Part shown: positions 1 through 64,000 of the stretch, piece after piece | Position numbering within the stretch: the first letter of the stretch is position 1 | Layout: the number at the start of each line of letters is the position of its first letter | From: Naegleria gruberi | Taxonomy: Eukaryota | Assembly (NCBI GenBank): GCA_000004985.1 | Contig: GG738845.1 | Strand: one strand, 5' to 3' | DNA length: 64,000 bases | Program-made: the position numbers and the translations under genes | The notes under the pieces: model-generated | What the model was told of the DNA's origin: nothing | Database searches by the model: none | The model's input: only the letters and a program-made list of their open reading frames with translations

Positions 1-368
1 GCCCATAATGAAATGGCCCATCCTAAGAAATAAACGGTGTGCAAGAGAACATCTTTTGATGATAATGTAGTGTATGTATCCTTATAGGCCCATTGTTTTT
101 GACCAGCTCCGTCTTCCCACCAAACATCATAATTATCATCAAAACCACTATTATTAATATTATATTGTTGTGGTCCACTGTATGGCAATTCATATTCTGG
201 TTGTTTTCTAGACAAATCAACGGTAGTACGCTTTAAGTGTCCTGGTGCAGGATCCATTGGAGAACGTTCTGATGATGATGATGCAAAACGTCTTTGAAGA
301 ATTGGCAAAAGATAATTCTTTTGGAGGTTGTTGTTCTTCAAAAGAGAACAAAGGATTTGCTTGTTCAT
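1..368 (-). CDS. 5' portion of a protein-coding gene that runs off the window start (hypothetical protein, partial)
   Basis: On the minus strand an ATG (reverse complement of cat at 366-368) opens a frame that stays open to position 1: MNKQILCSLLKNNNLQKNYLLPILQRRFASSSSERSPMDPAPGHLKRTTVDLSRKQPEYELPYSGPQQYNINN... It is absent from the ORF track because it has no in-window stop. It lies 156 bp downstream of the stop of the neighbouring minus-strand gene. Confidence 0.4.
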   Translation of the reverse strand, partial: MNKQILCSLLKNNNLQKNYLLPILQRRFASSSSERSPMDPAPGHLKRTTVDLSRKQPEYELPYSGPQQYNINNSGFDDNYDVWWEDGAGQKQWAYKDTYTTLSSKDVLLHTVYFLGWAISLW

Positions 369-523
369 TTTTTTAAATATTTAATTTATTTTTTTATTTT
401 TCAAAAATTTCTTCCTCTTGCTGTTGTTTCAATAGCTCTTCTTGAATTATTGCTAATTGTGATATCAAGGATTGATATTCTGTATCCGAGAGATTGTTTT
501 CATTTTCATTTAGAAAACGAGAT

Positions 524-3500
524 TCATTCATTCCCTCTCTTGTTTTCAGANNNNNNNNNNNNNNNNNNNNNNNNNNNNNNNNNNNNNNNNNNNNNNNNNN
601 TCAATAACTTGCATATGAACTTCCAATACGGACATGCTTGATTCAAGGTTTCTAAGTTTTGTTTTACATCTTCCACTTTAATTAATACATCTTCCTTAAT
701 TGTCGATGAAGAATTATCAAGTATTTCACTGTAATATTCTTGTTTAGTATCCACCTGCTCCTGTAATAGGTTAATATTTTTTTCAAAAGTTAATATCTGT
801 TCCTGAGTATTGTCCTTCCATTCAGAGAGACCATTAAGGATCTTCTTTTGAATAATGTTTTCCTCTTTCATCATTGCTTTGAGACGAGTTATTTCCTCCT
901 CCATGGTAGCAACATTATTGCCAATTATTGAAATACTCATTTCTTGAGTCTCTATCGAGGCTGTTAATATTTTGAAAGAGTTGATTTGTTCATTCAATTT
1001 TTCGAATTCCTCTTTAAAATTCATAATGGTACTACATATCATACTAACTTGTGTAATTGGCTTAATATCTTCCCTAATCTGGGGTAATATTAATTGTTCA
1101 AGATGAACCATAAAATCTTGCAGATTAGAAATATTTTCATTCAATATCTTGAAACAAGGTAGTGAAATAATATTATTTTCCAATTCATTATTTTGATTCT
1201 CAGTATTTTCGATTATATTTCTTTGTAAAAAATCCTCTAATCCAATTATTTTTTCATTAAGATAATTTTTACATTCTTGTAAAACCTTATTAACGTTTTC
1301 ATCAAGAAATGATATCCTTTCAATATTTTCTTTGGTAGAGGTCGAATAAGCCAAATTAAATTCATTTTGATTTGTCTTGAGAAGTGAAATGTCCACTTTA
1401 AGAGCACCAAAATCCTTGTTTAAAACCTCATTACAATCTTCTATCAGTTTTAACCTATCTTCCACAAGTTCGGACAGGGAGTTATATTCTATAATTTTTC
1501 GATTGGTAAAAGAGTTTATCTCAGAATCAATAATTTTCCTTAAACTGGAATAGGAAGAATCTATTTGACTGTTTTGAGAGTCAATAGAGGATGAAAGGGT
1601 TTTTTCCATGGCTATTTGTACCATTTTTTGTTTTGATATTGCTTCTATTACTTCACTGTGCTGGTTCTTGTATTCTTTTAAATGGTTAAAAAGTTCGGAA
1701 GAAAGAGATGAATAATTTTGATTGGATTCTAATTTCTGTTGACATATAGTCAAATCATGGACTCTGGAAACGAGATTATCATAATTTAATAAATTCTCTT
1801 GAATTTTTTGCTTAACAATCACCATGGAATCATTAAATCCTTGCTTCCACAGATCCAATGTTTCGAATGTGACTGCGTAATCTTCAACTTTAGCTTTGAC
1901 ATTCGAATGTAAATTCGTTAATTGTTTAATTTCCTCCATTAAGGTTGTAGCGCCACTTTCTGATATTTCAATTTTTGTTTGTATATGTGATAATTGATCA
2001 TTAAAACATTGTTGAATACTAGTAAGTGATTTTTCAATATTGCCCACTTTCACAGAAAGATCTTTAAGTGCTGATTCATTTGAATGGACATTACCAGTTA
2101 AGGTAATTTGATTGCTATCCAAGTATCTTAATTGCTTGTCTATTTCCTCGTTTCTAAATATTATTGTTTGAACAGAATCTTTGAAATACCTATTTTGGGT
2201 TTCAATCTCAACAATTTTCTGTTCAAGATTTTGTATCAGTATTTTGCTATCATTTCTAGAACTCTCCAAATTAAGAATCGAAGACTCTATACACTTATTA
2301 GAATCATTTTGATATTTCATGTTCATCTGAATTTCTTTTGATATTTCATTTCTTAAGTTATCTAAACTAGCTTCAAAAGATCCAATTTTTGAAAAAAGAT
2401 TTTCAATAACGTTGTTCGAATATTTTCCCTTGTCATCATTCTTGAGTATCTCTGTTATTTGATTTTTTAAATCAGATACTCTAATATCAATAGATTCAGT
2501 AAAATTAGTCAACCTCATGTTAATGTGGTCAAAGCTATCCCCAGCACTCTTGTAAAATGATTCATATTTTGTATGAATTGTATCTATCTGTGTTGAAAAT
2601 ATGTCGTGAATGGATTTTGACTGTTCAATTTGGTTCACTTCATTTTGAAGAGTTGTGTCTTTCTCTGTGAAATATACTCTCAAATCAGATAAATCTTCAT
2701 TAAGCTTTGATTGGTTTTGAGATATGGATTGTTGCTCGTTTCTTATATTTTCAATCATCAAAAATGCTTCTGATTTTATATTATTCAGTTCCAAATTGTA
2801 TTGAATAATTTTTTCATTTAGTTCTACCAGATCTTTTTCATTGTTTTTTCTCTGCTCTACATCTGTTAAATGGGATGATACATTTTCAAGCAAGTCGGAT
2901 AATTTTTTAATATCACTCAACTCATCTACTCTTTTCATTTCAAAATGATCTAATTTTTCAATTGTTTCTTCTTTAAATTGTTGGAGGGAGAAAATCTGGT
3001 CCTTTAAATATGAATATTCTTCCTGTCTCTCCTCAAATTTACTCTCTATAATATTTTGTTCGATATGCAACCCATGTATATCTTCAGAAAACATCAGGTT
3101 GGATTTAATAATTGATTCTATTGCTTTTCTAGAGTCTTCTTCTGTTAGTTGCTTCTTAAATTGAATTTCATTCAGTGTCCTCTCCATGATGTGGAATTGC
3201 TGTTCAAAGTTAGAGGATAAACTTTCATTATTAGAATTTTGGACTAAACTTTCCATTCTGCTTTTCAAGTCCTTCAACTCCCTTTCCGTTCTTGTTTGGA
3301 ATTCCTTTATCTTTTTTTCAGAGTTCTTCTCTATAGAATTACATCTTTCAAGTATATTACTAGTATTTTCCAATTGATGTACCATATTATTGGTGAATTC
3401 TTTTGTCTTACTTTCCAAATACTGTTTCATTTTTTCTAAATCTTGAATGGATGATTCAGATTTAGAGTCATTCGTTTTTGCTTCCATTCTAGGTTTGAGC

Positions 3501-4750
3501 TTTAAATCATTCACATCTTTTTTAATTTCACCAATACTAGATGTCAAAAATGTAAATTGCTCCTCTGTTTCTCTAAGAATTTTATCCACAGCCTCCTCCA
3601 CAGAGACATCAATTTTGTGTTGAATATTTCTTTCTTTCATTTCTGAAAGAACAACATCTGCCTTTTTGGTTATTTTTTCCATTTCATTACGAACTATTTC
3701 CTTCAAAAGCATCTCTTTAGATTGGGATGGTATATCCTCATTAGTTTTCATATTCATTTTCAATTGCTTTTGAACCTCCACTTTCACCAATTCATGAATA
3801 GAATTATCGATAGAATTTTCTCTAGTTTTTAAATCTTCAAATTGTTTTTTGGTTTCTTGACATTTTTGAACCAGGTCAACAACAATTCTCTCCAATCTGT
3901 TGGAAAGAATCCATTTTTTGAAAATCTTTTCACTCATCTGGTTAAAAATCGATTTGAATGTTTGAAATTGGTTTGATAAACTATCAATTGTTACCTCTCC
4001 GATTGGAATTTCAGGAATTTTTTCAACATTTAGTTGAGGCATTTCATTAAGCCAATCATGAATATATTGCTTCTCATTTTTAGGATGATTTTCTTTCATT
4101 AGTCTTTCCAGCTCCTCCATTCTTATGAACTTGATAGTAGCGCTTTCCTCTTCGCTATCAGAAAATAAATAATCTGTATTTGCTATTGAAGCAAACTTTT
4201 GTTTAGCATCTGAAACAGGCTGCCCATGTAAGAACCTCAAAAATCGTTCAGCAGCTAGAGTTTCTCTATGGTCCAGATCTTGTTTTGAAACAACCTCCCA
4301 AGATTCACATACTAATGGTTCAGATCCTTTCAATCTAGGCGAATCCACAAAGCTACCATTCTTTGGGCTTCTTGGACTTCCTTTGGGTGATTCTAAGAAT
4401 GTGGGTGTTAAGTTTTTAAGGTCAATATCAAGAAGTTTTTTCTTTGATTCTTGAGGGAGAGGAGATGAGGATCTTTTACCAGTGTGCTGTATTTGATGAA
4501 GATTTGAGATTGTTGCAGTGGAAGGATATAATATTGGCGAGGAGCTTCTAGAAGCTTTTAGAGATTGATTATTTGTTGGTGATATTGCTCTTTTGGGAGT
4601 TGTATTGGTAGGAGTAGCATTTGAAATCGTTGCTTGCCTTGGAATAACTACCAAATGATCTAGTGATGATCCGTAGTATGGATTGAGTGTGTCATCAACC
4701 CTATTTATTGAAGAGAGAGTCTTTGCTTTCTTTTGGTTAGATTTCACCAT
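524..4750 (-). CDS. large coiled-coil protein (1408 aa); Ser/Pro-rich N-terminus then about 1100 aa of heptad-rich coiled coil
   Basis: A single uninterrupted 4.2-kb ORF in AT-rich DNA. Composition is typical of coiled coil (E/K/L/Q/N rich). It ends in TAA. The C-terminal coding region spans the N-gap at 551-600, so the last ~50 codons are uncertain. Confidence 0.8.
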   Translation of the reverse strand: MVKSNQKKAKTLSSINRVDDTLNPYYGSSLDHLVVIPRQATISNATPTNTTPKRAISPTNNQSLKASRSSSPILYPSTATISNLHQIQHTGKRSSSPLPQESKKKLLDIDLKNLTPTFLESPKGSPRSPKNGSFVDSPRLKGSEPLVCESWEVVSKQDLDHRETLAAERFLRFLHGQPVSDAKQKFASIANTDYLFSDSEEESATIKFIRMEELERLMKENHPKNEKQYIHDWLNEMPQLNVEKIPEIPIGEVTIDSLSNQFQTFKSIFNQMSEKIFKKWILSNRLERIVVDLVQKCQETKKQFEDLKTRENSIDNSIHELVKVEVQKQLKMNMKTNEDIPSQSKEMLLKEIVRNEMEKITKKADVVLSEMKERNIQHKIDVSVEEAVDKILRETEEQFTFLTSSIGEIKKDVNDLKLKPRMEAKTNDSKSESSIQDLEKMKQYLESKTKEFTNNMVHQLENTSNILERCNSIEKNSEKKIKEFQTRTERELKDLKSRMESLVQNSNNESLSSNFEQQFHIMERTLNEIQFKKQLTEEDSRKAIESIIKSNLMFSEDIHGLHIEQNIIESKFEERQEEYSYLKDQIFSLQQFKEETIEKLDHFEMKRVDELSDIKKLSDLLENVSSHLTDVEQRKNNEKDLVELNEKIIQYNLELNNIKSEAFLMIENIRNEQQSISQNQSKLNEDLSDLRVYFTEKDTTLQNEVNQIEQSKSIHDIFSTQIDTIHTKYESFYKSAGDSFDHINMRLTNFTESIDIRVSDLKNQITEILKNDDKGKYSNNVIENLFSKIGSFEASLDNLRNEISKEIQMNMKYQNDSNKCIESSILNLESSRNDSKILIQNLEQKIVEIETQNRYFKDSVQTIIFRNEEIDKQLRYLDSNQITLTGNVHSNESALKDLSVKVGNIEKSLTSIQQCFNDQLSHIQTKIEISESGATTLMEEIKQLTNLHSNVKAKVEDYAVTFETLDLWKQGFNDSMVIVKQKIQENLLNYDNLVSRVHDLTICQQKLESNQNYSSLSSELFNHLKEYKNQHSEVIEAISKQKMVQIAMEKTLSSSIDSQNSQIDSSYSSLRKIIDSEINSFTNRKIIEYNSLSELVEDRLKLIEDCNEVLNKDFGALKVDISLLKTNQNEFNLAYSTSTKENIERISFLDENVNKVLQECKNYLNEKIIGLEDFLQRNIIENTENQNNELENNIISLPCFKILNENISNLQDFMVHLEQLILPQIREDIKPITQVSMICSTIMNFKEEFEKLNEQINSFKILTASIETQEMSISIIGNNVATMEEEITRLKAMMKEENIIQKKILNGLSEWKDNTQEQILTFEKNINLLQEQVDTKQEYYSEILDNSSSTIKEDVLIKVEDVKQNLETLNQACPYWKFICKLLXXXXXXXXXXXXXXXXXSENKRGNE
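551..600. other. assembly gap (50 N)
   Basis: Run of N inside the 3' coding region of the coiled-coil gene. Confidence 0.99.
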
Positions 4751-4911
4751 CAGAGAATTAATCCTTATTTGTTGGTGGGTGAGTAGTGGTGTTGTTTTTT
4801 TTGATTTATTTTTTGGCGCCTTCTATTATTAATCCACCGTTATGTTGAATTTTTAAAAATTAAAAAAAAAGGAACAATTGGATTTGTTCACAACAATCTC
4901 TTCGAACATGG

Positions 4912-7164
4912 ATGAATATGAACACACAAGATAGTACTCCTATAAGAAAACGTTCGAAAAAGAGAGTTGCAAAACAATCTTCCAAACATTACCGTGAAGA
5001 GAGTCAACTTCCCGAACAACAATGTGTAACACCAACAAAAGAACATACAGCTAATACTTCCTTCTCCTCTCCAGGATCAATTTCTCTCAGTGCACTGAAA
5101 ATAACAACTCCATCACAAAATAATGTAAATTCCTCTTTAAATGATTATGAAAATCACAGGAATGATCTATCAAGCATGTCTGATAGTTCCTTCCTGACAA
5201 TGTCTTCCTCTTTTAATATGCCACTCATCATGATGGAAGATGATCAAGAAAATGTCACAAATTCTTCAATTTTATTGTCACAACATACTTCCTTGACACA
5301 AGATTTTGGGAATGTTGCATTATCAAATAATGATAGACTATTTCCCTGCAATATTACTGGCACAATTACAGATAATTTTGAACAAGAATGTAATGATGCT
5401 CCCACCTCTCCAATTATTACTTTTCCTTCTAATCAATATTCTAACCTAGATATTGATGAAAAGGAAATTTTTGAGGAATATTTTGAAAAGTTGACTGAAA
5501 TAGAGACTAGATCTAGATCAAATAGTTATAATAGTAACAAACCATCAAAAAAAAGAAAAACATATACCTTGAGTAGACTAAAAGTACTACCTGTGGCCAT
5601 CAAACATGTAATTTTAAGCTTTCTACCATATCTACCACTAAAATTTTATTTAGGGCTAGCCTTTCAATCTCCTCAAAACAAGTATTTATTTGCGACAAGT
5701 ATTATTCAAAACTCTTTTGGAAGGTATTCGGATAATCCTCTCAGATCCCACATTTTCATTCCATTTCTGAATGTTGAACTTGTGTTGTCAAAAGAGCCAT
5801 TTTCCGAAAAGTCAAATAATGACATACCCCAAGATATTGCTAGATCTCTATCCAAGGAAGATTTTGAATCTATTTGCATTTTATACTCCCCCATTTTCAA
5901 TCATGTAAGGAATTTAAAAATCACCACAATAATAGAAAATGATTCGAGAATTACTACACCAATCACAAGTGCAGAAATGCAAACTTTTATGAACGTGTTA
6001 CTGGAGTACAAATCAAAATATTCACTGTTCAGAACCTGCTTAGATTTTTCATCATCACCCTTGGTTAAAAAGTATTTGGACATTAATATAATATCTGAAA
6101 GAAAAATTTCCTTATTTTCCAGATTAGAAACGTTATATTTTAATGTAGAAGCACCAGAAAGTATATTCGAGTCGGATTCTCAATTGTTAGATCCTTTTAT
6201 TTTCCAACCAATCCCTTCTTTTGATAATATCACCACACACATTAACCTAAACAAGAATTTCATACCTGTTCCCATTATTCTCCCACATCTAAAAAGATTT
6301 CCAAAGCTGAAATGCATCCACACTTGTTTGTACTTTCCAGACACTATCCAATCCAATGGTATCGATTTCACTTCAATGCAATTGATTCAATCATTGAAGA
6401 TTTGTAATATTTCAACGAAACAACTAGAAATTTTACTTTCCTCAACAAGCCAAGTTAAAAATCTTGATTTAAGAGGTTTAACTTATTCCCCTCTTGACAT
6501 GTTCATGAAAACCAAGAACATTACTCAAAAACTTCAACATTTATCTATTCAATTTTCAGAGAATGATATTGTGAGTGATATAGAGTTTTCTAATTTTCTT
6601 AAATCAAATTGTATTCCATCACTCAGGTGTTTGGAAATATTTGAACCAGAAAATAGAAGTAGAGCTCGCCAAGAATGTACTCTTGATGGAATCCGTCACA
6701 ATACCTCTATTACAAAGCTTTCCCTTGTTTTCTTCTTACATTTGGGTGCAAAAGCTGCAGAAAACCTATCCAATTCCCGTATTAATTCGTTAACTGTTGC
6801 AAACTCGTTTAGGAATGCAACACACTTCTCTGCCTTTATGGAGGTTTTGTCCAATAATTCTGTCATTAAGAGATTGCACATATCAACATTTTTCTCATCC
6901 AGATTAGCATTTGAAAACTTTTTAAAATCCAATAAGATTTGTGAAAAATTTATTGGAGAATTTGATGACAAGTCAAAACTTTTGGTCTTAGATATTAATT
7001 GCCTTGAAGAATTGAAAACAAATGTAAATCTCAAAGTGCTCAAACTTTTGAATTTTACCTTTGATGTTACAGATGAGGAGATTGAACGAGTTCTAAATAA
7101 TGAAATTCCACAAATCGATGTAACAATTTGTAGAAAGGCATATGTATCCAGCTTTTCACAATAA
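4912..7164 (+). CDS. leucine-rich-repeat protein (750 aa), possible F-box/LRR substrate adaptor
   Basis: Uninterrupted ORF ending in TAA. The C-terminal half has RNI-like LRRs (LEILLSSTSQVKNLDLRGLTY..., ITKLSLVFFLHLGAKAAENLSNSRINSLTVAN...). The segment LKVLPVAIKHVILSFLPYLPLKFYL resembles an F-box. It is transcribed divergently from the coiled-coil gene across a 161-bp spacer. Confidence 0.7.
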   Translation: MNMNTQDSTPIRKRSKKRVAKQSSKHYREESQLPEQQCVTPTKEHTANTSFSSPGSISLSALKITTPSQNNVNSSLNDYENHRNDLSSMSDSSFLTMSSSFNMPLIMMEDDQENVTNSSILLSQHTSLTQDFGNVALSNNDRLFPCNITGTITDNFEQECNDAPTSPIITFPSNQYSNLDIDEKEIFEEYFEKLTEIETRSRSNSYNSNKPSKKRKTYTLSRLKVLPVAIKHVILSFLPYLPLKFYLGLAFQSPQNKYLFATSIIQNSFGRYSDNPLRSHIFIPFLNVELVLSKEPFSEKSNNDIPQDIARSLSKEDFESICILYSPIFNHVRNLKITTIIENDSRITTPITSAEMQTFMNVLLEYKSKYSLFRTCLDFSSSPLVKKYLDINIISERKISLFSRLETLYFNVEAPESIFESDSQLLDPFIFQPIPSFDNITTHINLNKNFIPVPIILPHLKRFPKLKCIHTCLYFPDTIQSNGIDFTSMQLIQSLKICNISTKQLEILLSSTSQVKNLDLRGLTYSPLDMFMKTKNITQKLQHLSIQFSENDIVSDIEFSNFLKSNCIPSLRCLEIFEPENRSRARQECTLDGIRHNTSITKLSLVFFLHLGAKAAENLSNSRINSLTVANSFRNATHFSAFMEVLSNNSVIKRLHISTFFSSRLAFENFLKSNKICEKFIGEFDDKSKLLVLDINCLEELKTNVNLKVLKLLNFTFDVTDEEIERVLNNEIPQIDVTICRKAYVSSFSQ

Positions 7165-7237
7165 ATATTATTCCTGTTTCCCAACAATGGAAACAACTAG
7201 TTCAATATCTTATAAATAAAAAATAAATTATATTAAA

Positions 7238-7750
7238 TCAAACTATTTCCTCTTTCTCTTGCTGTAAAGGTGAAATACAACAAAAATATAGAACCAAATT
7301 GAAAACAATTGCTGGAACCCAACAAAGTACTGTTAGCATAAAGCTCAGTAGTACCCACATTAATCTATTAGTATCTAATTCTTCAGTTTCTGTCTGCACT
7401 CTATTTCTGTGTGCTCCTGTTTCCGATTCATTATTCCTTGTTGAAAAATCCATCACACCTGTTGATCCAGTCATAGCTTCGCTCAATCCATAACGTACCT
7501 TCTCTCTTGGATGTTGATACAACAAAAAGTATGTTGCTAAAGGAGGAAATAAAATACAACAAGACAAAACAGAAGTCATCCATGCAAAATAAGATGCGTA
7601 CTTGTTATTGGCTCTGGTATCACCAAATAATAAATGGTGAGGTCCCATACAACACCATTCAGAAGGATGGTTTGTGTGTGATGTTGTTTTAACAAGTTGT
7701 GTGTTGTTAACATCATGTGATTGCACTGATGGTCTTTCCTCCGATGTCAT
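7238..7750 (-). CDS. small two-pass membrane protein (170 aa), family unknown
   Basis: ORF with two hydrophobic helices (YASYFAWMTSVLSCCILFPPLATYFLLY and LMWVLLSFMLTVLCWVPAIVFNLVLYFCC). Start and stop are compatible with the compact spacing of its neighbours. Confidence 0.5.
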   Translation of the reverse strand: MTSEERPSVQSHDVNNTQLVKTTSHTNHPSEWCCMGPHHLLFGDTRANNKYASYFAWMTSVLSCCILFPPLATYFLLYQHPREKVRYGLSEAMTGSTGVMDFSTRNNESETGAHRNRVQTETEELDTNRLMWVLLSFMLTVLCWVPAIVFNLVLYFCCISPLQQEKEEIV

Positions 7751-7845
7751 TAAATAAATGGTAATTATCTGTCCTATATTTTTTTTTAATATTTAAATTA
7801 GAACGTTATGATGGCCGTTTGGAAAACAACAATAACACAATGTTT

Positions 7846-8411
7846 TTAGAATAATCCTTGAGATTCATGGTAGATCTTTACTCTGTGAATATCCTTTTCA
7901 GTTAATTTCTTATTTCTTCCTTTGCATTTTCCTCTTCCTTGTTTCAATGGTTTATTCTTATTTTCCTTGATAATTTTCTCAATTCTTGCTTGTCTTCTTT
8001 GTTCCATTTTTCTCTTTTCAATCTTGTTCTCTTCTTCCATATCAGCTTTGATTTTGGCTTCTAATTCTTTCACTTCCTTCATTTCTTTTTTCCTTTCATA
8101 GCTTTCTTTAGATCTGTCTTTTTAACAGAAAATCGTTCCTTTGGTTGCTTCCAAACTTTTCCAGAGATGAATGTTGTTTGTTTAACAGATACATAACTTC
8201 CAGGAGTAAATTTTGGTTGGTTATTATCGGATATTGTAGGAGTCTCTTCGGATTTTGTTATGGATGTCTCTTTAATAACATTTGTTGTAGTGGTTGGTAC
8301 TGATGTTGGAATTGTTGTTGATGTTGTAGACTTGCTCTTAGTGGTCAATTTGCTCTTCTTTGATGGAGTATTCTTCTTGTTTGCTTCACTCATTTTTTTG
8401 AACGTGTTCAA
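7846..8411 (-). CDS. Cgr1 / CCDC86 (cyclon)-like nucleolar protein, split by a 1-nt frameshift at a homopolymer
   Basis: ORFs 8079-8411 and 7846-8082 are adjacent in different frames. Together they reproduce the Cgr1-like domain: ...SGKVWKQPKERFSVKK... then the KEVKELEAKIKADMEEENKIEKRKMEQRRQARIEKI basic/acidic tail (compare human CCDC86 SGRVWKDRSKKRFSQ...[31 protein letters not shown]). The frames meet at the T6 run on the plus strand at about 8084-8089 (A6 in sense). One extra A gives a continuous reading frame. Confidence 0.7.
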
Positions 8412-8486
8412 ATAACTTTTTAAATAATAGTTGAAAAATATTTATATATTAATTAATTTAAATTAATCTTGTTTATTGTTACTTGT

Positions 8487-8996
8487 TTATTTAATTTGTG
8501 GAATATTAAATGTTTTTGGGGAATCCAAATCCATTTCAAAATTCCAATCATTTTGTGGGTTAATTAGAGAGAATAACAAGTCCGAAGCAAATTGACCTCT
8601 CAACTTCATTTCATCTGAAATAATTGAACTAGCTTTATCTATGATACTTGAATTATGTTGGCTTGTAGCATTTGGTTGCAGAGTGTGAGTGTTTGATTCA
8701 TCTCCAAACAAATCAAAACCTAAATCTTGATCATCATTTTCCAATAGGAAAGGGCAATCTGGTTTATGTTTTTTGTGTTCCGAATGTACATTATCGGTTG
8801 GTTCCCAATCTCTTAGTCTTATTCCACAATAATGACACTGACACATATCACGAACTGTGCTTGTAGGAAAAAAATAAAATCCATTTGCAGCCAATAATTT
8901 AGGAGTACAATAAGGATGGGATTCATCTGTGTGAGGCCAAGATAGACCATCTTGTCTGTTAAAGAAAGAAGCTAATCTATTTTCTTCCGAATCCAT
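8487..8996 (-). CDS. BIR-domain protein, survivin/Bir1-like (169 aa)
   Basis: Single BIR signature RLASFFNRQDGLSWPH...PKLLAANGFYFFPTSTVRDMCQCHYCGIRLRDWEPTDNVHSEHKKHKPDCPFL with the C-C-H-C zinc ligands, followed by a short C-terminal helical region, as in survivin. Confidence 0.8.
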   Translation of the reverse strand: MDSEENRLASFFNRQDGLSWPHTDESHPYCTPKLLAANGFYFFPTSTVRDMCQCHYCGIRLRDWEPTDNVHSEHKKHKPDCPFLLENDDQDLGFDLFGDESNTHTLQPNATSQHNSSIIDKASSIISDEMKLRGQFASDLLFSLINPQNDWNFEMDLDSPKTFNIPQIK

Positions 8997-9134
8997 TTTT
9001 TGTTTACAATTTTATGTTTGATTTTCATCAGATGAAAACTGGCAGAATTTTTTTAATTCATATTATTGCTTGGGTAGATGGAAACAACAATCTAAAAATA
9101 CAGCATTAATAATAATACAATCAAAGAAAAAAAA

Positions 9135-9890
9135 ATGTACAATACTCACGATCTTTTCCACTCCAAAAACAAACCTGTTAGCCATCCATCAGCACCATTA
9201 TTGCAACACAACAATTTCTCTGAAGCTCTTCCTTTTGAAGACCCACTCAAAGATATGCAAGAAGCACACTCTATGGGTACATCAATTATGGCTGTAGAAT
9301 TTGATGGAGGTGTTGTAATTGGAGCTGATTCTCGTACAACCACAGGTTCATATATTGCTAACAGAGTGTCTGACAAATTAACTCCTGTCCATGATAGAAT
9401 TTATGTTTGTCGTTCTGGTTCAGCAGCTGACACTCAACAGATCTCCGATTATGTTCGTTATTTCCTTCAAATACACTCTGTTGAAGTTGGTACCTTACCT
9501 TTGGTGGAAACAGCTGCTAATTTGTTTAAGGATTTTTGTTATAACTACAAGGACAATCTACTTGCTGGTATAATTTGTGCAGGTTGGGATGAAAAGAATG
9601 GTGGATCTGTTTGGACTATTCCTCTTGGTGGATCTTTAATTAAAGAACCTTTCAGCATTGGTGGATCGGGAAGTACTTACATTTATGGTTACTGTGATGC
9701 CAATTTCAAGAAGGGAATGACAAAGGAAGAATGTAAACAATTCGTGAGGAACGCTTTGTCTCTTGCTATGGCACGTGATGGTAGTAGTGGTGGTGTTGTT
9801 CGTCTTGCTGTCATTACCAAGGATGGTGTTGAAAGAGAAGTCCATCATGAAGGTCAAGGTGGTACATTGCCAAAACATTATTCAGATTAA
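9135..9890 (+). CDS. PSMB6: 20S proteasome subunit beta type-6 (beta-1, caspase-like)
   Basis: Near-identity to the eukaryotic beta-1 mature N-terminus and core: [53 protein letters not shown]... A propeptide precedes the catalytic Thr. The gene ends in TAA. Confidence 0.9.
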
Positions 9891-9948
9891 TCATTGTATA
9901 AATAATTCATTTACGTTGTATATTTATCTAAATATGTCTTTATTTTTC

Positions 9949-12639
9949 TTAATTATTGGGATCATTTCTAGAATAAGTGCCATCAGAGAACCAAATTTCC
10001 TCACTTCCATTGTTATCAACAAACTTAATTGTTTTATCTGGAAAAACAACCTCCTTCTCTCCTCCAGGAAAATGAGTTTCAATTTGGTTATTAGAGAATT
10101 TGTACATTTCAGCACCTGTTGGATATGTAATTTGGGTTGTTTTTAAGTTATTGAAAAAGTAAATAACCAATCCATCCTCAAAGGTCTTTTTGATATCACC
10201 ATTATTGAAATAGATTAGACTAGATCTATCAGGTAATATTTTCTTAACACTTCCATTTGAAAACTCCACATCTCTTCTTCCTGTATTGAAAAGAATTTCA
10301 ATTTTTCCTTTCCCAACTTCTCTTCTACTGGTTACTACTTCTCCAAAATTTTCATTTTCCCATGTTACATTGAAATGACTATCGCTCACCTGGAAGGTTT
10401 TTTTTAATAGCCCAAGTTTGTGATTATTAGGATAAAGAGATTTAACTAAGGGTATCTTTTCCATTACTTTTGTTGACATGGTTTCTGGAAGAGGCTTGAT
10501 ATTCACATCCTTATTTGGTGTGATTGGTGTTTTAGGATTTTGTTGGGAATTGACCTTTGTATTGGTGGTAATGCTAGGACTTGAGTTAATAGATGGTTGA
10601 GAAATATTATCTTTTGATTGCTTTTTCCTAAAATTGTTATCGATTCTTTCTAATTCCCTCTTTTTAAGATTCTCCTCAAGCTCTATTATCTTTTCTTGTA
10701 ATTGTTCATTTCTTGATTTGAGAGCTTGGATATTTGATTTAAGTTTGGACCTTTCATTCTTAAATTCAGTAGTCAACTTTTCTATTTTTTCCTTAAGATC
10801 GTTGACTTCTTTCTCATGTTCTTTCCTACTCAGTGATTGTTGCTGATCTTTGATATTTCTTTCTAGAATTCTTCTTTCTCGTTTTAACTTTTGTGTTTCT
10901 TCCTGTTTATATTTTTCAAACTTTTCTCGTTCCTCTTCTGTAAATCGTTTAAACTCTGATTTTTCACATTCAATGTTTTGCCTTTCTGCTTGAAGCTCAT
11001 CTTTCAGTCTCCTAGTTTTTTCATTTTCATTCTTATAAAATATTAGTTGCTCTTCCAATTCTTGAAGTTTTAATTCTTCTTGCTCTTTCAGTTTTTTATC
11101 CTCTTTCTTTTTTTCAATCTTTTCCTTAATTTGTCTTTTCTTTTCTTCCTCTTGAGATTTTGGAAGAAAGAAGTTAGATATTATTGATCTACTATTTGAT
11201 ATTTTGGCTTTATGGGGGTCTTCATCATTTGGTGGTTGTTGGTTTGTTTTTTGACTTGTAATTGGTTTTTGCTCATAATTATAAGGATTATATACATTAT
11301 TACGATTAATAAAAGTTCCCCATCCTTCTTCGTCCTCTTGGTTGATTGAATCTTCTTCTAGGAACAGATCATTAGGAATAGATGGTTCGGAGAAGTAGGC
11401 TTTCAAAGTTTTTTCTTGTTTAGATTCTTGATTATTAATCACTTGTTGCTCCTTTGGTAAAGATTGAAGTGTTTTGACAACTTGTGGAGATTCAGTCTTT
11501 GTTGGTTTCTCTATCTTTTTCGTGTCTGGTTGTTTTTTAAGAGGTTCGTTCTTTCTTTGATTGGAAAGACTTGTTTTGAGAGGAACATCTTGTTTTTGTT
11601 CTGTTTTTTGAGCTGTATCCTGAGATTTGGATTTTAGGATTGCTTCCTTTGAATGTTTGTTTGTAGGAGGTACATATGTTCCTGGTTTTGAGATTTTGTT
11701 CAGCAAATTTCCCCATCTGGAATTCCTTTTCAACATTTTGAATTTTATGGAAGATTCCTCATCATCCTTATATTCATTTTCATAACTATTGGGGGAAGTG
11801 GTAGTAGATTTGGGAGAAGATTGCTTACTTTCTGATCTGTGGGGAATTGGAATTTCTTCAACGTTAGTAATTTTAGCACTGTTGAGACTTGATGTGTTAG
11901 GTTGATAAGTAGTGATTATTGACTGAGAAGACTCGTTTCCAGACTGATAGGATTGTTTAGATTTTGGTGTTAAGGTTTTTGGAATATACATGTGGAAAGA
12001 TCTTTGTTCCTTAGGTTTGGTTTCCTCTTCCTCAGAATCTGAATGTTCACCTTCTAGCTCCAAATGATTGAAAGAGGTATTTTCTTCGCCATCTGAATCA
12101 TTAGAGTCATTATTATAATAGTACGTCTCATAATCCTCTGGTTCTTGTAATTCTTCTAATGAGTTCTCGTTGTCATTATTAATAATATTATTAAAGTACT
12201 CATTATTTACAAAATTTGGAGTGTTATTTTCTGTTGTGTATCTGTATTCCTCATCCTCTTCACCCATATCATCATTTGTAATATCTTTTCCGATAGTTTC
12301 AGTGTTGTCAATAAAATTTTTGTATTCTTCCTCATCCTCTTCCTCATTTTCGTTCCATTCTGGGTGCATAGGCTGGAAATATTGTTGAATAGATGAAGTA
12401 AGGAAAGCATCTTTGAGTGTTGCCATTTTGTTTTCTTTTGTTGGATCCATTTTAAAAATAGAGTGGAATGTAGAATTTCGGCGGGAATCAACATTTGTAT
12501 CACAATTTTCAATTTCCTTTTCAACATTTTCAGCTTTATAAATGTCGCTTATTTCATTCATATTTGTTTCTTCTAAATATGTTGCAAATAATGTTTTATG
12601 TGATATTGTCTCCTCAGATGAAACAGGAAATGATGACAT
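9949..12639 (-). CDS. CPAP / SAS-4 (CENPJ)-like centriolar protein: acidic N-terminus, central coiled coil, C-terminal TCP10_C (G-box) repeats
   Basis: 896-aa uninterrupted ORF. The C-terminus carries the repeated G-box beta-hairpin motif ILFNTGRRDVEFSNGSVKKILPDRSSLIYFNNGDIKKTFEDGLVIYFFNN...ITYPTGAEMYKFSNNQIETHFPGGEKEVVFPDKTIKFVDNNGSEEIWFSDGT (compare CPAP ...YFPDGSIKHI...FPNGT...YADGS...FPDGT). It is preceded by a K/E-rich coiled coil. Confidence 0.75.
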   Translation of the reverse strand: MSSFPVSSEETISHKTLFATYLEETNMNEISDIYKAENVEKEIENCDTNVDSRRNSTFHSIFKMDPTKENKMATLKDAFLTSSIQQYFQPMHPEWNENEEEDEEEYKNFIDNTETIGKDITNDDMGEEDEEYRYTTENNTPNFVNNEYFNNIINNDNENSLEELQEPEDYETYYYNNDSNDSDGEENTSFNHLELEGEHSDSEEEETKPKEQRSFHMYIPKTLTPKSKQSYQSGNESSQSIITTYQPNTSSLNSAKITNVEEIPIPHRSESKQSSPKSTTTSPNSYENEYKDDEESSIKFKMLKRNSRWGNLLNKISKPGTYVPPTNKHSKEAILKSKSQDTAQKTEQKQDVPLKTSLSNQRKNEPLKKQPDTKKIEKPTKTESPQVVKTLQSLPKEQQVINNQESKQEKTLKAYFSEPSIPNDLFLEEDSINQEDEEGWGTFINRNNVYNPYNYEQKPITSQKTNQQPPNDEDPHKAKISNSRSIISNFFLPKSQEEEKKRQIKEKIEKKKEDKKLKEQEELKLQELEEQLIFYKNENEKTRRLKDELQAERQNIECEKSEFKRFTEEEREKFEKYKQEETQKLKRERRILERNIKDQQQSLSRKEHEKEVNDLKEKIEKLTTEFKNERSKLKSNIQALKSRNEQLQEKIIELEENLKKRELERIDNNFRKKQSKDNISQPSINSSPSITTNTKVNSQQNPKTPITPNKDVNIKPLPETMSTKVMEKIPLVKSLYPNNHKLGLLKKTFQVSDSHFNVTWENENFGEVVTSRREVGKGKIEILFNTGRRDVEFSNGSVKKILPDRSSLIYFNNGDIKKTFEDGLVIYFFNNLKTTQITYPTGAEMYKFSNNQIETHFPGGEKEVVFPDKTIKFVDNNGSEEIWFSDGTYSRNDPNN

Positions 12640-12756
12640 TTTTTTTGATTAAGATTGCGTCCAGCCATTCACCGAGAACCACTTGGATAATAATGAATCC
12701 AAATATTATTCATTAATTTGTTGATAATATTTTTTTATTTTTGATGTTCAAAAAAA

Positions 12757-15220
12757 ATGACACAAAAACAGTCCAAGAACAAAGTTGTAGAGAAACTGAA
12801 GAAAAAAGGTTCCGGAGGAAACAAGAAGCAAGAGAACGTTAGCAGTGGAAATGAAGACCCACGTTTTGCTATTATGCATAAAGATCCAAAATTTTTACCT
12901 GTCGAAGCAAAAACAGTAATTAGTGATCCTAGATTATATGAAATCTTGGACCCTTCTTTTACAATGCTCAAGAAGAGCAGAGATGCCTCTGGTAAACAAA
13001 AAGAACAAGCTGTAAAAAACACATTAAAGGGTATTTACAACTTTGAAAAGGATCCGATGGCAATGAGAGTCGCAAAACTCAAACAAGCAAAAAAGGAAAT
13101 GGAAGAGGAAGAAGGAAAAGATCACGAGTCAGACTATGATAGTGACGATTCTATTGAAGATGCAAAGGAAATGATTGGAAAGAAAGATAAAAAGCCACTT
13201 ACAGCAACTGATATATTTGAAGGGGATGAATCTGAGGAAGAAGAAGAAGAAGAAATGGACTTTGATAAATTTTTGGAATCTTTGGAAGGTAGACCAGAAC
13301 TAGAAAATGTAGAGTGGAATGAGGAATGGGAAGATGCCTATGACTTTGATGATGAAGATGCAGCTGTTCTCAAGGCTGTAGGTCAAGAAGTTGATAGTGA
13401 AAATATTCCTGAGGAACAACAAGATTTATGGGACGTAAGTTTGATTTATTACTTAAATTTCTCATTATTTCAAAAGAAATATGTAGACGATCAAAAACAA
13501 ATTAAAATGATTGAAGAGGGCGAAGAAACTAGAAGAATTGCTGTAATGAACTGTGATTGGAATCTTGTTGATAGTGATGATTTATTTGTCCTCTTTTCTT
13601 CAATGTGTCCACCTTCTGGAAAGATAGTTGGTGTTACAGTTTATTTATCTGATTTTGGTAAGCAACAAAGGGAGAGTGAAGCTGTTAGTGGACCTGGAAA
13701 TTTGTTTTATGATGAAAATGATTACAGTAAGTTATTTGTTAACTCATTTATTAACAAAATTAGAAAATCTTGAAAATGTAAAGAAAAAGATTGCAGAGTT
13801 AAAGGAAGATAGTAGAAACTCCCGTCTTGTTTCAAGAAGAGAAAAAAAGAATAAGGATAATATTAAAGTTGAGACTGAAGTAGAACAAGCTGAAACCAAT
13901 GATGAAATGTTAGACCCTGTTAAAGTGAGAGAATATGAATTCAAAAAGATGAAATATTACTTTGCTGTTATTGAATGTGACAGCTCTCAAACAGCAACTT
14001 ATTTGTATAACGAGTGTGATGGGTTTGAATTTGAATCCACATCTATCTTGCTAGATTTAAGATTCATTCCAGACAGTTTAGACTTCAGTGAAAGAGAAAT
14101 CAAGTAAGTTTCAGAGATTGTGTAATATTCCTTACAGTTTTAAGATCTCAATGCACTTCAGTTCCAGCAGATTACAAACCAAAACAAAATATGTACTCCA
14201 AACCACTCAAATCATCATCTGTAGATTTGACTTGGGATACTAATAATCCAGAAAGAGAGGTATTGAAGAAAGACTTTAAAGATGTTAGCGAAGAAGCATT
14301 AATGTAAGTTTTATTGAAATAAGCATTTTTTACCATATTACTTACTGTATAGGAAATTTATTGCCAACTCAGATGATGACTCCAGTTCCTCATCAGATGA
14401 AGAAGTAGAAGAAAAAGTTGTAGAAGAAAATACTGATACAACTGAGGAAAAAACGCAAAAGAAGAAGGATAAAAAGGAAAAGAAGAAATTAGAAAAGAAA
14501 AAGTATAAGGATTTGATCAAGTATGCCAAAAAGAAAGAGAAGGAAAAGGAGGCTATTATGAGTGGCAATAGTGAGGATGCATCACACAATATTGAGTTTG
14601 TTTTACATGAAGGTTTAAAAGACACCATCCAAAAAGAAGTTGTAAACAAGCAAAAAGAAAAGGAAAAATTGGAAAATGAATCATGGTGGGAGACTGCAGA
14701 GAGAAAGAGAAAAGAAAAGAAAAAACAACAGAGAAAAGAAAGATTAAAGAAGATAATGAGTTCTGATCAAGATGGTGTTGAAGATGAGCAAGAGATTGAT
14801 GAAGATGATTTATTAGGAGAACAAAAATTGGCGGTAAGAGAAAAGGAGAAACAAAAACAAAAGAAGGAAGAGGAAGAAAAGCGAAAACAAAACTTGGAAT
14901 TATTAATGTCAGATTATAGTGCTGAAAAGGGATTTGATATTAAACGTGACACTGATAGAGAAATAACAAGAAGAAGAAAGAATCAAGAGTCCAAGAAAAA
15001 GAATGAGGAAAACGAAAATGAAGCTCCACTAATTATAGGAGATGACAGATTTACTGATGTCTTCCTTGATCCAGAATTCCATTTAGATCAAACTCACCCT
15101 AAGTACAAGAAAACTAATCTTACTTCCAAAATAATGGAAAAGAGAAGAGAGGAAAGTTTAAAGAGACAAGAAAAGGAAGAGTCACTTTATTCTTCAAAAT
15201 TGAAAAAGAGAAAATTATAA
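12757..15220 (+). CDS. ESF1: ESF1 (18S rRNA-processing factor, NUC153 domain) homolog; 5 exons
   Basis: Exons 12757-13434, 13477-13726, 13764-14103, 14145-14303, 14353-15220. Introns are 42 nt (in-frame, least certain), 37, 41 and 49 nt, all with GTAAGT donors and AG acceptors. The spliced product matches ESF1 across the introns: RIAVMNCDWNLVDSDDLFVLFSSMCPPSGKIVGVTVYLSDFGKQ..., VKVREYEFKKMKYYFAVIECDSSQTATYLYNECDGFEFESTSILLDLRFIPDSLDF..., ADYKPKQNMYSKP...DLTWDTNNPEREVLKKDFKDVSEEALMKFIANSDDDSSSSSDEE. Confidence 0.85.
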
Positions 15221-15222
15221 AC

Positions 15223-16638
15223 TCAATTATGTACAGTTGTTTCAACAGATTTACATGGTAAAAGTAGGCAATACTTTTCATCTTCAAAAATAATAGAAGC
15301 GAATGTTCCACTGGCAGCTCTAAAAAGTCTATCAAAAAGTGAGTCTGCATGTTCAATATCAACGTTCAATAAATTTGGAAGTAAAATAGCTTTAGCGTTT
15401 TCAATTTTTTCACAATCTCTCAAAACCTGAAACACCTTATTTCTAGCAATATTAATATCACTAGAAGGTGACAAATCAATGTAGTGCATACAATGAGAAC
15501 TTAAATGGTTGAGCTTTCCTCCAAAATCAACCAATATAGAATCTTCAATGGATACACGAGTTGTTTTTTCTGATGCAGCACAATTTACACTTGTTTGACT
15601 ATCCAAAATAAATGCAGGTACATATGGAGCATAATGAGTAATCAATTGACCAGGAGCAATTTGAGCAGTGTTATCATTCATTTTTACACTGTATGTTTGA
15701 TGACGAGCCTCCACTTTAACTTCAGGAATTGTACCACGAGTGTTGCTTTCTTCCAAAATAAATTCTTGTACACTCTTTTTTAATTGTTCAAGTGAAATTC
15801 CTCCTCTTCGTAACACTTCAATTTTTAATGACTTGTCTTCAAGTTCTGAAATTTTTGCCACTGTACTTTCAATACCAACACTACATTCTGTTTTACTTTC
15901 AGAATTATTTTCCTCTTCCAAAACAAGAATTCTGAATACGTTTTCATTATCAATTTCATCTTTTCCATATAATCCTAAATCCTCCATCACATGTGAAGCT
16001 CTTGTTGGAGAAATGTGACCAAATCTATTTGCTGATGGAGCACTGATTGGTAATTTGCAATGCTCTAATAATTTACGAATTATTGGATGAGCAGGAACTC
16101 TAATACCAACAAATCCTGTACTAGCGGTCACACAATCTGGTATTACTTGTTCATTAGATTTGCTGACAAGTGTGAGTGGACCCGGCCAGAAGGTTGCTGC
16201 CAAATGTTCATATAGCCTCATATGGAGACTATTCTCCTCAATGGTAATGTATTTTTTTGCTTGATCTACATCTAACACATGTACAATAACAGGATCGGTT
16301 AGCGGTCTTTTTTTTGCTTTGAAAATGGAATAAACAGCCTTTTCATCCAAAGCATTGGCCCCTAGTCCATAAACTGTCTCTGTTGGAAATGATACCAAAC
16401 CACCATTTCTCAAGTGTTCACTGCATTCCTCGTAAATATTAAAGTCATGTCCATTTCCAACTCTGTAGACAATTCCGTTATGAACATCCTCATAATATGA
16501 GGAGGTATCACTGTGTTGTTGATGAGTCATTTTTTTGAGTGTAGAGAATGAGAGTAAAAGTGGCCAAGTTCTGCTTGATGCAATTGCAAACTGCGTTTTT
16601 GAAAATGTATTAATTCTTTTTTTAAATATCGCTTTCAT
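15223..16638 (-). CDS. Sua5/YrdC-family threonylcarbamoyl-AMP synthase (t6A biosynthesis), with N-terminal extension
   Basis: YrdC core motif ...GGLVSFPTETVYGLGANALDEKAVYSIFKAKKRPLTDPVIVHV... plus a C-terminal Sua5-type domain. Its stop lies 2 bp from the ESF1 stop (convergent). Confidence 0.85.
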   Translation of the reverse strand: MKAIFKKRINTFSKTQFAIASSRTWPLLLSFSTLKKMTHQQHSDTSSYYEDVHNGIVYRVGNGHDFNIYEECSEHLRNGGLVSFPTETVYGLGANALDEKAVYSIFKAKKRPLTDPVIVHVLDVDQAKKYITIEENSLHMRLYEHLAATFWPGPLTLVSKSNEQVIPDCVTASTGFVGIRVPAHPIIRKLLEHCKLPISAPSANRFGHISPTRASHVMEDLGLYGKDEIDNENVFRILVLEEENNSESKTECSVGIESTVAKISELEDKSLKIEVLRRGGISLEQLKKSVQEFILEESNTRGTIPEVKVEARHQTYSVKMNDNTAQIAPGQLITHYAPYVPAFILDSQTSVNCAASEKTTRVSIEDSILVDFGGKLNHLSSHCMHYIDLSPSSDINIARNKVFQVLRDCEKIENAKAILLPNLLNVDIEHADSLFDRLFRAASGTFASIIFEDEKYCLLLPCKSVETTVHN

Positions 16639-16790
16639 TATCAGATACGAATTTAATAATAAATTGTTGCTGAATAAAATTAATATTATTTTAATTTGAA
16701 ATTGTTTGTTAATTATTGTGATGTTTACGAAAGGAGGTAAAAGTTTGTTGAAGTTTGGAAATTAGAAATTTTTTATGATTTTTAAAAAAA

Positions 16791-17930
16791 ATGTCAAGCA
16801 AAAAATACAATAGGTATATCGACAAGACTTCAATACCAGGTCACGAAGAAAAGGAGAAGAAGGTTAATCAAAAAATTGATGATGTGAAAGAAGCTTTGGA
16901 AAAAGATACTAGTGCTCCATCATGGTTAAAAGGAGGTGCTTACACTGAAGAGGATAATCCAAATGGTCTTGCTGATCGTTCCGATTTTGTTATTTTGTTT
17001 CCGGAATATAGAGAGCAATACTTGAAAGAGCATTTTACTGTAATAGAATCAACTTTGGGTGCATCACCATTTTACTTGAAAACAACACTGAATTGCAAGG
17101 AAGGAAAGATTATTATAGAAACCACAGAAAGAACATTTGATCCATTTATTATTTTCAAAGGTAGAGATTGCTTACAATTGGTTTCAAGAGGAGTGGCATT
17201 TGAAGAAGCTAAAAGAGTTCTTGAGGATAACGTTTTTTCTGAAGTAATGAAGATTGGAAATCTCTGTAGAAATAAGGAGGTTTTTACAAAGAGAAGACAG
17301 AGACTTTTTGGACCAGATGGTTCTACTTTGAAGGCTCTCCAACTTTTGACAGGTTGTTTCATATTTATTCAAGGTAAAACTGTTAGTGTTATTGGAGAAG
17401 TCAATGGAATCAAGCTCGTATCTGAGGTGATTACCGACTGCATGAATAATATCCATCCAATCTATCACATCAAACAGCTCATGGTTAAAAAGGAATTGAA
17501 AAACAGCTCTGAATATGCAAACGTATCATGGGATAAATATTTGCCAAAGTTTAAAAAGACTGTGAACAAGTCAATTGTCAAAAAAAAGAAAAAGAAAATT
17601 CAAAAGAAAGAATATACACCATTTCCAAACGCACCTGAAAAGAGTAAGAAGGATATTGAAATTGAAACTGGTGAATATTTCTTATCAAAAGAAGAAAAGC
17701 AACTTAAGCAAGTTTCTGAAAGAACTGAAAAACAAAAAGAAAAGAAGGAAGAAAAGAAGAAACAACAAGACAAGCTATATGAAGCTCCAAAAGAGGAAAA
17801 TCCAAAGAAGAGAAAGCACCAAAATGACGAAAATAATGATGATTTGATTAAGAAGATTTCTGAAAGACAATCAAATGTGACGACACAACAAAATAAGAAG
17901 GTTAAGGCTGAAGATTTTATAGATAATTAA
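16791..17930 (+). CDS. KRR1: KRR1 small-subunit processome component (KH domain)
   Basis: Collinear with KRR1: ILFPEYREQYLKEHF..., TFDPFIIFKGRDCLQLVSRGVAFEEAKRVLEDN..., RRQRLFGPDGSTLKALQLLTGCFIFIQGKTVSVIG..., NIHPIYHIKQLMVKKEL..., KKEYTPFP, followed by a lysine-rich tail. Confidence 0.9.
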   Translation: MSSKKYNRYIDKTSIPGHEEKEKKVNQKIDDVKEALEKDTSAPSWLKGGAYTEEDNPNGLADRSDFVILFPEYREQYLKEHFTVIESTLGASPFYLKTTLNCKEGKIIIETTERTFDPFIIFKGRDCLQLVSRGVAFEEAKRVLEDNVFSEVMKIGNLCRNKEVFTKRRQRLFGPDGSTLKALQLLTGCFIFIQGKTVSVIGEVNGIKLVSEVITDCMNNIHPIYHIKQLMVKKELKNSSEYANVSWDKYLPKFKKTVNKSIVKKKKKKIQKKEYTPFPNAPEKSKKDIEIETGEYFLSKEEKQLKQVSERTEKQKEKKEEKKKQQDKLYEAPKEENPKKRKHQNDENNDDLIKKISERQSNVTTQQNKKVKAEDFIDN

Positions 17931-17934
17931 ATTA

Positions 17935-19080
17935 TTACTGTCTTTTATCTAAATTTTCAAGTACTTGATTGACTTCTTTTGTTTGTTGATGATTTTCACC
18001 GAGAACGTAAACAAATATTTCTCTAGCCTTTTCCAGATATTCTCTAGCCTTAGCAAAGTCTCCCAAAAATAATTTGAAAAACCCGTTTACAACATACACT
18101 TTCCCTGTTTCCACATGATTTTCTCCAAGATGTTCTGAATCTGTTCTCAAAATATGTTCTAACATTTTTTCAGCATCTCCAACTTTGTCTTCATCTAAAT
18201 CCTTTACAGAATTTTTAAATTGAATTCTCGCTTGTCTTGTTGAAACTTCAAGTGAACCATCCTCATTATCATTTGTTTGGGGTTTACCAACTAAAATAAT
18301 TGACGACAATTGGTCATACCAAATATCAACAACTTTTTTCATAAATGAAACACCTTTTTCAGATTTTCCTTGCATTGAAACAAATACATTGCCTAAATTG
18401 AAATAAGCAAAACTTGTAATTACATCATGAGTTCCATGCTCTAAAGCTAAATAATATACACTTGCTGCCATATTTTCAATGGCTTCATTAACCTTTCCTT
18501 GCTGAACATACAGTAAACCAAAATGTTGATGAAGTTCAGCTCTCAAGTTTGGTGGGCATTTTTCCTTGTTTTTCATACAGGTCCAATTTGCTATAGACAA
18601 ATATTCCTCTGCTTGTTTGAATTGATTTAATTGTTGGCTTGCCTTGGAAAGGAGGAAGTATGCTTCAACTTGTTGCAAAGCATCTTTTCCATACAGTTTT
18701 TGAATATATTCCAAAGCTTTTAAACCTCCGATAGTAGCCCTCTTAAAATCGCCCTCCTGCAAAATCATTGAACTCTCACTTAAGGCAACCTCGATAATCG
18801 CTTCCAAACTTAATTCAAGTTGTTTCATATGTTCTTGTTTTTGAGTTAGAGATGTTCCAGTAAAAGTTCCTTGTTGAGGAGAATTGAATTGAGTAATTAG
18901 GTTATTAAATTTTTGCTCTAATTGAATCCAGTTTAACCCTGATCGTTTATCCCTTCCTGTTGTTGTTGCTCCGTAACTTCCATTATCATTACTATTCAAT
19001 AATTGCTGGTTAGAGTTATTTCCTTCTGTCAGCCTGCTCAAATCGAGCGTTCCAATTTTCAGTGAAGGACTTGTAGACAT
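17935..19080 (-). CDS. TPR-like helical-repeat protein (381 aa), family unknown
   Basis: Uninterrupted ORF with repeated amphipathic helix pairs (AYFLLSKASQQLNQFKQAEEYLSIANW..., HFGLLYVQQGKVNEAIENMAASVYYLALEHG..., YFNLGNVFVSMQGKSEKGVSFMKK..., GKVYVVNGFFKLFLGDFAKAREYLEKAREIF). Its stop is 4 bp from the KRR1 stop. Confidence 0.65.
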   Translation of the reverse strand: MSTSPSLKIGTLDLSRLTEGNNSNQQLLNSNDNGSYGATTTGRDKRSGLNWIQLEQKFNNLITQFNSPQQGTFTGTSLTQKQEHMKQLELSLEAIIEVALSESSMILQEGDFKRATIGGLKALEYIQKLYGKDALQQVEAYFLLSKASQQLNQFKQAEEYLSIANWTCMKNKEKCPPNLRAELHQHFGLLYVQQGKVNEAIENMAASVYYLALEHGTHDVITSFAYFNLGNVFVSMQGKSEKGVSFMKKVVDIWYDQLSSIILVGKPQTNDNEDGSLEVSTRQARIQFKNSVKDLDEDKVGDAEKMLEHILRTDSEHLGENHVETGKVYVVNGFFKLFLGDFAKAREYLEKAREIFVYVLGENHQQTKEVNQVLENLDKRQ

Positions 19081-19130
19081 TTTTTTAAGTTATTTATTTT
19101 TATGGCGGGAAAGTCTGCTGTAGATCATTC

Positions 19131-20500
19131 TCAATTATCAAAGTCACGGAATCGAGATAGAATTTTTGGTGCTACAATAGCCCAAAAGAATAATAAAAGG
19201 CAAATCCATTGCGAAACAATCTTTACCCACATTGCTGCAAGTGAATGATCGACTGACCATTTCTCTTCATCATTTGAGAGTACATCCCAATTTACTAATA
19301 CGCAGCTCATATAACAACAGGAAAACATACAAACAAGATGGCAATAAAACATTTCTGAACATTCGGATCGTTTCGCTTCATCAGTTTCGTCGTTTTCATC
19401 ATTATCATTTTCCGTTCCATCTTCGTCACTATGTTTGCTCATACTGAAAAAACTTGAAAAGCTCAAACCAGTGCTAATAGCACTTCGTCTAGAGTTTTTA
19501 AGGTTAATTAATTAGTGAGTATTACATCATACTTACACAATGGAAAATATTGAGATCAAGAGACTGATAATTATAGTAATAATTGAGCTAGCGGTAGTAT
19601 TAGATCCTCCTTCCTGAGAAAAGCTAGCCAATTTGTTACAGGTCTGGTTTGGATAAGATGTCAAAGCTGTCCAACATACAAAAGATGTATACAGAAATAT
19701 TAAGCCTGTTGGATAAATACCTCTTTTTAGAACCATTGCCACAATTGTTGTAATTATTGAACAAACTATTGTAAAGCAAATGAAAAATCTATTCAAATGA
19801 CAATCAGGGCCACTACCAAAAAAAACAAATTCACATACTATAAATGCCAATCCAAGAATATAGAAAACTATTGCTAAACCAAGCATTAAATAATCCCATA
19901 CCCCATATGATGAATCATCACCTTTGGATCTGAACCATTCTGCTGAGCTAAAGGAAAAGTCAATTAAAATTATTAGTTGAATTATGATAAAAATACATGC
20001 TAAAACTAGAGACAACCATGCAAATCCATAGAAAAAGATATCTGTCATATGGATATAAGTAAATATGATAGATCTATTAACGTACCAGGTATGAAGAATG
20101 GAACAATTAGAAACACAATAAATAATGGAAGCTTGAGAATAAACCATTTGTGCTGAATATATAATCTTGCATTGTCTCCCACACAAAATAATCTTGATGC
20201 TAAAAAAGCAAACAAGAAGAAAAACATGAAACAACCGAAACATATCCTATAAACAGCATAATTACCACTTATTCTCACCAATACACTTTCAAAAAACCAT
20301 TCATAAATCTGCCTTCCAAAAGGTACATTATCAAAAAATCCAAACAATCCTTCTCTCAAAAACAGTGCAACAATAAATCCAAAAAATAAGAAGAAAGAGT
20401 ATGCTACCCGAGTGGCTGTCAGTTTTTTAGGTTTTAATTTTTTCAATTTTCCTCTCCAACCTTGCTCCTCCCCATAATCAAGATCCGAGTAGATGGCCAT
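19131..20500 (-). CDS. serine incorporator (SERINC/TMS1) family multipass membrane protein; 3 exons
   Basis: Exons 20086-20500, 19537-20041, 19131-19488. Introns are 20042-20085 (44 nt, GTACGT...ACAG) and 19489-19536 (48 nt, GTAAGT...TCTAG). The product matches SERINC throughout: NYAVYRICFGCFMFFFLFAF..., IIQLIILIDFSFSSAEWF...SSYGVWDYLMLGLAIVFYILGLAFIV..., and the C-terminus AAMWVKIVSQWICLLLFFWAIVAPKILSRFRDF (compare human [33 protein letters not shown]). Confidence 0.85.
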
Positions 20501-20583
20501 CTATTCAATTCTTCGATTTTTTTCTAATTGGCTTCTAGTAAAACTTTAAACGTTTAATATCATAAAAAATATTTTTAAAAAAA

Positions 20584-22501
20584 ATGCTTCCTAGTGCCTC
20601 CAACAGTAACCTCACTCCAGGAAATTCACTGGATACCAATAAATCTATGAACGCTCTCAAGTCGTTAAAAGAGTACATATTGGATATGGTGGAAAGCGTT
20701 AATGGAGTAAAGGTATTAATTCTAGATGAATATACTGTAGGTTTAATAATTTAATGATTAATACAACATAATAATAAGAGAGACGTTGTTTCTGTTGTAA
20801 CACCTTTTAGTATGATTATGCAAAAGGAAGTTTTTCTTGTAGATCTGTTGAGTAATCACACCAGACAGAAATTATCAAACATGCGTGCTATTGTTTTTAT
20901 CCGACCAACAAAGGATAATGCCTATCTTTTAAAAGAGGAACTCTCCGATCCTAAATATCAATCCTACAATGTTTGTAAGTTTTGATCGATAAGATTCACC
21001 TAACTCTAACTTAGTTTTCTCCAATGTTGTTGATGAAGAAATTCTTCATAGATTTGCGGAAATAGATAAGAATGAAATGGTTAAAAGCGTATTTGAATAT
21101 TTTACTGAATATTTGGCTCTAGATAACTCGATTTTTTCGTTGAATATGCCTAAAACTTTTAAAATGATGACCAGCCGTTCAGAAACATCTGACACACTTG
21201 TTCCAAAGCTAACTGATGGATTGACAAGTGTTTTGTTATCTCTTAGGAAAAGACCAATTGTAAGATATCAAAAGAATTCTATTCCTTGTAAATTATTAGC
21301 TCAAAATTTGAGTGAAAGAATTTCTGGAAGAGACAAATCAATGAAGGGTATTTTCGATTTTAAAATGGATTATGAAACCAGATATCATACTAAAGCACCT
21401 CCAGCACCTATTTTATTGATTTTGGACAGAAGAGATGATGCTATCACACCACTTTTAACACAATGGACTTACCAAGCAATGATTCATGAACTCATTGGGC
21501 TTAATAACAATGTAATCAAATATCCATCTGATGAAAAAAGAGAAGAAGTCTTTACGGCCCAATATGATGAATTCTTTTCTCAGAATATGTATGAAAATTG
21601 GGGAGATTTATGTAAAAATGTAAAAAAAATTGTTGATAGATACCAACAGAATCATGACATGAAAGAAAATATTCAATCTATTGAAGATTTAGCTAACTTT
21701 ATGAAAAACTTCCCAATATTTAAAAAACAACAACAAGAAGTAGAAAAACACATTACAATGGTAACTGAACTTCGTTCCATTGTTTCCAGACGTAAATTAC
21801 TTGATGTATCAGAAGTTGAGCAAGAGCTGGTTTGTGGTCAAACACATGACAATATTTTTGAAGAATTGAAAAAGATTATCAAGAATGAAAATACTCTTAA
21901 ACTAGATGCCCTCAGACTTGTAATTATTTATTCATTAAGATATGAAGATAGAAAGTCTGAACTCAAACTTCTGAAGGAGTTGCTTGAGGATAAAGGTGTA
22001 GAAGAAACTTGGTTGGTGGATGGAGCAATAAGATTTGGAGGTAAATCAGCACGTACTCCTGGCCTTTTCGACGAACAACCAAAATCTCTTTCAATAACTT
22101 CATTATTTAAGAAAGTGGCAAGTGAATTCCAGGATAAGGAAGTCTCCAATGTATTTACCCAACACAAACCAAGACTTTATGAAACTTTGGAATTTTTATT
22201 TAAAGGAAAATTAGATACTGAGAAATATCCATTTATCAGTGATACTTCAAAGGACATACCACAAGAGGTGATAGTATTTATTGTCGGTGGCATTACTTAT
22301 GAGGAAGCTTCAGCTGTAGAATTGTTCAACAGTAAGGCTAGAAGAGAGGCTGAAGAAAGCGCCAAACTGAAAGCTAACTTTGGTGTTATTAGCTCATTGA
22401 ATCAAATTGACGATAATTTCAAGTCTGTAATTTTGGGTGGCACCAGTGTTTTAAACTCAAAATCATTCCTAAGAGAACTTGAAAATATTGATGGACATTA
22501 A
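20584..22501 (+). CDS. VPS45: Vps45 (Sec1/Munc18-family SNARE regulator); 3 exons
   Basis: Exons 20584-20736, 20779-20974, 21015-22501. The first intron (42 nt, GTAGGT...TAAG) contains an in-frame TAA. The second (40 nt, GTAAGT...TTAG) is phase 1. The product is collinear with VPS45: MNALKSLKEYILDMVESVNGVKVLILDEYT / RDVVSVVTPFSMIMQKEVFL...AIVFIRPTKDNAYLLKEELSDPKYQSYNVF / FSNVV...ILLILDRRDDAITPLLTQWTYQAMIHELIG...FIVGGITYEEA. It is only 83 bp from the SERINC start (divergent). Confidence 0.85.
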
Positions 22502-22553
22502 TTATTAAAATTGAAATTATTATTCCTTTACAAAAAAAGAAAAATATTAAAAA

Positions 22554-22964
22554 ATGAATCAAACCAAACGAATTGCTCTGTCTAAAACATCGCCATCTAT
22601 CCGCAACGGAATAATCATGTTCAAGAGATGCACTAATAAACAATCCAGAGAGTTTACAGTTGATATGTGCAATAGAGAAAAATCGGAAAAACAAAACGAA
22701 CAAGCAAAATCCCAGGAGGATGAAAATTTGGAATTTATTATTGAACAAGCATATATTAAAAAGAAGGTGGAACAAGCTGCTCTCAGCTCTCAAGTAAAAA
22801 TTGCTTTAGAAAAGGCCAAAGCAAAGCAAAGAAGAAAAGCCCATTTGGTTGTTGCCTTTGGATTATTTTCTGCTGTTGCAATTACATTGTTTGTTTTTTA
22901 TATTCACCAAACAAGATCACACTCTGGAGTGTTAACAGAAACAACAAAAGATAGAAAATTTTAA
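22554..22964 (+). CDS. small tail-anchored membrane protein (136 aa), unknown family
   Basis: ORF with a basic/acidic coiled segment and a single C-terminal TM helix (HLVVAFGLFSAVAITLFVFYIH). Its stop codon overlaps the stop codon of the convergent Thg1-like gene by 4 nt. Confidence 0.45.
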   Translation: MNQTKRIALSKTSPSIRNGIIMFKRCTNKQSREFTVDMCNREKSEKQNEQAKSQEDENLEFIIEQAYIKKKVEQAALSSQVKIALEKAKAKQRRKAHLVVAFGLFSAVAITLFVFYIHQTRSHSGVLTETTKDRKF

Positions 22965-23950
22965 TTTTTTGGATATTCTTTTGAAAAGACANNNNNNNNN
23001 NNNNNNNNNNNNNNNNNNNNNNNNNNNNNNNNNNNNNNNNNACCCTTTTCCTGTTCTACCATTTCAACAATTTTGCTAGCTGACAAGAAATTCATCTCAT
23101 TCTGTGCATAAAATTTACTTCCTAGTGTAGTCTTACTATTTCTAATACAGTCAATTTGTCTCCAAATCATATAATCAATAGCATGAGATATTGTTGGTAA
23201 TTGATAAATTCTACAATCAAAATTACCAAATATATCTCCATCCAATAATTTTTGACGAACAAGTCTTCTTTTTTCAAAATCTTCAGTTTGATAAGATTTC
23301 TTTGAAATATTAGAATTATGCATGTCATATTCCAATCTACTTTCAAAGCTATCTGCATTTGCTCGTAATAGTTTCCTCAAATAATAATTAAAAGTTATGG
23401 TCAGAAAACTTGTTGAAATGCTAACTAATTTTTGAGCACGACCTCTGTAAATTCCATTTGGCACTTTTTGTTTTTCGTTATTACTTGTTTGCCCTGAGAA
23501 CAATAATGTTAATTCATCTGAACAGTTGTAAATCAATGTTGGATTCATACTCAAATTTTTAAGACACAAGTCTCTCACTGCAAGAAGAAGAGCCCAATGA
23601 ATATTAGCATCAAAAGGCTTTTCGAAAATGTCTCCATTAGTTGTAAAAGATTTAAAATGAAAGCCATCAAAACGCATAACGATTGGTTGTTGGTCTGCAA
23701 TATCAAAGTTAACCTTGCTATCATATTGTCCTTCAAATAGTTTCATTCTAGCAACCACTTCATCAAAATTTTGATTAACAGCCTCCATTCTTTCGTGTAC
23801 AATCTTGTCATTTGTGTTGTTGGTTTTATGAAAGCAACGGAAAGAGAAAGAAGGTATTGTGCCATAGAATTTTCTTCCTTTGCTCATGATGGAAGAACAG
23901 AACAATTTGTGTTGAAGCATTTTTTTGAGATGCTTCTTACTTTCAATCAA
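22961..23950 (-). CDS. tRNA-His guanylyltransferase (Thg1)-like 3'-5' nucleotidyltransferase with about 90-aa N-terminal extension; spans assembly gap
   Basis: Thg1 core: PIVMRFDGFHFKSFTT...FEKPFDANIHWALLLAVRDLCLKNLSMNPTLIYNCSDELTLLFS (compare [32 protein letters not shown]...IAYGQSDEYSFVF) and DYMIWRQIDCIRNSKTTLGSKFYAQ (compare DYLSWRQADCHINNLYNT). The C-terminal about 35 residues are interrupted by the N-gap at 22991-23041. Confidence 0.8.
   Translation of the reverse strand: MIESKKHLKKMLQHKLFCSSIMSKGRKFYGTIPSFSFRCFHKTNNTNDKIVHERMEAVNQNFDEVVARMKLFEGQYDSKVNFDIADQQPIVMRFDGFHFKSFTTNGDIFEKPFDANIHWALLLAVRDLCLKNLSMNPTLIYNCSDELTLLFSGQTSNNEKQKVPNGIYRGRAQKLVSISTSFLTITFNYYLRKLLRANADSFESRLEYDMHNSNISKKSYQTEDFEKRRLVRQKLLDGDIFGNFDCRIYQLPTISHAIDYMIWRQIDCIRNSKTTLGSKFYAQNEMNFLSASKIVEMVEQEKGXXXXXXXXXXXXXXXXXVFSKEYPKN
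22991..23041. other. assembly gap (51 N)
   Basis: Run of N inside the C-terminal coding region of the Thg1-like gene. Confidence 0.99.
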
Positions 23951-24151
23951 TTAAAACATTAATTTTATTGATGACACTAGCAATTTCCACAATATTTTGC
24001 ATCGGAATTAATATTAATAAAATTAAACTTGTAATTTTCTATAATACTAACATTCATTCGCTAGTTTTGAACATGTATTCAGTAGGTGCTTTCACCAACA
24101 TCAATATTTAAAAATTAAAAAAAATGATCACCCAAAGCCAATATAAAAAAA

Positions 24152-26194
24152 ATGTATGAAGACCTACAAAATGATCTTGTTACACCTTTTACACCATTTT
24201 CCTGTTGCTTTGAAAGCCAGGAAGGTACTCTAAACGTAGCTGGTCATGTTGTAGAGTTTAAAAGTAAATATAGTGATAGAAAATTTGATATCCCAACCGA
24301 CCGAATTCGTGTATTTAAAAGTAAAAAAGAGCCAAAATTAAAACTTGATAAACAGCCCAAGGAAGAGGAAGGAAAGGCAACAGAAAAGAATACAGAAAGT
24401 TTTTTGCTAACATTCACAAATCCGGACGATTGCGAAAAATGTAAAGAGTTGATCGCAACATATATGACAAGAGCAGAGAAGAGAAAAAAACAATCTCACG
24501 AAGGAAATAAGCAACTAAAACTACTTGCTAGTGATGCCTTCCTAAAGAAGGTTTATGATGAAATGGTTGGTGGAGGAATTATAAAGAAAGAAGAATTTTG
24601 GGCTCAAAGAAAGTATTTAATATCCTCATCAGCCTTGACAGCATCTGATAGTGGAAAAGGTGGACCTATCATTAAGGAACAACGAGAAGGTTTGAAAAAT
24701 TACCTTTTTTGTTCTGATGATCATTTTGTTTCAAGTGTAAGAACTGATCAAGAAACTACAATTACCCTTTCCAAACGAAAAGTCCAACAAATTTTTACGG
24801 AACACCCTGGTGTTTACCAATATTATAAGAAAGTGGTTCCTACACAAATGAACGAAAAAGAGTTTTGGGCCAAGTTTATGAAATCATATTTTTTTAGAAC
24901 ACTTGATCCAGTGCATAGTGCTATGGGAAATACCACTTCTTCTTATTCAAAAACTGATGTGGATGATCCATTAGAACATTACGAACGAGAAATGAATAAG
25001 GAGTTTGATGAAAAAGCAAAAAATACCCGAGTCAACCCTCTTGTTAATATTGCAGCAGAGGATATAAGAGAAGGTTACGGAATAAGACAAGATGAGTTGA
25101 TTCAACCATCTAAACTAGCGGGATTCCCTGAATCTCTTAAAAATTTGAATAGAAAATCTTCTAGAATAACCCAGTATGCTTTTATTAATGAAAAACCAGG
25201 AGAGCAAAGTAGTGCTCCTTCTAAAGAAGTAATTGATGAAGAAAAAGTTCTAAATGAGGAAAGGGAAAAAATTAAGGAAATGTTGGAGTATGAAGATTTG
25301 AAAGATGAAGCTAATGTGGAATATATACCTTTGAAAATACAAGACAAGAATAGATATTTTGAGGGTTTATTAAATGAGCAATCAGCACCAACTGCTGGTA
25401 CAATCTCCAAAAAGGTAACCTCCTACCCTCTACGAGAAATGAGAAAAGCTTTTAATGAAGAGCTTGCTCACTTGAAACAAAATCTTGATCTTGGATCAGC
25501 TGTAATAGATCCAAAATTAGCAACACAGATATATAGGGAAATAAGTAACCAAATAATACAAAGTGGAGATCGTGATGATAAAAATACAAGTGGAAATCTT
25601 AGTAAAATAGATGTGGAGCACAGATTTAGAGAGGTTTTCGAGCTTGTACACGAACTATTGAGACATTTATGGTCTCTCTTATCATTAACTAAAAACGAAT
25701 GGAAGTCACACCATACTGAAAAATCCGAAAAGATTATCCAAAAGTTGAATGAAAAAAAGGAAATTCTTAAAACTTTAGGCACTGCACAAACCAATCAATG
25801 GGTGAAATCACTTTCTGAATCGATTCAAATTGCTTTGGAACATTTTAGTAGAATGAAACAAGGAAACCCAAATATTAGTCTACCTCAAACTCCAACTTCT
25901 CAATTCCGTACTGTGGAAGTAACTAAACCAGCAACACCTCAACAAAATCCTCAAACACCAGCAACACCTCAAACCAACAAACCAACAATTTCTGTAAACT
26001 TGACCAACAAACCAACCACACCCATGACTAAGATAAACATTCCGACACTTTCAAGAACACCCATGACAAACACACCATCCACACCTTCTGTTAGATTCTC
26101 CTTGCCTTCCAAAAAGGGAATTCAAACACCATCCACACCATCTAGCAGTGAACCAAGCAACGAACCAGCACAAAAGAAAATAAAAATGGACTAA
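24152..26194 (+). CDS. TFIIH subunit p62 (GTF2H1/Tfb1)-like: N-terminal PH-like domain plus two BSD domains, low-complexity P/T/Q tail
   Basis: N-terminal PH-like fold (LNVAGHVVEFKSKYSDRKFDIPTDRIRVFKSKKEP...LLTFTNPDDCEKCKELI) followed by two BSD motifs with the conserved FW (LLASDAFLKKVYDEMVGGGIIKKEEFWAQRKYL; VQQIFTEHPGVYQYYKKVVPTQMNEKEFWAKFMKSYFF). The gene ends in TAA. Confidence 0.75.
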   Translation: MYEDLQNDLVTPFTPFSCCFESQEGTLNVAGHVVEFKSKYSDRKFDIPTDRIRVFKSKKEPKLKLDKQPKEEEGKATEKNTESFLLTFTNPDDCEKCKELIATYMTRAEKRKKQSHEGNKQLKLLASDAFLKKVYDEMVGGGIIKKEEFWAQRKYLISSSALTASDSGKGGPIIKEQREGLKNYLFCSDDHFVSSVRTDQETTITLSKRKVQQIFTEHPGVYQYYKKVVPTQMNEKEFWAKFMKSYFFRTLDPVHSAMGNTTSSYSKTDVDDPLEHYEREMNKEFDEKAKNTRVNPLVNIAAEDIREGYGIRQDELIQPSKLAGFPESLKNLNRKSSRITQYAFINEKPGEQSSAPSKEVIDEEKVLNEEREKIKEMLEYEDLKDEANVEYIPLKIQDKNRYFEGLLNEQSAPTAGTISKKVTSYPLREMRKAFNEELAHLKQNLDLGSAVIDPKLATQIYREISNQIIQSGDRDDKNTSGNLSKIDVEHRFREVFELVHELLRHLWSLLSLTKNEWKSHHTEKSEKIIQKLNEKKEILKTLGTAQTNQWVKSLSESIQIALEHFSRMKQGNPNISLPQTPTSQFRTVEVTKPATPQQNPQTPATPQTNKPTISVNLTNKPTTPMTKINIPTLSRTPMTNTPSTPSVRFSLPSKKGIQTPSTPSSSEPSNEPAQKKIKMD

Positions 26195-26273
26195 GTTATT
26201 GATCTACTTTATTCGTATTTAATAAATTCATCTTGGCCTAACTTAACAGACGAGCCAATAAAGAAAACTCTAT

Positions 26274-27395
26274 TTAAAGTTGTTGATGACCTCCTCTAAG
26301 TTTTTCCTCTCTGTATCTTCTACAATCTCTAATAACAATTAAAATGAAAGGAATTAAGAATACAAGAATGCAAAAAATGATAGCTGCAAAGATGATAAAC
26401 ATGGTAATTTCAGTTTCTGATGTAGGTGGTGTCAATGAAGTAGGAGCAAAGGAAGCTTCCAATACGTCAACTCCACTGTCAGGAGCTCCACTTGAATAAA
26501 TCCAATGATCACAAGTACCATTTGATGTCCAATGAACAGGTCCATTCAAGAAAAAGTTTCTACCATTTGCACACAAATCACATTCTGCATTATTCAAACC
26601 TTGGACAATTTCACAACTAGTGTAGTTAGCAATCAGAACGGAAACTTGAGAATTGTAAGTGACATCACCTTTGAAAGTAGCAATAAGCTTGTTGACATTA
26701 CAATCAACAACACCACTCTCCTTCAAATAAACAACCTGAGTCAAAATAAATTTCTTTGAATCCTTTTCAACAACAAAGAAGACGTCTTCCTTAGCTTGAC
26801 TTCCAAAGTAGTTTCTATTGTTTGTTGAGAGCCAATAGTAAGATCCGGTAGCATGAGGACCACGCAAGTCGCAAGATGTGGAAGGATCAACAGCTGGTAG
26901 GAAAGTGAGTGCCTTCTTGTAGAATGCTGTGAAACCAGTTAATGTTAAATCTTCACACTCATCACCAAACGTAATTTTCAATGTTTGAGAGGCAAACATT
27001 GCCTTGAATTTAGAACAGATAGCAGTGATATCATCGGCATAGTTATTGTTCAATACTACAGTACAAGTCAATGATGACATGGTGAAATTTTCAGAAATAG
27101 CATAACTTCCGTGCAAATCAACACCAACAATTGGTGTTGTGTAACCCAAAGCAGGTCCTTTCTTTTCAACAACTTTTAAGTGTACAGCACCACGATTAAC
27201 ATTGGTTGCGCTAAAAGCTTGTAATTTCATGTGAATGTCAACTTGGAGGTTAGCTCCTGTACGTGGAGTAACTTGCCACCAGGTTTCGTCATGAGAAAGA
27301 CAAAGTTGTTCATTATCTGATTGTTGAATAGATGATTGTACTAAAAACAATATCATCATGATGAAAAGCACCACGTGTACCCTGGACGTTGCCAT
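26274..27395 (-). CDS. type-I membrane glycoprotein (373 aa): signal peptide, Cys-containing ectodomain with many N-glycosylation sites, one TM helix, short basic tail
   Basis: N-terminal hydrophobic signal (MATSRVHVVLFIMMILFLVQSSIQQ), about 300-aa ectodomain with several NxS/T sites and paired cysteines, C-terminal TM (ITMFIIFAAIIFCILVFLIPFILIVI) followed by RDCRRYREEKLRGG. Confidence 0.65.
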   Translation of the reverse strand: MATSRVHVVLFIMMILFLVQSSIQQSDNEQLCLSHDETWWQVTPRTGANLQVDIHMKLQAFSATNVNRGAVHLKVVEKKGPALGYTTPIVGVDLHGSYAISENFTMSSLTCTVVLNNNYADDITAICSKFKAMFASQTLKITFGDECEDLTLTGFTAFYKKALTFLPAVDPSTSCDLRGPHATGSYYWLSTNNRNYFGSQAKEDVFFVVEKDSKKFILTQVVYLKESGVVDCNVNKLIATFKGDVTYNSQVSVLIANYTSCEIVQGLNNAECDLCANGRNFFLNGPVHWTSNGTCDHWIYSSGAPDSGVDVLEASFAPTSLTPPTSETEITMFIIFAAIIFCILVFLIPFILIVIRDCRRYREEKLRGGHQQL

Positions 27396-27634
27396 TTCTT
27401 CTTAGATCTTGTGAAAAAAGAATTCCGTATGAAGAGAGTTATGTTGGATAACAGTTGTGAAACCTACTTCCAATGTGTTTTGGTTGAGAGAACTTTGTAT
27501 TTTTTTTTTAATTAATTTCTTTATTCAATAAAGCCAACAGTCCCAGAAATGGTCAACAGATATCAGAAAAAATAATTGTTCTAAAACCATTATTCTTGAT
27601 ATTATTCCATTTTATTTCCATTTTATTTTCAATG

Positions 27635-30600
27635 TTAGACAACATTTGGTGAATTTGGTGAATTAGGTGAGCTTAGTCTAATTAAATTTGCTTTAGAATT
27701 CTTTCTGTGGGATGCATAGAATAAAAAATCAATATCTGGGTCACTTCTTGGTGACTCAGTTCCAGAATTGTTTGGAGAATCATCATCAATGTTCAAGTCA
27801 AGTTTTGACATTGAACCTATACTAAGGGAGCTCATTGCAAAGTCTTCAAATCTTATTTTGGAATGTAATTCTTGGTGGATATTGTAAACATAACCTTTAG
27901 CCCTTCTCTTTCTCTTAATGATTATTACTGTTGCAACAATTACTATTACAATAACAAAAACAATCGAGAATCTTCTGGTATTTGAGGCTCAGTAAGAGAA
28001 CAATTGCTTCCATAATAAGGTGATTCACAAATACATTGGTTTGGGGAGACACATTTTCCATGTCCATTACAAACAGCTATATTGGCGGATTCAACTTCAA
28101 AACAAACAGGAATTTCACATTGAGAGCCTGTAAATTCAGTTTGATTACATTTACATGTATTAGGGCTCTCACAAATTCCTTTTCCATTACAAACTGTTGG
28201 ATCAGTGCTAAATTTTTGATAACAAATAGAAAGTTCACAATCTTGACCGGAATAGCCATTTGTACAAACGCACTTATCTGGTGAAACACAATTTCCTCTT
28301 GAGTGACAAACGTTTGGATCGTTGTTTGTTTAGTTAAAGCAAACAGGATATTGACAATGGGTACCACTATACCCATTATTACAAGTACAATCGTCAATGT
28401 TTTGGCAATAACCATTACCGTTGCACATTTTTGAGGTTTCATTAGAAAGAATTGAGTAACATGAGAAAAGCTCACAATTAGGGTTTGAGTATCCCAATTG
28501 GCAATCACATCTATCAAGTGCTGAACAGTTTCCTTGGCCATTACAAACTGATGTCAACTCTGATCTTACACCAAAACATGAATGAGTTTCACAATTTTGG
28601 TCAAAGTATCCAATTCCACACTCACAATGGTTAGGAGATTTACAAATTCCATTTCCACTACAGACTGTACTTTCATTAGAAGGAATTCCAAAACAAATAG
28701 GAATTGAGCAAGTGGTCCCAGTAAAACCTTGAACACATTCACAAACATCAGGAGCAATACAAACTCCATAATTGCAAATAGATGGATCCTTGGAACCATA
28801 ACAAATTGATAGGTTGCAATATTGTCCAAAATAGCCAGCACTACAGAAGCAAGAATCAGGAGAAACACAAGATCCATGACAACTACAGACATTTGGTGAA
28901 TTAAACAATTCTGAATAACATGAGTATTCATCACACTTGGAGCCGTTATACCCAAGAGAGCATTTACAAACATCCAAAGAAGTACATTCACCTAATCCAC
29001 TGCAAACAAGTGAGTTGTTAGATAATAAGGAGAAACAATAAGGTAAATCACATTTTTCACCATAATAATCACTATTACAAGAACAATTATTGAGAGAATC
29101 ACAAGAACCATGTCCACTACAAACCAAAGAAGAATTGGACGTGATTCCAAAACATGTACCAACTTCCGCTACAAACATTAGAATGATTTGATTCCGAAAC
29201 ATGAAGTGATGGAACAGTCCCATCCATAATAGCCATCATTACAAACACATTTATCAATTTGGGAGCAAGTACCATTCAAGAAATTACAAACACTGGGATC
29301 ACTGTTAGCAACTCCAAAGCATGAGTGATTTTGGCAATTAGTACCACTATAACCATAAGAACAATCACATAAGTTTGGTCCTAAACAACTGCCCTTTCCA
29401 CTGCAAACATAGGAAGAATTTGAAATAATCCCACTACAATAGGTCAAATTACAAGAACTACTAAACCATTCGCTGTGGCAGGTACAAGAATCATAATTAA
29501 AACAGTCTCCATTTCCACTACAAACAGATACGCTGGTAGAGTTAGTACTATAACATGTAGTTTGATTGGCAAGAACAAGTATTCAGAGCTAGGCATGAAC
29601 CTTTGCCGCTGCATACATCAACAGAGATACTTGTACGACCAAAACATGTTGTAATATTACAGTTTGAACCAAAATATCCAGTGTCACACGTGCAAGAGGC
29701 ATTGCTATTGCATTGCCCTTTCCCATTACAAACTTTTGTATCATTAGAATTAACTCCAAAACATGAAGTAACATTACAATCCAAGCCGAAATAATTAGGT
29801 TTACAACTACAAGTATTTGGATAAGTGCAGTTTCCATTCGAACTGCAAACATGGGCACTATTTGAGTTAATATTAAAGCAAATTGGATATTGACACTCTT
29901 GACCTGTATACCCGCTCAAACATGAGCAGGTATTTGGTCCAATACAAGATCCGTGACCATTACAAGCCCGTGAATCGTTAGAGGGAATTGAAAAGCATTT
30001 GGGATATTGACATTGATCCCCTGTGTATTGTAATTGACAAGAACAAGTATTATTCCCAATACAGGTACCATTCTGATAATTACAGACAGCTGACTCATTG
30101 TACATTTTCCCATAACAAATAGGAATACTACAATCAAAACCTGCCCAATTACCGTAGCATTGACAAAAATCTGGATTTGCGCAATATCCATTACCACTAC
30201 ACACCTTGCTATTTGTGCTTAAAGTTCCAAAGCAGATAGGATCGTTACAATCGGATCCATTATATCCGTATGTTGTATTACAAATACATGTATCCTGTTG
30301 AATGCAATTTCCTCTACCAGAGCAAACATTATCATCACTGAAATTTCTTCCGCTACATTCAAAATAACATTCAATAAGGAAAGTACTCCCTGCAGCAACA
30401 TCAATAATAACGCCTCTTGTAATTTGCTTTTCTTCCAGAGAAACTCTAGTAAATGTTAATAATTCAGGTGATTTTACCTCATAGCTTAGAATCATTGTTT
30501 GTTGGAATTTGAAGAGCATAATTATCACCAAATCCCAACACCTTTCCATCTCTTGTAAGTAGGAGTGTGAGATCAGCAGCTGATGCCTTAATAATAAAGT

Positions 30601-32376
30601 AACCATCTGTTTTGATTTTTGTAGGATATGGAGATGATAGATCTGAAATCTTTGTTGAATTTGGTTGGAGTAGAAGCTACTGTTTGTGAATAAATCAACC
30701 TGTCATTCACATAATTTACATTTTCTAAAGGTAACCTTCCCATAAAAAAGATATCATTTTCATCATTTAAAAACATTAAACTTCTTCTACTGGCAAAACG
30801 ATTAACAATATTTTCTCCAATCAAGTCTCCCATTTCAGAAATTAAATTAAATTTCGTATAACTTTGGTTCGTTAAAAAGTCCAATGTTCTCACTGTTCCA
30901 TCAACCAATATTCCAGTTGTAGTTGAACCTACTGCCAACTTAATATCACTATTTTCAGTAAATACAAGTTTTGGAATAAAGTTGTAATGTTTCATGGTGT
31001 TTGCACCCCATAAAAATAAGGTTCCATTTGCTAACAAATAAGATGTATATCCAGAGCTGAAAATCTTTAGTGGAATGTTGGCAGAACCAGTAACAGTTGA
31101 CAAAACACCTTTTTCGTAAACTTGTGTTGGTTTAGATGTTGGTAATCTATTCTTTTCAATACCCAACTGGCCAGCACTACCTTGGCCAAATGAGTAAACA
31201 TGGCCATTTTTCGTGCTAATCATGCAATAATCATTTCCAAGCAATATCATCAGGATCTCCAGATAAATCATCTGCTGTGACAAGTATTGGTACAGCAGTT
31301 CTTCTTAGTGTGGAATTTAGTTGACCAAATGAATTCTCCCCCACAGTGTAGATACCCTTATCAACCTTCAACAGTAAGCTGGAAGATCCAATAGCTACCT
31401 TTTCAACAACATTTGATCCTATGCCAGTAACTTTGGTTAAAGTGTAATTTAAAGACAACACAGATTCATCACCAGAAAAAACATATCCCATCCAATATAA
31501 ATTCCCGCTTGTATCAATAACAGAGGAAAATTTGTTAAATTTTGAAACATAGATCTTGGATGCAACCTTCTTCCAGGAATTGACTATTTGGGGTGAAGAT
31601 AAGGAAATATTGTAAGTGGTCACAGTATGATTAATGTATAACTTTTCTTGTAGAGTTTCAATCATAGTAGCATTACAACACATTCTCTTTGTAATGTTTG
31701 TTTGGTTATTAAAGAGGTCATAACTTAATACTGACATGGTGGTGTTATCACATTCAACATAATCTTCACTACAATTGTAATTAGAAAGATCATAATATAG
31801 TTGTTCTGTTGTTGTGATATTGAAATCTCCAATAGTACCACCTATTTCACCACAAACTTGAATTGATCCATCTGAGGCAAGGAACTTTGAGTATGTACCA
31901 ATACTCATGTGTTGTATTGGGTATGCATAGGTGAAGCTTATTTGGGTGGGAGTTGAAACAGTGCTAAGTCCTTCATACCTACTACCCAAACAGAGCTCGT
32001 TATTGTTGTTCGATCCAAAGCTGTAAACAGAGCCTGTGTCTGTATGCTGCCCAGTACCAATTTCAATAATCCTTCCTGCCCATGTTGAAGTATTAACAGG
32101 CATTGGAATAAAATGGGATACGAAGTTTCCTGTACCTAGAGCACCATAATTGTTATCCCCAAATGAATATAGTCCACCATCTGAGGTGAGAATGAGAGTA
32201 TGTACTGCTGAGCTTGAAATCTGCACTTTTGTTTTATCTGTAAGATAGTCAAATTGGAGAGGTAAAAATGAATACAAAAGATCAGTTCCTAGACTTCCTT
32301 TGTGAGCTCCTGTTGCATAAAGGCTACTTGTTCCTCCCTTACATGATAAAGTACTAACATCAATAACTTTGCACAC
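27635..32376 (-). CDS. giant surface-protein gene: RCC1-like beta-propeller (about 590 aa), about 25 tandem EGF-like cysteine-rich repeats, TM helix and cytoplasmic tail. Fragmented by at least 5 frame disruptions (pseudogene or mis-assembled repeat gene)
   Basis: ORFs 31231-32376 and 30588-31283 carry RCC1 blades (…YSFGDNNYGALGTGN…, …VYSFGQGSAGQLGIEK…). ORFs 29548-30606, 29178-29447, 28330-29223 and the frame continuing to about 27960 carry about 33-aa repeats with the pattern C.C..GY.G..C....CFG....S..VCSG.G.C. There is then a TM helix (IVFVIVIVIVATVIIIKRKRRAKGY) and a tail ending SPNSPNSPNVV (ORF 27635-27835). Adjacent segments are in different frames with overlaps too short for introns. 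The TM junction is repaired by one extra T in a T5 run near 27955-27965. Confidence 0.55.
27990..30330 (-). repeat. coding tandem array of about 25 EGF-like (tenascin/laminin-type) cysteine-rich repeats, about 99 nt each
   Basis: A periodic CxCxxGYxGxxC...CFG...VCSGxGxC motif is read on the minus strand. The repeat structure also generates the spurious antisense and alternate-frame ORFs listed in the track (28077-28541, 28566-28991, 29589-29858, 29916-30197, 30219-30404). Confidence 0.75.
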
Positions 32377-32416
32377 TGACTAGCAAACAAAAAAGCACAA
32401 CAACAAAAAAATCGGG

Positions 32417-33511
32417 ATGCGTGATGGAATGAGATACACTCTGATCAAAAAAATGTCATTATCTGATGAACACACCAAAATCATTTCTTCAGCTCTCTCT
32501 TCATCTGATGATGTGAGAATTGGAGAAATTATTTTTGATGCTTCTAAATATATTTCTGAAATGGGATTGGATAAATTTATTGCACAATATGTTTCAAATA
32601 ACACTAGTCTGGTACATGTTGCTGTTATAGGATTCCCTTTTGATGAAGGTGTAAAAAGAAACGGAGGAAGAGTAGGATCAAAACATGCACCAACTTCATT
32701 CAGAAAGATGATACGACGTGCAGGAACTGTAGTAAATCCTGAAAATAATATTAATTGTAGTTCTCTTAGGATTGTAGATTTAGGAAATGTCGTAATTGAT
32801 GATGAAACTAACCTTGAAGAGGCACACCAAAGATTAGAAGAATATGTATTTAAAGCTTTTAATATTTTACAAGCAGAAACTGTCTTTGTTATTGGAGGTG
32901 GTAATGATGAAAGCTTTTCAAACGCAAAAGGATTATTAAGACATGTTCAACAATTTGATAAAGTAGGAGTGGTAAATATAGATGCACATTTAGATGTAAG
33001 AGATTTGAAAAATGGGCTTCACCATTCTGGTTCTCCATTTAGACGTTTATTGGAAACTGATGGATTTGTTGGAAAACATTTTGTGGAGTTTGGGGCTCAG
33101 GGCACTCAATGCTCACAAACACATGCAAATTTTGTGTATGAAAAGGAGGCAAAAATTTATTGGCTTTCAAAGGACATAAAGGATGAACAATCTGCCCTAC
33201 CAATATTTAAAAAAGTGATTGAAGAAGATTTCAAGAATACTGAGAAAATATTTGTGAGCTTTGATTTGGATTGTGTTTCAATGTCATGGGCAAGTGGTGT
33301 CTCTTGTCCTTCTCCACTTGGTTTAACTGCTCAAAACGCTTTGGATATTGCATTCTATTCTGGAAATAATTCAAAAGTTAAATTATTTGATTTAAGTGAA
33401 TACAATCCAATAATAGAGGAATACAATACTGGAAAGTTAGTTGCAGCAATTTTTGTCCAGTTTGTACTTGGAGTAGCAAGCAAAACAAAGATTGGATCGA
33501 GTACTATTTAA
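32417..33511 (+). CDS. arginase-family ureohydrolase (arginase / agmatinase / formiminoglutamase-like)
   Basis: Family motifs: GFPFDEGVKRNGGRVGSKHAP, VIGGGNDESF (GGDHS-type loop), NIDAHLDVRD (DAHxD), VSFDLDCVSMSWASG (SxDxD metal site). The true start may be the second Met at about 32453 (MSLSDEH). Confidence 0.8.
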   Translation: MRDGMRYTLIKKMSLSDEHTKIISSALSSSDDVRIGEIIFDASKYISEMGLDKFIAQYVSNNTSLVHVAVIGFPFDEGVKRNGGRVGSKHAPTSFRKMIRRAGTVVNPENNINCSSLRIVDLGNVVIDDETNLEEAHQRLEEYVFKAFNILQAETVFVIGGGNDESFSNAKGLLRHVQQFDKVGVVNIDAHLDVRDLKNGLHHSGSPFRRLLETDGFVGKHFVEFGAQGTQCSQTHANFVYEKEAKIYWLSKDIKDEQSALPIFKKVIEEDFKNTEKIFVSFDLDCVSMSWASGVSCPSPLGLTAQNALDIAFYSGNNSKVKLFDLSEYNPIIEEYNTGKLVAAIFVQFVLGVASKTKIGSSTI

Positions 33512-33772
33512 ATACCTTGGCAATCATTGTAAATAAAACCAAAATACTAAAGGTTGTATTGGTCTTGTTGGGTAAATGAAATCCACATTTCTAAAAGATA
33601 TGTTTTCATTAATGACCTTCAACAAGACGGCTTCATTGATTTGGAAAATTCTGGAAAAATAGCAAAGGTCTGAATAAGACTCATCACTATCATCAAATAA
33701 TCTCTCAATGAGTGCGTGATATGGGCCAACTTCACATGCTACAAGATACCGAATAATGAAAAATAAAAAAAA

Positions 33773-34897
33773 ATGTTGATTAAATTGTTTAGCACAATCC
33801 TTTACAAATATAATCCCATCATCTCCTTCTTTTCCCCATCTGAGAAAGTAAACTCGGAATCTTTAATATCTGATTTAAAAATCACCAATTCATCAAATAA
33901 CAACAAGAATTTTGAAAGGAATTTTTATACATTTACACAACAATCTACGGATGAGTTTATTCAATTCAATTTGAAAATAACAAAATATTATGAAATTTTA
34001 CTACACTTAAACCATTTGATATTGAATAACCATTTGGCATATTTTTATTTGATACTCTCTACAACAACAAGTCTACTAATATCTTTTAGTTTTGCCATTA
34101 TTATTTTAAAACATTTAATTTTTCTACAATATGAATCACTTTTTGATATTTTGTACATTATAATGGATTTGGTTATTCTCAGTTGTATTATATTTCCAAT
34201 TTTTAGTTTTTCTTATAATATTATTCTATTCTTATTGAATAATTTTCCATCTCCGATTCATTACGTTTACGATTTTGTACAAAAATTATCAAAAATTGAT
34301 ACAGATTCTACTTCAATACATTATTTTTCTTCAGAGAGCTTGAAAATTATTAATAATAGAGGTATTGAATTGGACAAACAATTATTGGATATCAGTAAAA
34401 TCCAAAGTACCAATCCTTCAACAAATCAACAAGTTTCACTCTCTCATTTACTTATTCTATTATTGAGATATCATTTTTCTATTACTACCAATACCAGTAT
34501 TGAATCAAGTCAAGAAATAACCTTCCATGAAAAGAGAAATCAGTTTATTCCATTCGAAGATGTTGAAATAGCTGTAATTAGAGAAGGGATATTCGAAGAT
34601 GGTCTAAAGAGTAAAGTGACTTCAAAAAATGATAAGAACGGAAACGTAATTGATGATAGAAATGTAATTATTGGTCAAAGTTGTGTCTCAAATGAATTCG
34701 TCTTGGACCCAGTTGCTTATCTTGTTTTTAGAGAAAATATTAAAAGAAAGAAAAAGATTCATGACCTCTCAGTAATTATGAAATCGCTCCATAGTAGAGA
34801 AATACTATTATTTGAAACAACAAGACCAAAATTAATGCACACAAAACAAATTTACAAGAAATTACGAGAAGTATTAAACGGCAATGTTAATAAATAA
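33773..34897 (+). CDS. hypothetical multipass membrane protein (374 aa), N/I/L-rich, no recognisable family
   Basis: A 1.1-kb uninterrupted ORF in very AT-rich DNA, which is unlikely by chance. It has several hydrophobic segments (LAYFYLILSTTTSLLISFSFAIIILKHLIFL, LVILSCIIFPIFSFSYNIILFLL) and a charged C-terminal region. Confidence 0.5.
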   Translation: MLIKLFSTILYKYNPIISFFSPSEKVNSESLISDLKITNSSNNNKNFERNFYTFTQQSTDEFIQFNLKITKYYEILLHLNHLILNNHLAYFYLILSTTTSLLISFSFAIIILKHLIFLQYESLFDILYIIMDLVILSCIIFPIFSFSYNIILFLLNNFPSPIHYVYDFVQKLSKIDTDSTSIHYFSSESLKIINNRGIELDKQLLDISKIQSTNPSTNQQVSLSHLLILLLRYHFSITTNTSIESSQEITFHEKRNQFIPFEDVEIAVIREGIFEDGLKSKVTSKNDKNGNVIDDRNVIIGQSCVSNEFVLDPVAYLVFRENIKRKKKIHDLSVIMKSLHSREILLFETTRPKLMHTKQIYKKLREVLNGNVNK

Positions 34898-34947
34898 AAA
34901 TTGAGTAACAATATTTAAAAAAATTTGTTATTAATTAAAACAAAAAA

Positions 34948-36207
34948 ATGAAAGCTGTTCGTATTGCCCGTCCTTGCCTTTCATCTGCAAAGATGAATAA
35001 AATTCAAATTTTTGCATCATCACAAAGAAATATCAGCAATTTTGTTATTGACAGTACTCTCACAGAAGAACAACTCCAATTAAGAGAAAGTATTAGACAA
35101 TTCGTAAAGGAAGAAATATCACCAATTGCCGCCCAAGTTGATCAAACAAACAGTGCTCCAGTCAGAGATTTGTGGAAGAAAATGGGTGATTTAGGTCTTT
35201 TGGGTATTACTATTGATCCAGAATATGGTGGTACTGGCTTAGGAGTTTTCGAACATACTCTTGCTGTTGAAGAACTTTCACGTGGTTCGGGCAGTATTGC
35301 ATTGAGTTATGGTGCTCATAGTAATTTGTGTGTTGATCGTATTTTCCGTATTGGTAATAAGGAACAAAAAGAAAAGTATTTACCAAAACTTATTAGTGGA
35401 GAACATGTTGGTGCTCTTGCTATGAGTGAACCAAACTCAGGTTCCGATGTTGTTTCAATGAAAACTAGAGCTGAGAAAAAAGGTGATAAATATATTTTGA
35501 ATGGTAATAAGATGTGGATTACTAATGGACCTGATGCAGATGTTTTAGTTGTTTATGCAAAAACTGATATTTCTGCTGGCTCAAAGGGTATTACTGCTTT
35601 TATTATTGAAAAGGGATTTAAAGGATTTTCTACTGCTCAAAAACTTGACAAGTGTGGTATGAGAGGAAGTAACACTTGTGAATTGGTTTTCCAAGATTGT
35701 GAAGTTCCTGTAGAAAATGTTTTGGGCAAAGTCAATGAAGGTGTTAAGGTTTTAATGTCTGGTTTGGATTATGAAAGATGTATTCTTGCTGGTGGTCCAC
35801 TTGGTCTTATGGAAGGATGTATGGATGTTGTTGTACCTTATGTACATGAGAGAAAACAATTTGGTCAATCAATTGGTGAATTCCAATTAATGCAAGGTAA
35901 ACTTGCTGACATGTACACCAAACTTAATGTTTGTCGTTCATATGTATACTCTGTTGCTCGTGCTTGTGATTTAAGTCCAACAAGTAAGCCATTGAGAAAG
36001 GATTGTGCTGGTGCTATTCTTTATGCAGCTGAGGGAGCAACATGGTTAGCATCCCAAGCTATCCAAACATTAGGTGGTAATGGTTACACTAAGGAATATC
36101 CAGTGGAAAGAATATGGAGAGATGCCAAGCTCTATGAAATTGGTGCTGGTACAAGTGAAATTAGAAGAATGCTTATCGGTAGAGAATTGTTCGAAGAAAC
36201 TAAATAA
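34948..36207 (+). CDS. IVD: isovaleryl-CoA dehydrogenase, mitochondrial (leucine catabolism)
   Basis: Very high similarity to IVD along the whole length: [125 protein letters not shown]. There is an N-terminal presequence. The gene ends in TAA. Confidence 0.92.
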
Positions 36208-36255
36208 ATCAGGGGCTAATACAAACGAATTTGGCGCCATTTCAAAAACAAAAAA

Positions 36256-37098
36256 ATGCTCAATCCGAATGATATTGAGGAACATTCCACTAGACCACTT
36301 TCTTCATCAATATTTTCTCCACTTTCCCCTACAAAGATGAGTATGAGAAAAAGTAAGAAAATAGGAAATCTTCTTAGACCAGGAACTGCAGCCAGTACTT
36401 TTTATCAAGTTTTAAACCAACCACAAACGGATCAAACCCTTCTCGGAAATTCTTCATCAAATAATATTCAAACAAATGGAAAAGGGACTTTCCTAGCTCC
36501 ACAAGATGAAAATCGTATGTTATTGACTCATCTCATTATTTAGATCTTTATAGTTATTGAAATTAATTCCGATCTCCCCCTTGCAATACTAATATATTTC
36601 CACAGCTTTTATTCGACAGCATGGTTATTGGTGACATTAGTATTACACATTTTGAAGCATAATTTTAATACAATTTCAACAACAGATACTGCTATTTTCT
36701 CTGTTATAATTGTTGTTTGGACAGTAATTGAATTTCCAAGATTATTGATTGGCTATTCAGGAAATTTGAAAGAGAAAGTGCCTAGAGTTTTTGCATTCAT
36801 GATTCTTTCCACTATTCAACCATTATTGTATATTTATTTCATTGTTTATCAACCTGTTGTATCTCCATTAGACTACATTATTTGTAGTATTCAGTTGCTT
36901 TTCTACATTTTGGAATATATTTTCGGAATCAGTTCTCTCAGAAATTTCACAAGAGTTAGCGGGATTAGATACAAATTGTACTTTAACAAGGATGGTACAC
37001 TAGCCCTTGATGAGGAGGAAGATGTCGAAAACAAAAATTTCGTGGAACCTTTTAATATCAATACTGAAGGTGATTTTAGTGATCATTCAGAAAACTGA
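36256..37098 (+). CDS. hypothetical multipass membrane protein, 2 exons (about 270 aa)
   Basis: Exon 1 is 36256-36514 (soluble S/T-rich N-terminus). The intron is 36515-36553 (39 nt, GTATGT...TATAG). Exon 2 is 36554-37098, in the frame of track ORF 36628-37098 with 4-5 hydrophobic helices. The TTG start the track gives for 36628 is an artefact. Splicing joins ...APQDEN to LIEINSDLPLAILIYFHSF... in frame. Confidence 0.55.
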
Positions 37099-37165
37099 GT
37101 CAAATCCACCAACCATTCGTATTGTAAATCGGAAAAAAGAAGTCATCAAAAAAAATACCATCACA

Positions 37166-40100
37166 ATGTCAAACAATTTTACCAACGATAAACTTATACA
37201 CAATTTAGAGTATAATTTATCTGATTTATCTGACTTGAACAAATTACAATCTATATTAGAAATTTACTATTCTGGTAGTCTTTATGTCCATGGATCAAAC
37301 AACAGTCAACAACAAATTAATATTGAAACCATGCTTCAACATTATTTTGGTTCCGATAGAGATTGTTGGAAAAAAGGTATTTTACTTTTAGCTAATAGCA
37401 GTGGAAATTCTACAATGCAACACGTTCAATGGTTTGCATTAACTCTTTTAGAGGAGAGTGTGCATCATGTTGCTTATTGGCAGAATGAAATGAAGGATGA
37501 GGAGAGACAACAAGTGGAAAATGTACTTATGGTTAATGTTCTACCAAATTATAGGGTAGGTTAATATTTTAGTATGGTCTATTTATCATAATCATCAAAA
37601 AAAATATCAGCTTTATCCTGCTTCTATTTGGAGAAAGGCTTGTAAAGTTGTTGTGGAAATTGTAAAAATGGAATGGCCACAAAGATGGCCAAACTTTTTA
37701 AATCAAGTTTTTCAAATTGGAAACAATTCTGATACAGTAGTTGTTGCTCTTACTATTTTACAAATGTTATCTGAAGAAATTTCAAGTATGAGTGGAGAGA
37801 ATACCAGAGATAAAGATGATATTCCAGAAGATAGAAAAGAGGTTCTTTATCAATCTATGCTTTCTATTGTAGATGAATTGTTAACTTTTCTTTTAGGAAT
37901 TTTAACATCACTTCATGATGGTTATTTTGCCACATTATTTTCAAAGATACAATCCCAACAAAATATTGATGAAACAAGTTTCAAAGGATTTTGTGAAATT
38001 GTTACTTTCTCTCTTGATTGTTTGAATCATGTACTATCATGGGTTAGTCCTATTGAGCGATATCTTCTTTCACACTCAAATCTTTTCCCTTGCATTGTGA
38101 ATTATGTTAAAGTGTATTTCAATTTAATTTATTGCACTTCAGGAAATGGTATGTTCTTATTTTGGTTATGGTTTTATAAAATTTCATTAAAGAGTCAATC
38201 AAGGAAAGAATAGACGATCCAATGTACTCCATAACAACAAAGGCTTTGAGCTGTTTTAGTGAAGTTATTTCCAAATCAATCAAAACAACACAAGTAGATG
38301 ATAACTATGCTAGATCGCTTGGTATTTTAATGAATAACATGTATTCAGCTATGCTTGACCTTTTATCAACTTACAGTGGTATTTTTAATTTCGAGAATGG
38401 TATGTTTACAATATTTATATTATTAAACCATTTCAGAGAATACAAAATTGAAATTAATAGAATTATTTTCAGAAGGAGAACGTGAGGAACTTATTGTAAA
38501 ACTGCATTTAATGGTACAAGGATTCAGTGAATACCATTTGGGAAGAATATTTCTTGCTATGCATAATGATGATTTAGGTCATGGGTTGAATAAGCTTCAG
38601 TTAAACTTTGATATCAATGCATTTTTGGAACGTTTTTATAGATTTACAACTCTTCAATTCACTACTGATGATTATCAGACAGCAGTGGCAACTTGGCTCA
38701 CTATTATAGATACAGTTACAAACTCGTTTGAAGACGTTAGTGATACAAGTTTCTATCAAACCTACCACAATTGTATTAAACTCTTAATTAGAGATGTTAT
38801 AGGAAGAATTCAATTCAGAGAAATTAAGAAATATTTTTCTAATTCCCTCAAAGTTAATATTGAAAAAATTGATATCAAATATTTGGAAGATTTGGATGAT
38901 ACCAAAAAAGATAGCCAAAATTGCACTGATTTTTATAATCATTTAGATGTTTGTGTTGAATTAATAGGGGCTAGTATTGAAACCTTTAGAGATGAATTAG
39001 AAGTTGTAATGGAAAATTTCGAAAAAACTATTACAGATTTCAATTCTGTATTCAATAACCTTCTTCCTTCTTGCATTCAATCTCAAACACTTCCGGATAG
39101 GAAAACCTGGGATATTGTCACTATGATATTTAAAGATTTGAGAACTTTGATTTTTATCCTTACAAGATTATCAAACACATTCGTTTATGATTTTGAGAGC
39201 AAATTTAATATTACTGCCAATCTATTTACCAAAATTTTAGCTATACAAAATACTGGAATCAGAACAATATTTGATAACAATAGTCAATATGCTATGATAA
39301 TTCAAAAATTAGATCCATCACCTCATTCTATTGGGTTATATAGGTTAACAGAAGAAACTTTTTCATTCCTTCAACAATACATTAGATGGATTTTCCTCTT
39401 TGGTACAAATATTAGTGCCAAAATTGTTGAGCAAGTGGAAAAGAGTGGTTCAACCTCTGATGAATTATTACAAATGCAAACTAATTATATCTCTTTAGTG
39501 ACTAGTATCTGTGATAATATTGTGCAATGTCTATTAATAAGTAGTAATAGCGCAAGTTTTACATTACCATTCGATTTGACTGCTTCTTCTACCAGTCTTT
39601 TATTATTACTGTCTTCCTCACTTACTAATTTAAGTTTGAAACAACCAACAGCTACAAATCTTAATGGAATGGCCTATAAGCATTTTCTTTCTACCACTAT
39701 TGAAGAATTACCTTCATTTCAATCCCTAATTCTACCAAATTTGAATCAAATGATTTCTTCTATTGCATCCAAATATCCTCCAATTTTAGAGAATGCTGAA
39801 TTTATTCTTTCTAAAATATTTGTATCCATTTCTACCAGTATTTTAAGCAAAGTTAAAATAGCACCTTCTGTTTATCCTAATATGANNNNNNNNNNNNNNN
39901 NNNNNNNNNNNNNNNNNNNNNNNNNNNNNNNNNNNNNNNNNNNNNNNNNNNNNNNNNNNNNNNNNNNNNNNNNNNNNNNNNNNNNNNNNNNNNNNNNNNN
40001 NNNNNNNNNNNNNNNNNNNNNNNNNNNNNNNNNNNNNNNNNNNNNNNNNNNNNNNNNNNNNNNNNNNNNNNNNNNNNNNNNNNNNNNNNNNNNNNNNNNN

Positions 40101-41166
40101 NNNNNNNNNNNNNNNNNNNNNNNNNNNNNNNNNNNNNNNNNNNNNNNNNNNNNNNNNNNNNNNNNNNNNNNNNNNNNNNNNNNNNNNNNNNNNNNNNNNN
40201 NNNNNNNNNNNNNNNNNNNNNNNNNNNNNNNNNNNNNNNNNNNNNNNNNNNNNNNNNNNNNNNNNNNNNNNNNNNNNNNNNNNNNNCATGGAACTTATCA
40301 CAGGATCCATGCCTATCTTTATCAAAGACAATCATGGAAGAACAGTTTTAATACAATTACTCAAACTTTTAAAGGCTGTAGTATCTGATGGAAGTGGAAA
40401 GCTTTCCAGTACCATACCTAAAATAATTCATACTTGCAAAAATATTATTTATCCAGAGTTGAAGAGTATTGGGGAAGGTAAAACAATTGGAAATACTTCC
40501 TCAATTGAGGTTCTTCCATATTATTATGACTTATTGTATTGTATTTTAAATTATAACATGAAATATTTCTTCATATCTAATATTGTGAATGGAGTTATTC
40601 AAGAACAACAATGTACAAGTATTGAAACTTTAGATCAATTCTGTTTCATAATGGAATGTTTTTTGAATTCATTTTACTCAACAGATATTTCTATTTTTAA
40701 GAAAAATTTATCTTTGTTAGAGGATTTGAATGATAGGAACAAACTTTATGAAAGATTAGCTTTCAGACAAGTCTTGCCTGCTTTTGGTAATAATTCAATG
40801 ATGAATTGTTTTGCTACAATTTTTATTAATATTTTAATAGCCAAAAGTCACAACCTTTACAAGTCAGAATTAATAACATCACTTTATAATATGGTTAATG
40901 CTGGAAATTGGGAAAATTTTTCAGTTTTCATCCAACAATTTTTGAGCAGCGATAACAAGTTAGTGCAAAAGTTGAGTAATGACCAAAAACAACAATTACT
41001 TATTCGTCTGCTAGCTAAACCAAATCATATTGAGGATTCTGAATGGAGAAGAAGAGAAAGCTTTGCAAAAAGAGTATCCCAATTCACAAACGATATTTCT
41101 TACAGTGTAAAGCAAAACACACATTCTAACCTATCCTTCCTTGTTTTAAATTATATTAATAAATAA
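37166..41166 (+). CDS. exportin-5 / Msn5-like importin-beta-family nuclear export receptor; at least 5 exons, interrupted by a 401-N assembly gap
   Basis: Exons 37166-37555, 37611-38148, 38193-38399, 38437-39885 (runs into the gap at 39886-40286) and 40287-41166. Introns are 55, 44 and 37 nt (GTAGGT, GTATGT, GTATGT donors). The product carries the exportin-5 hallmark ...VVEIVKMEWPQRWPNFLNQVFQIGNNSDTVVVALTILQMLSEEI (compare human XPO5 MIKREWPQHWPDMLIEL) within HEAT-like repeats. The frame changes across the gap, as expected for a gap of unknown length. Confidence 0.7.
39886..40286. other. assembly gap (401 N)
   Basis: Run of N inside the exportin-5-like gene. The frame differs on the two sides of the gap. 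Confidence 0.99.
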
Positions 41167-41234
41167 AACAAATTATTATTTTTAAATGGGTTGTATTAAA
41201 ATAATTTTTTTTTAAAAATTAAATATTAAAAAAA

Positions 41235-43694
41235 ATGGCTCCAAAGAAAAAGAAAAGTACCTCTGATAAACCAGCAAAGGAGTCAAAAAAAAAGAAAAAA
41301 TCGGAATCTTCATCTTCGGAAACAACAAATACTACAGTTGACACAACCAATAGTAATAAAATACAAGAAACTGTACCTGATGCACAAATAATATTACAAG
41401 AAGCTGATCAACAAGTGCTTCAGCAAGAACCAACAAAAGTAGTATCAACAGAACATGAAGAGACAAAAAAAAGAAAAACATCTCCAAATACATCTGATGA
41501 AGCATTACAACAACAAGAACCTCAACGTAAAAAATTTCAAATATCACTAAAAACTTTAGGAAGCAGGAACTATAGATTTACTCCACTTTCTTCTGATAAC
41601 TCTTCTACCTCCTCGCTTACAAATACTGAAAAAGGGGAAAAATGTAAAAATACTTGTTATATGTGTCAAATACATAGACAAAGAAGTGGTGAGCCTGAAC
41701 CCATTCCATATGTTGATAGATCTGAGCAACTGACTACCTCATATATGGAGGGCTTGTGTAAATTACATGGAGGTGGCCTAAAATTTAAGGAAACTACTCA
41801 TAAGTCATTATCAGATTTGTGTACAAATACAATACTGGAAGCAAATCAAGATATACTATCTGGTAGTAACATTGACGAAATTTTCAGATTTGAAAAGAAA
41901 ATAGATATTTTAACTGGATTACCTCCTTCTGTAGTAATCAAATTGTTTCCAGTCCATTTCATCCTAGAAGTGATGGACAATTCTCAAATTAATTCTTCAC
42001 AATCAAAAAGTCTAAAGTATACTGAAATGACCAAGCTTTTTCTTTCTCAAATATCAAAATGTAAACTAGTTCCAGATCTTTTCAGTGAGTTTAAAGATCT
42101 TAATTGTAATTTTTATGATGGCTCCGTTATAGTGCATATTATTGACATGAGAGGTCCAGAAAATCCTTCTAAAATGTATCCTTTGCAAGAAATAGTTTTA
42201 CGATCAGAACCTACAACCTTGGAAAAGGATATTTATGAATTTATTGATGATAACTCTTCTTCGAACCTTTCTGTTGAGCAGAGACTGGAAATTGTAAAAA
42301 GTATTGTGCATACTGTAAAAAATGATTTAAGTATCATTAGAAAGACTAATTCTATTTGTTTAGATCCTAATCCAAAAGTTAGTTTGGTTGCCAACTCTAT
42401 TCATTACAACAAGCTAAAGGCAGAGTTTAGAAGAAGAAGAAGACCTATTGTTCATTTTACTCAAAAACACAAATCACTATCTAATAATCAATCTATGGAA
42501 GGATTATCAGCAACCGGAGGAGCTCCAAAACAAGAGCATAACTTACTTAATTTTATTGCAAAATCTAAAACATGGAGTGAAAGTTTAATATCAAGAAAAG
42601 ACAAGGCAACCCTTCTTCATTTACCAAATAGCTCTATTGCTGGTAAAAAGAAGAAGCAGAAACTCTCATCCAAACAAAAGAAAAGCAAGGATAATGAAAC
42701 ATTTCCAAGAAATATTTCTTCAGAGTCAATTCCTGCCGAATATGCAAAAATTGTGGAGACAATATTAGTCAATTGCAAACCACCAAATAGGTGCCGTATT
42801 TTAAAATTCGAGTCATACGACAAGACAAAAACATGGAGAGTTGACATTCTTCCATATTTAGAGAATAGTGGAACAGATAACACCAAAAAATTCGAGGCAT
42901 ACATTTTACCTCCACATACATTCACACCAAATAATCAACCTGTTTTTTCACATGAACAACCATCTTCATGTATTGTTGGTGGAAGACATGCAGCTGAACT
43001 TTATGCAAGAAGATTGAAAGATATGTTTACCAGTAACGGAAAAACTAAACTAGTAATGGATCATGAAATTGATTTACAAACTTATATTACAGATAATAGA
43101 CTCACTAAACCACCTCACCTTTTGCAAAGATTAAGCAAACTTGGTTCTTCTTTACACAAACCTGCAGCACAAACACCTGTAACTAATGGTCAACCACCTA
43201 CAGTAGTTAATCCAAATGTTTCTACTCAACCAACCACAGTACCAACACCAAGCCAATATCCACAAGCAGGAACCAGTCAGCAAGCAACCATGGCTTACAC
43301 TAATGTAAATCCGCAAATGAATCCACGAAGTGCTACTGACAACATTCTAATCAAGAAGATGTTAAGTTCAATACCCCAAAGAGGTACACCAGTTGCTCCA
43401 ATCAATCCAACCACTGTTAACCCAATCAATCCAACAGCCCAAGTAGCCACTGGTAATCCAATCCAACAGGTTTTCTATCAACAGGTTCAAACAGGAATAG
43501 CAACTACAGCACTACACTATCTCAATAGTGTCATAAATCCTCAACAAGTTCCACAAAGGGCTAACTATGGAATTAATTATGTATTACCAAATAGCACACC
43601 ATTTCTTGCTGCAAACAGACAGCCTAATTCAGGCAATCCTAATCCCAATAACATAATTATCAATCCAAATCAACCAACACAAAATAAGCAATAA
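41235..43694 (+). CDS. hypothetical protein (819 aa): Lys/Ser-rich N-terminus, central Cys/His-containing region, Pro/Thr/Gln/Asn-rich low-complexity C-terminus
   Basis: Uninterrupted ORF ending in TAA. The N-terminus MAPKKKKSTSDKPAKESKKKKK is nuclear-localisation-like. The central region is CYMCQIHRQRSGEPEPIPYVDRSEQLTTSYMEGLCKLHGGG. No family assignment is possible by eye. Confidence 0.65.
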   Translation: MAPKKKKSTSDKPAKESKKKKKSESSSSETTNTTVDTTNSNKIQETVPDAQIILQEADQQVLQQEPTKVVSTEHEETKKRKTSPNTSDEALQQQEPQRKKFQISLKTLGSRNYRFTPLSSDNSSTSSLTNTEKGEKCKNTCYMCQIHRQRSGEPEPIPYVDRSEQLTTSYMEGLCKLHGGGLKFKETTHKSLSDLCTNTILEANQDILSGSNIDEIFRFEKKIDILTGLPPSVVIKLFPVHFILEVMDNSQINSSQSKSLKYTEMTKLFLSQISKCKLVPDLFSEFKDLNCNFYDGSVIVHIIDMRGPENPSKMYPLQEIVLRSEPTTLEKDIYEFIDDNSSSNLSVEQRLEIVKSIVHTVKNDLSIIRKTNSICLDPNPKVSLVANSIHYNKLKAEFRRRRRPIVHFTQKHKSLSNNQSMEGLSATGGAPKQEHNLLNFIAKSKTWSESLISRKDKATLLHLPNSSIAGKKKKQKLSSKQKKSKDNETFPRNISSESIPAEYAKIVETILVNCKPPNRCRILKFESYDKTKTWRVDILPYLENSGTDNTKKFEAYILPPHTFTPNNQPVFSHEQPSSCIVGGRHAAELYARRLKDMFTSNGKTKLVMDHEIDLQTYITDNRLTKPPHLLQRLSKLGSSLHKPAAQTPVTNGQPPTVVNPNVSTQPTTVPTPSQYPQAGTSQQATMAYTNVNPQMNPRSATDNILIKKMLSSIPQRGTPVAPINPTTVNPINPTAQVATGNPIQQVFYQQVQTGIATTALHYLNSVINPQQVPQRANYGINYVLPNSTPFLAANRQPNSGNPNPNNIIINPNQPTQNKQ

Positions 43695-43708
43695 ATTATA
43701 ATATTTAC

Positions 43709-44332
43709 TTAAATCATATTAGTATGTTTCTTGGTTGAACTAGTTGGTTGATTGGTTTTTTCCAAAATTGTTGAACCAGATTCAATTTTTTGGGAAACTT
43801 CGTTAACACTTTCCTCTGGTAATTTCTTTCTTAGTTCTGAAATTTCTTCTTTAGCTTGGACTAATTGATCCTCACTATCCAATAATAATTCCTTCACCAT
43901 TTCATAGTACATGACATCTCTTTGACGAGCAATTATCACAATTATCAAACAAATGATAAGTGCAGCATTAATAAAATGAAGTGGTCCTTTGACGGCAGAG
44001 TCCTTTGTAGCTCCTTGTTTCACATATTTTTCCAATAAATCTTCCAATTGATTTACATCTTGTGTTGTGAATGCTTTTTTCTCTGATAAATGTTGAAGTA
44101 TTTCCCTACTATTTTTTAATTTGGATGAAATTTCATCTTGTTGTGATTCGGAATCAGCGGCAAGTGCAGCTTCTTGTTGTTGTTTGAATTCCGCAGCAGT
44201 TTGTGCAGGTCTATTATTTCTTGGAGTATTTAGAATATTATTGGCGCCTCCTCCTAATGCTCTCAGGTTAGTCGAGAACTTTCTTGTATTAACTAAATGA
44301 GAGAGAATGGAACGACTATTCAGCCTGAGCAT
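43709..44332 (-). CDS. small mitochondrial-type membrane protein (207 aa): basic presequence, one TM helix, acidic coiled-coil flanks
   Basis: N-terminal MLRLNSRSILSHLVNTRKFSTNLRALGG is a typical matrix-targeting presequence. It has a single TM (LHFINAALIICLIIVIIARQ). Its stop is 15 bp from the stop of the convergent upstream gene. Confidence 0.6.
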   Translation of the reverse strand: MLRLNSRSILSHLVNTRKFSTNLRALGGGANNILNTPRNNRPAQTAAEFKQQQEAALAADSESQQDEISSKLKNSREILQHLSEKKAFTTQDVNQLEDLLEKYVKQGATKDSAVKGPLHFINAALIICLIIVIIARQRDVMYYEMVKELLLDSEDQLVQAKEEISELRKKLPEESVNEVSQKIESGSTILEKTNQPTSSTKKHTNMI

Positions 44333-44421
44333 TTTTTATTGTTTGTGGATAATTTCAATTTAAATAAATTAATTTTAATAGAGCTTCGCGCCAACAGTAA
44401 TCGATTTTAACATTTAAAAAA

Positions 44422-45774
44422 ATGGAGTTTGCTTCACCCTCATCTGTTCACAACACAAACTACCCTGTTCAGAGAAGAAATTCTAACTCTGAACAATTTT
44501 TGACTCCCTATTCGGCCAATGAACCTCTGTACTTAGATGATGACAATGAAATTTGTTCTCCACAAATCCCGATCTCAACTGCAAAAACATTTTCTAAATC
44601 TGATAATTCTCTTGGTACTGATCTTCTCCCAAGTAATATGTCGTACGAAGTGGTTTGGAGAGAGGAAAAAATAAGGTTGCTTGAACAAGAGAGAAACTCC
44701 GCCCTATTAAAAATTGAGGAATTTGCTAAACAAAACCTTATTCTAAGAGAGGAGTTGAAAAAGAATCAGAAAAACACAAGCAATCCAACTAATGAGATCA
44801 ACCAATTAAAACATGAAAGAAATTCCATACAAGAATATGCTGAACAAATCCGCCAACAAAAGAACTTTCTTCAAGAACAACTAAATACGATAAAGCATGG
44901 CCAGGGAAATGTTGAAAGAGATTTAGAAAAAAAGGATATTCAAATTAGAAACCAAGAAAACCAAATAAGAGAATTATCTCACCAACTAGTTTCCCTCCAA
45001 AAGCAATGTGAGCAACTAATCTCAGAGAGAGAGAAAATGAAGAGTGATCTTATTGAGGCTCAAACCAATTTACATATCAAATCAGCTGAGCTAGAGGAAC
45101 TCAATGGAGTTCAAGAAGAATTGTTAAAGGCTATGAGCGAAGAAAAAAAGAAAACAACAGAACTGTTAAAACAGCAGAACTCTGAAAATGTTTCACGAGA
45201 GAAAATGAAAAAAGAAAATGAAAGATTGGAACTGTTGGTTGACAAGTTACAATCTGACTTTAAAAGGGAGCAACAAGAAAATTTTAATCAAAGATTAAAA
45301 TTTAATACAACACTCGAAGATACACAGATGAAAATGCAGGAAGAAATTGATAGGCTCACTAACAGTCTTTCCCAACTCAAGAGAGAAACAGAAGAAAAAG
45401 AAATACAACTAAAAAACCAAATTCATTCTCAGCAACACAAGATTGGTACATTGACAGATCAATTAAGAGAACAAATGGACAGGTATGAAAAGAATTTATC
45501 GTTATTAAAAACTGAAGAATCAGAAGAAAAGAACAAACACAACCAACAAGTCTCAAAATTTAAGAAGGAATTATCATCAAGCATTGAAATGATAAAACTG
45601 TTAAAGGAAGCAAACAAAAATTTGGAAGACAACTTTGTACAACATCAAAAAATAATATCTGCTTTAGAAGACCGTTTGAAAAAAGAAAAAGAAGAAAAGG
45701 AGGAATTGGCAGAAAATCTTGACATTCTAAAAAACAAATTACCTAAAATGCTTGCTTTGATTGCAGAAGACTGA
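44422..45774 (+). CDS. coiled-coil protein (450 aa)
   Basis: Uninterrupted ORF ending in TGA. About 350 aa of heptad-rich E/K/Q/L sequence follow a Ser/Pro-rich N-terminus. Confidence 0.7.
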   Translation: MEFASPSSVHNTNYPVQRRNSNSEQFLTPYSANEPLYLDDDNEICSPQIPISTAKTFSKSDNSLGTDLLPSNMSYEVVWREEKIRLLEQERNSALLKIEEFAKQNLILREELKKNQKNTSNPTNEINQLKHERNSIQEYAEQIRQQKNFLQEQLNTIKHGQGNVERDLEKKDIQIRNQENQIRELSHQLVSLQKQCEQLISEREKMKSDLIEAQTNLHIKSAELEELNGVQEELLKAMSEEKKKTTELLKQQNSENVSREKMKKENERLELLVDKLQSDFKREQQENFNQRLKFNTTLEDTQMKMQEEIDRLTNSLSQLKRETEEKEIQLKNQIHSQQHKIGTLTDQLREQMDRYEKNLSLLKTEESEEKNKHNQQVSKFKKELSSSIEMIKLLKEANKNLEDNFVQHQKIISALEDRLKKEKEEKEELAENLDILKNKLPKMLALIAED

Positions 45775-45838
45775 AAATCAAACAAAAATTTAAAAATAAA
45801 TTTGTATTAAAGAACTCCCGCTTTACCAATACAAAAAA

Positions 45839-48800
45839 ATGTCTGAACTGGAAGACCTTGATGAGGAACCAACAAACAACACAAGACCATCCTCATCACA
45901 TATTCCCCAAAGCAAGAACGAATTAACAACAGATTTTCCCAAAAGACCAAAAACATCTCCCTCCAGAAATGATGAAGGGGCAATTGAACAACAACAGGAA
46001 GAACGGTCGGAGGATGTGGATCAAACCATCACCAAAAGAAGGAAAAAAAGAAGGACGAGAAGGCTTTTCGATGATGAACAAGAAGAGCAACCAGTTCTTG
46101 AATCTGAGGTAAATCAAGTAATCCAAACCAACGAAACAGAGGAAAGGATTCCAGAAAGGAGTGAATTCCAACAAAATGAACATCCTACAGAAGAGCCAGT
46201 TCAAGATTATCTTGAAGCTGAACCAATCACAAAAAAGTTGATTGAGAAAGATATTAAACAAGAAGAAAAGATTGTAGAGAGAAAGTTTCCAACAGTTATA
46301 AAAAAAGAACAAGCCAAGAAAAATCAGAATGAATGCTTGACACAAATCTCGGAAATAAGACCTGTGGTTGAAGGAGTTATTAAACAAATTCAGATTAGAG
46401 TTAGAGAGCTAGGAAAGCTTCAAGAATTTTATTTGTCAAAACAAAAAACTAAAGAAGCAGAAGAATGTAAAAGCTTGGCAGAAAAATTGAAAACATCCAC
46501 CGAAAAACTGTCCCAAGAATATTCTTCCAAATATAGATACTTTGATCCTCAAGAGGAGGGAATATTTGCTGACAAAAAGCCATTCATGTTGGAAAAAGGA
46601 CAACATTTACTTGAACATAGACTTTTAAGGGAATCTAATGGATTAACAAAATTTTTTGATGAAAATGGACAACTCATGGTTCAAATGGATCCAACTGCAA
46701 AAGTATTCACAAAACCTGGAGAAAATGATTTTGACTTTATTGACAATAGAACAATATCTCTTAAACGGACAATACCAACAAGAAGTATTCGTTCAACAAC
46801 AGCAACAAAACACTACAAGATAGAAATAGATCTTAGAGAAGTCTTATTTGAAGACCACCCTTTAATGTGTGAGGAGGAAATATTAGCTAGAAAAATACAT
46901 GAAGCATTCAAAATGTATAAGGAATTGAAAGAAAATGACAAATATACATACTTCCATAAGAGATTATTAGCTTTGCAAACAGAACTAGATAGACTTAGAG
47001 GCAAAAAAGACAAGGCGGTAAAAAAAACAAACCCACTTGATGAATTAAGCTATCTCACAAAAGAAACAAAAGAGTTGGAAAGAGAAATGTCTGTTCTAAG
47101 GTCTGAAATACGACAAAATAGACAAGATTTGGAAAATGAGGAGCAAAAAGAAATAATGCTAGTAAATTCAGTGATTGGAAATTGGAATGCCCTTTGCAAA
47201 GTTAGATCTACCAACAGATATAACGTAACAAACGTTAAATTGGGATTTAGAACAATTCCTCAAAACAAGGAGGATGACAGTTTTAGGATACAATACCAAA
47301 TCGAACAAGAGTTACAAGAATTGGAAGAGGATATGAGATGGAGTTACATTCAAAAATTAATTGAATTCAGAGAGCAACTTATTCCAAAACAGGAGCAAGA
47401 GTTTTCTTCCCTATATTTGATAGCAAAGAGCTCTCCCAAACTTGAATATTTTGATAAAGAAGAAGAAAAAAAGAAAATACTGACACGAATAGAGAAAACA
47501 ACAAGATATCCTGGGGAACCAATTGTTGTTCCAGAAATTTTGAAAATGGAAATAACAAAAGAATCAGAATTACCACCCGTAAGTATTTGCTTAAAATATG
47601 AAATAACTCGATCAGATGGAGGTCGAAAGAAGGAAGCAAATTAGCATGCTCTCATACCATATTAATTTATTGGTAAATGGAAACTATGTCTGTAAAACTA
47701 CCAATCAACAACTAAGATCTGATTTCACAATTAATTTTAATGAAATTGTTTCTGTTAGCGTTTTTAAATGGCCAGAATCAATCAGCTTGCAGATTTCTCA
47801 ATCTGGATGGTTCGAAAAGCCGCTCACTAATGTTTTTGTCCCTGTTCCAGGTTTAGAAAGATCTGGTAAAACAGATACTGAAAGTGTAAAACAAATTTCA
47901 TTTACTTCCCCGGAACCACATGTTCCAGTTTGGGATCTTCAGGCAACAGGCTCCTTTCCTCCTTCAATATTTCAAATATTCAAACCTGTTCTCTCTCCCA
48001 GTCATCATACCTACGGAAGTATTAAACTCTCTATTTCTTGGGTAAAGCCATCCGAAGAACGGACAGTGGAAGCCCCAAAACCACCAGTCGAAAAAACAAA
48101 GAAGAATCTTCCAACTGCAAGAGACTTACTCAACCTGAAACAAATAACTTCTTGGATGGAAACAAACAACATTGATCCCAATGACCCAAGAAACACTGGA
48201 CTTCTTTCCATGTTGAATGAATTAGACAGAGACGATCTTTCTAGCAAAGGTTTTTATTTGGCTGAGCAAGATGAAGACCTATTCTTTTTCGAGGAATTTA
48301 ATAGTTCTTCTTTCCAAAGACGTCTCCATTTATTGAAATTGAGGGATGAAGTAAAAGGAAAGGTACCATTACCTATGATTTCTTTGAATTTAGATCATAT
48401 CCAACCAAGGAATGTTAAAAATTATGAGGAAAGGATCATCCAATCACTCTCCAACGAGGCAAGATTATCATCATACGTAAATCAAGTTAGAAATTATACA
48501 AATAATGTTGTAATGAAGAAAGCAAAGAGACTAGTGAAGACAAATATGGAGTAAGTTATTTGGAAAATTAATTTCCTTACAAATATTTCTAGTGTATCTC
48601 AATATGTTAGAGAGCCTCCACTCCCAGAATTCCACCATTCCATTGATGCCATAATTGAAGTATTTGAAGAATACCGACCTTTAAATCCAAAAAGAGTTCA
48701 AAAGGAAGTACCTCCTATTAATGAAATTAATCAATGCAATATACTTATCCAAATAACAAGAGGATACAACTTCCCAGTCAGGAAAGGGCACGATGATGAG

Positions 48801-50651
48801 ACCTATAGAAACTACAGGCAAGAGAGATTGAAAAATGCTAGTGAAATTGGATTAGAAATGCAAATGGGAACTCGTGTTGCAACAAATGTACCAACCAATA
48901 TCTATGATCACACAATAGCTAATGCTGCCACATTACAAAAAGGACCCCAAGATACAATTAATTATATCACCATGGCTAAAAACACTCAAGAGCAGGGAAT
49001 GCCAGATGTAAGTACTAACTTTGCATTCTTAATTATTTAATTTCAACAGAGATTGCTCTCATTCGTTGCTATTAACTTTGATGGAGATATTCAAAGAACA
49101 AAATCTGTGGAAGGTCCATTCCCTCAATTCAATCAAACCCTATCAATACCTCTAAAAACTGTAAATAATGACTATAGCCCAGAATCACTGAAATTAATTG
49201 ATAAGGAAATTTACTTTGATGTTTTTGATGAAATAACCGTTGAAGGCCTAAGAGACGAAAGAGATTACAATACCATAAATCAAAGAGCTGAATTTAAGTG
49301 GTTAGGCTCTTACTCAGTACCATTCTCTACTCTGTACCAAAACGGAAAAATAATTGGTACCTTTAGACTTAAAACACCTCCTCTCTATCTGGGCTATGGA
49401 AAATCTGTTAATGATCAGAACGCTTACACAGCCTTAACCGTCTGTATTACACTGGATCCTCCTTTGCCAAGACCAGAGAAAGTTGAAGATTTCATAATTA
49501 CTGGAGAGGGACCTGAAGTGTATTCTTACTGTCAGTGGTGGTCTAAAGTTGTGAGAAAGTCCAAATATGCAAAAACCAGGAATGTGAAATGTCTTGTTCC
49601 AAATATTGAAGGAAAGGCAACTTTACTTACAAGGTACATTACTCCACAAGACCCTCCTCCTGAATTACAGACAGCTTCTGAACTAGCAAGATTTGTATCC
49701 CTCATTCCTCTTTTAAACGATTCATTAACGTTTGACGCAGGAGATATTTGGATTGGATCCCAAGAGTTTTTAGATACAAGGGCTGGTGATTGGGAAGAAC
49801 ATTCAATTCTTCTGTGCAACTATTTCCTTAGTTTGGGTAAAACAACTTTCTTTGTTCTTGGAAAAGGTGTCCCAGAAGGAGATACTGCATATGTTCTTAC
49901 AGTTGAAACCAGCGCAACAATTACACATAACAATAACCATTCGTATCAGGAAAATAGAAAGTGTTTATTGTTGTGGAACTCAGTAACCGGAGAGAAATAT
50001 TCAGTAGATGATCCTCTTTGTCCCCTTCAAGAAATACACTTAATTGCATCCCAAACAAATATTTGGATTAATGTGCAAAAACATGCCCAGCCATCCATGA
50101 TGAAATTTGATCTTAATGATATTTCACTATTTTATCCTCTATATAACCCAACAAGAGATTCTAACAGGATGATTGCTAAAGAATGTTGCGATCAAAAAGG
50201 AAAGATTCAATATAAGAAACTACTATACAATAAGTGCTCTCCAAATAATAGCATAAGACTAGAACAAGATATTAGACGAGCAATTGAGGAAGGATTTTCT
50301 TTATGGAGACACAAAGCTACGATATGGGACAACTCTGTTAGCAAAACATTTAAAGAGCTTTTACAAAGTTTCGAAGCAAGCAAAAAGCTAGACCAAGCAC
50401 TAAGTGATGAAAACCAACAACAAGTTTTGGCCATTGTAAATGAATCAAGTGCAGTGAATGGTTTTCCCCTTAATTTTTGTTTCAAGGATATTGAGGAAAT
50501 TGTTACAGAAGTACGAAACACCATGGTATACGATACATATGAGCCGGATGTAAAGTTTGCACTAGCTGTGTATGTAGAGCCATATGCTAATGATATTTGT
50601 AGTGTGTGGGTTTACGTTGCATCAATTATCAACAAGAGAGGGTATTATTAA
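45839..50651 (+). CDS. CC2D2A (MKS6)-like ciliary transition-zone protein: N-terminal coiled coil, C2 domain, C-terminal inactive transglutaminase-like domain; 4 exons, about 1560 aa
   Basis: Exons 45839-47578, 47616-48550, 48593-49007, 49050-50651. Introns are 37, 42 and 42 nt, all GTAAGT...AG, one with an ACTAAC branch site. It has a basic/coiled-coil N-terminus, a C2-like beta-sandwich (RLLSFVAINFDGDIQRTKSVEGPFPQFNQTLSIPLKT...) and a TGL-like core with a degenerate catalytic site (DAGDIWIGSQEFLDTRAGDWEEHSILLCNYFLSLGKTTFFVLGKGVPEGDTAYVLTVE). The architecture and length match CC2D2A. Confidence 0.7.
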
Positions 50652-52252
50652 TCATAATATCACTCCACTTCCCAGATAGGATAACATGCTTCAATCGGCA
50701 TAAAAATCTACTTATTTCTCCCATTTCATCTTTCCTGTGGTAGAAGAATGTGAAACAGTCTCCCAAGGAAACATCATTAATTCCCTCAGCCTCTTTAATA
50801 TCTGGAAGAGGAATTTTACAAAATCCAAACCTGTTTACTCTGTCACCAAGGGATAATTGTCCAAAATCGTTTCTCCCTTAAAAGAAATAATTATAATAGA
50901 GATTACAAAATAACAAACCTGAAAAATAAAACTCATTTCTATCTGTAATTAATATTGAACGAAAATTTCCACATTTGATAAATTTGATTTTCTCCTTGAA
51001 TTCTATTTTGTTTAAATATCCGCTTGTTAGCTCAGTACACTTTGAGACACCCAATTGTCCATACATATTATTCCCAAAGCTATATAATTCGTTAACTCGA
51101 TTAAGTATAAGTACATGTGAAGCTCCCACAGAAATCATGTCAATCCAACCAATATTAATATTAACGGGTGTAAAAGTATTTCTCTGAATACAGTCAGGAA
51201 ATCCAAGTTGTCCAAATGTATTTTCTAATTAATCTAATATTCAGTGTCATCACTAAAAATTGAAACAAACCTCCACAAGAATAAATTGTATTCTTTCTTG
51301 TTAAAATCACTGTATGAGAATGCCCAAATCCGAAATCCTTAACTGAGTCTGTAATATAATCTATATGGGTAAATGAAGGCACTATAGTGACATTTTGCAA
51401 TCCCAATTGTCCATTTTGATTATTTCCTGCAAGATATAATTTTCCAGATCTTGTTAGGAATCCAGTTTTATGAAGTCCACATTTAAGCAATATTATTTCT
51501 TCACAAAATTGATTGGCATTCGTGGGATGAAAAGTATTACATTCTATCAATTGACCAATCCCTAATTGACCAAACTCGTTATCTAAAAATTATTAACTAT
51601 AAACTTAATTTGAAATTTACCTCCACAACAATAAACTTGATTGTCCAATGTCAATAAAGCAGAATGATACGATTTACTGGCTATTGCTTTAATGGACAGA
51701 GATTTCACTCCCATAACTTGAATAAATTCGAGAACACTTTCGTTGTGACCTAAAAGTTTCTAAAAATCCAAAAGAAAATATATTTACCTAAACCTATTAT
51801 TCACTTTTGTCAAAAACATTAAAATAATAATACAAACCTAATTGCCCACTGTAATTCCTTTGAAATTTAAATAAAATTCAAGAAATTATTACTCACCATC
51901 CTAAAAAGAATGTCACCTGGCAATTTATAATAAATTATAACATACCACACACCCACAATTCATTCCCAAATGTTAATATCATAGAGTGGCTTGCTCCTAG
52001 TTCTATCTGTTTAATTTCCTTTAAAATGTTTTTAGCTGTTTCTTCTACTGTAGAAATCCACTTGGTACTATTGTTGTTATTGTTTGATATTGATAATTGT
52101 CCATAATAGTTTCTTCCACAACAAAGTACTTTATATTTCCTCTGTTCATTCATTTGTTTTGCATCTTCATCACAAGATGAGAATAAAACCCTGTTCGTAA
52201 ATATTTTATTATCATCAAGTTGCAAATGATTTTCCTCTTGATAATTGTTCAT
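50627..52252 (-). CDS. RCC1-repeat protein, intron-rich (at least 6 micro-introns); 3' end approximate
   Basis: Track ORFs 51935-52252, 51194-51550 and 50878-51138 plus short intervening exons all carry RCC1-blade motifs (CCGRNYYGQLS, NYSGQLGL, AGNNQNGQLGLQN, ENTFGQLGFPD, GNNMYGQLGVSK, GENDFGQLSLGD). They are separated by GTATGT, GTAAGT, GTGAGT and GTTTGT introns of about 35-45 nt. Exon 1 is 51947-52252. The last exon appears to read into the final codons of the convergent CC2D2A-like gene. Confidence 0.55.
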
Positions 52253-52266
52253 TTTTTATTATCAAT

Positions 52267-53481
52267 TTATTTTCTAAATCCGAACCAGCCACCAGAAGCT
52301 TGTTTCTTGTCTTCAACAGGTTGTTGTTGTTGTTGAGCTTTCTTAATGTTTTGTAATTTTGTAATAAAATCACGAGCTATTTGTTGTGCTGGTTTGTCTC
52401 TGTTTCCGTATTCATTTAAAATTGTCCTCACATCAATTTTACCAGATTTACTGGCTACAAGCTCCAAGAATGGTACTAAATCTGTCAGTAATCTGTCGGA
52501 TGTATCTCCTTTCCATGGCTCAACAACAAGTGTATTTTCAGGTTGCTTACTATAGGCTTCAGCACGGTGGTCAATCAAAACAATCCTTTCGATAGGTCTG
52601 TTCATCAATGACAGATCCTTAATAGTTTTACCATTCTCCATAGTTGTAGAATCCTTGAAGAGTTTGTGAGCATATTGATTTGGATCAAGTCTTTCAATAA
52701 TTTGTTGAACAGATGTCATATAATTTTCACTGAAAAATACCAATTCATAGTATTGACTAATTGTCTTGAGGAAATTATCCAATCCAGGACGTTTTTGTGT
52801 TTTCCAACCTGTACGTGGTGTGTAATAAGTATGAATCAAAAGGTCTTCGACTGCTAAAATCAAAACAGGTTTTTGAGGAGATCCTTCTGCAAGATCAGGA
52901 AGGAGTTTAGAATTGGTTGGTTTGGTTAATGGTGCCATGAGTTCATCAATTTTCTCTTTCAAATTATCAAAGCTAAATCCTATTTCGGAGTATAATCCAT
53001 ACATTGCATAGAGTCCCATCATCATAAAGAAGGGAAGTGAATATTTTACACCATATGCATGCCAGTTTGGTTTTGTACGAATTTTTTCAGTAGCTTGTTG
53101 GTCTCCCATATCCTCATAGTCTGCACCAGTTGTTTTCTTTTTTTCATTTGTCTTTTGTTCTTGTTGTGAATCCTTTTTTTCATTTGTCTTTTTTTCTTTC
53201 TTTGGTTCTTCTGCTTTCTTTTCTTCTTCAGCTGTTGAAGCTTCTTCTTGTTCCTCGGCTTCTTCTGGTTGTGGTGGAGGAGGATTGTTCTTTCTTTCCT
53301 CAGCCTTCATCTTTTTAATTCTTTCGGCTTTTTCTCTCAAATTATAATCATCTTCATTGGATGGTTTTGAACCAACACGAAGAAGAACTTTAGTAGACGA
53401 AGTGAAGGCTCTGTTTTGTTCCAAAGGTTGGAAAGAAAGGAATTTGTTTGTATTAATGTGGTTAAGAATTGATAAGTACAT
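52267..53481 (-). CDS. TIM50: mitochondrial import inner-membrane translocase subunit TIM50 (FCP1-like phosphatase fold)
   Basis: Presequence, single TM (YSLPFFMMMGLYAMYGLY) and the FCP1-homology domain. This is closely collinear with TIM50: KPVLILAVEDLLIHTYYTPRTGWKTQKRPGLDNFLKTISQYYELVFFSENYMTSVQQIIERLDP...IKDLSLMNRPIERIVLIDHRAEAYSKQPENTLVVEPWKGDTSDRLLTDLVPFLELVA. The real ATG is at 53481; the track start at 53484 is GTG. Confidence 0.85.
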   Translation of the reverse strand: MYLSILNHINTNKFLSFQPLEQNRAFTSSTKVLLRVGSKPSNEDDYNLREKAERIKKMKAEERKNNPPPPQPEEAEEQEEASTAEEEKKAEEPKKEKKTNEKKDSQQEQKTNEKKKTTGADYEDMGDQQATEKIRTKPNWHAYGVKYSLPFFMMMGLYAMYGLYSEIGFSFDNLKEKIDELMAPLTKPTNSKLLPDLAEGSPQKPVLILAVEDLLIHTYYTPRTGWKTQKRPGLDNFLKTISQYYELVFFSENYMTSVQQIIERLDPNQYAHKLFKDSTTMENGKTIKDLSLMNRPIERIVLIDHRAEAYSKQPENTLVVEPWKGDTSDRLLTDLVPFLELVASKSGKIDVRTILNEYGNRDKPAQQIARDFITKLQNIKKAQQQQQPVEDKKQASGGWFGFRK

Positions 53482-53721
53482 CACTAATAATTGTGAATAA
53501 GTGTAATATTAAAAACATACATTGCTCCTTCCTGGAAAGCTGTCTTCCCGTAGCTTTGGTGAGGGCAGGTAATAAATGTTTGAGCATTTTTTAAAGATTT
53601 GTTGGAAATAAAAATTCAATCAATTTATTATATAAAAATATTATTCTAATTCAAAGATTAAATATTTAATATTAATTGTTTGAGGGAAAATTATTTTATC
53701 GCTAACATTAAATATAATTAT

Positions 53722-55384
53722 TTAATGATCTAAAATTTTACTTTTCAATAATTGCTTCTTAGAGAATGATGTTAATTGTCTTACATGGCTGTCCAAAGCA
53801 TCAGAAAATTTGTTGTAAATAGTATAGGAGACATTGTTTTCCTTGCATACCTTTTTAACAATTGGTAAAATTTTTGGGTACAACCATGGATTAATACCAG
53901 GGAATAAGTGATGAATAACTTGGTAGTTCAAAAAACCAGAAAGATATGTCCAGAGGTAACTGTCATGACAATAATCAATGCAGGTAGTGACTTGAATAGC
54001 AGCCCAATCCAAATCGTCATTTCCACCATTGCCTTCATTGCTGTTATCGACCATCTCATTAATAGCATTTGATGGCCAAGCACATTTTTCAGAGATATGA
54101 TTAATTTGAGAAAGGAAGCCAAACATTACTCCAGCAACGATTTCAGTAGCAATAAAGGTCAAAACAGTTTCCATAACATTACGACCAATTAAACCCCCTG
54201 TCTTGTTAAATAAAAAGATTGGTAAAACTATTCTATAAATAAAGAAGAATATCTTACTTCCATAGAAATGGAAAGTAGTAGAGCTAAATGTGGGTGTGGC
54301 AAATGCAATACCTTCACTGACATGTCTTGTCCAATAATGGATAAAATCAACAATTTGCATGTAAAAGATCAATGAAGCATACAAGAAAGGCAATGATCCA
54401 AAAGAACCAGTCTTTGCCATGATATCTACAGGAACAGATGTATAATCCTTTGGTTCAGAATACATTTTAGCAATCAAATCAACCTTTTCATTTTTTGAAC
54501 AAGTGGCCTTAGTTGCTGAAGATGGAGTATTATCAATGTGTCTGTTCCAAGTGTAGACACCAACATCAGGATCAATCTCACTCATGTTAGTATAACTGTT
54601 TTGATAATTAGAAAAGAAAAATACCTAATACATACACGTGATGACCAACATTATGTCTAATGGTCCAAACATAAAAGGATTGGCCCAAAACATATGATCC
54701 AAAATTACCAATCAATCTCCACACTGTTGGAAAATCAGTGAAAGAACCATGACCTAAATCATGAACTACATGAACCAATGCAAGATGATGGAATAAACCA
54801 GCTAATAAACCCAATAAAATTGCAACTCCCAAATTGATTGATGGAAAATATTGAGAGAGAATTTGGCAAGTTAATAGACCTGTGAAAATAAAAATTGCAT
54901 TGCAAAGTCTAAGGCCTGAAACTCTTCTTATGTTCTTTTTGAATCCACTACTTTCATTCTTAATTAATTCATCTCTAATACGTTGTTTCATAATTTCATA
55001 AATATTTGTTTTGTTTGTTGATTGCTTTGGGCCAGAAAGAGGTGATTGGAAAGTGAATTTAATTGCAGCATCATTTGGTAGTTCATCTTGATTAAGAGGA
55101 AGCTTTCCTACTTTGGCACTTTCAACATCGAACTCTCCCACATACTTGATAGAACCTCCAGTGCCTTTGAGGTAGGATCTTGCAATTGATTCGGATGATA
55201 AATGGTATGATTCAAACAAGGCAGTAGCATCACGGGCGCAAGCAGATTCTATCATCTCACGACCACCAGGGTGCTTATCGGCAAACTCCGTCAAATCATA
55301 AACTTTATCGTAGAGAACTGTCCATAAACGAGTGTTCTTTACTCCATCATGCTCTTGAAGTTGTTCGAGTGTAATTTTACTCAT
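53722..55384 (-). CDS. front-end fatty-acid/sphingolipid desaturase with N-terminal cytochrome b5 domain; 2 exons
   Basis: Exon 1 is 54636-55384 and exon 2 is 53722-54580. The intron is 54581-54635 (55 nt, GTATGT ... TACTAAC ... AG). There is a cyt-b5 HPGG heme motif (DKHPGGREMIESACARDATALFESYH). His box 1 is HDLGHGS, His box 2 is RHNVGHH and the Gln-type His box 3 is QVIHHLFPGI, as in delta5/delta6/delta8 front-end desaturases. Splicing joins ...HNVGHHV to EIDPDVGVYTWNRH. Confidence 0.8.
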
Positions 55385-55864
55385 TTTTTTTTTGATGTTT
55401 CACAATGCGAAATGTGAAAATATATTGTAATTAAATTGAATTGAAGCCTTTTCGGTTATAAGATAACTTTGGAGGAGTCCACACTTGTTATTCAACACCT
55501 GACTTTGTTTTTTTTGAAAAGGTCAACATTATAATTCATCGTAATGAATGGGGAGGTTTCATTAACTAGAGAGTGATGACTCGAGTAATCATATGCCATA
55601 TTTTGATTACAATGTTTTGAAAACTAAATAGTAAGGTTTGTTTTAAGGAATTTAGACAAGTTTGGTCGTTTCCTCTAACCCGTTCTGCTCTTTCATTAAT
55701 AATTTCATTAAATGTTGCTAATACCATTAAAAAATCTAATGTGTTATTATTATATGTAATAGGCCTGTAAATCATGCATAATTAATTGTCAAGTATTGTT
55801 TGCCATCTATGATAGTTGATTGTTTCATCATATCCATTTTACTTTTATTAAAAAAATATTAAAA

Positions 55865-58243
55865 ATGAAAGGGTTCAGTCTCTCTCTCCCTCTTGCTAAA
55901 GTTGTTACGGTTGGCGAGGAGGTTGATAACCAAAATGTACAACCTACAACAATTACACAACAAAATTCACAAATAGAACCTAATATTGCTTCTGTTCCTT
56001 TGATATCAAAATTGAACATCTCTTTAAATATGTCAAATACTTCAGCACAAAACAATATTTCTGAAGATGAAGGCATGATACAAAAACCAACTGATTCTTT
56101 TTTTTCCTCTATATCTATTGATAACGAACCAGTAGAAATTGAAAACATCGCTAAACTTTCATCATCTTCATCACCATCACAATACACTAGTAATATTAAA
56201 ATTTATGAATGTTTTGATGATTCTCCTTTTGGTACTGATAGCAACAAACCTTGGAAGAAAGATTTTAAATGTAGAGCATTTCCTCTTTTGAATGGAAAAG
56301 ATTCAAAATTTAAAGTATCATCATGCTATATTGTCATACATTTATTCCAACACCTAGATCAACAAACCAAGAACCGTGATGAGACCAGGGATGAAAATAA
56401 CTTTAAAATGATAGAGCAATTATTCACTTGGGGAACTATTGGCTCATTTAAAGATCAAAGTTATCATGATCTGTCATTCACTCCTCGTGGCTTGGAACAT
56501 CCATTTTCTAGTTCAAGAATTGATCAAAACAACAGGTTTAACTTTGATTTATACGTATGGTATGGTAAAGAATCAACCGATTTTGTAAAGAGTAGAACTA
56601 TTGAAAAAGCTTTAAAATTAGAATCCCAGTTACAACAACCATCAATTGTAGAGAGTTTATTCACATCCGGAAAACCTCAATCTTTTGAAGATTTAATCAA
56701 ATCTGGTAATGCTACTTATCCTTCTAACGTGCCATCAATTTCAATATCAAAAAACCATCACTTACTTTCCCGAATTAGATCTTTAATGGTAGGAGTTAAT
56801 AATATCAACAAATGTAAATTTTTGTTTGATGAGTTATCTACAACACCACCCGATGAAAATTCCAATGAGAAACTCAACAGTTTGCTACAATTACGAAAGC
56901 GACCAATGGCTGGTGTTACTAATCATGAGGATTCACTAGAATCTCCAAGAAAAAAAGAGAGAACCCAACTAAGTCCTATCAATACTCGTGAAGTTGAACA
57001 TGTCGAGGAACCCAAAGTAATGAGTGGAAGAGAATTAGCAAAAGCCTGCCATTATGTTTGTTCTAAAATTACTGATTTCCTATTTCTTGGAAGCGCTGCT
57101 GTAGCACAAGACAAGAAGAAATTAAATGATAACGGAATTACTCATATAATTAATGCAGCTGCTAGTGTTTATTGTGATAATTATTTCCCTAATGATTTTA
57201 CTTACTATTCTCTCAGCTTATATGATGATCCTAACGAATCTATCATTGGTTCTTTTTATGGAGTTATAGAATTTATTGAAAATGCAATCAAGAAAGGCGG
57301 TAAAATTTATGTACATTGTCAAATGGGAGTTTCCAGATCATGCTGTTTATGTATTTCATATATGATGTGGAAATATAGAATGAACTTTAATCAAGCACTA
57401 GAGGATGTGAAAACAAAGAGAGCATGTTGCTCTCCTAATGCTGGTTTTTTAGTACAACTTACTCAATGGGAAACAATACTAGGATTGAGTGATAAGTCAA
57501 AAAAAGAACCAAATGCATATCTCTATCGCATTAGTCCTCTAAATAACTTTTATGCCATTCACAAAGAATTAGTTCCAAAGCTATGTCACAATACTAGACA
57601 TTTAGATTCAAGAACATGTTTCTTGCTTCAATCAAAGAGTCATTTGTTCCTTTGGGTTGGATCACAAAGTACAAACGAACTCTTAGAAGCTGCCAACAAG
57701 TTTATTGAGATATTGAGATCATACTCTCCTAATTCTTTGAATGCATGCATTCAAATGCAAGAAGGTCAAGAAAATGATGAATTCAACCAAATTTTAAATT
57801 CTTTAGAAATTGATACTAGGCGTGCCCCTACCGAATATCAAGATTTAAAGTATCTTCAAATGACACAAGAGGATGCTATGGAGTTAATGAATCAAATTAA
57901 AACAACATCTGGCGAACCTGTTGATCCTGAAACTGAAAAGGAAATGAAAAATTACAAAACTGGAACTTTGTACAGTTATGAAGATAGATCATTTAGCGAG
58001 TTTGATTATTTTGATAGTGAGGATATTTTAGATGATATGTGTTATGTTATGCTGCCTGAAAATGAAGATCACATTCTTGTAATGATTGGTTATGATGTAG
58101 ATCTTGGTGATGACAGTTTGGATGATAGGGGAGAAGAAATTGGAGAGCTCTTTATTGCATGGAAAAAACTACCTGAAAGTACTTCCATTAGGGTTTGTGA
58201 AGAGGATGATCCTGATTTCTTTAGGTACTTTAAGAATGGTTAA
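55865..58243 (+). CDS. dual-specificity protein phosphatase with C-terminal gelsolin-like domain (about 790 aa)
   Basis: DSP catalytic domain with the CX5R P-loop VHCQMGVSRSCCLCISYMMW, flanked by DKKKLNDNGITHIINAA. Downstream there is a gelsolin-type fold (RTCFLLQSKSHLFLWVGSQSTNELLEAANKFIEI) and an acidic C-terminus. The annotated start is the first ATG (MKGFSLSL); the track start at 55820 is TTG. Confidence 0.75.
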   Translation: MKGFSLSLPLAKVVTVGEEVDNQNVQPTTITQQNSQIEPNIASVPLISKLNISLNMSNTSAQNNISEDEGMIQKPTDSFFSSISIDNEPVEIENIAKLSSSSSPSQYTSNIKIYECFDDSPFGTDSNKPWKKDFKCRAFPLLNGKDSKFKVSSCYIVIHLFQHLDQQTKNRDETRDENNFKMIEQLFTWGTIGSFKDQSYHDLSFTPRGLEHPFSSSRIDQNNRFNFDLYVWYGKESTDFVKSRTIEKALKLESQLQQPSIVESLFTSGKPQSFEDLIKSGNATYPSNVPSISISKNHHLLSRIRSLMVGVNNINKCKFLFDELSTTPPDENSNEKLNSLLQLRKRPMAGVTNHEDSLESPRKKERTQLSPINTREVEHVEEPKVMSGRELAKACHYVCSKITDFLFLGSAAVAQDKKKLNDNGITHIINAAASVYCDNYFPNDFTYYSLSLYDDPNESIIGSFYGVIEFIENAIKKGGKIYVHCQMGVSRSCCLCISYMMWKYRMNFNQALEDVKTKRACCSPNAGFLVQLTQWETILGLSDKSKKEPNAYLYRISPLNNFYAIHKELVPKLCHNTRHLDSRTCFLLQSKSHLFLWVGSQSTNELLEAANKFIEILRSYSPNSLNACIQMQEGQENDEFNQILNSLEIDTRRAPTEYQDLKYLQMTQEDAMELMNQIKTTSGEPVDPETEKEMKNYKTGTLYSYEDRSFSEFDYFDSEDILDDMCYVMLPENEDHILVMIGYDVDLGDDSLDDRGEEIGELFIAWKKLPESTSIRVCEEDDPDFFRYFKNG

Positions 58244-58344
58244 TAACCCACAACTCTACAACTCTGTAAATTACTTAAACAACAATAAATACAAATCAAT
58301 AATGCTATTTATTGTTGGACTATGTTCTATCAAACAAAATAAAA

Positions 58345-58947
58345 ATGACCGACTCCAACAACAAATCTCTAACACCTCTTTCCGAATTTCGATTGAGGAA
58401 TCCGAGAGATTTTATAAGAATACAAACAGAAGACATACACAATATGTTTTTTGAGTTGAGGAGAACGGAGCAAGATGCAGACAAAAGATTGTTTTCAAAT
58501 TCAGAAAAATTATTAAAACAAATGCAAGATCTAGCCGAGGAACAAAAGAGAGTTCTTAGTGGATATAACTATAATGCCTTGGTGGAGGATAATCACTCAA
58601 TAAGGAATGAAATTGTAAATAGAAGCCTTGTAAAACAACAAGATATTCAAAGAAGACATTCTATCAAGAAACTTGAAAAACAAATCAGGCAAGATCATTC
58701 TAGATATCAACGAGAAGACCAGATTGACCAAAAATCAGAAGGATTTTTCAGAGGAGGTCAAGAAAATGGAGCATTTCATGAAGTTGCATTTCTTAACTTG
58801 AAAAACAACAATATTCAGGCAACCATTGATACAAATTTTCTAGACAATACATATTTTGAAAATTGTATCGAACAAGAAAACAGTCAAGAAAACAAAACAC
58901 CTCCTATTAGAATGTTTCATTCCAAGAGTCTAAGGAGGAAATGCTAA
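58345..58947 (+). CDS. hypothetical basic coiled-coil protein (about 200 aa)
   Basis: ORF with K/R/Q/E-rich helical sequence (LLKQMQDLAEEQKRVLSGYNYNALVEDNHSIRNEIVNRSLVKQQDIQRRHSIKKLEKQIRQDHSRYQRED). The first ATG is at about 58345 (MTDSNNKSL); the track start at 58312 is an alternative codon. Confidence 0.45.
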   Translation: MTDSNNKSLTPLSEFRLRNPRDFIRIQTEDIHNMFFELRRTEQDADKRLFSNSEKLLKQMQDLAEEQKRVLSGYNYNALVEDNHSIRNEIVNRSLVKQQDIQRRHSIKKLEKQIRQDHSRYQREDQIDQKSEGFFRGGQENGAFHEVAFLNLKNNNIQATIDTNFLDNTYFENCIEQENSQENKTPPIRMFHSKSLRRKC

Positions 58948-58997
58948 GTAAATAGAACACATTTAAAAAATACAATCAACTCTCCCTTGCCAAAAAC

Positions 58998-61823
58998 ATG
59001 GGAAATAATAATACATCGTCAAGTACAGTTAATGCAAACAATAACACCATCTCCGTAGGGTCATCAAACTATCAAAATTATAATGTACAAAGTAAATTTC
59101 ATCCACAGCAACAATTGCAATTATATTGCGAATTTATTCCTGGAGATGAAGTGAGAGTAAAAAGACCTTTAATCTCCAACAATAACATCAATTTACCAAT
59201 CTCTAACCCCACTTTAAACCCACAACAAGCTACAAATATTTATCCAAGTTTTGAATCTTACGATTCCGTACTACCAACCCCATCTCAAACATACATCAAC
59301 AGTAATACGATCCAAACATCTAAAAAGAACCCACAACTCAAGATTGGAACAACAAAAACAAGAATAGTGGATGATTTTGTGATGGTTGATCCAGGAAGTC
59401 CTGCTCTTAACCCACCAACAACTACTTCAATCAATAATAATGTCACACTATCTGATCCATCGAATATTAGATATGATATTAGCTTTCAACCTTCTTCCTA
59501 TCAAACACCTCAGAGTGTACATCATGAGAGTTTTTATTCTTCTTCAAATTCTTTCAACAATTCAAACCCGAATCAAAATTCAGGATATTACGGACAGCCT
59601 GGAGGTACTCCAATCACTGGCAAAGAACATCCACAATATGTTATGCCACCTCCTCCAACTGGTGATATTTACCAATTTCCACAGAATCAAACTTTTAGTC
59701 AAATGTCATACTTTTATCCTCAACTATTTAGTGCTGAATTTTACAGCTCTAACCACATAGTTAAAACTGTAAATGTAAAAACAGTTCCCACAGCAACTTT
59801 TGGACAATACACTTCTGTTGTGGAAATTACTCTTGAAGATGATCCTTATAAGCTAATTTTCTATTCCAACGAGTTAGAACAAATATTTAATGAAAAACAT
59901 CATCAAAGAAGAGTTGAGTATAGGATCATAGAGAGATATGTTCAAATGTGTAGACAAACTCAAACCTATTTATCTACATCTAATTGTACAATACCCATTA
60001 TTGATCCTATCCCAACAGTTTTGGACCTATACACCGAGCATATAAAGAAAGGTACAGCTGTTGTAAGATTGGATCTTGTAGGAATAGGACTTGGTGATGA
60101 GGATGCCAAGGCAGTGGCTTGGACCCTACTTCCACCTTGGTCTATTGGTTCCTCTGTAAGAAGATTGAATTTAAGCGGAAATAAGCTGACATCTAAAGGA
60201 GCTCAATACGTTTCAAACGCCTTCATGTCCCCTTCTACCCAATATTTGAAAAATTTTAATAATACTGGTTCATTTTCTGTAAAGGAGCTAGATTTGAGTT
60301 TTAATAGAGAAATAGGTTTAGCTGGAGCTCAACATTTAGCAAACATGTTATCAAAAAATACTTCATTGACATATGTAAATTTCGCTCAGACTGGTATAAC
60401 TGCTGTAGGATGTGATTTGATAATATCAGCACTTATTCAAAACACAAACTCTTCTGTAATTAAGTTGGATTTAAGACACGACCTAATTGGAGAGGATCAG
60501 ATAGCAAAATTGTGTACCTTAGTAGAAAAAAGAAATTGTTTGTGTTTTCTTGAAATTTATCCTTATAAGGAGATTTCAATGAATGATTCTTTAGAAGATG
60601 ATAATGATGGATGGTTATCATACGATGGATGGGTAAAACACTCACTATTAAGAGAATTACTGGAAAAAAATATGGACTATATGAAGAACCATCCTAAAAA
60701 ACTTCAAAAGAAAGCATCATTAAGTATCAACAAAACACCAACTGCTTCGCCTTCTACAACAGATACTAATGTTGAAATATTAAGCTCATTTATTAATTCA
60801 ATGTTTTCCACTACCACTAAGGTAAACGAGGAACCAAGTGTAACTAATAAGGAGATTGATGACACAGAGTTATCATTCGATAATGATATTTTTAGTTTGA
60901 GCGTTTCTGATCCGCTGAAAAATGATAGAGTTGTAAATTATTTAAAATTGGCTGGAGACGAACATAATCACATGCCAATGGATGATGGTTCTAGTGTCAT
61001 TACCTGTTCCATTTGTTATGAGGATAATAGACCAACAGATGGTACTGTTTTCTTCATGGAGGATTGTGAACATAGATTCTGTTGTACGTGCATTTATGAC
61101 TATGTTAAAGATAAGATTCAAAAAGGAGAGGTGGATAGTATTAAATGTCCAGAATGTGATAGACAATTAACGGTAGTTGAAGTCAAACAGATTTTGAGCC
61201 AAGGTAGAGTTAACAAGATATCCCAATCACATTACTCACAAGCAGAAGATGAAAATTTGTTCAGCAAATTTGAAGAATTTTCTCTAAAGAGAGCTTTAGG
61301 AGGTATGAAAGATTTAGTGTGGTGTCCAAATCCAAAATGTGGAAATGCCATTATAGTAGAGAGTCCAAATATTAACTCTGACCTTCCCACATCACCTCTT
61401 CCTCTATCTCCTTCAACTGTAAAACACAAACCCCACACAACACAAAATACTTCTCCTAATCCACAACTTTCTAGCTCTTTCCGAAAGAAAATGCCAGCTA
61501 TCAAAGTGCATTGCTCTCATTGTTCTTGGGATTCATGCTCTAAATGTATGCAAAAATGGCATGCAGGTCTGACTTGTGAAGAAAATGAAGAGCGAACCAA
61601 AACAAAACAAGACGAACAATTCAAAGAGTGGATGAAAGATCAAGGGGCAAAGGTTTGTCCAACATGTGGGGCCGTAATTCAAAAAACTAGAGGTTGTAAT
61701 TCGATGCTTTGTACTCAGTGTAACACCAAGTTTTGTTATTTTTGTGGTAAATCTTTTTCAACTTCAGAAAAAGAGCATTACAAAAGTTGTTATAAGTGGA
61801 GTCTATTTGGATTTAATTTATAA
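58998..61823 (+). CDS. RBR-type (RING-IBR-RING) E3 ubiquitin ligase with N-terminal leucine-rich-repeat region and predicted N-myristoylation site
   Basis: MGNNNTS at the N-terminus fits the MGxxxS/T myristoylation motif. The central region is RNI-like LRRs (VVRLDLVGIGLGDEDAKAVAWTL..., RRLNLSGNKLTSKGAQYVSN..., ELDLSFNREIGLAGAQHLANMLS..., YVNFAQTGITAVGCDLIISAL...). RING1 is ITCSICYED...CEHRFCCTCIYDYV...IKCPECDRQ. The IBR is WCPNPKCGNAII...HCSHCSWDSCSKCMQKWHAGLTCEE. RING2 is KVCPTCGAVIQKTRGCNSMLCTQCNTKFCYFCGK. Confidence 0.85.
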   Translation: MGNNNTSSSTVNANNNTISVGSSNYQNYNVQSKFHPQQQLQLYCEFIPGDEVRVKRPLISNNNINLPISNPTLNPQQATNIYPSFESYDSVLPTPSQTYINSNTIQTSKKNPQLKIGTTKTRIVDDFVMVDPGSPALNPPTTTSINNNVTLSDPSNIRYDISFQPSSYQTPQSVHHESFYSSSNSFNNSNPNQNSGYYGQPGGTPITGKEHPQYVMPPPPTGDIYQFPQNQTFSQMSYFYPQLFSAEFYSSNHIVKTVNVKTVPTATFGQYTSVVEITLEDDPYKLIFYSNELEQIFNEKHHQRRVEYRIIERYVQMCRQTQTYLSTSNCTIPIIDPIPTVLDLYTEHIKKGTAVVRLDLVGIGLGDEDAKAVAWTLLPPWSIGSSVRRLNLSGNKLTSKGAQYVSNAFMSPSTQYLKNFNNTGSFSVKELDLSFNREIGLAGAQHLANMLSKNTSLTYVNFAQTGITAVGCDLIISALIQNTNSSVIKLDLRHDLIGEDQIAKLCTLVEKRNCLCFLEIYPYKEISMNDSLEDDNDGWLSYDGWVKHSLLRELLEKNMDYMKNHPKKLQKKASLSINKTPTASPSTTDTNVEILSSFINSMFSTTTKVNEEPSVTNKEIDDTELSFDNDIFSLSVSDPLKNDRVVNYLKLAGDEHNHMPMDDGSSVITCSICYEDNRPTDGTVFFMEDCEHRFCCTCIYDYVKDKIQKGEVDSIKCPECDRQLTVVEVKQILSQGRVNKISQSHYSQAEDENLFSKFEEFSLKRALGGMKDLVWCPNPKCGNAIIVESPNINSDLPTSPLPLSPSTVKHKPHTTQNTSPNPQLSSSFRKKMPAIKVHCSHCSWDSCSKCMQKWHAGLTCEENEERTKTKQDEQFKEWMKDQGAKVCPTCGAVIQKTRGCNSMLCTQCNTKFCYFCGKSFSTSEKEHYKSCYKWSLFGFNL

Positions 61824-61847
61824 ATATTCAGGATTTACAGTGTAAAT

Positions 61848-64000
61848 CTAATTATCAACGCTTACAAGTTTAAATAAATCAGAAAGGTTTACCATTTGTC
61901 TGGCGTTTCTTTGTAGGTATTTGGAAACATGTTTGTAGATTTTGCCAAGCTCGTCTATTTCTTGTTTTTGCATTTCTTGTACAACAGCTTTCAATTTTTC
62001 TAATGAAGAATATTGTTCCTTGTCTATTTTCTTGAAAGTTGCTTTTACACAGGAAGACCAATCAAACATACGAGCTAAATATCTCAATCTAACCTGCAGA
62101 TCTTGAGGAGTAAAGGTTTGTTTGACAGATACAACAGATCCATTAAAAACGCCATAACCCCCAGGTTGCATAGATATAACATGAGTCGATGAATCCGAGA
62201 TGTTGGCTCTATAGTTACTAGCAGAAGGCTTTAACTCATTTGAGTAATATTTCTTGATGAGTTCTCTAATATTTAGTTGTGAAAGATTGACAATTTTGTT
62301 TGTGGACATTCTAGATTTGCAATGAGGACAATCAAGAATGGTAATACTCTGCATCATGTCTGTATCTGTTGTGCTAATAGCATTCGTCAAAGTTGAAACA
62401 AGGTCAAGGTTTACCTTGTTCGAACAGTGATCACAAGTAAAGTTGACAGGTAGTTCAATACCTTCAAATTCATCGTATTCTTCCTGCCTAGAGAGTATTT
62501 TATACTCTTCCATGTTATCATCGTCACCATAGCTAGTTCTGAAATATTTCTTCTCTAGTCCCAAGCATTCGGCTATCAGAGCTTTGTCTGTTTGTTGTAA
62601 ATATTCACACAAACGAGAAACTGGAGGGAATACTTGTTGAGCAAGATACCATTCATAATCAAGTTCCAAATTATTATCTTTTTGCTCTGCTCTGAAGGTA
62701 TCTGGATGAACAGCTCTTTCAGAAACTTTGGAGGAAGAAGTACCATCCTTTCTTAAGGTGATAACGAAGGGAATACGTTGATGCAGTCTAACAGCTTGAC
62801 CATTTCTTCTCATTTCTAAAGCAACCTGAACATGAGGATGATTAATGGCATCTGTATATTGTTCAGGTTCTTTTGTGAGTGCTGTTGTGAGAATATATTG
62901 TTCAAGTGGAACTCTATTATTTCTTACATCGTCAGCAATTTCTCTAAGGTGGGTATGGATGTTAGCAACTATTTCTTCTGGTGTTGGTTGTGTTTGGCAG
63001 TCTACAGGTTCATTTGGTCTTAATATTTGATCAATAATGTATTGAGAAACGTTTCTAGAAAGATCACACCAATCTCTTCTGACCATATCAAGGCCTTTAA
63101 GTTCAAGTTTTGGGATAATTGTGCCTTGCTTATTTTTAGTATGAATTAGGGCACCATATTTCTTCTTTCTAAGGAGTAACATTCTTCTAAATAAACCATC
63201 AATATCAATTTCCAATTTTCCTTTACCTTTTCTAAAGGAATTGTTAATTTCCTTTTTGATTTCCTCACCCTTAGATAGAGCCTCATCATAGTTTGTAGTG
63301 TCGGTGGCAATCATAACAGAGTCAGTATCACCATAGATAACGCTGAATCTCAAACTATTCTCAATTAATTGTTTAGTTTGAGTCAAAATGTTTCTTCCTT
63401 CTACTGTAATTGATTCTGCCATTTGCTTGCAAAAAAATCTACTAAAAGTAAAACCTAAACAACCATAGGTAGAGTTTGCTGTCAATTTCAAAGCACGTTG
63501 ACGCATGTCATATTGCCATCTTTGTACACCAGTTGCTTGTTCCATTTGTCTTTGAGCTTGTCTTCTTCTTGAAAGTAGTGTTTCAATAACTAGAGGCAAT
63601 ACGGTTTTATCATTCTTGTGTTCCTCTCTCTCTTCTTCAGTGTATAAAAAATTAGAGAAACAAATATTATTTTCCAAAATGATAGATGGGTAAAGAGAGT
63701 TGAAATCCAAAAGAAGTACATAATTGTGATGAAAACCTGATTTAGGATCTAAAACTAAACCACCAGAATATTTTGGTTTTCTGCCACCACGTTTTCCAAA
63801 AGCACGTGATTTGTCTGGCAAAATATATTTTTGTTTGTAGAACTCATGAAGCAATAGATACTCAATACGTTCACTTCTAGATCCAATGAGAGTTCTATTC
63901 CATAAATTACCTGCTGCATTTGTAAGTTCCTTGGTAAGAGGGATTAAACTTAATTTTTCCATCAAATCCATTGACACTTGTGCATCATGTTCTACAAAGG
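61848..64000 (-). CDS. POLA1: DNA polymerase alpha catalytic subunit, C-terminal two-thirds (gene continues beyond window end)
   Basis: B-family polymerase motifs: region II DFNSLYPSIILENNICFSNF (the pol-alpha version DFNSLYPSII), motif C YGDTDSVMI, the KKKYG motif (LLRKKKYGAL), and the C-terminal zinc-finger pair CDHCSNK...CPHCKSRM. The frame is open to position 64000 (...FVEHDAQVS MDLMEKLSLIPLTKELTNAAGNLWNRTLIGSRSERIEYLLLHEFY). The track start at 63977 is a GTG within the frame. Confidence 0.9.
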   Translation of the reverse strand, partial: FVEHDAQVSMDLMEKLSLIPLTKELTNAAGNLWNRTLIGSRSERIEYLLLHEFYKQKYILPDKSRAFGKRGGRKPKYSGGLVLDPKSGFHHNYVLLLDFNSLYPSIILENNICFSNFLYTEEEREEHKNDKTVLPLVIETLLSRRRQAQRQMEQATGVQRWQYDMRQRALKLTANSTYGCLGFTFSRFFCKQMAESITVEGRNILTQTKQLIENSLRFSVIYGDTDSVMIATDTTNYDEALSKGEEIKKEINNSFRKGKGKLEIDIDGLFRRMLLLRKKKYGALIHTKNKQGTIIPKLELKGLDMVRRDWCDLSRNVSQYIIDQILRPNEPVDCQTQPTPEEIVANIHTHLREIADDVRNNRVPLEQYILTTALTKEPEQYTDAINHPHVQVALEMRRNGQAVRLHQRIPFVITLRKDGTSSSKVSERAVHPDTFRAEQKDNNLELDYEWYLAQQVFPPVSRLCEYLQQTDKALIAECLGLEKKYFRTSYGDDDNMEEYKILSRQEEYDEFEGIELPVNFTCDHCSNKVNLDLVSTLTNAISTTDTDMMQSITILDCPHCKSRMSTNKIVNLSQLNIRELIKKYYSNELKPSASNYRANISDSSTHVISMQPGGYGVFNGSVVSVKQTFTPQDLQVRLRYLARMFDWSSCVKATFKKIDKEQYSSLEKLKAVVQEMQKQEIDELGKIYKHVSKYLQRNARQMVNLSDLFKLVSVDN

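Follow-up and report, generated by a model that had tools for sequence, protein, structure and literature searches.

Near position 15220 of this 64-kb stretch of DNA (all of which was analysed and is called the window here), an ESF1-like gene and a Sua5 gene run towards each other and stop two bases apart, which raises the question of whether a eukaryotic genome can really be packed so tightly, what permits it and how typical it is. By the evidence of its sequence, the window is Naegleria gruberi nuclear DNA, because the products of several ORFs match N. gruberi proteins at 100% identity: that of DNA polymerase alpha over 100% coverage, and, as exact full-length matches to official models, NAEGRDRAFT_29002 (TPR), NAEGRDRAFT_56417 (Spt20), a 20S proteasome subunit and NAEGRDRAFT_61113 (BSD-domain), with N. 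fowleri orthologues reaching only 67–81% identity. The window is AT-rich (26–36% G+C along its length, beside a reference range of 33–35% and a published 35% for the species) and its introns are short spliceosomal ones of 35–60 nt whose donors read GTAAGT or GTATGT. An independent ENA metagenome contig, L001, reproduces 16235–21530 at 99.89% identity. N. gruberi, an amoeboflagellate, is free-living; its 41-Mb genome holds more than 15,000 genes, and the coding fraction published for the whole genome is 57.8%; the gene density of Naegleria has been noted as prokaryote-like (PMC9465069).

Gene ends and the spacers between them

Spacers and poly(A) hexamers were counted from a table of 30 genes in the 64-kb window. 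The sequence-only reading had named ESF1, Sua5, KRR1, TPR, Thg1-like, LRR-RBR, Pol alpha, CC2D2A/CEP76-like and RCC1 genes, and these identities all hold. The features discussed are the following.

9949–12639, minus strand: CPAP/SAS-4-like gene, Tcp10_C repeats up to residue 888 of 896
12757–15220, plus strand: ESF1-like gene, splice model of five exons with short GTAAGT introns, NUC153 domain in the last exon
15186–15191, minus strand: AATAAA, candidate Sua5 poly(A) signal, 32 nt beyond the Sua5 stop and within the ESF1 coding sequence
15223–16638, minus strand: Sua5 (threonylcarbamoyl-AMP synthase) gene, Pfam Sua5_yciO_yrdC and Sua5_C
16791–17930, plus strand: KRR1 gene, 379 aa, Pfam KH_KRR1 domains
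17935–19080, minus strand: TPR-repeat gene NAEGRDRAFT_29002, 381 aa, exact official protein, TPR Pfam matches to residue 365
19131–20500, minus strand: Serinc-like multi-exon gene, from ORFs and Serinc Pfam on the called genes of L001
20584–22501, plus strand: Vps45/Sec1-family gene, splice model of three exons, Sec1 profile matched to 575/575
22554–22964, plus strand: predicted tail-anchored protein, 136 aa, ORF with good codon score and A-rich start context
22961–23920, minus strand: Thg1-like gene, Thg1 Pfam, 3' end read across an assembly gap
32379–32453, no strand: claimed divergent spacer, beside a minus-strand exon that has no ATG and begins at about 32376–32379 after a 3' splice site
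41235–43694, plus strand: Spt20-like gene NAEGRDRAFT_56417, 819 aa, exact official protein, Pfam Spt20_SEP
43709–44332, minus strand: 207-aa gene, ORF with a codon score of 0.25 per codon and A-rich start context
45839–50651, plus strand: CC2D2A/CEP76-like ciliary gene, four exons, ~1563 aa, CEP76 peptidase-like and CEP76_C domains
50629–52252, minus strand: RCC1-repeat gene, five exons, ~434 aa, from sequence, ORFs and a splice model
52267–53587, minus strand: TIM50/NIF-phosphatase-like gene, NIF Pfam, AATAAA covering the stop
58998–61823, plus strand: LRR and RING-IBR-RING E3 ligase gene, 941 aa, Pfam IBR, LRR_6 and zf-C3HC4
61848–64000, minus strand: DNA polymerase alpha catalytic subunit, 3' part, 100% identity and coverage to N. 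gruberi, zf-DNA_Pol to 186/186

The ESF1/Sua5 junction stands as described: ESF1 ends on the plus strand with TAA at 15218–15220, the Sua5 TGA occupies 15223–15225 on the minus strand, and Sua5 can be aligned with its orthologues from N. fowleri and N. lovaniensis down to its own final residue. Equally firm are the 4 bp between KRR1 and the TPR gene (17930/17935), a junction that is identical in contig L001 and at which KRR1 reaches 379 aa, as against 381 aa in human KRR1, and the 24 bp between LRR-RBR and Pol alpha (61823/61848), where the zf-DNA_Pol profile ends at residue 702 of 709. Across the window, domains of Pol alpha, Vps45 (whose Sec1 profile ends 7 residues before the stop), acyl-CoA dehydrogenase and CPAP reach 5–8 residues from the stop codon. 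In the official annotation, KRR1 (305 aa) and Sua5 (380 aa) appear as partial proteins.

Two convergent distances needed small corrections. Between the Spt20-like gene and the 207-aa gene, for which no family match was found, 14 bp separate the stops, the 15 bp given earlier being the coordinate difference 43694/43709. The overlap of the CC2D2A-like and RCC1 genes, put at about 25 nt, holds as an overlap of coding sequences and measures 23 nt, the RCC1 TGA at 50629–50631 lying that far inside the CC2D2A-like gene, whose plus-strand stop is at 50649–50651. Most of the 150 family representatives listed align to residues 519–532 of the 532-residue CC2D2A-like query and end a few residues from their own C-termini; this end is thus validated by family homology, and the putative minus-strand end by ORF and splice logic only. 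The RCC1 gene has a low codon score and only distant RCC1 homologues (best 36% identity), with no N. gruberi protein and no counterpart among 5.8 billion protein clusters; its ATG at 52252 is only 14 bp from the TIM50-like stop.

Two of the eleven claimed distances are unsound. A 4-nt overlap of the tail-anchored and Thg1-like genes (22964/22961) is present in the ORFs, but the Thg1-like frame crosses a run of 50 N at 22992–23041, only 28 bp from 22961 and translated as a run of X, and its stop is a candidate one; the tail-anchored ORF is without a family match, and an exact look-up in the public protein set was negative. The divergent spacer of 40–76 bp at 32376/32417–32453 has to be given up: position 32376 is GTG, which is no start codon and comes immediately behind a 3' splice site of the polypyrimidine-TAG type, and the minus-strand frame has its first ATG at 32103. 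The arginase-family gene on the plus strand most likely starts at 32453, and a head-to-head overlap of coding sequences at 32453–32484 is conceivable.

The other divergent distances survive, one of them conditionally. The 117 bp between CPAP and ESF1 (12639/12757) have AAAAAAATG context at both starts, the 83 bp between the Serinc-like gene and Vps45 (20500/20584) are confirmed, and the 161 bp of the pair 4750/4912 hold as first ATGs of ORFs, with the usual start context at neither. For Sua5 and KRR1 (16638/16791), the claimed 152 bp apply if Sua5 starts at 16638, in weak context, and become 260 bp if it starts at 16530, in the strong context AAAAAAATG.

Over the whole table, the intergenic share of the window is 4.6% (~95% genic), spacers have a median of 68 bp, and coding sequences overlap once, by 23 nt. 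Spacer length follows orientation, with medians of 14 bp for convergent, 52 bp for tandem and 138 bp for divergent pairs (Kruskal-Wallis p = 0.0009), the usual order in compact genomes. Convergent spacers lie between −23 and 24 bp in five of nine pairs; among the eleven tandem spacers, five measure 48–52 bp and one 14 bp. Both this dependence on orientation and the gene ends, which the stop codons of homology-supported genes fix, speak for more than chance.

Formation of 3' ends and probable antisense overlap

A direct RNA sequencing study (PMC11529991, Genome Res 2024) gives N. gruberi a median 3' UTR of 39 nt, falling to 22 nt where AAUAAA overlaps the stop codon. There, AAUAAA is the poly(A) signal, is overlapped by ~11–13% of stops and is scarce in coding sequence, and individual poly(A) sites are assigned to genes. 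Ultrashort 3' UTRs come from that paper, and dual-use stops and scarcity of AATAAA in sense are common to it and the window; in the passages considered, we found nothing on neighbouring genes, on abutting or overlapping convergent coding sequences, or on poly(A) signals within a neighbour's coding sequence. High gene density in Naegleria and ultrashort UTRs with dual-use stops are already published.

In the window, poly(A) hexamers overlap stop codons in 9 of 30 genes (AATAAA in six, ATTAAA in three more), including KRR1, where ATTAAA at 17926–17931 covers the stop, the Spt20-like gene, with AATAAA at 43690–43695, and the TIM50-like gene. Candidate signals sit at stop codons or within the coding sequence of the neighbour. 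The hexamer at 15186–15191 is an example of the latter, reading TTTATT in ESF1 sense within Leu-Tyr-Ser codons, and a poly(A) function for it is suggested by AAUAAA being the published N. gruberi signal. The gene bodies, 59.5 kb in all, contain 11 copies of AATAAA in sense against 80.6 expected, a roughly seven-fold depletion, and 99 in antisense against 65.8 expected. For nine genes, ESF1, TPR, CC2D2A-like and RCC1 among them, a canonical A[AT]TAAA is absent up to 60 nt from the stop; these may rely on variant signals or end deeper inside the neighbouring gene.

With 3' UTRs this short, 3' end formation would take almost no dedicated DNA, and tail-to-tail genes could for that reason abut or overlap. 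The AAUAAA would often be built into the stop codon or follow it directly, and would otherwise lie a few tens of bases on, antisense to codons of the neighbour. It is strongly avoided in the sense but not the antisense strand of gene bodies, so that a neighbour's signal could sit inside a gene without truncating the host mRNA. Mature convergent mRNAs would then overlap in antisense by roughly 20–80 nt. The earlier claim that the 3' UTRs of convergent pairs must overlap is therefore well founded: given the published median of 39 nt and convergent spacers that range from −23 to 24 bp, antisense overlap is almost unavoidable and very probably occurs. Coordinates, gene identities, C-terminal homology, motif positions and strand asymmetry are direct results for the window; the cleavage sites, transcription start sites and promoter extents of its genes are those we infer from such comparisons. 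The reading preferred here, with a probability of about 85%, is that the packing is the normal, very gene-dense architecture of N. gruberi, enabled by 3' ends that need almost no DNA.

How typical the packing is

The figure of ~95% genic against 57.8% coding genome-wide, together with the tighter spacing than in sister species, counts against the view that the window is normal for the genome. At four loci, annotated N. fowleri and N. lovaniensis spacers are ~3–5 times larger: Sua5 is convergent there with another gene at 41 and 32 bp, and the proteasome gene with its neighbour at 76 bp. As short convergent distances in sister species, these values also count in favour of the preferred reading. 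There is thus an appreciable, though lesser, chance that the window is a locally hyper-compact island, or that the published annotation under-calls genes and the whole genome is denser. The RCC1 gene without a counterpart, the 136-aa tail-anchored ORF without an exact match and the partial annotation of KRR1 and Sua5 point the same way; against this, the basis is one 64-kb window and four sister-species loci, whose annotations are possibly incomplete themselves.

The sequence-only reading likened the compaction to that of nucleomorphs or microsporidia-related lineages. Numerically the density fits, with a median spacer below ~100 bp and an occasional overlap, as a likeness of density only; N. 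gruberi itself is free-living and has no reduced genome. Microsporidia and the nucleomorphs of cryptomonads and chlorarachniophytes likewise have spacers of tens of bp, occasional overlaps of coding sequences and transcripts running into neighbouring genes, the last being predicted for the window. Williams and colleagues (PNAS 2005) are said to have described such overlapping transcription in compacted genomes, namely those of the microsporidia Encephalitozoon and Antonospora and of nucleomorphs. Those organisms, however, are parasites or endosymbionts with genomes of 0.4–3 Mb, short genes and few introns, whereas N. gruberi combines 41 Mb and more than 15,000 genes with numerous short introns, genes for cilia and large multi-domain proteins. 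That the window belongs to the reduced genome of a parasite or endosymbiont, with its minimal gene set, was rejected, given the species, the cilium and centriole genes (CC2D2A/CEP76-like, CPAP) and the large multi-domain genes. It is doubtful, but conceivable, that the gene-rich parts of N. gruberi as a whole are packed to that degree, being ~95% genic, with a convergent median of ~14 bp, genuine overlaps of coding sequences, routine antisense-encoded poly(A) signals and obligatory mRNA overlap at most convergent pairs; if so, the public annotation would under-call genes substantially, as for the RCC1 gene here, and Naegleria would present extreme packing without genome reduction.

Other compact genomes offer partial parallels. 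Giardia and other diplomonads share with Naegleria dual-use stop codons, 3' UTRs of 10–40 nt and A/T-rich sequence directly upstream of the ATG, but use a WGURAA signal without known auxiliary elements, whereas the Naegleria signal is AAUAAA, accompanied by UGUA and U-rich auxiliary elements. In budding yeast, one to a few hundred bp separate convergent genes, and it is the UTRs of their transcripts that overlap. Yeast resembles the window in having many convergent pairs with partly complementary mRNAs (PMC3900390), but at the convergent spacings of −23 to 24 bp found here, UTRs must enter coding sequence.

Possible antisense pairing, promoters and same-strand neighbours

Convergent mRNAs might pair into short double-stranded RNA that couples the expression of neighbours, for example via RNAi machinery, and every Naegleria species studied is reported to have RNAi components (PMC9928731). 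Such functional overlap is nevertheless improbable even with overlaps predicted at most convergent pairs: in N. fowleri and N. lovaniensis, Sua5 and the proteasome gene converge with other genes, a lack of conservation that speaks against regulation specific to a pair, and the partners are unrelated in function.

At the 5' side, A occupies positions −6 to −1 in 24–28 of 28 starts, and nearly all genes begin at an ATG after a run of six or seven A. Each promoter contained in a spacer appears to add ~50–70 bp, which suggests that promoters are very small and 5' UTRs very short. The earlier proposal, that promoters have to work in both directions or sit inside adjacent genes, need not hold for divergent pairs, because their spacers of 83–260 bp may have room for two small core promoters; the case is stronger for same-strand pairs, with stop-to-ATG distances of 14–68 bp. 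These same-strand pairs were absent from the earlier list; one of them is the Serinc-like stop 50 bp upstream of the TPR ATG.

Co-transcription of same-strand neighbours ~50 bp apart as operon-like polycistrons, without individual promoters, would suit the little room that the short tandem spacers leave for a 3' UTR and a promoter, and the placement of Naegleria in Discoba, the group of the polycistronic kinetoplastids. It is nonetheless very unlikely. Same-strand runs in the window are 1–5 genes long and the strand switches every 1–4 genes, most upstream genes of tandem pairs have their own AATAAA at or near the stop, and E2F-like GC boxes 24–37 nt upstream of three ATGs in tiny tandem spacers suggest individual promoters. 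Naegleria is not known to use spliced-leader trans-splicing, which also counts against polycistrons. Heterolobosea are reported to have ~2 genes per same-strand run on average, without long runs (bioRxiv 10.64898/2026.07.29.740908), and the individual poly(A) sites per gene in PMC11529991 speak against co-transcription as well. Polycistronic units of the Euglenozoa type were likewise rejected for the window, most of its genes having a poly(A) hexamer and an A-run start.

Least credible of all is that miscalled stops and starts (unrecognised terminal introns, wrong frames) hide true spacers of several hundred bp: the frame across 50 N at 22961, the missing ATG at 32376, the possible Sua5 start at 16530 and the larger gaps that the partial official KRR1 and Sua5 models leave in the public annotation lend it something, but the C-termini of Sua5, CC2D2A-like, Pol alpha, Vps45, CPAP, acyl-CoA dehydrogenase and KRR1 are those of their families or orthologues, the TPR, Spt20, proteasome and BSD models are identical to official ones, the strand asymmetry of AATAAA agrees with the gene table throughout, and the independent ENA assembly concurs.

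The preferred reading, of a normally gene-dense genome whose 3' ends need almost no DNA, is a practical warning to annotators: in Naegleria, a gene finder that rules out overlapping genes or assumes UTRs of normal length would truncate or miss genes, and the window has cases of both, KRR1 and Sua5 being partial in the annotation and one RCC1 gene missing from the public protein set. It also gives an example of how genes may lie nearly end to end in a eukaryote that is free-living and keeps a full gene complement, with poly(A) signals merged with the stop codon or placed antisense within a neighbour. If the density of the window holds genome-wide, extreme compaction would need no genome reduction.

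Gene spacing and orientation

The gene table for the window, built from ORFs, a splice-aware model and Pfam, holds 30 genes and, with spacers taken from CDS to CDS, leaves an intergenic share of 4.6%. Spacer length depends on orientation (Kruskal-Wallis p = 0.0009), a pattern that fits spacers needing room for zero, one or two small promoters.

Spacers between neighbouring coding sequences, by orientation (bp)
Convergent (tail to tail): -23, -4, 2, 4, 14, 24, 58, 73, 79; median 14
Tandem (same strand): 14, 48, 50, 50, 50, 52, 64, 68, 134, 239, 261; median 52
Divergent (head to head): 73 (tentative), 83, 89, 117, 138, 161, 231, 260, 480; median 138

The gene names proposed from the sequence alone agree with Pfam (NUC153, Sua5, KRR1 KH domains, TPR, Thg1, Spt20, IBR/LRR, DNA_pol_B), and most of the distances claimed between convergent stops hold.

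Convergent pairs, with stop positions
ESF1 / Sua5: 15220 / 15223, spacer 2 bp
KRR1 / TPR: 17930 / 17935, spacer 4 bp
Spt20 / 207-aa gene: 43694 / 43709, spacer 14 bp
LRR-RBR / Pol alpha: 61823 / 61848, spacer 24 bp
CC2D2A-like / RCC1: 50651 / 50629, CDS overlap 23 nt
Tail-anchored ORF / Thg1-like: 22964 / 22961, apparent overlap 4 nt, frame read through a 50-N gap

The headline distance of 2 bp is borne out by a TAA at 15218-15220 facing an opposite-strand TGA at 15223-15225, and the 4 bp of KRR1/TPR and 24 bp of LRR-RBR/Pol alpha are upheld by the stop positions. The close spacing of Spt20 and its neighbour stands, but measures 14 rather than 15 bp, and the overlap of the CC2D2A-like and RCC1 reading frames measures 23 rather than about 25 nt. 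The 4-nt overlap at 22961/22964 holds for the ORFs as such, but the Thg1-like frame passes through a 50-N scaffold gap ending 28 bp from the stop, and its C-terminus there is only putative; this pair is weak.

Same-strand pairs, missing from the sequence-only reading, are equally extreme, and the regularity of their 48-52 bp spacers hints at a minimal module of 3' end plus promoter.

Short same-strand spacers, stop to next ATG
19081-19130, 22502-22553, 34898-34947, 36208-36255 and 58948-58997: 48-52 bp (n = 5)
52253-52266: 14 bp

Searches of the window yielded no tRNAs and no Rfam matches, and ncRNA genes were rejected as the content of its larger spacers.

Stop codons and 3' ends

Unrecognised terminal introns, which would make the apparent stops wrong, are opposed by homology. 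Sua5 and its orthologues in N. fowleri and N. lovaniensis (471, 476 and 474 aa) align right to the C-terminal end, and KRR1 has 379 aa against 381 in human, with an alignment reaching residue 370. For the last exon of the CC2D2A-like gene (532 query residues), the alignments of most of the best 150 family representatives extend to residues 519-532 and stop at most a few residues short of the representatives' own C-termini; the CEP76_C profile match reaches position 136 of 140. The Pol alpha zinc-finger profile is matched over 186/186 positions, with the stop 7 residues further on, and near-complete C-terminal matches were also obtained for Vps45 (Sec1, 575/575), the acyl-CoA dehydrogenase (149/150) and CPAP (Tcp10_C, to residue 888 of 896). 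The ESF1 C-terminus had no match in the PDB.

Among the convergent-pair ends assessed, only the stop of the RCC1-repeat gene (50629-52252, -) is without homology support; it was placed on the basis of the single open frame that follows the last acceptor and encodes the RCC1 motif GRNDFGQLSLGD. This five-exon gene has no identical or close protein, and none from N. gruberi, among 5.8 billion protein clusters, where the best match is 36% identical. It is apparently absent from the public N. gruberi proteome and, because its codon score is low, is possibly a young gene or a pseudogene.

Direct RNA sequencing of N. gruberi (PMC11529991) has shown that 3' UTRs have a median length of 39 nt and that AAUAAA serves as the poly(A) signal, with UGUA upstream and U-rich elements downstream as auxiliaries; coding sequence as a whole contains no more than some 1200 AAUAAA hexamers. 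Of the stop codons, 11-13% overlap AAUAAA, and the UTRs of those genes have a median of 22 nt. The window follows the same poly(A) grammar. A canonical hexamer lies between -4 and +61 of the stop in 17 of the 30 genes; AATAAA spans the stop itself in six genes and ATTAAA in three more, these dual-use stops including those of KRR1, Spt20, the TIM50-like gene and four tandem upstream genes. Two genes with no canonical hexamer (43706-43711, -, and 58945-58955, +) share the stop context TAAGTAAATA, in which an AGTAAA overlapping the stop may be a variant dual-use signal.

Within 59.5 kb of gene bodies, AATAAA occurs 11 times in sense against 80.6 expected from triplet shuffles, and 99 times in antisense against 65.8 expected. 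This strand asymmetry serves as an independent test of the strand and extent assigned to genes. Because the hexamer is scarce on the sense strand and not on the antisense strand, a neighbour's signal can lie within an opposite-strand gene and leave that gene unharmed. The first AATAAA of Sua5, for example, is at 15186-15191, 32 nt beyond its stop, where the ESF1 codons read CTT TAT TCT. From the published UTR lengths and the positions of the poly(A) signals, we infer an mRNA overlap of some tens of nucleotides where paired genes are 2-24 bp apart, and the proposal that convergent pairs have overlapping 3' ends appears sound in the light of the spacers and those lengths. Among Logan RNA-seq contigs, none carried the window proteins.

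Start codons and promoters

Gene starts share a near-invariant A-run context, AAAAAAATG, with A at -6 to -1 in 24-28 of 28 starts. Among the 2348 ATGs in the window, only 48 are preceded by six or more A's in -7 to -1, a set that takes in 20 of the 28 gene starts. The context favours starts at 16530 (Sua5), 32453 (arginase-family gene) and 23920 (Thg1-like gene).

Examples of starts in the A-run context
12757, 16791, 20584, 24152, 41235, 55384

Judged in this way, the divergent distances claimed from the sequence alone are of uneven quality. Both starts of the 117-bp pair (12639/12757) are solid by context, and for the 83-bp pair 20584 is solid by context and 20500 is the sole ATG of its ORF. 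The 161-bp distance (4750/4912) is correct for the first ATGs of the ORFs, but the A-run is missing at both, and the 152 bp of 16638/16791 applies if Sua5 starts at 16638 and becomes 260 bp if it starts at the strong-context 16530. Sua5 may use both of these in-frame ATGs, of which 16638 has a weak context. In the longer form the N-terminus is extended by a basic stretch, possibly a mitochondrial presequence, and the two ATGs (16530-16638, -) could yield dual-localised isoforms through leaky scanning, an arrangement described for yeast SUA5.

The distance of 40-76 bp (32376/32417-32453) did not survive: 32376 is a GTG, and just before it a polypyrimidine tract ends in TAG, which makes a good 3' splice site; the first ATG of its frame, at 32103, lies within an RCC1 blade. 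The arginase-family gene (+) very probably starts at 32453. Opposite to it, no start codon is present in the first visible exon of the large RCC1-EGF gene (-), and a strong 3' splice site (32380-32383) marks the beginning of that exon. A single candidate first exon was found; with an ATG at 32484, it would run head to head into the initial 32 nt of the arginase-family gene. Along 27635-32379 (-), ORFs carry RCC1 blades and then many teneurin-type EGF repeats; they are probably parts of a single very large gene, not of two, and their poor codon score is due to the cysteine-rich repeats.

The A-run context and the tandem spacers of about 50 bp imply that 5' UTRs are very short and promoters very small. 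Strictly bidirectional promoters, suggested by the sequence-only reading, are not demanded by divergent spacers of 83-260 bp. Polycistronic transcription of the window genes is unlikely, as same-strand runs here are short, genes have individual poly(A) hexamers and Heterolobosea have a reported average of about 2 genes per same-strand run (bioRxiv 10.64898/2026.07.29.740908).

An E2F-like GC box, TTSSCGCC, occurs seven times in the window against 0.4 expected, a count reached in 0 of 100 shuffles. Each of the four spacer copies has an ATG no more than about 100 nt away, and three sit 24-37 nt upstream of one; the box is a possible compact promoter element.

TTSSCGCC copies
In tiny intergenic spacers: 4813-4820 (within the 161-bp divergent spacer), 19104-19111, 36231-36238, 44385-44392
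Inside CDS: 12480, 35126, 44241

Species identity and packing across Naegleria

Along its full length, the Pol alpha C-terminal ORF (61851-63977, -) shows 100% identity to the N. gruberi DNA polymerase alpha catalytic subunit, whose gene sits on a 1.56-Mb contig, compared with 81% for N. fowleri and 66% for Willaertia magna. Together with four exact full-length matches to official N. gruberi proteins, this identifies the window as N. gruberi nuclear DNA.

Window ORFs matching official N. gruberi proteins exactly over their full length
TPR protein NAEGRDRAFT_29002
Spt20-like protein NAEGRDRAFT_56417
20S proteasome beta subunit
NAEGRDRAFT_61113

This species identity rules out that the window comes from a ciliate, a microsporidian or a nucleomorph. 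G+C is 26-36% across the whole window, long ORFs use the standard genetic code, and introns are 35-60 nt with GTAAGT or GTATGT donors; the three N runs are at 551-600, 22992-23041 and 39886-40286. An independent contig of ENA ERZ929261, labelled metagenome, matches 16235-21530 at 99.89% identity (5 substitutions) and reproduces the 4-bp KRR1/TPR junction and the 50-bp TPR/Serinc and 83-bp Serinc/Vps45 spacers. It also carries one extra C at window position 18081, either a strain variant or an assembly error, which would shorten the TPR gene to 343 aa.

In the sister species, Sua5 faces a cytochrome-b5 gene tail to tail, 41 bp away in N. fowleri and 32 bp in N. lovaniensis, and the proteasome gene has a different convergent neighbour, 76 bp away; at the Sua5, Pol alpha and proteasome loci of both species the neighbours differ from those in the window. 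Tight tail-to-tail packing is therefore genus-wide, and its partners are not conserved, which counts against pair-specific function. Spacers in the annotated N. fowleri and N. lovaniensis loci are nevertheless 3-5 times larger than in the window, and the coding fraction published for N. gruberi stands at 57.8% (PMC9928731 Table 1). Part of the gap between the window and the published density is under-annotation: the public N. gruberi protein set lists KRR1 and Sua5 only as 'partial' and lacks the RCC1 gene.

The packing claimed from the sequence alone is thus real and mostly accurate, except for the start at 32376 and the end at 22961 across the N gap. High Naegleria gene density is already on record, N. 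fowleri contigs having been mistaken for prokaryotic because of it (PMC9465069), and the packing belongs to the recognised traits of a sequenced model organism; it is not a new system.

What the first reader, a model, noticed from the sequence alone, without database searches (positions are those of the whole stretch)
27635..32416. Giant RCC1-propeller / EGF-repeat / transmembrane gene broken by at least five frame disruptions
On the minus strand a single evident coding unit runs from about 32376 to 27635. Its parts, in order, are:
- RCC1-like blades
- a beta-rich linker
- about 25 tandem ~33-aa EGF-like repeats (C.C..GY.G..C....CFG....VCSG.G.C)
- a transmembrane helix
- a short tail ending SPNSPNSPNVV

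I know of no described family that combines an RCC1 propeller with an EGF array and a TM anchor. It would be a very large adhesion or receptor-like surface protein.

The unit is split into six or more ORFs in different frames, with junctions at about 31234-31283, 30588-30606, 29450-29548, 29178-29223 and 27960. The overlaps are 19-50 nt, too short for the 34-55-nt introns used elsewhere in the window. Two junctions are consistent with 1-nt indels. One of them (TM junction) is repaired by adding one T to a T5 run: ...EPQIPEDSRLFFVIVIVIVATVIIIKRKRR.... The junction near 29550 also lacks about 5 residues of the repeat consensus, so a repeat may have been collapsed or a small deletion occurred.

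Every other long gene in the window is intact. This gene is therefore either a genuine recently decayed pseudogene or an internally repetitive gene that was mis-assembled or mis-called (454-type homopolymer errors plus repeat collapse).

Its 5' end is also unresolved. The first RCC1 ORF has no ATG for about 150 codons. The only candidate signal-peptide-like segment (…RIPIFLLLCFFVC, upstream frame 32380-32604) is separated from it by an in-frame TAG and overlaps the 5' end of the divergent arginase-family gene.
Basis: partly seen in the sequence, partly recalled or inferred. Interest (0 to 1): 0.75.

Follow-up and report, generated by a model that had tools for sequence, protein, structure and literature searches.

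The report
Dead Naegleria RCC1–EGF surface-receptor gene
This is the decayed remnant (a pseudogene) of a large Naegleria gruberi cell-surface protein gene with an RCC1 propeller head on an EGF-repeat stalk; intact versions exist in other protists, so the locus is mainly of interest for correcting the annotation.

Summary
The window is Naegleria gruberi NEG-M, a Sanger-sequenced genome. On the minus strand, 32379-27635 is one ancestral gene of about 1,570 codons: about 11 RCC1 blades, 20 EGF-like units of 39-40 aa plus one partial unit, a TM helix and a 90-aa tail.

I find:
- two single +1 frameshifts (about 31250-31234 and about 30484-30478; the second was missed)
- a 26-nt deletion inside EGF unit 7 (about 29568-29556)
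- a 47-nt extra partial unit (29200-29154)
- a point nonsense TAA (28332-28330, missed)
- a -1 shift at a T5 run (27960-27956)
- no start codon or signal peptide

One "junction" (30719-30677) is probably a normal 43-nt intron.

The EGF units are only 60-72% identical at the DNA level, so repeat collapse is unlikely. All flanking genes are intact. Coding signal and every cysteine survive, so the decay is recent.

Intact proteins with the same layout (signal peptide, RCC1, EGF, TM, tail) exist in another protist and in metagenomes, and plant CRINKLY4 is a precedent. Best reading: a young unitary pseudogene (about 0.8). GenBank XP_002683375.1 is a fragment of it. Interest is low to moderate.

The parts
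32383..32452 (-). The roughly 73-nt gap to the divergent arginase-family gene. It is T-rich and translates in frame 1 as ...IPIFLLLCFFVC (32415-32383). It holds no minus-strand ATG. This is where a start codon and signal peptide would be expected.
   Evidence: Sequence. Codon log-odds place the arginase start at ATG 32453. Homologues carry the signal peptide 13-22 aa before the first blade.
32380..32382 (-). In-frame TAG directly upstream of the first RCC1 blade.
31234..32379 (-). Piece 1 (frame 1): N-terminal RCC1 blades plus an insert of about 110 aa rich in N-x-S/T. GenBank model XP_002683375.1 / NAEGRDRAFT_61116 covers only 32103-31231.
   Evidence: Pfam RCC1 76.5 bits against a cut-off of 21.7. 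P0001 is 100% identical.
31231..31250 (-). Lesion J1: +1 frameshift (1 nt extra or 2 nt missing), followed by TGA at 31233-31231.
   Evidence: Frame 1 is still coding in 31299-31240 (+19.5 against -7.7 for frame 2). The frameshift reading keeps the canonical GQL-x9-P..V-...-LLGNDYCM blade spacing. The family profile gives 168.6 bits for the frameshift against 160.3 for the only GT..AG alternative.
30720..31250 (-). Piece 2 (frame 2): RCC1 blades.
   Evidence: Pfam RCC1 31.3 bits, WD40_RLD 44.6 bits. Codon log-odds 0.31 per codon.
30677..30719 (-). Probable 43-nt intron (GTAAAT...CAGTAG) taking frame 2 to frame 0. The alternative is an early +1 frameshift.
   Evidence: Candidate list. Same donor and size class as verified introns of the neighbouring RCC1 gene. 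Best family-profile score, 168.6 against 166.7 and 163.8. Frame 0 is favoured from 30676 on. Its GC of 30% is higher than the 13-24% of the real introns, so this is not settled.
30482..30676 (-). Piece 3 (frame 0): the RCC1 blade ...PTKIKTDGYFIIKASAADLTLLLTRDGKVLGFGDNYALQIPTNNDSKL.
   Evidence: RCC1_2, 19.3 bits, E 0.001; +20.7 over 41 codons.
30478..30484 (-). Lesion J3: +1 frameshift. The blade runs to the TGA at 30481-30479 and continues in frame 1 as EVKSPELLTF...VIIDVAAGSTFLIE. There is no room for an intron.
29569..30478 (-). Piece 4 (frame 1): last RCC1 strand and EGF-like units 1-7.
   Evidence: Pfam EGF_2 84.5 bits, EGF_Teneurin 80.2 bits. Unit list.
29556..29568 (-). Lesion J4: site of a 26-nt deletion in unit 7. 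It removes ..GYxGxxC.. including the sixth cysteine, and the frame goes to frame 2.
   Evidence: Landmark spacing 91 = 117-26 nt. Sequence.
29201..29555 (-). Piece 5 (frame 2): EGF-like units 8-10.
29154..29200 (-). Lesion J5/J6: 47 extra nt encoding the first part of a unit (FGIKSNHSNVCSGS). Removing them gives a perfect in-frame ...DCSITSCFGITSNSSLVCSGHGSC. It is either a partial duplication or a unit that lost 70 nt.
   Evidence: Landmark spacing 167 = 120+47 nt. Sequence. No GT..AG borders in any register.
28333..29153 (-). Piece 7 (frame 1): EGF-like units 11-17 and the start of unit 18.
   Evidence: Pfam EGF_Teneurin 88.5 bits, EGF_2 86.7 bits.
28330..28332 (-). Lesion: in-frame TAA occupying a normal codon position of unit 18 (CFN*TNNDPNVC, with C1-C2 spacing kept). 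This is a point nonsense substitution.
27961..28329 (-). Piece 8 (frame 1): EGF-like units 18-20 and the juxtamembrane stretch EPQIPEDSRL.
   Evidence: Pfam EGF_2 62.5 bits.
27956..27960 (-). Lesion J8: -1 frameshift at a T5 run at the start of the TM helix.
   Evidence: All GT..AG alternatives delete the TM helix or conserved cysteines.
27635..27955 (-). Piece 9 (frame 0): TM helix (to about 27917), KRKRR stop-transfer, cytoplasmic tail of about 90 aa ending SPNSPNSPNVV, and TAA at 27637-27635.
   Evidence: Highest Kyte-Doolittle 19-residue window of the whole protein, 2.6..

Best explanation
The locus is a young unitary pseudogene in Naegleria gruberi NEG-M. Its ancestor encoded a type I membrane protein of about 1,570 aa. 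From the outside in, that protein had a signal peptide, an extracellular RCC1-type beta-propeller region (about 11 blade motifs), a stalk of about 20 teneurin/tenascin-type EGF-like units, one TM helix and a tail of about 90 aa.

By analogy with other propeller-on-cysteine-rich-stalk receptors, it most likely bound a ligand or surface through the propeller head. That function is inferred, not shown.

The gene has since acquired at least six independent disabling lesions:
- loss of the start codon and signal peptide, with an upstream TAG
- two +1 frameshifts in the propeller
- a 26-nt deletion in the EGF array
- a 47-nt partial-unit insertion in the EGF array
- one nonsense substitution
- one -1 frameshift at the TM helix

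Because codon usage and every EGF cysteine are still intact, inactivation was recent relative to the point-substitution rate. No full-length protein can be made. The annotated 290-aa 'predicted protein' is an ORF fragment of the wreck.
For: Shown:
- Organism and annotation: P0001, 100% identical, is XP_002683375.1, N. gruberi.
- Domain content.
- One ancestral gene: single BLASTP HSPs of the repaired protein run collinearly across J1, J2 and J3 and into the EGF array. Residues 338-1001 match P0025 29-729 (E 6e-75) and residues 288-924 match P0002 17-650 (E 2e-67).
- Lesions mapped.
- Introns rejected for all junctions but one.
- EGF landmark spacing is a multiple of 3 (111-123 nt) at 17 of 19 steps. 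The exceptions are 91 and 167 nt.
- Units are 60-72% identical at the DNA level and TRF finds no array.
- The genome is Sanger sequenced.
- Flanking ORFs 240 nt and about 40-70 nt away, and ORFs up to 1,408 aa elsewhere in the window, are open.
- The coding signal of the pieces is 0.16-0.42 bit per codon (mean 0.26), against 0.26-0.47 for intact genes.
- All complete units keep their six cysteines.
- Intact proteins of the same architecture exist elsewhere.
- No close paralogue or orthologue was detected.

Inferred: the ancestral function, the recency of the decay, and the unitary status.
Against: - There is only one assembly and no reads or transcripts, so none of the lesions is independently confirmed.
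- Four of the lesions are 1-nt-scale shifts, one of them at a T5 run. These are the kind of error a consensus can contain.
- Having many indels but no lost cysteine is a somewhat indel-heavy spectrum for neutral decay.
- NEG-M is heterozygous (PMC9928731, citing Fritz-Laylin 2010), so an intact second allele cannot be excluded.
Confidence: 0.8

Rival explanations
1. Sequence or assembly artefact: the gene is intact in the organism, and the disruptions are consensus errors concentrated in this locus.
For: - Several lesions are single-nucleotide frame changes, one at a T5 run.
- Coding signal and all cysteines are preserved.
- No independent sequence of the locus could be found.
Against: - The assembly is Sanger, not 454.
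- J1 and J3 are not in homopolymers.
- The 26-nt deletion and 47-nt insertion cannot come from collapse of repeats that are only 60-72% identical.
- The TAA is a substitution at a normal codon position.
- There is no ATG.
- An error density of at least 6 per 4.7 kb here contrasts with none in the adjacent genes or in ORFs up to 4.2 kb in the same window.
Confidence: 0.1
2. A functional gene that is read through by unrecognised introns and/or programmed +1 ribosomal frameshifting and stop-codon readthrough. The frame order 1,2,0,1,2,0,1 looks like six successive +1 shifts, each ending at a stop codon.
For: - The run of +1 changes.
- J1 has AAA-TGA, resembling Euplotes-type AAA-stop shift sites (my own knowledge).
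- One junction really can be a 43-nt intron.
Against: - The six '+1' steps resolve into two single shifts, one probable intron, one 26-nt deletion and one 47-nt insertion that counts as two steps.
- The deletion removes a structural cysteine, and the insertion adds half a unit with three cysteines, whatever the ribosome does.
- The codons before the stops (AAA, TAT, CTA, TTA, TTC) share no slippery motif.
- The last shift is -1.
- There is no start codon.
- No other gene in the window needs recoding.
Confidence: 0.03
3. Several separate small genes (as in the GenBank annotation, which calls a 290-aa protein from 32103-31231) rather than one unit.
For: P0001 is an annotated model, and several pieces begin with ATG in the ORF listing.
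Against: - Blades and EGF units are cut in mid-motif at each boundary.
- The pieces lack signal peptides although they are cysteine-rich extracellular modules.
- Homologues align as one collinear HSP across the boundaries.
- The ATGs of the pieces lie in out-of-frame overlap sequence.
Confidence: 0.03

Closest known systems
Unnamed protist family with signal peptide, RCC1 propeller, EGF array, TM and tail. Members: EukProt proteins P0025 'gene10768-3387_t', P0128 'gene6174-10181_t', P0002 'gene4915-8503_t'; JGI metagenome proteins P0138, P0136, P0030, P0013, P0015.
   Same: - Same domain order, and collinear alignment at 26-30% identity across the RCC1-EGF boundary, with 35-42% identity inside the EGF array.
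- Same 39-aa CFG..VCSG.G.C..C.C..GY.G..C unit.
- P0025 and P0128 also have a TM helix followed by basic residues and a tail of about 80 aa.
   Different: - Those proteins are intact and shorter (about 7 blades and 7-12 EGF units).
- The Naegleria locus has about four extra N-terminal blades with a 110-aa insert and about 20 units, and it is disrupted.
- The tails show no obvious similarity.
- The family has no literature or name that I could find.
Plant CRINKLY4 (CR4/ACR4) receptor-like kinases
   Same: Type I membrane proteins with an extracellular RCC1-type repeat domain followed by cysteine-rich repeats and one TM helix (PMC12487043).
   Different: - CR4 has TNFR-type, not EGF-type, cysteine-rich repeats.
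- CR4 has a cytoplasmic kinase domain, whereas the tail here has no Pfam domain.
- No sequence relationship was tested beyond the shared Pfam families.
Animal beta-propeller plus EGF surface proteins (LDL-receptor family YWTD propeller/EGF modules; teneurin EGF array plus NHL propeller)
   Same: - General design: a propeller ligand-binding head combined with EGF modules on a single-pass membrane protein (my own knowledge).
- The EGF units hit the Pfam Teneurin EGF models.
   Different: The propeller type differs (RCC1, not YWTD or NHL) and so does the domain order. This is analogy only, not membership.
Cytoplasmic/nuclear RCC1-like-domain proteins (RCC1, HERC, RPGR, UVR8) and secreted bacterial RCC1 proteins
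   Same: RCC1 repeats pass Pfam's gathering cut-off. The nearest non-family hits to the propeller are RPGR-like and bacterial 'alpha-tubulin suppressor-like RCC1 family' proteins.
   Different: Here the RCC1 region sits on the extracellular side of the TM helix. It carries 14 N-x-S/T sequons (not significantly more than in shuffles) and is fused to EGF units.

Membership tests
RCC1-like domain proteins (Pfam PF00415/PF13540/PF25390) | RCC1 repeats scoring above Pfam's gathering cut-off | tested here: met
   Piece 1: RCC1 76.5 bits (cut-off 21.7), RCC1_2 51.4 (22). Piece 2: RCC1 31.3. Piece 3: RCC1_2 19.3, just below 22.
RCC1-like domain proteins (Pfam PF00415/PF13540/PF25390) | A closed seven-bladed propeller | not tested
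EGF-like repeat proteins (PF07974 EGF_2, PF23106 EGF_Teneurin, PF25024 EGF_TEN) | Six-cysteine EGF units above the gathering cut-off, in tandem | tested here: met
   EGF_2 scores 42-87 bits per piece (cut-off 22.1). There are 20 units of 36-41 aa, all with six cysteines except unit 7 (truncated; C6 lost) and unit 13 (one extra Cys).
Type I single-pass membrane protein | N-terminal signal peptide | tested here: not met
   There is no ATG on the minus strand between 32452 and 32380, and a TAG precedes the first blade. Only an F/L-rich translation of T-rich DNA is present.
Type I single-pass membrane protein | One hydrophobic helix followed by basic residues, C-terminal to the ectodomain | tested here: met
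   FVIVIVIVATVIII followed by KRKRR gives the top Kyte-Doolittle window, 2.6. No dedicated TM predictor was available.
Pseudogene (unitary, non-processed) | Homology to a protein-coding family with multiple frame disruptions or premature stops that splicing cannot remove | tested here: met
Pseudogene (unitary, non-processed) | The lesions are real in the genome, and there is no functional transcript or protein | not testable with these tools
   No reads, ESTs or a second assembly were reachable.
Pseudogene (unitary, non-processed) | No intact paralogue in the same genome | tested here: inconclusive
   No other N. gruberi protein appeared in the searches with pieces 1-4. However, those searches see only annotated proteins, and the top lists are dominated by giant multi-RCC1 proteins.
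Programmed +1 frameshift genes (Euplotes-type, antizyme-type) | A shared slippery motif at each shift, with an otherwise intact product | tested here: not met
   The codons before the stops differ (AAA, TAT, CTA, TTA, TTC). A 26-nt deletion and a 47-nt insertion damage EGF units in any frame.

The most novel reading that the evidence does not exclude
The signal peptide / RCC1 propeller / EGF stalk / TM proteins form a real and so far undescribed family of protist surface receptors. They would be a protist counterpart of plant CRINKLY4 and of animal propeller-EGF receptors. Naegleria gruberi NEG-M carries its only copy as a freshly inactivated gene, or as a null allele opposite an intact one. 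That would give a natural knock-out for asking what such receptors do, for example in prey or substrate recognition.
Probability: 0.5. Interest if true: 0.4.

Novelty: new member of a known kind. Interest (0 to 1): 0.25.

Why it matters
The main value is annotation hygiene. The GenBank/RefSeq 'predicted protein' NAEGRDRAFT_61116 (XP_002683375.1, 290 aa) is an ORF fragment of a 4.7-kb pseudogene and should not be counted as a gene or used in orthology tables.

That arrangement is otherwise documented mainly for plant CRINKLY4. The family may deserve description, but the Naegleria copy itself is dead.

The locus is also a worked example of how a run of apparent '+1 frameshifts' in a repeat gene dissolves into an intron, two point indels and two larger indels once repeat landmarks are measured.

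Tried and rejected
1. Introns as the explanation. I enumerated every GT..AG of 15-110 nt that would carry the upstream frame into the downstream one without a stop. Only 30719-30677 (43 nt) is compatible with blade geometry, the family profile and codon statistics. The rest delete conserved P..V, GFGDN, cysteine or TM segments.
2. Repeat collapse. TRF and direct-repeat searches show no near-identical units.
3. 454 homopolymer errors. The genome is Sanger sequenced.
4. Recoding. There is no shared motif, and the larger lesions are frame-independent.
5. Independent sequence or orthologues. The look-up of encoding contigs for P0001 returned nothing. The metagenome scan with the repaired RCC1 region gave 57 pattern matches, none confirmed. 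Exact look-ups of seven window ORFs found none. The full HMMER search of piece 1 gave a top list swamped by giant multi-RCC1 proteins, with no hit extending past query residue of about 206 except P0001.
6. An upstream first exon. The ATGs at 32484 and 32458 give no signal peptide, or run into a stop, and they overlap the arginase-family coding sequence.
7. Literature. There is no paper on RCC1+EGF proteins in Naegleria. The Zhang/Aravind toxin paper mentions Naegleria only in unrelated contexts. The 2010 genome paper is not held.
8. The species behind the EukProt 'geneN-N_t' proteins could not be identified.

Full report
**Source of the window.** The 382-codon open stretch 32379-31234 (minus strand) is 100% identical over 290 residues to one database protein, P0001. 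That protein is XP_002683375.1 / EFC50631.1 / NAEGRDRAFT_61116, 'predicted protein [Naegleria gruberi]', on a 1.56-Mb scaffold. The window has 30-36% G+C and is densely packed with long open ORFs. The N. gruberi NEG-M genome was Sanger sequenced (PMC9928731, Table 1), so the '454-type homopolymer' scenario does not apply.

- Translating the three minus-strand frames gives a chain of stop-free pieces whose content is collinear.
- RCC1/RCC1_2/WD40_RLD Pfam hits fall in 32379-31234, 31304-30591 and 30676-30482. EGF_2/EGF_Teneurin/EGF_TEN hits fall in 30702-29551, 29582-29181, 29235-28333 and 28329-27949.
- The last piece, 27988-27638, has no Pfam hit. It holds the most hydrophobic 19-residue window of the whole product (FVIVIVIVATVIII, then KRKRR) and a tail of about 90 aa ending SPNSPNSPNVV.
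- Codon log-odds trained on 14 intact ORFs of the window confirm which frame is coding in each piece. The signal is 0.16-0.42 bit per codon (mean 0.26), close to the 0.26-0.47 of intact genes.
- Single BLASTP HSPs between the conceptually repaired protein and intact homologues run straight across the first three junctions and into the EGF array. Repaired residues 338-1001 match P0025 29-729 (E 6e-75), and residues 288-924 match P0002 17-650 (E 2e-67).
- The pieces are therefore one ancestral gene, not several.

**Corrections to the description.**
- The EGF-like unit is 39-40 aa (117/120 nt), with the pattern CFG-x7-VCSG-x-G-x-C-x5-C-x-C-x2-GY-x-G-x2-C-x4.
- There are 20 units plus one partial unit, not about 25 units of 33 aa.
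- The 'beta-rich linker' is more RCC1 blades, although degenerate ones. About 11 blade motifs can be read, and the last strand (VIIDVAAGSTFLIE) abuts the first EGF.

**Anatomy of the lesions.** The frame order 1,2,0,1,2,0,1,(stop),1,0 looks like six successive +1 shifts, which would be odd. Measuring a landmark in each EGF unit (the V-C-S-G-x-G-x-C motif) resolves this. Seventeen of the 19 steps are 111-123 nt, all multiples of three. One step is 91 nt (117-26) and one is 167 nt (120+47). The lesions are then as follows.
- *The change near 29555* is a 26-nt deletion that removes the ..GY.G..C part of unit 7, including its sixth cysteine.
- *The two changes at 29223-29178* are one 47-nt insert (29200-29154). 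It encodes the first part of a unit. Deleting it restores a perfect ...DCSITSCFGITSNSSLVCSGHGSC. It has no GT..AG borders in any register.
- *J1 in the RCC1 part.* Frame 1 is still strongly coding in 31299-31240 (+19.5 against -7.7). The only intron-like alternative (37 nt, GTACCA..CTGGAG) would delete the canonical P..V segment of the blade, and it scores 8 bits lower against a profile of the homologues. J1 is thus a +1 frameshift within about 31250-31234.
- *J3.* The blade GKVLGFGDNYALQIPTNNDSKL runs right to the TGA at 30481-30479 and continues in frame 1 as EVKSPELLTF...VIIDVAAGSTFLIE. This is a +1 frameshift with no room for an intron.
- *J2 is different.* A 43-nt GTAAAT...CAGTAG segment (30719-30677) has the same donor and size class as three verified introns of a neighbouring RCC1 gene (38, 46 and 42 nt). 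It gives the best profile score (168.6 against 166.7 and 163.8 bits), and frame 0 is favoured from 30676 on. I read it as a normal intron, with an early frameshift as the alternative, because its G+C (30%) is higher than that of the verified introns (13-24%).
- *The TAA at 28332-28330* occupies an ordinary codon position, since the C1-C2 spacing of unit 18 is unchanged. It is a point nonsense substitution.
- *At the TM helix* a -1 shift at the T5 run 27960-27956 is the only reading that keeps both the last EGF unit and the helix.
- *At the 5' end* a TAG (32382-32380) precedes the first blade. Codon statistics put the start of the divergent arginase-family gene at ATG 32453 rather than 32417. 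That leaves a T-rich gap of about 73 nt with no minus-strand ATG. Homologues have their signal peptide 13-22 residues before the first blade, so the start codon and signal peptide should be exactly here, and they are not. The 'IPIFLLLCFFVC' translation may be a relic or simply T-rich DNA.

**Pseudogene or artefact?** I could not reach reads, transcripts or a second assembly, so this rests on indirect arguments.
- Against an artefact:
  - The chemistry is Sanger.
  - J1 and J3 are not in homopolymers.
  - The units are only 60-72% identical at the DNA level and TRF finds no array, so an assembler had nothing to collapse.
  - A nonsense substitution and a missing ATG are not indel errors.
  - At least six lesions sit in 4.7 kb, while the genes 240 nt downstream and about 70 nt upstream, and ORFs of up to 4.2 kb elsewhere in the window, are open.
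- For caution:
  - Four lesions are of 1-nt scale.
  - Every complete EGF unit still has its six cysteines.
  - NEG-M is heterozygous.
- I put a genuine, recently inactivated pseudogene (possibly one allele) at about 0.8, consensus error at about 0.1, and recoding or separate genes at a few per cent each.

**What the gene was.** The ancestral product was a type I membrane protein with an extracellular RCC1-type propeller region on a long EGF stalk. The layout is not unique.
- P0025 (846 aa) and P0128 (721 aa), from one unnamed EukProt species, are intact proteins with signal peptide, seven-blade RCC1, EGF array, TM helix, basic stop-transfer and a tail of about 80 aa.
- P0002 and the metagenomic P0138, P0136, P0030, P0013 and P0015 share RCC1+EGF and a hydrophobic C-terminal end.
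- P0015 lies on a 79.7-kb contig whose called neighbours carry typically eukaryotic domains such as zf-PARP, protein kinase and F-box.
- The closest described analogue is plant CRINKLY4, which has an extracellular RCC1-type domain, TNFR-type cysteine-rich repeats, a TM helix and a kinase (PMC12487043).
- More loosely, animal propeller-plus-EGF receptors (LDLR family, teneurins) are comparable; this comparison rests on my own knowledge.
- A ligand- or surface-binding role for the propeller head is an inference from these analogies. Nothing here tests it.
- I found no close paralogue in N. gruberi and no orthologue in other annotated proteomes, so the pseudogene is probably unitary. That test is weak.

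The 454/repeat-collapse one is not.
- The novelty claim for the architecture does not hold against sequence databases, although the family is undescribed in the literature I could search.
- This is an ordinary biological object: a young pseudogene. Its practical consequence is that a RefSeq protein is a fragment of it. It also points to a small family of protist RCC1-EGF receptors.
- Interest: 0.25.

Noticed in passing
window 52255-50632, minus strand: A second, intact RCC1-repeat gene with three short AT-rich introns: 51620-51583 (38 nt), 51270-51225 (46 nt) and 50918-50877 (42 nt). Each is placed at the same point of successive blades, right after the G of C/S-G-G and just before xNxFGQLG. 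This suggests the introns were duplicated along with the repeat.
   Followed up: partly
window 32417-32452, plus strand: The first 12 codons of the arginase-family ORF (PF00491, 147 bits) have non-coding codon statistics (-1.4), against +23.3 for the next 36 codons. The real start is probably ATG 32453, which leaves only about 73 nt between the two divergent genes.
   Followed up: partly
window 32103-31231, minus strand: GenBank/RefSeq model XP_002683375.1 (NAEGRDRAFT_61116, 290 aa) runs from the first internal ATG to the TGA created by the first frameshift. It is a pseudogene fragment annotated as a protein.
   Followed up: yes
window 26274-27395, minus strand: A 373-aa ORF immediately downstream has a signal-peptide-like N-terminus and a C-terminal hydrophobic helix but no Pfam hit. 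It is another putative surface protein of unknown family.
   Followed up: no
window 32379-31500 (repaired residues 1 to about 290): Relative to its intact homologues, whose whole propeller aligns to repaired residues of about 290-660, the Naegleria gene carries about four extra N-terminal RCC1 blades and a cysteine- and sequon-rich insert of about 110 aa (NITTTEQ...SSPQIVNSWKK) with no detectable relatives.
   Followed up: partly
window 27602-27670: There are small tandem repeats at the 3' end. A 9-nt unit repeated three times encodes SPNSPNSPN at the C-terminus, and an 11-nt unit is repeated about 2.2-2.5 times in the 3' flank (TRF).
   Followed up: no

Follow-up and report, generated by a model that had tools for sequence, protein, structure and literature searches.

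CC2D2A/MKS6 belongs to the MKS module of the ciliary transition zone, and the human protein is about 1620 aa long, similar to the 1563 aa found here in Naegleria gruberi. In other organisms, the G-box of SAS-4/CPAP binds STIL/Ana2 and joins the cartwheel to the centriole wall. N. gruberi, a heterolobosean amoeba with aerobic mitochondria, is the textbook amoeboflagellate: on turning into a flagellate, the amoeba makes a pair of basal bodies and a pair of flagella de novo, and basal bodies and transition zones are assembled within about an hour. The CC2D2A architecture has been described as CC+CC2D2AN-C2+CC2D2AC-C2+TGL, and the transglutaminase-like domain (TGL) of every member of the CC2D2A clade as inactive (Zhang & Aravind 2012, PMC3495828). 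Members of the TMEM17/TMEM216/TMEM80 superfamily are MKS-module transition-zone tetraspans (PMC4794247), and SAS4/CPAP was lost together with centrioles (PMC3144413). In Naegleria, Y-links can be seen, and differentiation induces genes that include SAS-4/CPAP, MKS1, and MKS3 (PMC4819266).

Herein, we analyzed a 64-kb stretch of DNA (the window) containing a CC2D2A-like gene. Taken as a whole, the window is very probably a piece of the N. gruberi NEG-M genome with orthologues of CC2D2A/MKS6 and SAS-4/CPAP, other cilium genes, and the mitochondrial genes for isovaleryl-CoA dehydrogenase (IVD) and TIM50.

Source and composition of the window

The translations of six window genes, namely NAEGRDRAFT_29002, NAEGRDRAFT_56417, NAEGRDRAFT_61113, a PSMB proteasome subunit, IVD (from Met16), and the spliced CC2D2A-like gene, were all identical to deposited N. 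gruberi proteins (6/6 exact), whose genes all lie on one 1,555,553-bp contig. Therefore, the source is N. gruberi strain NEG-M, and the window lies within a 1.56-Mb scaffold of its nuclear genome. The first-pass annotation had considered the taxon unresolvable from the window and had proposed a zoosporic fungus or an amoeboflagellate; the six identities resolve it, and only the amoeboflagellate stands. A zoosporic fungus or other AT-rich flagellate, to which Naegleria would merely be a distant best match, could account for the first searches, which gave only relatives of 74-85% identity and no N. gruberi entry. However, this lack is explained by the choice of cluster representatives (a 532-aa metagenome fragment for the N. 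gruberi CC2D2A cluster, and for the IVD cluster an unrelated 634-aa reductase, joined via a fused gene model), and the six full-length identities to NEG-M proteins refute such a source, which we give practically no credence. A species other than N. gruberi, suggested by the IVD search without a Naegleria entry, was likewise rejected, since it is this unrelated reductase that stands for the Naegleria IVD cluster.

The GC content of the window was 32.6%, and ~85% of the bases lay inside ORFs of at least 120 aa, matching its earlier description as AT-rich and gene-dense. Over 26 window ORFs, the stop codons were TAA (21), TGA (3), and TAG (2); the TGA stop of the Sua5 ORF lies 28 aa beyond a complete Sua5_C domain, and the TAG stop of the POLA1 ORF lies 7 aa beyond a zinc-finger domain. 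The exact identities to deposited proteins indicate that sense codons are read per the standard code. Thus, the previous claim of a standard code in which TAA, TAG, and TGA all terminate genes is borne out by the ORF stops and the identities together. A tRNA scan and an Rfam scan of the window found none, tandem repeats were trivial only, and PDB searches with the ORFs 524-4750, 4912-7164, 26274-27395, and 44422-45774 gave no matches. An apparent low-GC island at 38-42 kb was rejected, as a 401-N assembly gap accounts for it.

Two genes for mitochondrial proteins, both named in the first-pass annotation, were present:

34948..36207, + strand, isovaleryl-CoA dehydrogenase; its N-terminal extension is basic, and Met16 (position 34993) is where the deposited model begins
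52267..53481, − strand, TIM50; its N-terminus resembles a presequence and is followed by a single hydrophobic segment (~149-170) and an FCP1/NIF-like domain (Pfam NIF)

From Met16 onward, the IVD is XP_002683026.1, deposited as "isovaleryl-CoA dehydrogenase [N. gruberi strain NEG-M]". Its ORF matched isovaleryl-CoA dehydrogenase chains with E-values of 6e-180 to 1e-165, compared with 5e-95 or weaker for other acyl-CoA dehydrogenase classes. The TIM50 ORF matched Pfam NIF (E 3.6e-35), and yeast Tim50 (E 1.1e-40) far more strongly than CTD phosphatases (1.5e-17); it reads LAVEDLL where DxDxT is expected. Both are ordinary mitochondrial genes.

Structure and family of the CC2D2A-like gene

The gene and the domains of its product are as follows:

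45839..50651, + strand, predicted CC2D2A/MKS6 orthologue gene, NAEGRDRAFT_77673 (splicing, Pfam, exact identity, conserved introns)
46871..47392, + strand, putative coiled coil, a long alpha-helical region upstream of the first C2, residues ~345-518 (heptad heuristic, AlphaFold)
47510..48071, + strand, CC2D2AN-C2 domain spanning intron 1, residues 558-732 (Pfam PF15625)
49050..49454, + strand, second, C-terminal C2-fold beta-sandwich, residues ~1031-1165 (AlphaFold strands, Foldseek)
49743..50141, + strand, transglutaminase-like (CEP76 peptidase-like) domain, residues 1262-1394 (Pfam PF24656, E 5.3e-32)
50313..50621, + strand, CEP76_C-type C-terminal domain, residues 1452-1554 (Pfam PF24652, E 4.7e-14)

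The gene has four exons (45839-47578, 47616-48550, 48593-49007, and 49050-50651), separated by introns of 37, 42, and 42 nt (47579-47615, 48551-48592, and 49008-49049), all GT..AG and each frame-restoring. The spliced product of 1563 aa was residue-for-residue the same as N. gruberi XP_002683029.1 (EFC50285.1, D2UXH2), deposited as "hypothetical protein", so the four-exon model proposed earlier was exact in its coordinates and exons. Orthologues with the same Pfam domains occur in N. lovaniensis (C9374_006849) and N. fowleri (FDP41_007991); they share 74-75% identity with the N. gruberi protein over 1437 aa, gap-free across the three junctions, and all three intron positions recur in N. lovaniensis. 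However, their N-terminal ~130-180 residues could not be aligned to the N. gruberi protein. Synteny with N. lovaniensis was looked for around CC2D2A and IVD and none was found; the gene neighbourhood is not conserved. The identifiers of the window genes and PRJEB11402 had no mention in the searchable literature.

The CC2D2AN-C2 match scored 158.5 bits (cut-off 25; E 1.7e-46) and took in positions 1-174 of the 176-position profile. A crude heptad scan covered 94 residues, barely above the shuffled controls (mean 22, maximum 85); upstream of this domain, it marked residues 366-433 weakly above shuffles, and a low-confidence AlphaFold model (pLDDT 50) placed helices at 345-395, 400-464, and 479-518. 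The model of exon 4 had a pLDDT of 83.6, and its PDB matches were C2 domains and transglutaminase-like proteins. In Foldseek, the second C2 matched the C2A domains of otoferlin, CEP120, and dysferlin (probability 1.00, E 0.007-0.09); Pfam PF00168 stayed below threshold at this place in the N. gruberi protein, but precomputed annotation has it on homologues P0137 and P0158. The CC2D2A architecture had been recognized before with a single C2 domain; the C2 and the degenerate transglutaminase-like domain stand, and the count of C2 domains is corrected to two.

The transglutaminase-like domain has lost its catalytic cysteine. Foldseek matched the domain to DRC7, LapG, and PNGase, and the catalytic Cys column was set by profile alignment, in which GDW of the CC2D2A-like protein lies opposite GdC/GnC of DRC7/CCDC135. 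The nucleophile position is occupied by Trp1278 (49791-49793), and 13 homologues carry W/E/S/A in this column, leaving Cys absent from 14/14 aligned family members. Besides N. gruberi and N. lovaniensis, Trp occurs in four more of the aligned homologues, and the named animal CC2D2A proteins have Glu. The His and Asp columns, assigned by motif inspection only, hold Thr and Asn. The Trp is in agreement with the published inactivity of CC2D2A-clade domains (PMC3495828). Axonemal DRC7/CCDC135 offered the closest solved structure (E ~1e-8 in Foldseek, 1e-7 to 4e-5 by profile), but it keeps the Cys, is part of the nexin-dynein regulatory complex, and belongs to a paralogous clade (PMC3495828).

Domain searches and the lists of named matches place NAEGRDRAFT_77673 as the predicted N. 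gruberi orthologue of CC2D2A/MKS6. Human CC2D2A/MKS6/JBTS9 (C. elegans MKS-6) has the same order of a helical region (putatively coiled-coil in N. gruberi), CC2D2AN-C2, a second C2, an inactive transglutaminase-like domain, and a C-terminal domain, and the nucleophile is absent from the human domain as well (PMC3495828), although animal homologues were only ~30-37% identical over the C-terminal half. Since both C-terminal Pfam models bear the CEP76 name and one homologue (P0149) is annotated CC2D2B, the protein might instead be a CEP76 or CC2D2B paralogue, centriolar rather than of the transition zone. We regard this as highly improbable: CEP76 has its own CEP76-C2 and CC2D2B is without a C2 (Zhang & Aravind, PMC3495828), whereas the protein matches CC2D2AN-C2 over its full length. 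Its 1563 aa and its order of helical region, C2, C2, and transglutaminase-like domain fit CC2D2A, the named homologues of the C-terminal half were mostly animal CC2D2A, and the UniRef name of the N. lovaniensis orthologue is CC2D2A N-terminal C2 domain-containing protein.

The G-box gene and further cilium genes

Three further genes of the window belong to centriole or cilium families:

9949..12639, − strand, CPAP/SAS-4/CENPJ-like gene, a single 896-aa ORF (Pfam Tcp10_C, PDB matches)
9958-10308, − strand, G-box (TCP10_C) of the CPAP-like protein, residues 778-894 (Pfam, PDB)
17935..19080, − strand, ZMYND12/TAX-1-like axonemal TPR protein, NAEGRDRAFT_29002 (Pfam TPR_12, PDB, exact identity to deposited protein)
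36256..37098, + strand, TMEM17/TMEM216-superfamily transition-zone tetraspan gene, 267 aa (Pfam Transmemb_17)

The first-pass annotation had the 896-aa protein end in a TCP10_C G-box, as it does: Pfam Tcp10_C (PF07202) matched in three stretches (E 1.3e-13), and residues 778-894 matched the G-box of zebrafish CPAP (PDB 4ld1 and 4bxp, E 1.2e-27). Drosophila Sas-4 (PDB 4mpz) was matched at E 2e-14. Judged by this C-terminal match, the ORF is the predicted SAS-4/CPAP orthologue. As in CPAP/CENPJ/SAS-4, a charged helical region precedes the C-terminal G-box; residues 505-700 are visibly rich in E, K, and L, and the heptad heuristic flagged residues 604-664 (61 residues, within the control range given a shuffled maximum of 63). 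Unlike its counterparts, the N. gruberi G-box aligned only to positions 7-124 of a 184-residue construct, and the N-terminal 500 residues of the protein are acidic and low-complexity, without detectable similarity to CPAP/SAS-4. The exact protein was absent from the protein collection searched.

These differences leave room for an unrelated carrier of TCP10_C repeats with no centriole function. The CPAP/SAS-4 match is limited to the C-terminal 117 residues, the G-box is shorter than in vertebrates, and a full-length phmmer query of the PDB (E ≤ 0.01) matched only G-box chains, with neither of the fast-diverging N-terminal regions, tubulin-binding PN2-3 and microtubule-binding A5N, detected by sequence. 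However, the N-terminal regions of SAS-4 proteins diverge, and an E-value of 1.2e-27 to the CPAP G-box speaks against such a carrier, as does the CPAP- and SAS-4-like placement of the domain at the C-terminus behind a charged helical stretch. SAS-4/CPAP is also reported to be present and induced in Naegleria (PMC4819266). Therefore, an unrelated carrier is very unlikely.

NAEGRDRAFT_29002 matched TAX-1 of Leishmania (E 3.7e-39) and T. brucei (3e-38), a Chlamydomonas inner-dynein subunit (7.6e-26), and human ZMYND12 (1.5e-25) in the PDB. The TMEM17-family gene has two exons (36256-36514 and 36554-37098), and its spliced model covered the whole Pfam Transmemb_17 profile (PF09799, positions 1-107 of 107, E 9.7e-25), which places it at the level of the TMEM17/TMEM216 (MKS2)/TMEM80 superfamily; it differs from the superfamily by a 95-residue N-terminal extension. 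Three strong hydrophobic segments were found, and a fourth stretch (~95-118) is visibly hydrophobic but below the scan threshold. Neither this gene nor the ZMYND12/TAX-1-like gene was in the first-pass annotation.

Proposed roles and possible clustering

The sequence shows gene structure, domain-level family membership, the loss of the catalytic cysteine, and the species; where the products localise, what they bind, and how the genes are expressed in differentiation are inferred from what their families do. By this analogy, the CC2D2A-like protein would be anchored by its two C2 domains to the membrane at the flagellar base, and its transglutaminase-like domain, having lost the nucleophile, may bind peptides instead of acting as an enzyme. 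Assembly with other members of the MKS module may be mediated by the helical N-terminal region and would contribute to the Y-link "gate".

Among the ~40 genes of the window, four are cilium or centriole genes (SAS-4/CPAP, ZMYND12/TAX-1-like, TMEM17-family, and CC2D2A), of which the two MKS-module transition-zone genes, TMEM17-family and CC2D2A, lie 8.7 kb apart. That the four form a non-chance neighbourhood, co-induced in the rapid amoeba-to-flagellate differentiation, seems very unlikely. Assuming ~365 differentiation-induced genes among ~15,700, about one such gene would be expected by chance in a window of this size, which is a rough, post hoc estimate.

All these findings represent already known biology: the genome was published in 2010, and the CC2D2A architecture was described in 2012. 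The presence of these cilium genes in N. gruberi is expected from published surveys and is of little importance beyond housekeeping. Functional names can now be given, namely CC2D2A/MKS6 for NAEGRDRAFT_77673, ZMYND12/TAX-1-like for NAEGRDRAFT_29002, SAS-4/CPAP-like for the ORF at 9949-12639, and TMEM17-family for the two-exon gene at 36256-37098. Because the basal bodies and transition zones of N. gruberi arise de novo, correct part names are useful to students of the process.

The first-pass annotation had assigned the window to a flagellated lineage from its ciliary and centriolar genes. Profile searches assign one protein to the CC2D2A family and the other to CPAP/SAS-4, and the taxonomic matches lead to N. 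gruberi, of a lineage that builds flagella; the ZMYND12/TAX-1-like and TMEM17-family genes strengthen the assignment to a flagellated lineage. Two marker genes sufficed for a correct inference from sequence of a flagellated, mitochondriate protist, possibly an amoeboflagellate.

The CC2D2A-like gene and its product

The first-pass annotation placed a four-exon gene with the CC2D2A architecture at 45839-50651. The gene and its immediate neighbours are arranged as follows:

44422-45774 (+), ORF of 450 aa with strong coiled-coil character, stop codon TGA
45839-47578, 47616-48550, 48593-49007 and 49050-50651 (+), the 4 exons of the CC2D2A-like gene
50700-52250 (-), multi-exon RCC1-repeat gene on the strand opposite CC2D2A, directly downstream of it

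All three introns (37, 42, and 42 nt) have GT..AG boundaries and each restores the reading frame, giving a product of 1563 aa after splicing. An exact-sequence look-up revealed that this protein was identical to NAEGRDRAFT_77673 (XP_002683029.1, EFC50285.1, UniProt D2UXH2), deposited as 'hypothetical protein [Naegleria gruberi]'; the gene is already in the databases, without a functional name. The exon junctions were gap-free in alignments with the proteins of N. lovaniensis and N. fowleri (74-75% identity, 1437 aa), and all three intron positions recur in the N. lovaniensis gene. The identity and the conserved junctions indicate that the proposed coordinates and exon count were exactly right. 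The following domains were found by Pfam:

residues 558-732, CC2D2AN-C2 (E 1.7e-46)
residues 1262-1394, CEP76 peptidase-like, that is, transglutaminase-like (TGL), domain (E 5.3e-32)
residues 1452-1554, CEP76_C (E 4.7e-14)

The named homologues of the C-terminal 533 residues were mostly animal CC2D2A proteins, together with one CC2D2B. An AlphaFold model of exon 4, computed from 20 aligned sequences, had a mean pLDDT of 83.6 and a pTM of 0.86. PDB matches to its TGL part were DRC7, a TGL protein of the axoneme (E ~1e-8), PNGase, and LapG, a TGL-like protease; the beta-sandwich preceding the TGL matched C2 domains from otoferlin, CEP120, and dysferlin, so that the protein has two C2 domains and not the one first described. 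The order CC+CC2D2AN-C2+CC2D2AC-C2+TGL is the same as that of CC2D2A/MKS6 (Zhang & Aravind, PMC3495828), with the coiled coil as its least secure element: residues 366-433, flagged by a heptad heuristic, hardly exceeded shuffled controls, and residues 345-518 formed long helices in a shallow-alignment model whose pLDDT was as low as about 50.

DRC7 chains were matched by a profile built from the TGL region. Whereas DRC7 has a cysteine in its 'GdC/GnC' motif, the same column is occupied by Trp1278 ('AGDWEEH') in the CC2D2A-like protein and by W, E, S or A, never Cys, in 13 other aligned family members. Zhang & Aravind (PMC3495828) likewise describe every CC2D2A-clade member as inactive. Columns for His and Asp, occupied by Thr and Asn in this protein, were assigned by motif only. 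The degenerate TGL domain of the first reading is thus borne out; both this and the CC2D2A architecture are already published.

The start codon of CC2D2A follows the TGA of the 450-aa ORF after only 65 bp. The exact sequence of this ORF was absent from the protein collection searched, it had no Pfam or PDB matches, and no counterpart was present beside CC2D2A in N. lovaniensis; the deposited genome may leave it unannotated or carry a different model of it. An RCC1-repeat gene also lies directly downstream of CC2D2A in N. lovaniensis (locus L003, 15173-17119), but on the same strand; the two arrangements could be what is left of microsynteny after an inversion, or could have arisen by chance.

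A 3.1-kb public metagenome contig (ERZ929261 / ERR1078381, PRJEB11402) matched 47961-51062 with 99.97% identity and one mismatch, pointing to near-clonal N. gruberi, or its DNA, in that sample. No papers naming PRJEB11402 were found in a literature search.

Other cilium and centriole genes

With CC2D2A, the window contained four cilium or centriole genes, the other three being:

9949-12639 (-), CPAP/SAS-4-like gene, one ORF of 896 aa
17935-19080 (-), TAX-1/ZMYND12-like TPR gene (NAEGRDRAFT_29002) with doublet-microtubule structure matches
36256-37098 (+), TMEM17/TMEM216-superfamily tetraspan gene with Transmemb_17, exons 36256-36514 and 36554-37098

As had been proposed, the 896-aa protein ends in a TCP10_C G-box. 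Tcp10_C was detected in three stretches (Pfam, E 1.3e-13), and residues 778-894 matched zebrafish CPAP G-box structures (E 1.2e-27) and Drosophila Sas-4 (E 2e-14). The G-box of vertebrate CPAP is longer, and no N-terminal tubulin-binding region was detectable by sequence search. Loss of SAS4/CPAP accompanies that of centrioles (PMC3144413).

NAEGRDRAFT_29002, deposited only as 'hypothetical protein', matched axonemal TAX-1 of Leishmania and T. brucei, human and bovine ZMYND12, and a Chlamydomonas inner-dynein-arm subunit (E 3.7e-39 to 1.5e-22), in structures from solved doublet microtubules. It is a third cilium-specific gene of the window, overlooked previously. The 267-aa product of 36256-37098 matched the full-length Transmemb_17 profile (Pfam, E 9.7e-25). 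This superfamily comprises MKS-module transition-zone tetraspans (PMC4794247), and the gene is a second MKS-module transition-zone gene of the window, likewise overlooked. It lies 8.7 kb upstream of CC2D2A. This linkage was not kept in N. lovaniensis, in which the CC2D2A and IVD loci are on separate contigs with different neighbours and no TMEM17-like sequence was found at either; the closeness of the cilium genes in N. gruberi is therefore probably due to chance.

Organism, mitochondrial markers, and genome features

Six translated products were identical to deposited N. gruberi proteins, all on one 1,555,553-bp contig: the PSMB proteasome subunit, the TPR protein NAEGRDRAFT_29002, the Spt20-like NAEGRDRAFT_56417, the BSD/TFIIH-p62-like NAEGRDRAFT_61113, isovaleryl-CoA dehydrogenase (IVD, from Met16), and the spliced CC2D2A-like protein. 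N. gruberi is a classic amoeboflagellate. Hence, the inference of a flagellated, mitochondriate lineage was correct, and the amoeboflagellate was the true one of the two options offered, the other being a zoosporic early-diverging fungus or relative. The presence of these ciliary and centriolar families in Naegleria is already published; a review (PMC4819266) covers its Y-links and basal bodies and its induced genes SAS-4/CPAP, MKS1, and MKS3.

Both mitochondrial markers were confirmed. The ORF at 34948-36207 matched isovaleryl-CoA dehydrogenases with E 6e-180, versus 5e-95 for the next acyl-CoA dehydrogenase class; from Met16 it is the deposited NEG-M IVD, and its first ~35 residues are basic with no acidic residues. 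In 90%-identity clustering, the Naegleria IVD proteins fall into a cluster whose representative is a 634-aa NADPH-hemoprotein reductase unrelated to them. Both families are joined there by CAG4716362.1, a fused gene model of 1037 aa from N. fowleri, and homology searches scoring representatives therefore miss the Naegleria IVDs. The TIM50 ORF at 52267-53484 (-) was closest to yeast Tim50 (E 1e-40, versus 1.5e-17 for CTD phosphatases), and a hydrophobic segment precedes its NIF domain. Phosphatases have DxDxT where this protein has 'LAVEDLL'.

Among 26 ORFs, the stop codons were TAA in 21, TGA in three, and TAG in two. The TGA of Sua5 lies 28 aa beyond a complete Sua5_C domain, and the TAG of POLA1 lies 7 aa beyond the zinc-finger domain. 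The exact protein identities indicate that sense codons are read by the standard code, so that this part of the first-pass annotation held, as did its AT-rich, gene-dense description (GC 32.6%; ~85% of bases within ORFs of at least 120 aa).

Three N-runs (551-600, 22992-23041, and 39886-40286) are in keeping with a draft assembly that was scaffolded. The last, of 401 N, falls within an exportin-like gene of several exons, whose Xpo1 domain is at 37653-38213, and an apparent low-GC dip at 38-42 kb was false, being an artefact of this gap. At 28330-30606 (-), multiple EGF/teneurin-type EGF repeats (E ~1e-25) occur in two adjoining ORFs, which could be a tandem pair or exons belonging to a single large gene. 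In the 807-aa ORF at 55820-58243 (+), a dual-specificity phosphatase domain occurs together with a gelsolin repeat, a combination that seems to be uncommon.

What the first reader, a model, noticed from the sequence alone, without database searches (positions are those of the whole stretch)
55865..58243. Unusual domain fusion: dual-specificity phosphatase plus gelsolin-like domain
The ~790-aa protein combines a bona fide DSP catalytic core (VHCQMGVSRSCC P-loop) with a C-terminal segment that has the gelsolin-repeat signature (...CFLLQSKSHLFLWVGSQSTNELLEAANKFIE...) and a long N-terminal region without obvious homology. Actin-regulating phosphatases of the slingshot type use different actin-binding modules. 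I am not aware of a described DSP-gelsolin combination. It could directly couple phosphatase activity to actin filaments.
Basis: partly seen in the sequence, partly recalled or inferred. Interest (0 to 1): 0.55.

Follow-up and report, generated by a model that had tools for sequence, protein, structure and literature searches.

The report
MKP1-type phosphatase with gelsolin domains
This gene really does fuse a dual-specificity phosphatase to gelsolin-like domains, but that design is already known from the plant MAP-kinase phosphatase MKP1 and is widespread in protists, so this is an ordinary new member of a known family.

Summary
Window 55865-58243 (+) is one uninterrupted 792-codon ORF. It has an intact DSP catalytic core (Pfam DSPc, E 6.5e-32) followed by a significant gelsolin repeat (Pfam PF00626, 32.4 bits, cutoff 21).

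The claim of novelty does not hold. DSP plus gelsolin is the described architecture of plant MKP1 (PMC11182583), and Pfam has a dedicated family, PF25466 'MPK1 gelsolin domain C-terminal'. The window protein aligns with Eutrema MKP1 in one block across DSP and gelsolin (37% identity, E 5e-44). Its Acrasis kona homologue is already named MKP1. A profile search finds 1334 cluster representatives at E<=1e-30, including land plants, Heterolobosea, euglenids, ciliates, Chromera, an amoebozoan and Palpitomonas.

One addition: the N-terminal region 'without obvious homology' holds a divergent gelsolin-like domain (residues 88-272), and the C-terminus holds another (697-792). The layout is therefore GH-DSP-GH-GH. 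Plant MKP1 showed no N-terminal GH domain in the sequences I tested. Most protist relatives start with a myristoylation-type MGxxxS motif, which this lineage has replaced with an ~80-residue extension.

The most likely function is a MAPK phosphatase, inferred from homology. Actin binding by the GH domains is untested. Interest is low.

The parts
55865..58243 (+). Complete single-exon gene: 792 codons plus TAA stop, encoding an MKP1-type dual-specificity phosphatase
   Evidence: ORF list, sequence around the start and stop, end-to-end alignment with homologues, and single-ORF homologues in Willaertia and in a Logan contig.
55865..56125 (+). Low-complexity N-terminal extension, residues 1-87. 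It starts with MKGFSLSLPL. SSISID (81-86) is the internal remnant of the MGxxISID N-terminus found in relatives.
   Evidence: AF2 pLDDT is below 50 here. The start motif xLSLPL is shared with P0001 and Willaertia P0003. 76 of 100 relatives that carry the N-domain begin with MG.
56126..56680 (+). N-terminal divergent gelsolin-like domain (GH-N), residues 88-272, with a large insertion at about 165-212
56855..57058 (+). Conserved linear-motif linker, residues 331-398: LRKRPMAGV (343-351) and two Ser-Pro sites, SPRKKER (360-366) and LSPIN (369-373)
   Evidence: The linker is near-identical in P0001, P0002 and Willaertia P0003. My linker HMM matched about 10 of the 189 collected proteins, several of which were rows of the alignment it was built from. 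AF2 models it as disordered. A role in kinase docking or as phospho-sites is inference only.
57059..57484 (+). Dual-specificity phosphatase catalytic domain, residues 399-540. The P-loop HCQMGVSRS is at 484-492 and the presumed general-acid Asp454 lies in LYDDPNE.
   Evidence: Pfam DSPc E 6.5e-32. PDB sequence hits: DUSP1 E 1.2e-23, DUSP2, DUSP19, Slingshot-2. Foldseek matches MKP5 and DUSP1 at TM about 0.9 on the target. C485, R491 and D454 are invariant in the alignment.
57506..57808 (+). Middle gelsolin-homology domain (GH2), residues 548-648.
   Evidence: Pfam Gelsolin 32.4 bits against a cutoff of 21. Villin E 2.1e-10 and gelsolin E 5e-08. It is contiguous with the DSP domain in the alignment to Eutrema MKP1.
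57953..58240 (+). C-terminal gelsolin-homology domain (GH3, MKP1 gelsolin_C type), residues 697-792
   Evidence: hhalign of GH2 against GH3 gives probability 98.6%, E 6e-16. Pfam PF25466 scores only 18 bits here, below its cutoff of 27, but 57.2 bits in the Acrasis homologue P0004, which also hits Pfam Gelsolin at E 6.9e-11 in the same region. AF2 pLDDT is 70-90 with a beta-sheet plus long-helix topology. This sequence alone has no PDB sequence hit.

Best explanation
The gene encodes a catalytically competent member of the MKP1 family of dual-specificity phosphatases. In this family a VH1/DUSP-type catalytic domain is permanently fused to gelsolin-homology (GH) domains. In this heterolobosean protein the layout is GH-N, then a disordered linker with conserved basic and Ser-Pro motifs, then DSP, GH2 and GH3. 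By homology with plant MKP1, its most likely job is to bind activated MAP kinases, dephosphorylate their activation-loop pThr and pTyr, and so switch off MAPK signalling. The GH domains would then act as non-catalytic targeting or regulatory modules. What is shown: the domain composition, the intact catalytic residues, and homology to plant MKP1 across DSP and GH in a single block. What is inferred: the MAPK substrate and any role of the GH domains or the linker motifs. I put family membership at about 0.9 and MAPK as the main substrate at about 0.55-0.6.
For: The DSPc and Gelsolin matches are significant. BLASTP against Eutrema salsugineum 'protein-tyrosine-phosphatase MKP1' gives 37% identity over 255 aa, spanning DSP, the inter-domain segment (YRISP/YKMSP, LVPKL, LDSR) and the GH domain in one block, E 5e-44. 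The profile of the window protein and 7 homologues scores plant MKP1 representatives at 263-295 bits: Diphasiastrum, Marchantia, Sphagnum and Eutrema. The Acrasis kona homologue (40% identity) is named MKP1 by NCBI and UniRef and passes the Pfam PF25466 cutoff at 57 bits. GH2 and GH3 are homologous to each other at 98.6% probability. The Cys, Arg and Asp catalytic residues are invariant. Foldseek on the whole model returns MKP/DUSP catalytic domains (E about 1e-12) and also villin and gelsolin G1-G3 (E about 3e-11, 324-349 aligned columns). Plant MKP1 proteins bind MPK3/4/6 and lower their phosphorylation (PMC11182583).
Against: Nothing here tests substrate specificity. The catalytic domain alone is about equally similar to animal MKPs (DUSP1, 86.7 bits), DUSP19 (83.9 bits) and Slingshot-2 (80.6 bits). 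There is no rhodanese/KIM domain of the animal MKP type. No clear D-motif or FxFP docking motif was found. LRKRPMAGV only loosely resembles a D-motif, and FNF, FLF and FLF are the only FxF strings. Heterolobosea and plants are very distant, so function may have diverged. The extra N-terminal GH domain was not detected in the plant sequences tested.
Confidence: 0.62

Rival explanations
1. Actin-targeted phosphatase. The GH domains bind G- or F-actin and place the catalytic domain on the cortical cytoskeleton, where it dephosphorylates actin regulators, as Slingshot does, rather than or in addition to MAP kinases.
For: There are three gelsolin-fold domains. The N-domain profile aligns best with the G1/V1- and V4-type segment WxGxxSxxxxxxxAxxxxxELDxxL of villin and gelsolin, and keeps an acidic residue (E/D in the conserved ELE/ELD) where villin has ELDD. 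The catalytic domain is about as similar to Slingshot-2 (E 8.2e-22) as to MKPs. Most relatives carry an N-terminal MGxxxS myristoylation-type motif, which would put them at the membrane or cortex.
Against: No Slingshot-specific domain is present. In GH2 the residue aligned with the Asp of villin SNDCF is Thr584 (SRTCF), and the family consensus there is Gly; identifying that Asp as a gelsolin type-2 Ca2+ ligand is from my recollection. Gelsolin-like folds also occur in proteins without an actin function: Sec23 and Sec24 appear among the weaker hits. The plant homologues have MAPK substrates, and none of the papers retrieved here reports actin binding for the MKP1 GH domain. The N-domain model shows a helix, not strands, after the long helix, and has a large insertion.
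Confidence: 0.15
2. The GH domains are purely intramolecular regulatory or protein-docking modules with no actin role, for example auto-inhibition of the DSP domain that is relieved by substrate kinase, calmodulin or phosphorylation of the linker. The enzyme may have a broader or different substrate range than MAPKs.
For: GH2 follows the catalytic domain directly, through a short conserved segment kept from plants to Heterolobosea. The linker upstream of the DSP domain carries conserved Ser-Pro sites. The wheat paper cites reports that durum wheat TdMKP1 is regulated by calmodulin and 14-3-3 proteins and that AtMKP1 phosphorylation is required for its function (PMC11182583).
Against: There is no direct evidence. 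The AF2 full-length model has pTM of only 0.42, so inter-domain packing cannot be read from it.
Confidence: 0.18
3. Artefact: two neighbouring genes, a phosphatase and a gelsolin-like gene, merged by a sequencing error or a missed intron or stop. Alternatively, a dead pseudophosphatase.
For: None found.
Against: The ORF is continuous for 792 codons. The same single-ORF architecture is present in the Willaertia magna genome and in a further contig. About 130 of the 189 collected relatives carry a GH2 domain next to the DSP domain. The catalytic Cys485, Arg491 and Asp454 are conserved.
Confidence: 0.02

Closest known systems
Plant MAP kinase phosphatase 1 (AtMKP1, TaMKP1, OsMKP1, NtMKP1; represented here by Eutrema salsugineum MKP1, P0132)
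   Same: The DSP catalytic domain is followed directly by a gelsolin-homology domain, with a homologous inter-domain segment. Identity is 37% over 255 aa, E 5e-44. My domain HMM detects a C-terminal GH3-type domain in Marchantia, Diphasiastrum and Sphagnum MKP1-like proteins; it did not reach threshold in the Eutrema MKP1 sequence. The catalytic motifs are the same.
   Different: No N-terminal gelsolin-like domain was detected in the plant sequences (HMM E>2). Plants have long Ser-rich or other regions between GH2 and GH3. Calmodulin-binding sites are reported for the plant proteins (my own knowledge of the NtMKP1 and OsMKP1 literature, not verified here) and were not looked for. The plant proteins have demonstrated MAPK substrates; this protein has none demonstrated.
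Protist MKP1-like phosphatases (Acrasis kona 'protein-tyrosine-phosphatase MKP1' P0004, Willaertia magna hypothetical protein P0003, Blepharisma stoltei 'dual specificity phosphatase' P0006)
   Same: Full-length collinear architecture GH-N, DSP, GH2, GH3. Identity is 52% to Willaertia, 40% to Acrasis and 27% to Blepharisma.
   Different: Acrasis, Blepharisma and most other members start with MG(N/S/Q)xx(S/G)(V/I)(D/E), a myristoylation-type N-terminus. The window protein and its Willaertia-like relatives instead carry an extra low-complexity extension of about 80 aa that starts with xLSLPL.
Gelsolin/villin/severin/fragmin actin severing and capping proteins
   Same: The gelsolin fold and the sequence signature (hydrophobic strand, W-x-G, long helix) are present in three domains.
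   Different: The domains are not a contiguous G1-G3 or G1-G6 array; they are split around an enzyme domain. In GH2 the residue aligned with the Asp of villin SNDCF is replaced by Thr. GH-N has a large insertion, and its model shows a helix rather than strands after the long helix. Actin activity is unknown.
Slingshot (SSH) cofilin phosphatases
   Same: A DUSP-type catalytic domain of similar sequence (SSH2 2nt2, E 8.2e-22, 33% identity in Foldseek). Conceptually, a DSP linked to the actin cytoskeleton.
   Different: No SSH-N or DEK_C domain is present. SSH has no gelsolin domains. The closest full-length relatives are MKP1 proteins, not SSH.
Animal MAPK phosphatases (DUSP1, 2, 4, 10)
   Same: These are the best solved-structure matches for the catalytic domain: DUSP1 E 1.2e-23, and MKP5 with target TM about 0.89.
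   Different: Animal MKPs use an N-terminal rhodanese-like domain with a kinase-interaction motif. That domain is absent here.

Membership tests
MKP1-type DSP-gelsolin phosphatases (plant MKP1 family) | DUSP/VH1-type catalytic domain with the HCxxGxxRS P-loop and a general-acid Asp | tested here: met
   Pfam DSPc E 6.5e-32. HCQMGVSRS is at 484-492 and D454, C485 and R491 are invariant.
MKP1-type DSP-gelsolin phosphatases (plant MKP1 family) | Gelsolin-homology domain immediately C-terminal to the catalytic domain, homologous to that of plant MKP1 | tested here: met
   Pfam Gelsolin scores 32.4 bits against a cutoff of 21. A single BLASTP block covers DSP and GH against Eutrema MKP1, E 5e-44.
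MKP1-type DSP-gelsolin phosphatases (plant MKP1 family) | C-terminal MKP1 gelsolin domain (Pfam PF25466) | tested here: inconclusive
   The window protein scores 18 bits, below the cutoff of 27. The collinear Acrasis homologue scores 57.2 bits. My own HMM of this domain hits Marchantia and Diphasiastrum MKP1-like proteins at E about 1e-09, and hhalign of GH2 against GH3 gives 98.6%.
MKP1-type DSP-gelsolin phosphatases (plant MKP1 family) | Binds and dephosphorylates MAP kinases | not testable with these tools
   This is known for TaMKP1 and AtMKP1 (PMC11182583) and needs biochemistry here.
MKP1-type DSP-gelsolin phosphatases (plant MKP1 family) | Calmodulin-binding region (reported for the plant proteins; my own knowledge) | not tested
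   No tool or motif model was available.
Gelsolin/villin superfamily of actin regulators | Gelsolin fold | tested here: met
Gelsolin/villin superfamily of actin regulators | Contiguous tandem array of 3 or 6 gelsolin domains | tested here: not met
   The domains lie at 88-272, 548-648 and 697-792 and are interrupted by a linker and the DSP domain.
Gelsolin/villin superfamily of actin regulators | Conserved type-2 Ca2+ ligands (an Asp in strand B and a Glu at the start of the long helix, as I recall them) | tested here: not met
   In GH2 the Asp of villin SNDCF aligns with Thr584 (SRTCF), and the family consensus there is Gly. In GH-N the residue aligned with the Glu of villin QDE is hydrophobic. 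The alignments are tool results; which gelsolin residues bind Ca2+ is from my own knowledge.
Gelsolin/villin superfamily of actin regulators | Actin binding, severing or capping | not testable with these tools
   Needs actin co-sedimentation or pyrene-actin assays.
Slingshot cofilin phosphatases | SSH-N and DEK_C domains N-terminal to the DSP domain | tested here: not met
   No such Pfam hits appear at E<=1 on the whole protein, and none at E<=10 on the N-terminal region.
Animal-type MKPs (DUSP1/DUSP6 class) | N-terminal rhodanese/Cdc25-homology domain with a kinase-interaction motif | tested here: not met
   There is no rhodanese hit. The N-terminal domain has a gelsolin-like fold instead.

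The most novel reading that the evidence does not exclude
The ancestral eukaryotic form of this family may be an N-myristoylated phosphatase with three gelsolin domains (GH-DSP-GH-GH). Its GH domains would genuinely bind actin, tethering MAPK or other dephosphorylation to the membrane-proximal actin cortex. Plant MKP1 would then be a derived form that lost the N-terminal GH domain. The amoeboflagellate gene in this window, which has swapped the myristoylation signal for a new N-terminal extension, would be a tractable system to find out what the still unexplained gelsolin domains of MKP1 do. As far as these tools show, the N-terminal GH domain is not covered by any Pfam model reaching its cutoff and is not mentioned in the papers retrieved here.
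Probability: 0.2. Interest if true: 0.5.

Novelty: new member of a known kind. Interest (0 to 1): 0.22.

Why it matters
As posed, it matters little. The 'unusual fusion' is the standard architecture of a known and very widespread phosphatase family. Two modest points may interest specialists. First, the protist members carry an additional, unannotated gelsolin-like domain at the N-terminus, usually behind a myristoylation-type start, and this domain was not detected in the plant MKP1 sequences tested. Second, the family occurs across Discoba, Alveolata, Amoebozoa, Cryptista and land plants, which suggests the DSP-gelsolin fusion is very old. None of the papers I retrieved assigns a function to the MKP1 gelsolin domains, so a motile amoeboid organism with a prominent actin cytoskeleton could be a good place to test whether they bind actin.

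Tried and rejected

3. An exact look-up of the window protein in public assemblies found nothing. The source organism is therefore unnamed. The nearest named relative is Willaertia magna at 52% identity, and two unnamed Logan proteins reach 65-66%.

4. The C-terminal domain alone against PDB sequences gave only chance hits to protein disulfide-isomerase, E about 0.4. Its gelsolin nature rests on family-level evidence.

5. Literature searches for a DSP-gelsolin phosphatase outside plants found nothing relevant. Only the wheat MKP1 paper in the held library mentions the gelsolin domain.

6. I searched for MAPK docking motifs. There is no FxFP, and LRKRPMAGV is only a loose D-motif look-alike. 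I do not use it as evidence.

7. I considered and rejected a gene-fusion artefact and a pseudophosphatase.

8. I considered Slingshot membership and rejected it for lack of SSH-specific domains.
Full report
**Observation**

Window 55820-58243 (+) is an uninterrupted ORF. From the ATG at 55865, which sits in an A-rich context, it encodes 792 aa and ends at TAA 58241-58243. The window is AT-rich (about 32% GC), and its neighbours are ordinary eukaryotic genes. The quoted P-loop VHCQMGVSRSCC lies at residues 483-494. The quoted gelsolin-like stretch lies at residues 585-615.

Pfam gives DSPc at 406-537 with E 6.5e-32 (110.6 bits, cutoff 33.5). It gives the Gelsolin repeat at 576-640 with E 8.2e-08 (32.4 bits, cutoff 21). 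It also gives a sub-threshold hit to PF25466 'MPK1 gelsolin domain C-terminal' at 756-783 (18 bits, cutoff 27). The catalytic domain matches DUSP1, DUSP2, DUSP19, Slingshot-2 and DUSP4 among solved structures, at E 1e-23 to 1e-21.

**Is the fusion real?**

The closest relatives are two unnamed Logan proteins (65-66% identity), Willaertia magna (52%) and Acrasis kona (40%, named 'protein-tyrosine-phosphatase MKP1'). All are collinear with the window protein from end to end. The Willaertia gene is a single 2388-nt ORF in a 505-kb NCBI contig, and a Logan relative is a single 2679-nt ORF. The window therefore comes from a heterolobosean related to Willaertia and Naegleria. Its exact protein is not in the public collection. 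An assembly or gene-model artefact is excluded.

**Full anatomy**

An AlphaFold2 model of the whole protein (8-sequence alignment, mean pLDDT 59, folded blocks 70-90) shows four folded units separated by disordered stretches. Foldseek against the PDB returns MKP/DUSP catalytic domains (E about 1e-12, target TM about 0.9). It also returns villin and gelsolin G1-G3 (E about 3e-11, 324-349 aligned columns). I built domain HMMs from the alignment. They define five regions:

- GH-N, residues 88-272
- a conserved linker, residues 331-398
- DSP, residues 399-540
- GH2, residues 548-648
- GH3, residues 697-792

GH2 alone hits villin (E 2.1e-10) and gelsolin (E 5e-08). GH3 is homologous to GH2 by profile-profile comparison (hhalign probability 98.6%, E 6e-16). 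In the Acrasis homologue the same region passes both PF25466 (57.2 bits) and Pfam Gelsolin (E 6.9e-11).

It contains a third gelsolin-like domain that is divergent.

- Pfam sees nothing in this sequence.
- A 34-sequence profile hits villin (E 3.4e-10), gelsolin (5.7e-05) and adseverin (7.1e-05).
- hhalign against GH2 gives 77% probability, E 2.1e-05.
- 12 of the 34 homologous segments hit Pfam Gelsolin weakly, best E 4.4e-04.
- The domain modelled alone reaches pLDDT 82 and pTM 0.80.

GH-N has a large insertion at about residues 165-212. The model shows a helix, not strands, after the long helix. I therefore call it 'gelsolin-like' rather than canonical.

**Comparison with what is known**

The DSP-gelsolin combination is already described. 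The wheat MKP1 paper states that TaMKP1 and AtMKP1 contain a DSP domain and a gelsolin repeat region (PMC11182583, Fig. 1 legend). Pfam has a family named for the MKP1 C-terminal gelsolin domain.

The window protein is homologous to this family, not merely similar in layout. BLASTP against Eutrema salsugineum MKP1 gives one block of 255 aa at 37% identity, E 5e-44. That block runs through the DSP domain, a conserved inter-domain segment (YRISP/YKMSP, LVPKL, LDSR) and the GH domain.

An exhaustive profile search found 35,299 representatives at E<=1e-3, most of them presumably matching through the DSP domain alone, and 1,334 at E<=1e-30. Nearly all of the best 150 carry a GH2 domain next to the DSP domain. 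Named members show a wide spread:

- Land plants: Eutrema, Marchantia, Diphasiastrum, Sphagnum
- Heterolobosea: Willaertia, Acrasis, Percolomonas
- Euglenida: Ploeotia
- Ciliates: Blepharisma, Climacostomum
- Chromera
- Amoebozoa: Stygamoeba
- Cryptista: Palpitomonas

GH-N is present in about 100 of the roughly 200 collected proteins. It was not detected in the plant sequences tested (E>2).

76 of the 100 proteins that carry GH-N begin with MG(N/S/Q)xx(S/G)(V/I)(D/E). This resembles the N-myristoylation consensus, which I cite from my own knowledge. In the window protein the homologous SSISID is internal (residues 81-86). It lies behind an ~80-residue low-complexity extension whose start, MKGFSLSLPL, is conserved in Willaertia (MLSLKLSLPI) and in P0001 (MFKLSLPL).

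**Mechanism**

Shown here:

- The catalytic apparatus is intact. Cys485, Arg491 and Asp454 are invariant.
- Three gelsolin-type domains flank the catalytic domain.
- The protein is homologous to plant MKP1 across DSP and GH2.

Inferred:

- The enzyme dephosphorylates the activation loop of MAP kinases, as plant MKP1 does for MPK3/4/6 (PMC11182583).
- The GH domains serve for targeting or regulation.
- The conserved linker motifs may be a kinase-docking element and proline-directed phospho-sites. These motifs are LRKRPMAGV and the Ser-Pro sites SPRKKER and LSPIN. This last point is weak, because no canonical D-motif or FxFP was found.

It cannot be excluded, because the domains are genuine gelsolin folds and the family's usual myristoylation-type start would place it at the cortex. 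Several points argue against it.

- In GH2 the residue aligned with the Asp of villin SNDCF is Thr584, and the family consensus there is Gly. Identifying that Asp as a gelsolin type-2 Ca2+ ligand is from my recollection.
- In GH-N the residue aligned with the Glu of villin QDE is hydrophobic.
- Gelsolin folds also occur in proteins with no actin function, such as Sec23 and Sec24.
- No Slingshot-specific domains are present.
- The only experimentally supported substrates in the family are MAPKs.

The catalytic domain alone does not discriminate between these readings. DUSP1 scores 86.7 bits, DUSP19 83.9 bits and Slingshot-2 80.6 bits.

**Verdict**

The finding is real but ordinary. It is a new heterolobosean member of the known MKP1-type DSP-gelsolin phosphatase family.

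The modest additions are the unannotated N-terminal gelsolin-like domain, the family's myristoylation-type N-terminus and its replacement in this lineage, and the very broad eukaryotic distribution of the fusion. Interest is about 0.2. The most novel reading still open is that the GH domains truly bind actin and that this is an ancestral cortex-tethered signalling phosphatase. I give that about 20% probability and moderate interest if true.

**Neighbourhood**

The flanking genes are unrelated housekeeping or signalling genes:

- a cytochrome-b5-fused fatty-acid desaturase split into two ORFs (53722-55384, -)
- a 200-aa ORF with no family match (58345-58947)
- an LRR plus RING-IBR-IBR ubiquitin ligase (58998-61823)
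- a NIF/FCP1-like phosphatase (52267-53484, -)
- CEP76 (49053-50651)
- the C-terminal part of DNA polymerase alpha (61848-63977, -)

Noticed in passing
window 58998-61823 (+): A 941-aa protein combines leucine-rich repeats (LRR_6) with a RING-IBR-IBR (RBR-type) ubiquitin-ligase module, behind a long low-complexity N-terminus. I did not look into whether the LRR-RBR combination is unusual.
   Followed up: partly
window 53722-55384 (-): A cytochrome-b5-fused fatty-acid desaturase is split into two ORFs (54608-55384 and 53722-54585). Desaturase profile positions about 74-133 are missing between them. This is probably a short intron, which would show that the genome has introns even though the phosphatase gene has none.
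   Followed up: no
window 55865-56125 (residues 1-87 of the phosphatase): 76 of 100 relatives that carry the N-terminal domain start with MG(N/S/Q)xx(S/G)(V/I)(D/E), a myristoylation-type motif. In this protein the homologous SSISID is internal, behind an ~80-aa extension whose start (xLSLPL) is conserved in Willaertia and one Logan relative. This suggests a lineage-specific change of membrane targeting.
   Followed up: partly
window 56855-57058 (residues 331-398): A disordered linker upstream of the catalytic domain is almost identical in the three closest relatives: LRKRPMAGV...SLESPRKKERTQLSP(I/L)NTR.VEHVEEPK. It contains two Ser-Pro sites. It might be a regulatory phosphorylation or docking region. 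This is untested.
   Followed up: partly
window 58345-58947 (+): A 200-aa ORF directly downstream of the phosphatase gene has no Pfam match at E<=0.001.
   Followed up: no
window 61848-63977 (-), 52267-53484 (-), 49053-50651 (+): Three further neighbours have clear family matches. One is the C-terminal part of DNA polymerase alpha (DNA_pol_B plus zf-DNA_Pol), whose listed ORF begins only 23 bases from the window end, so the gene probably continues beyond it. The second is a NIF/FCP1-like phosphatase. The third is a CEP76-like centrosomal protein, which is consistent with an organism that builds centrioles and flagella.
   Followed up: no
whole window: The exact phosphatase protein is not on record in the public protein and contig collection. 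The best named relative is Willaertia magna at only 52% identity. The source appears to be a heterolobosean whose proteins are not in those collections.
   Followed up: partly
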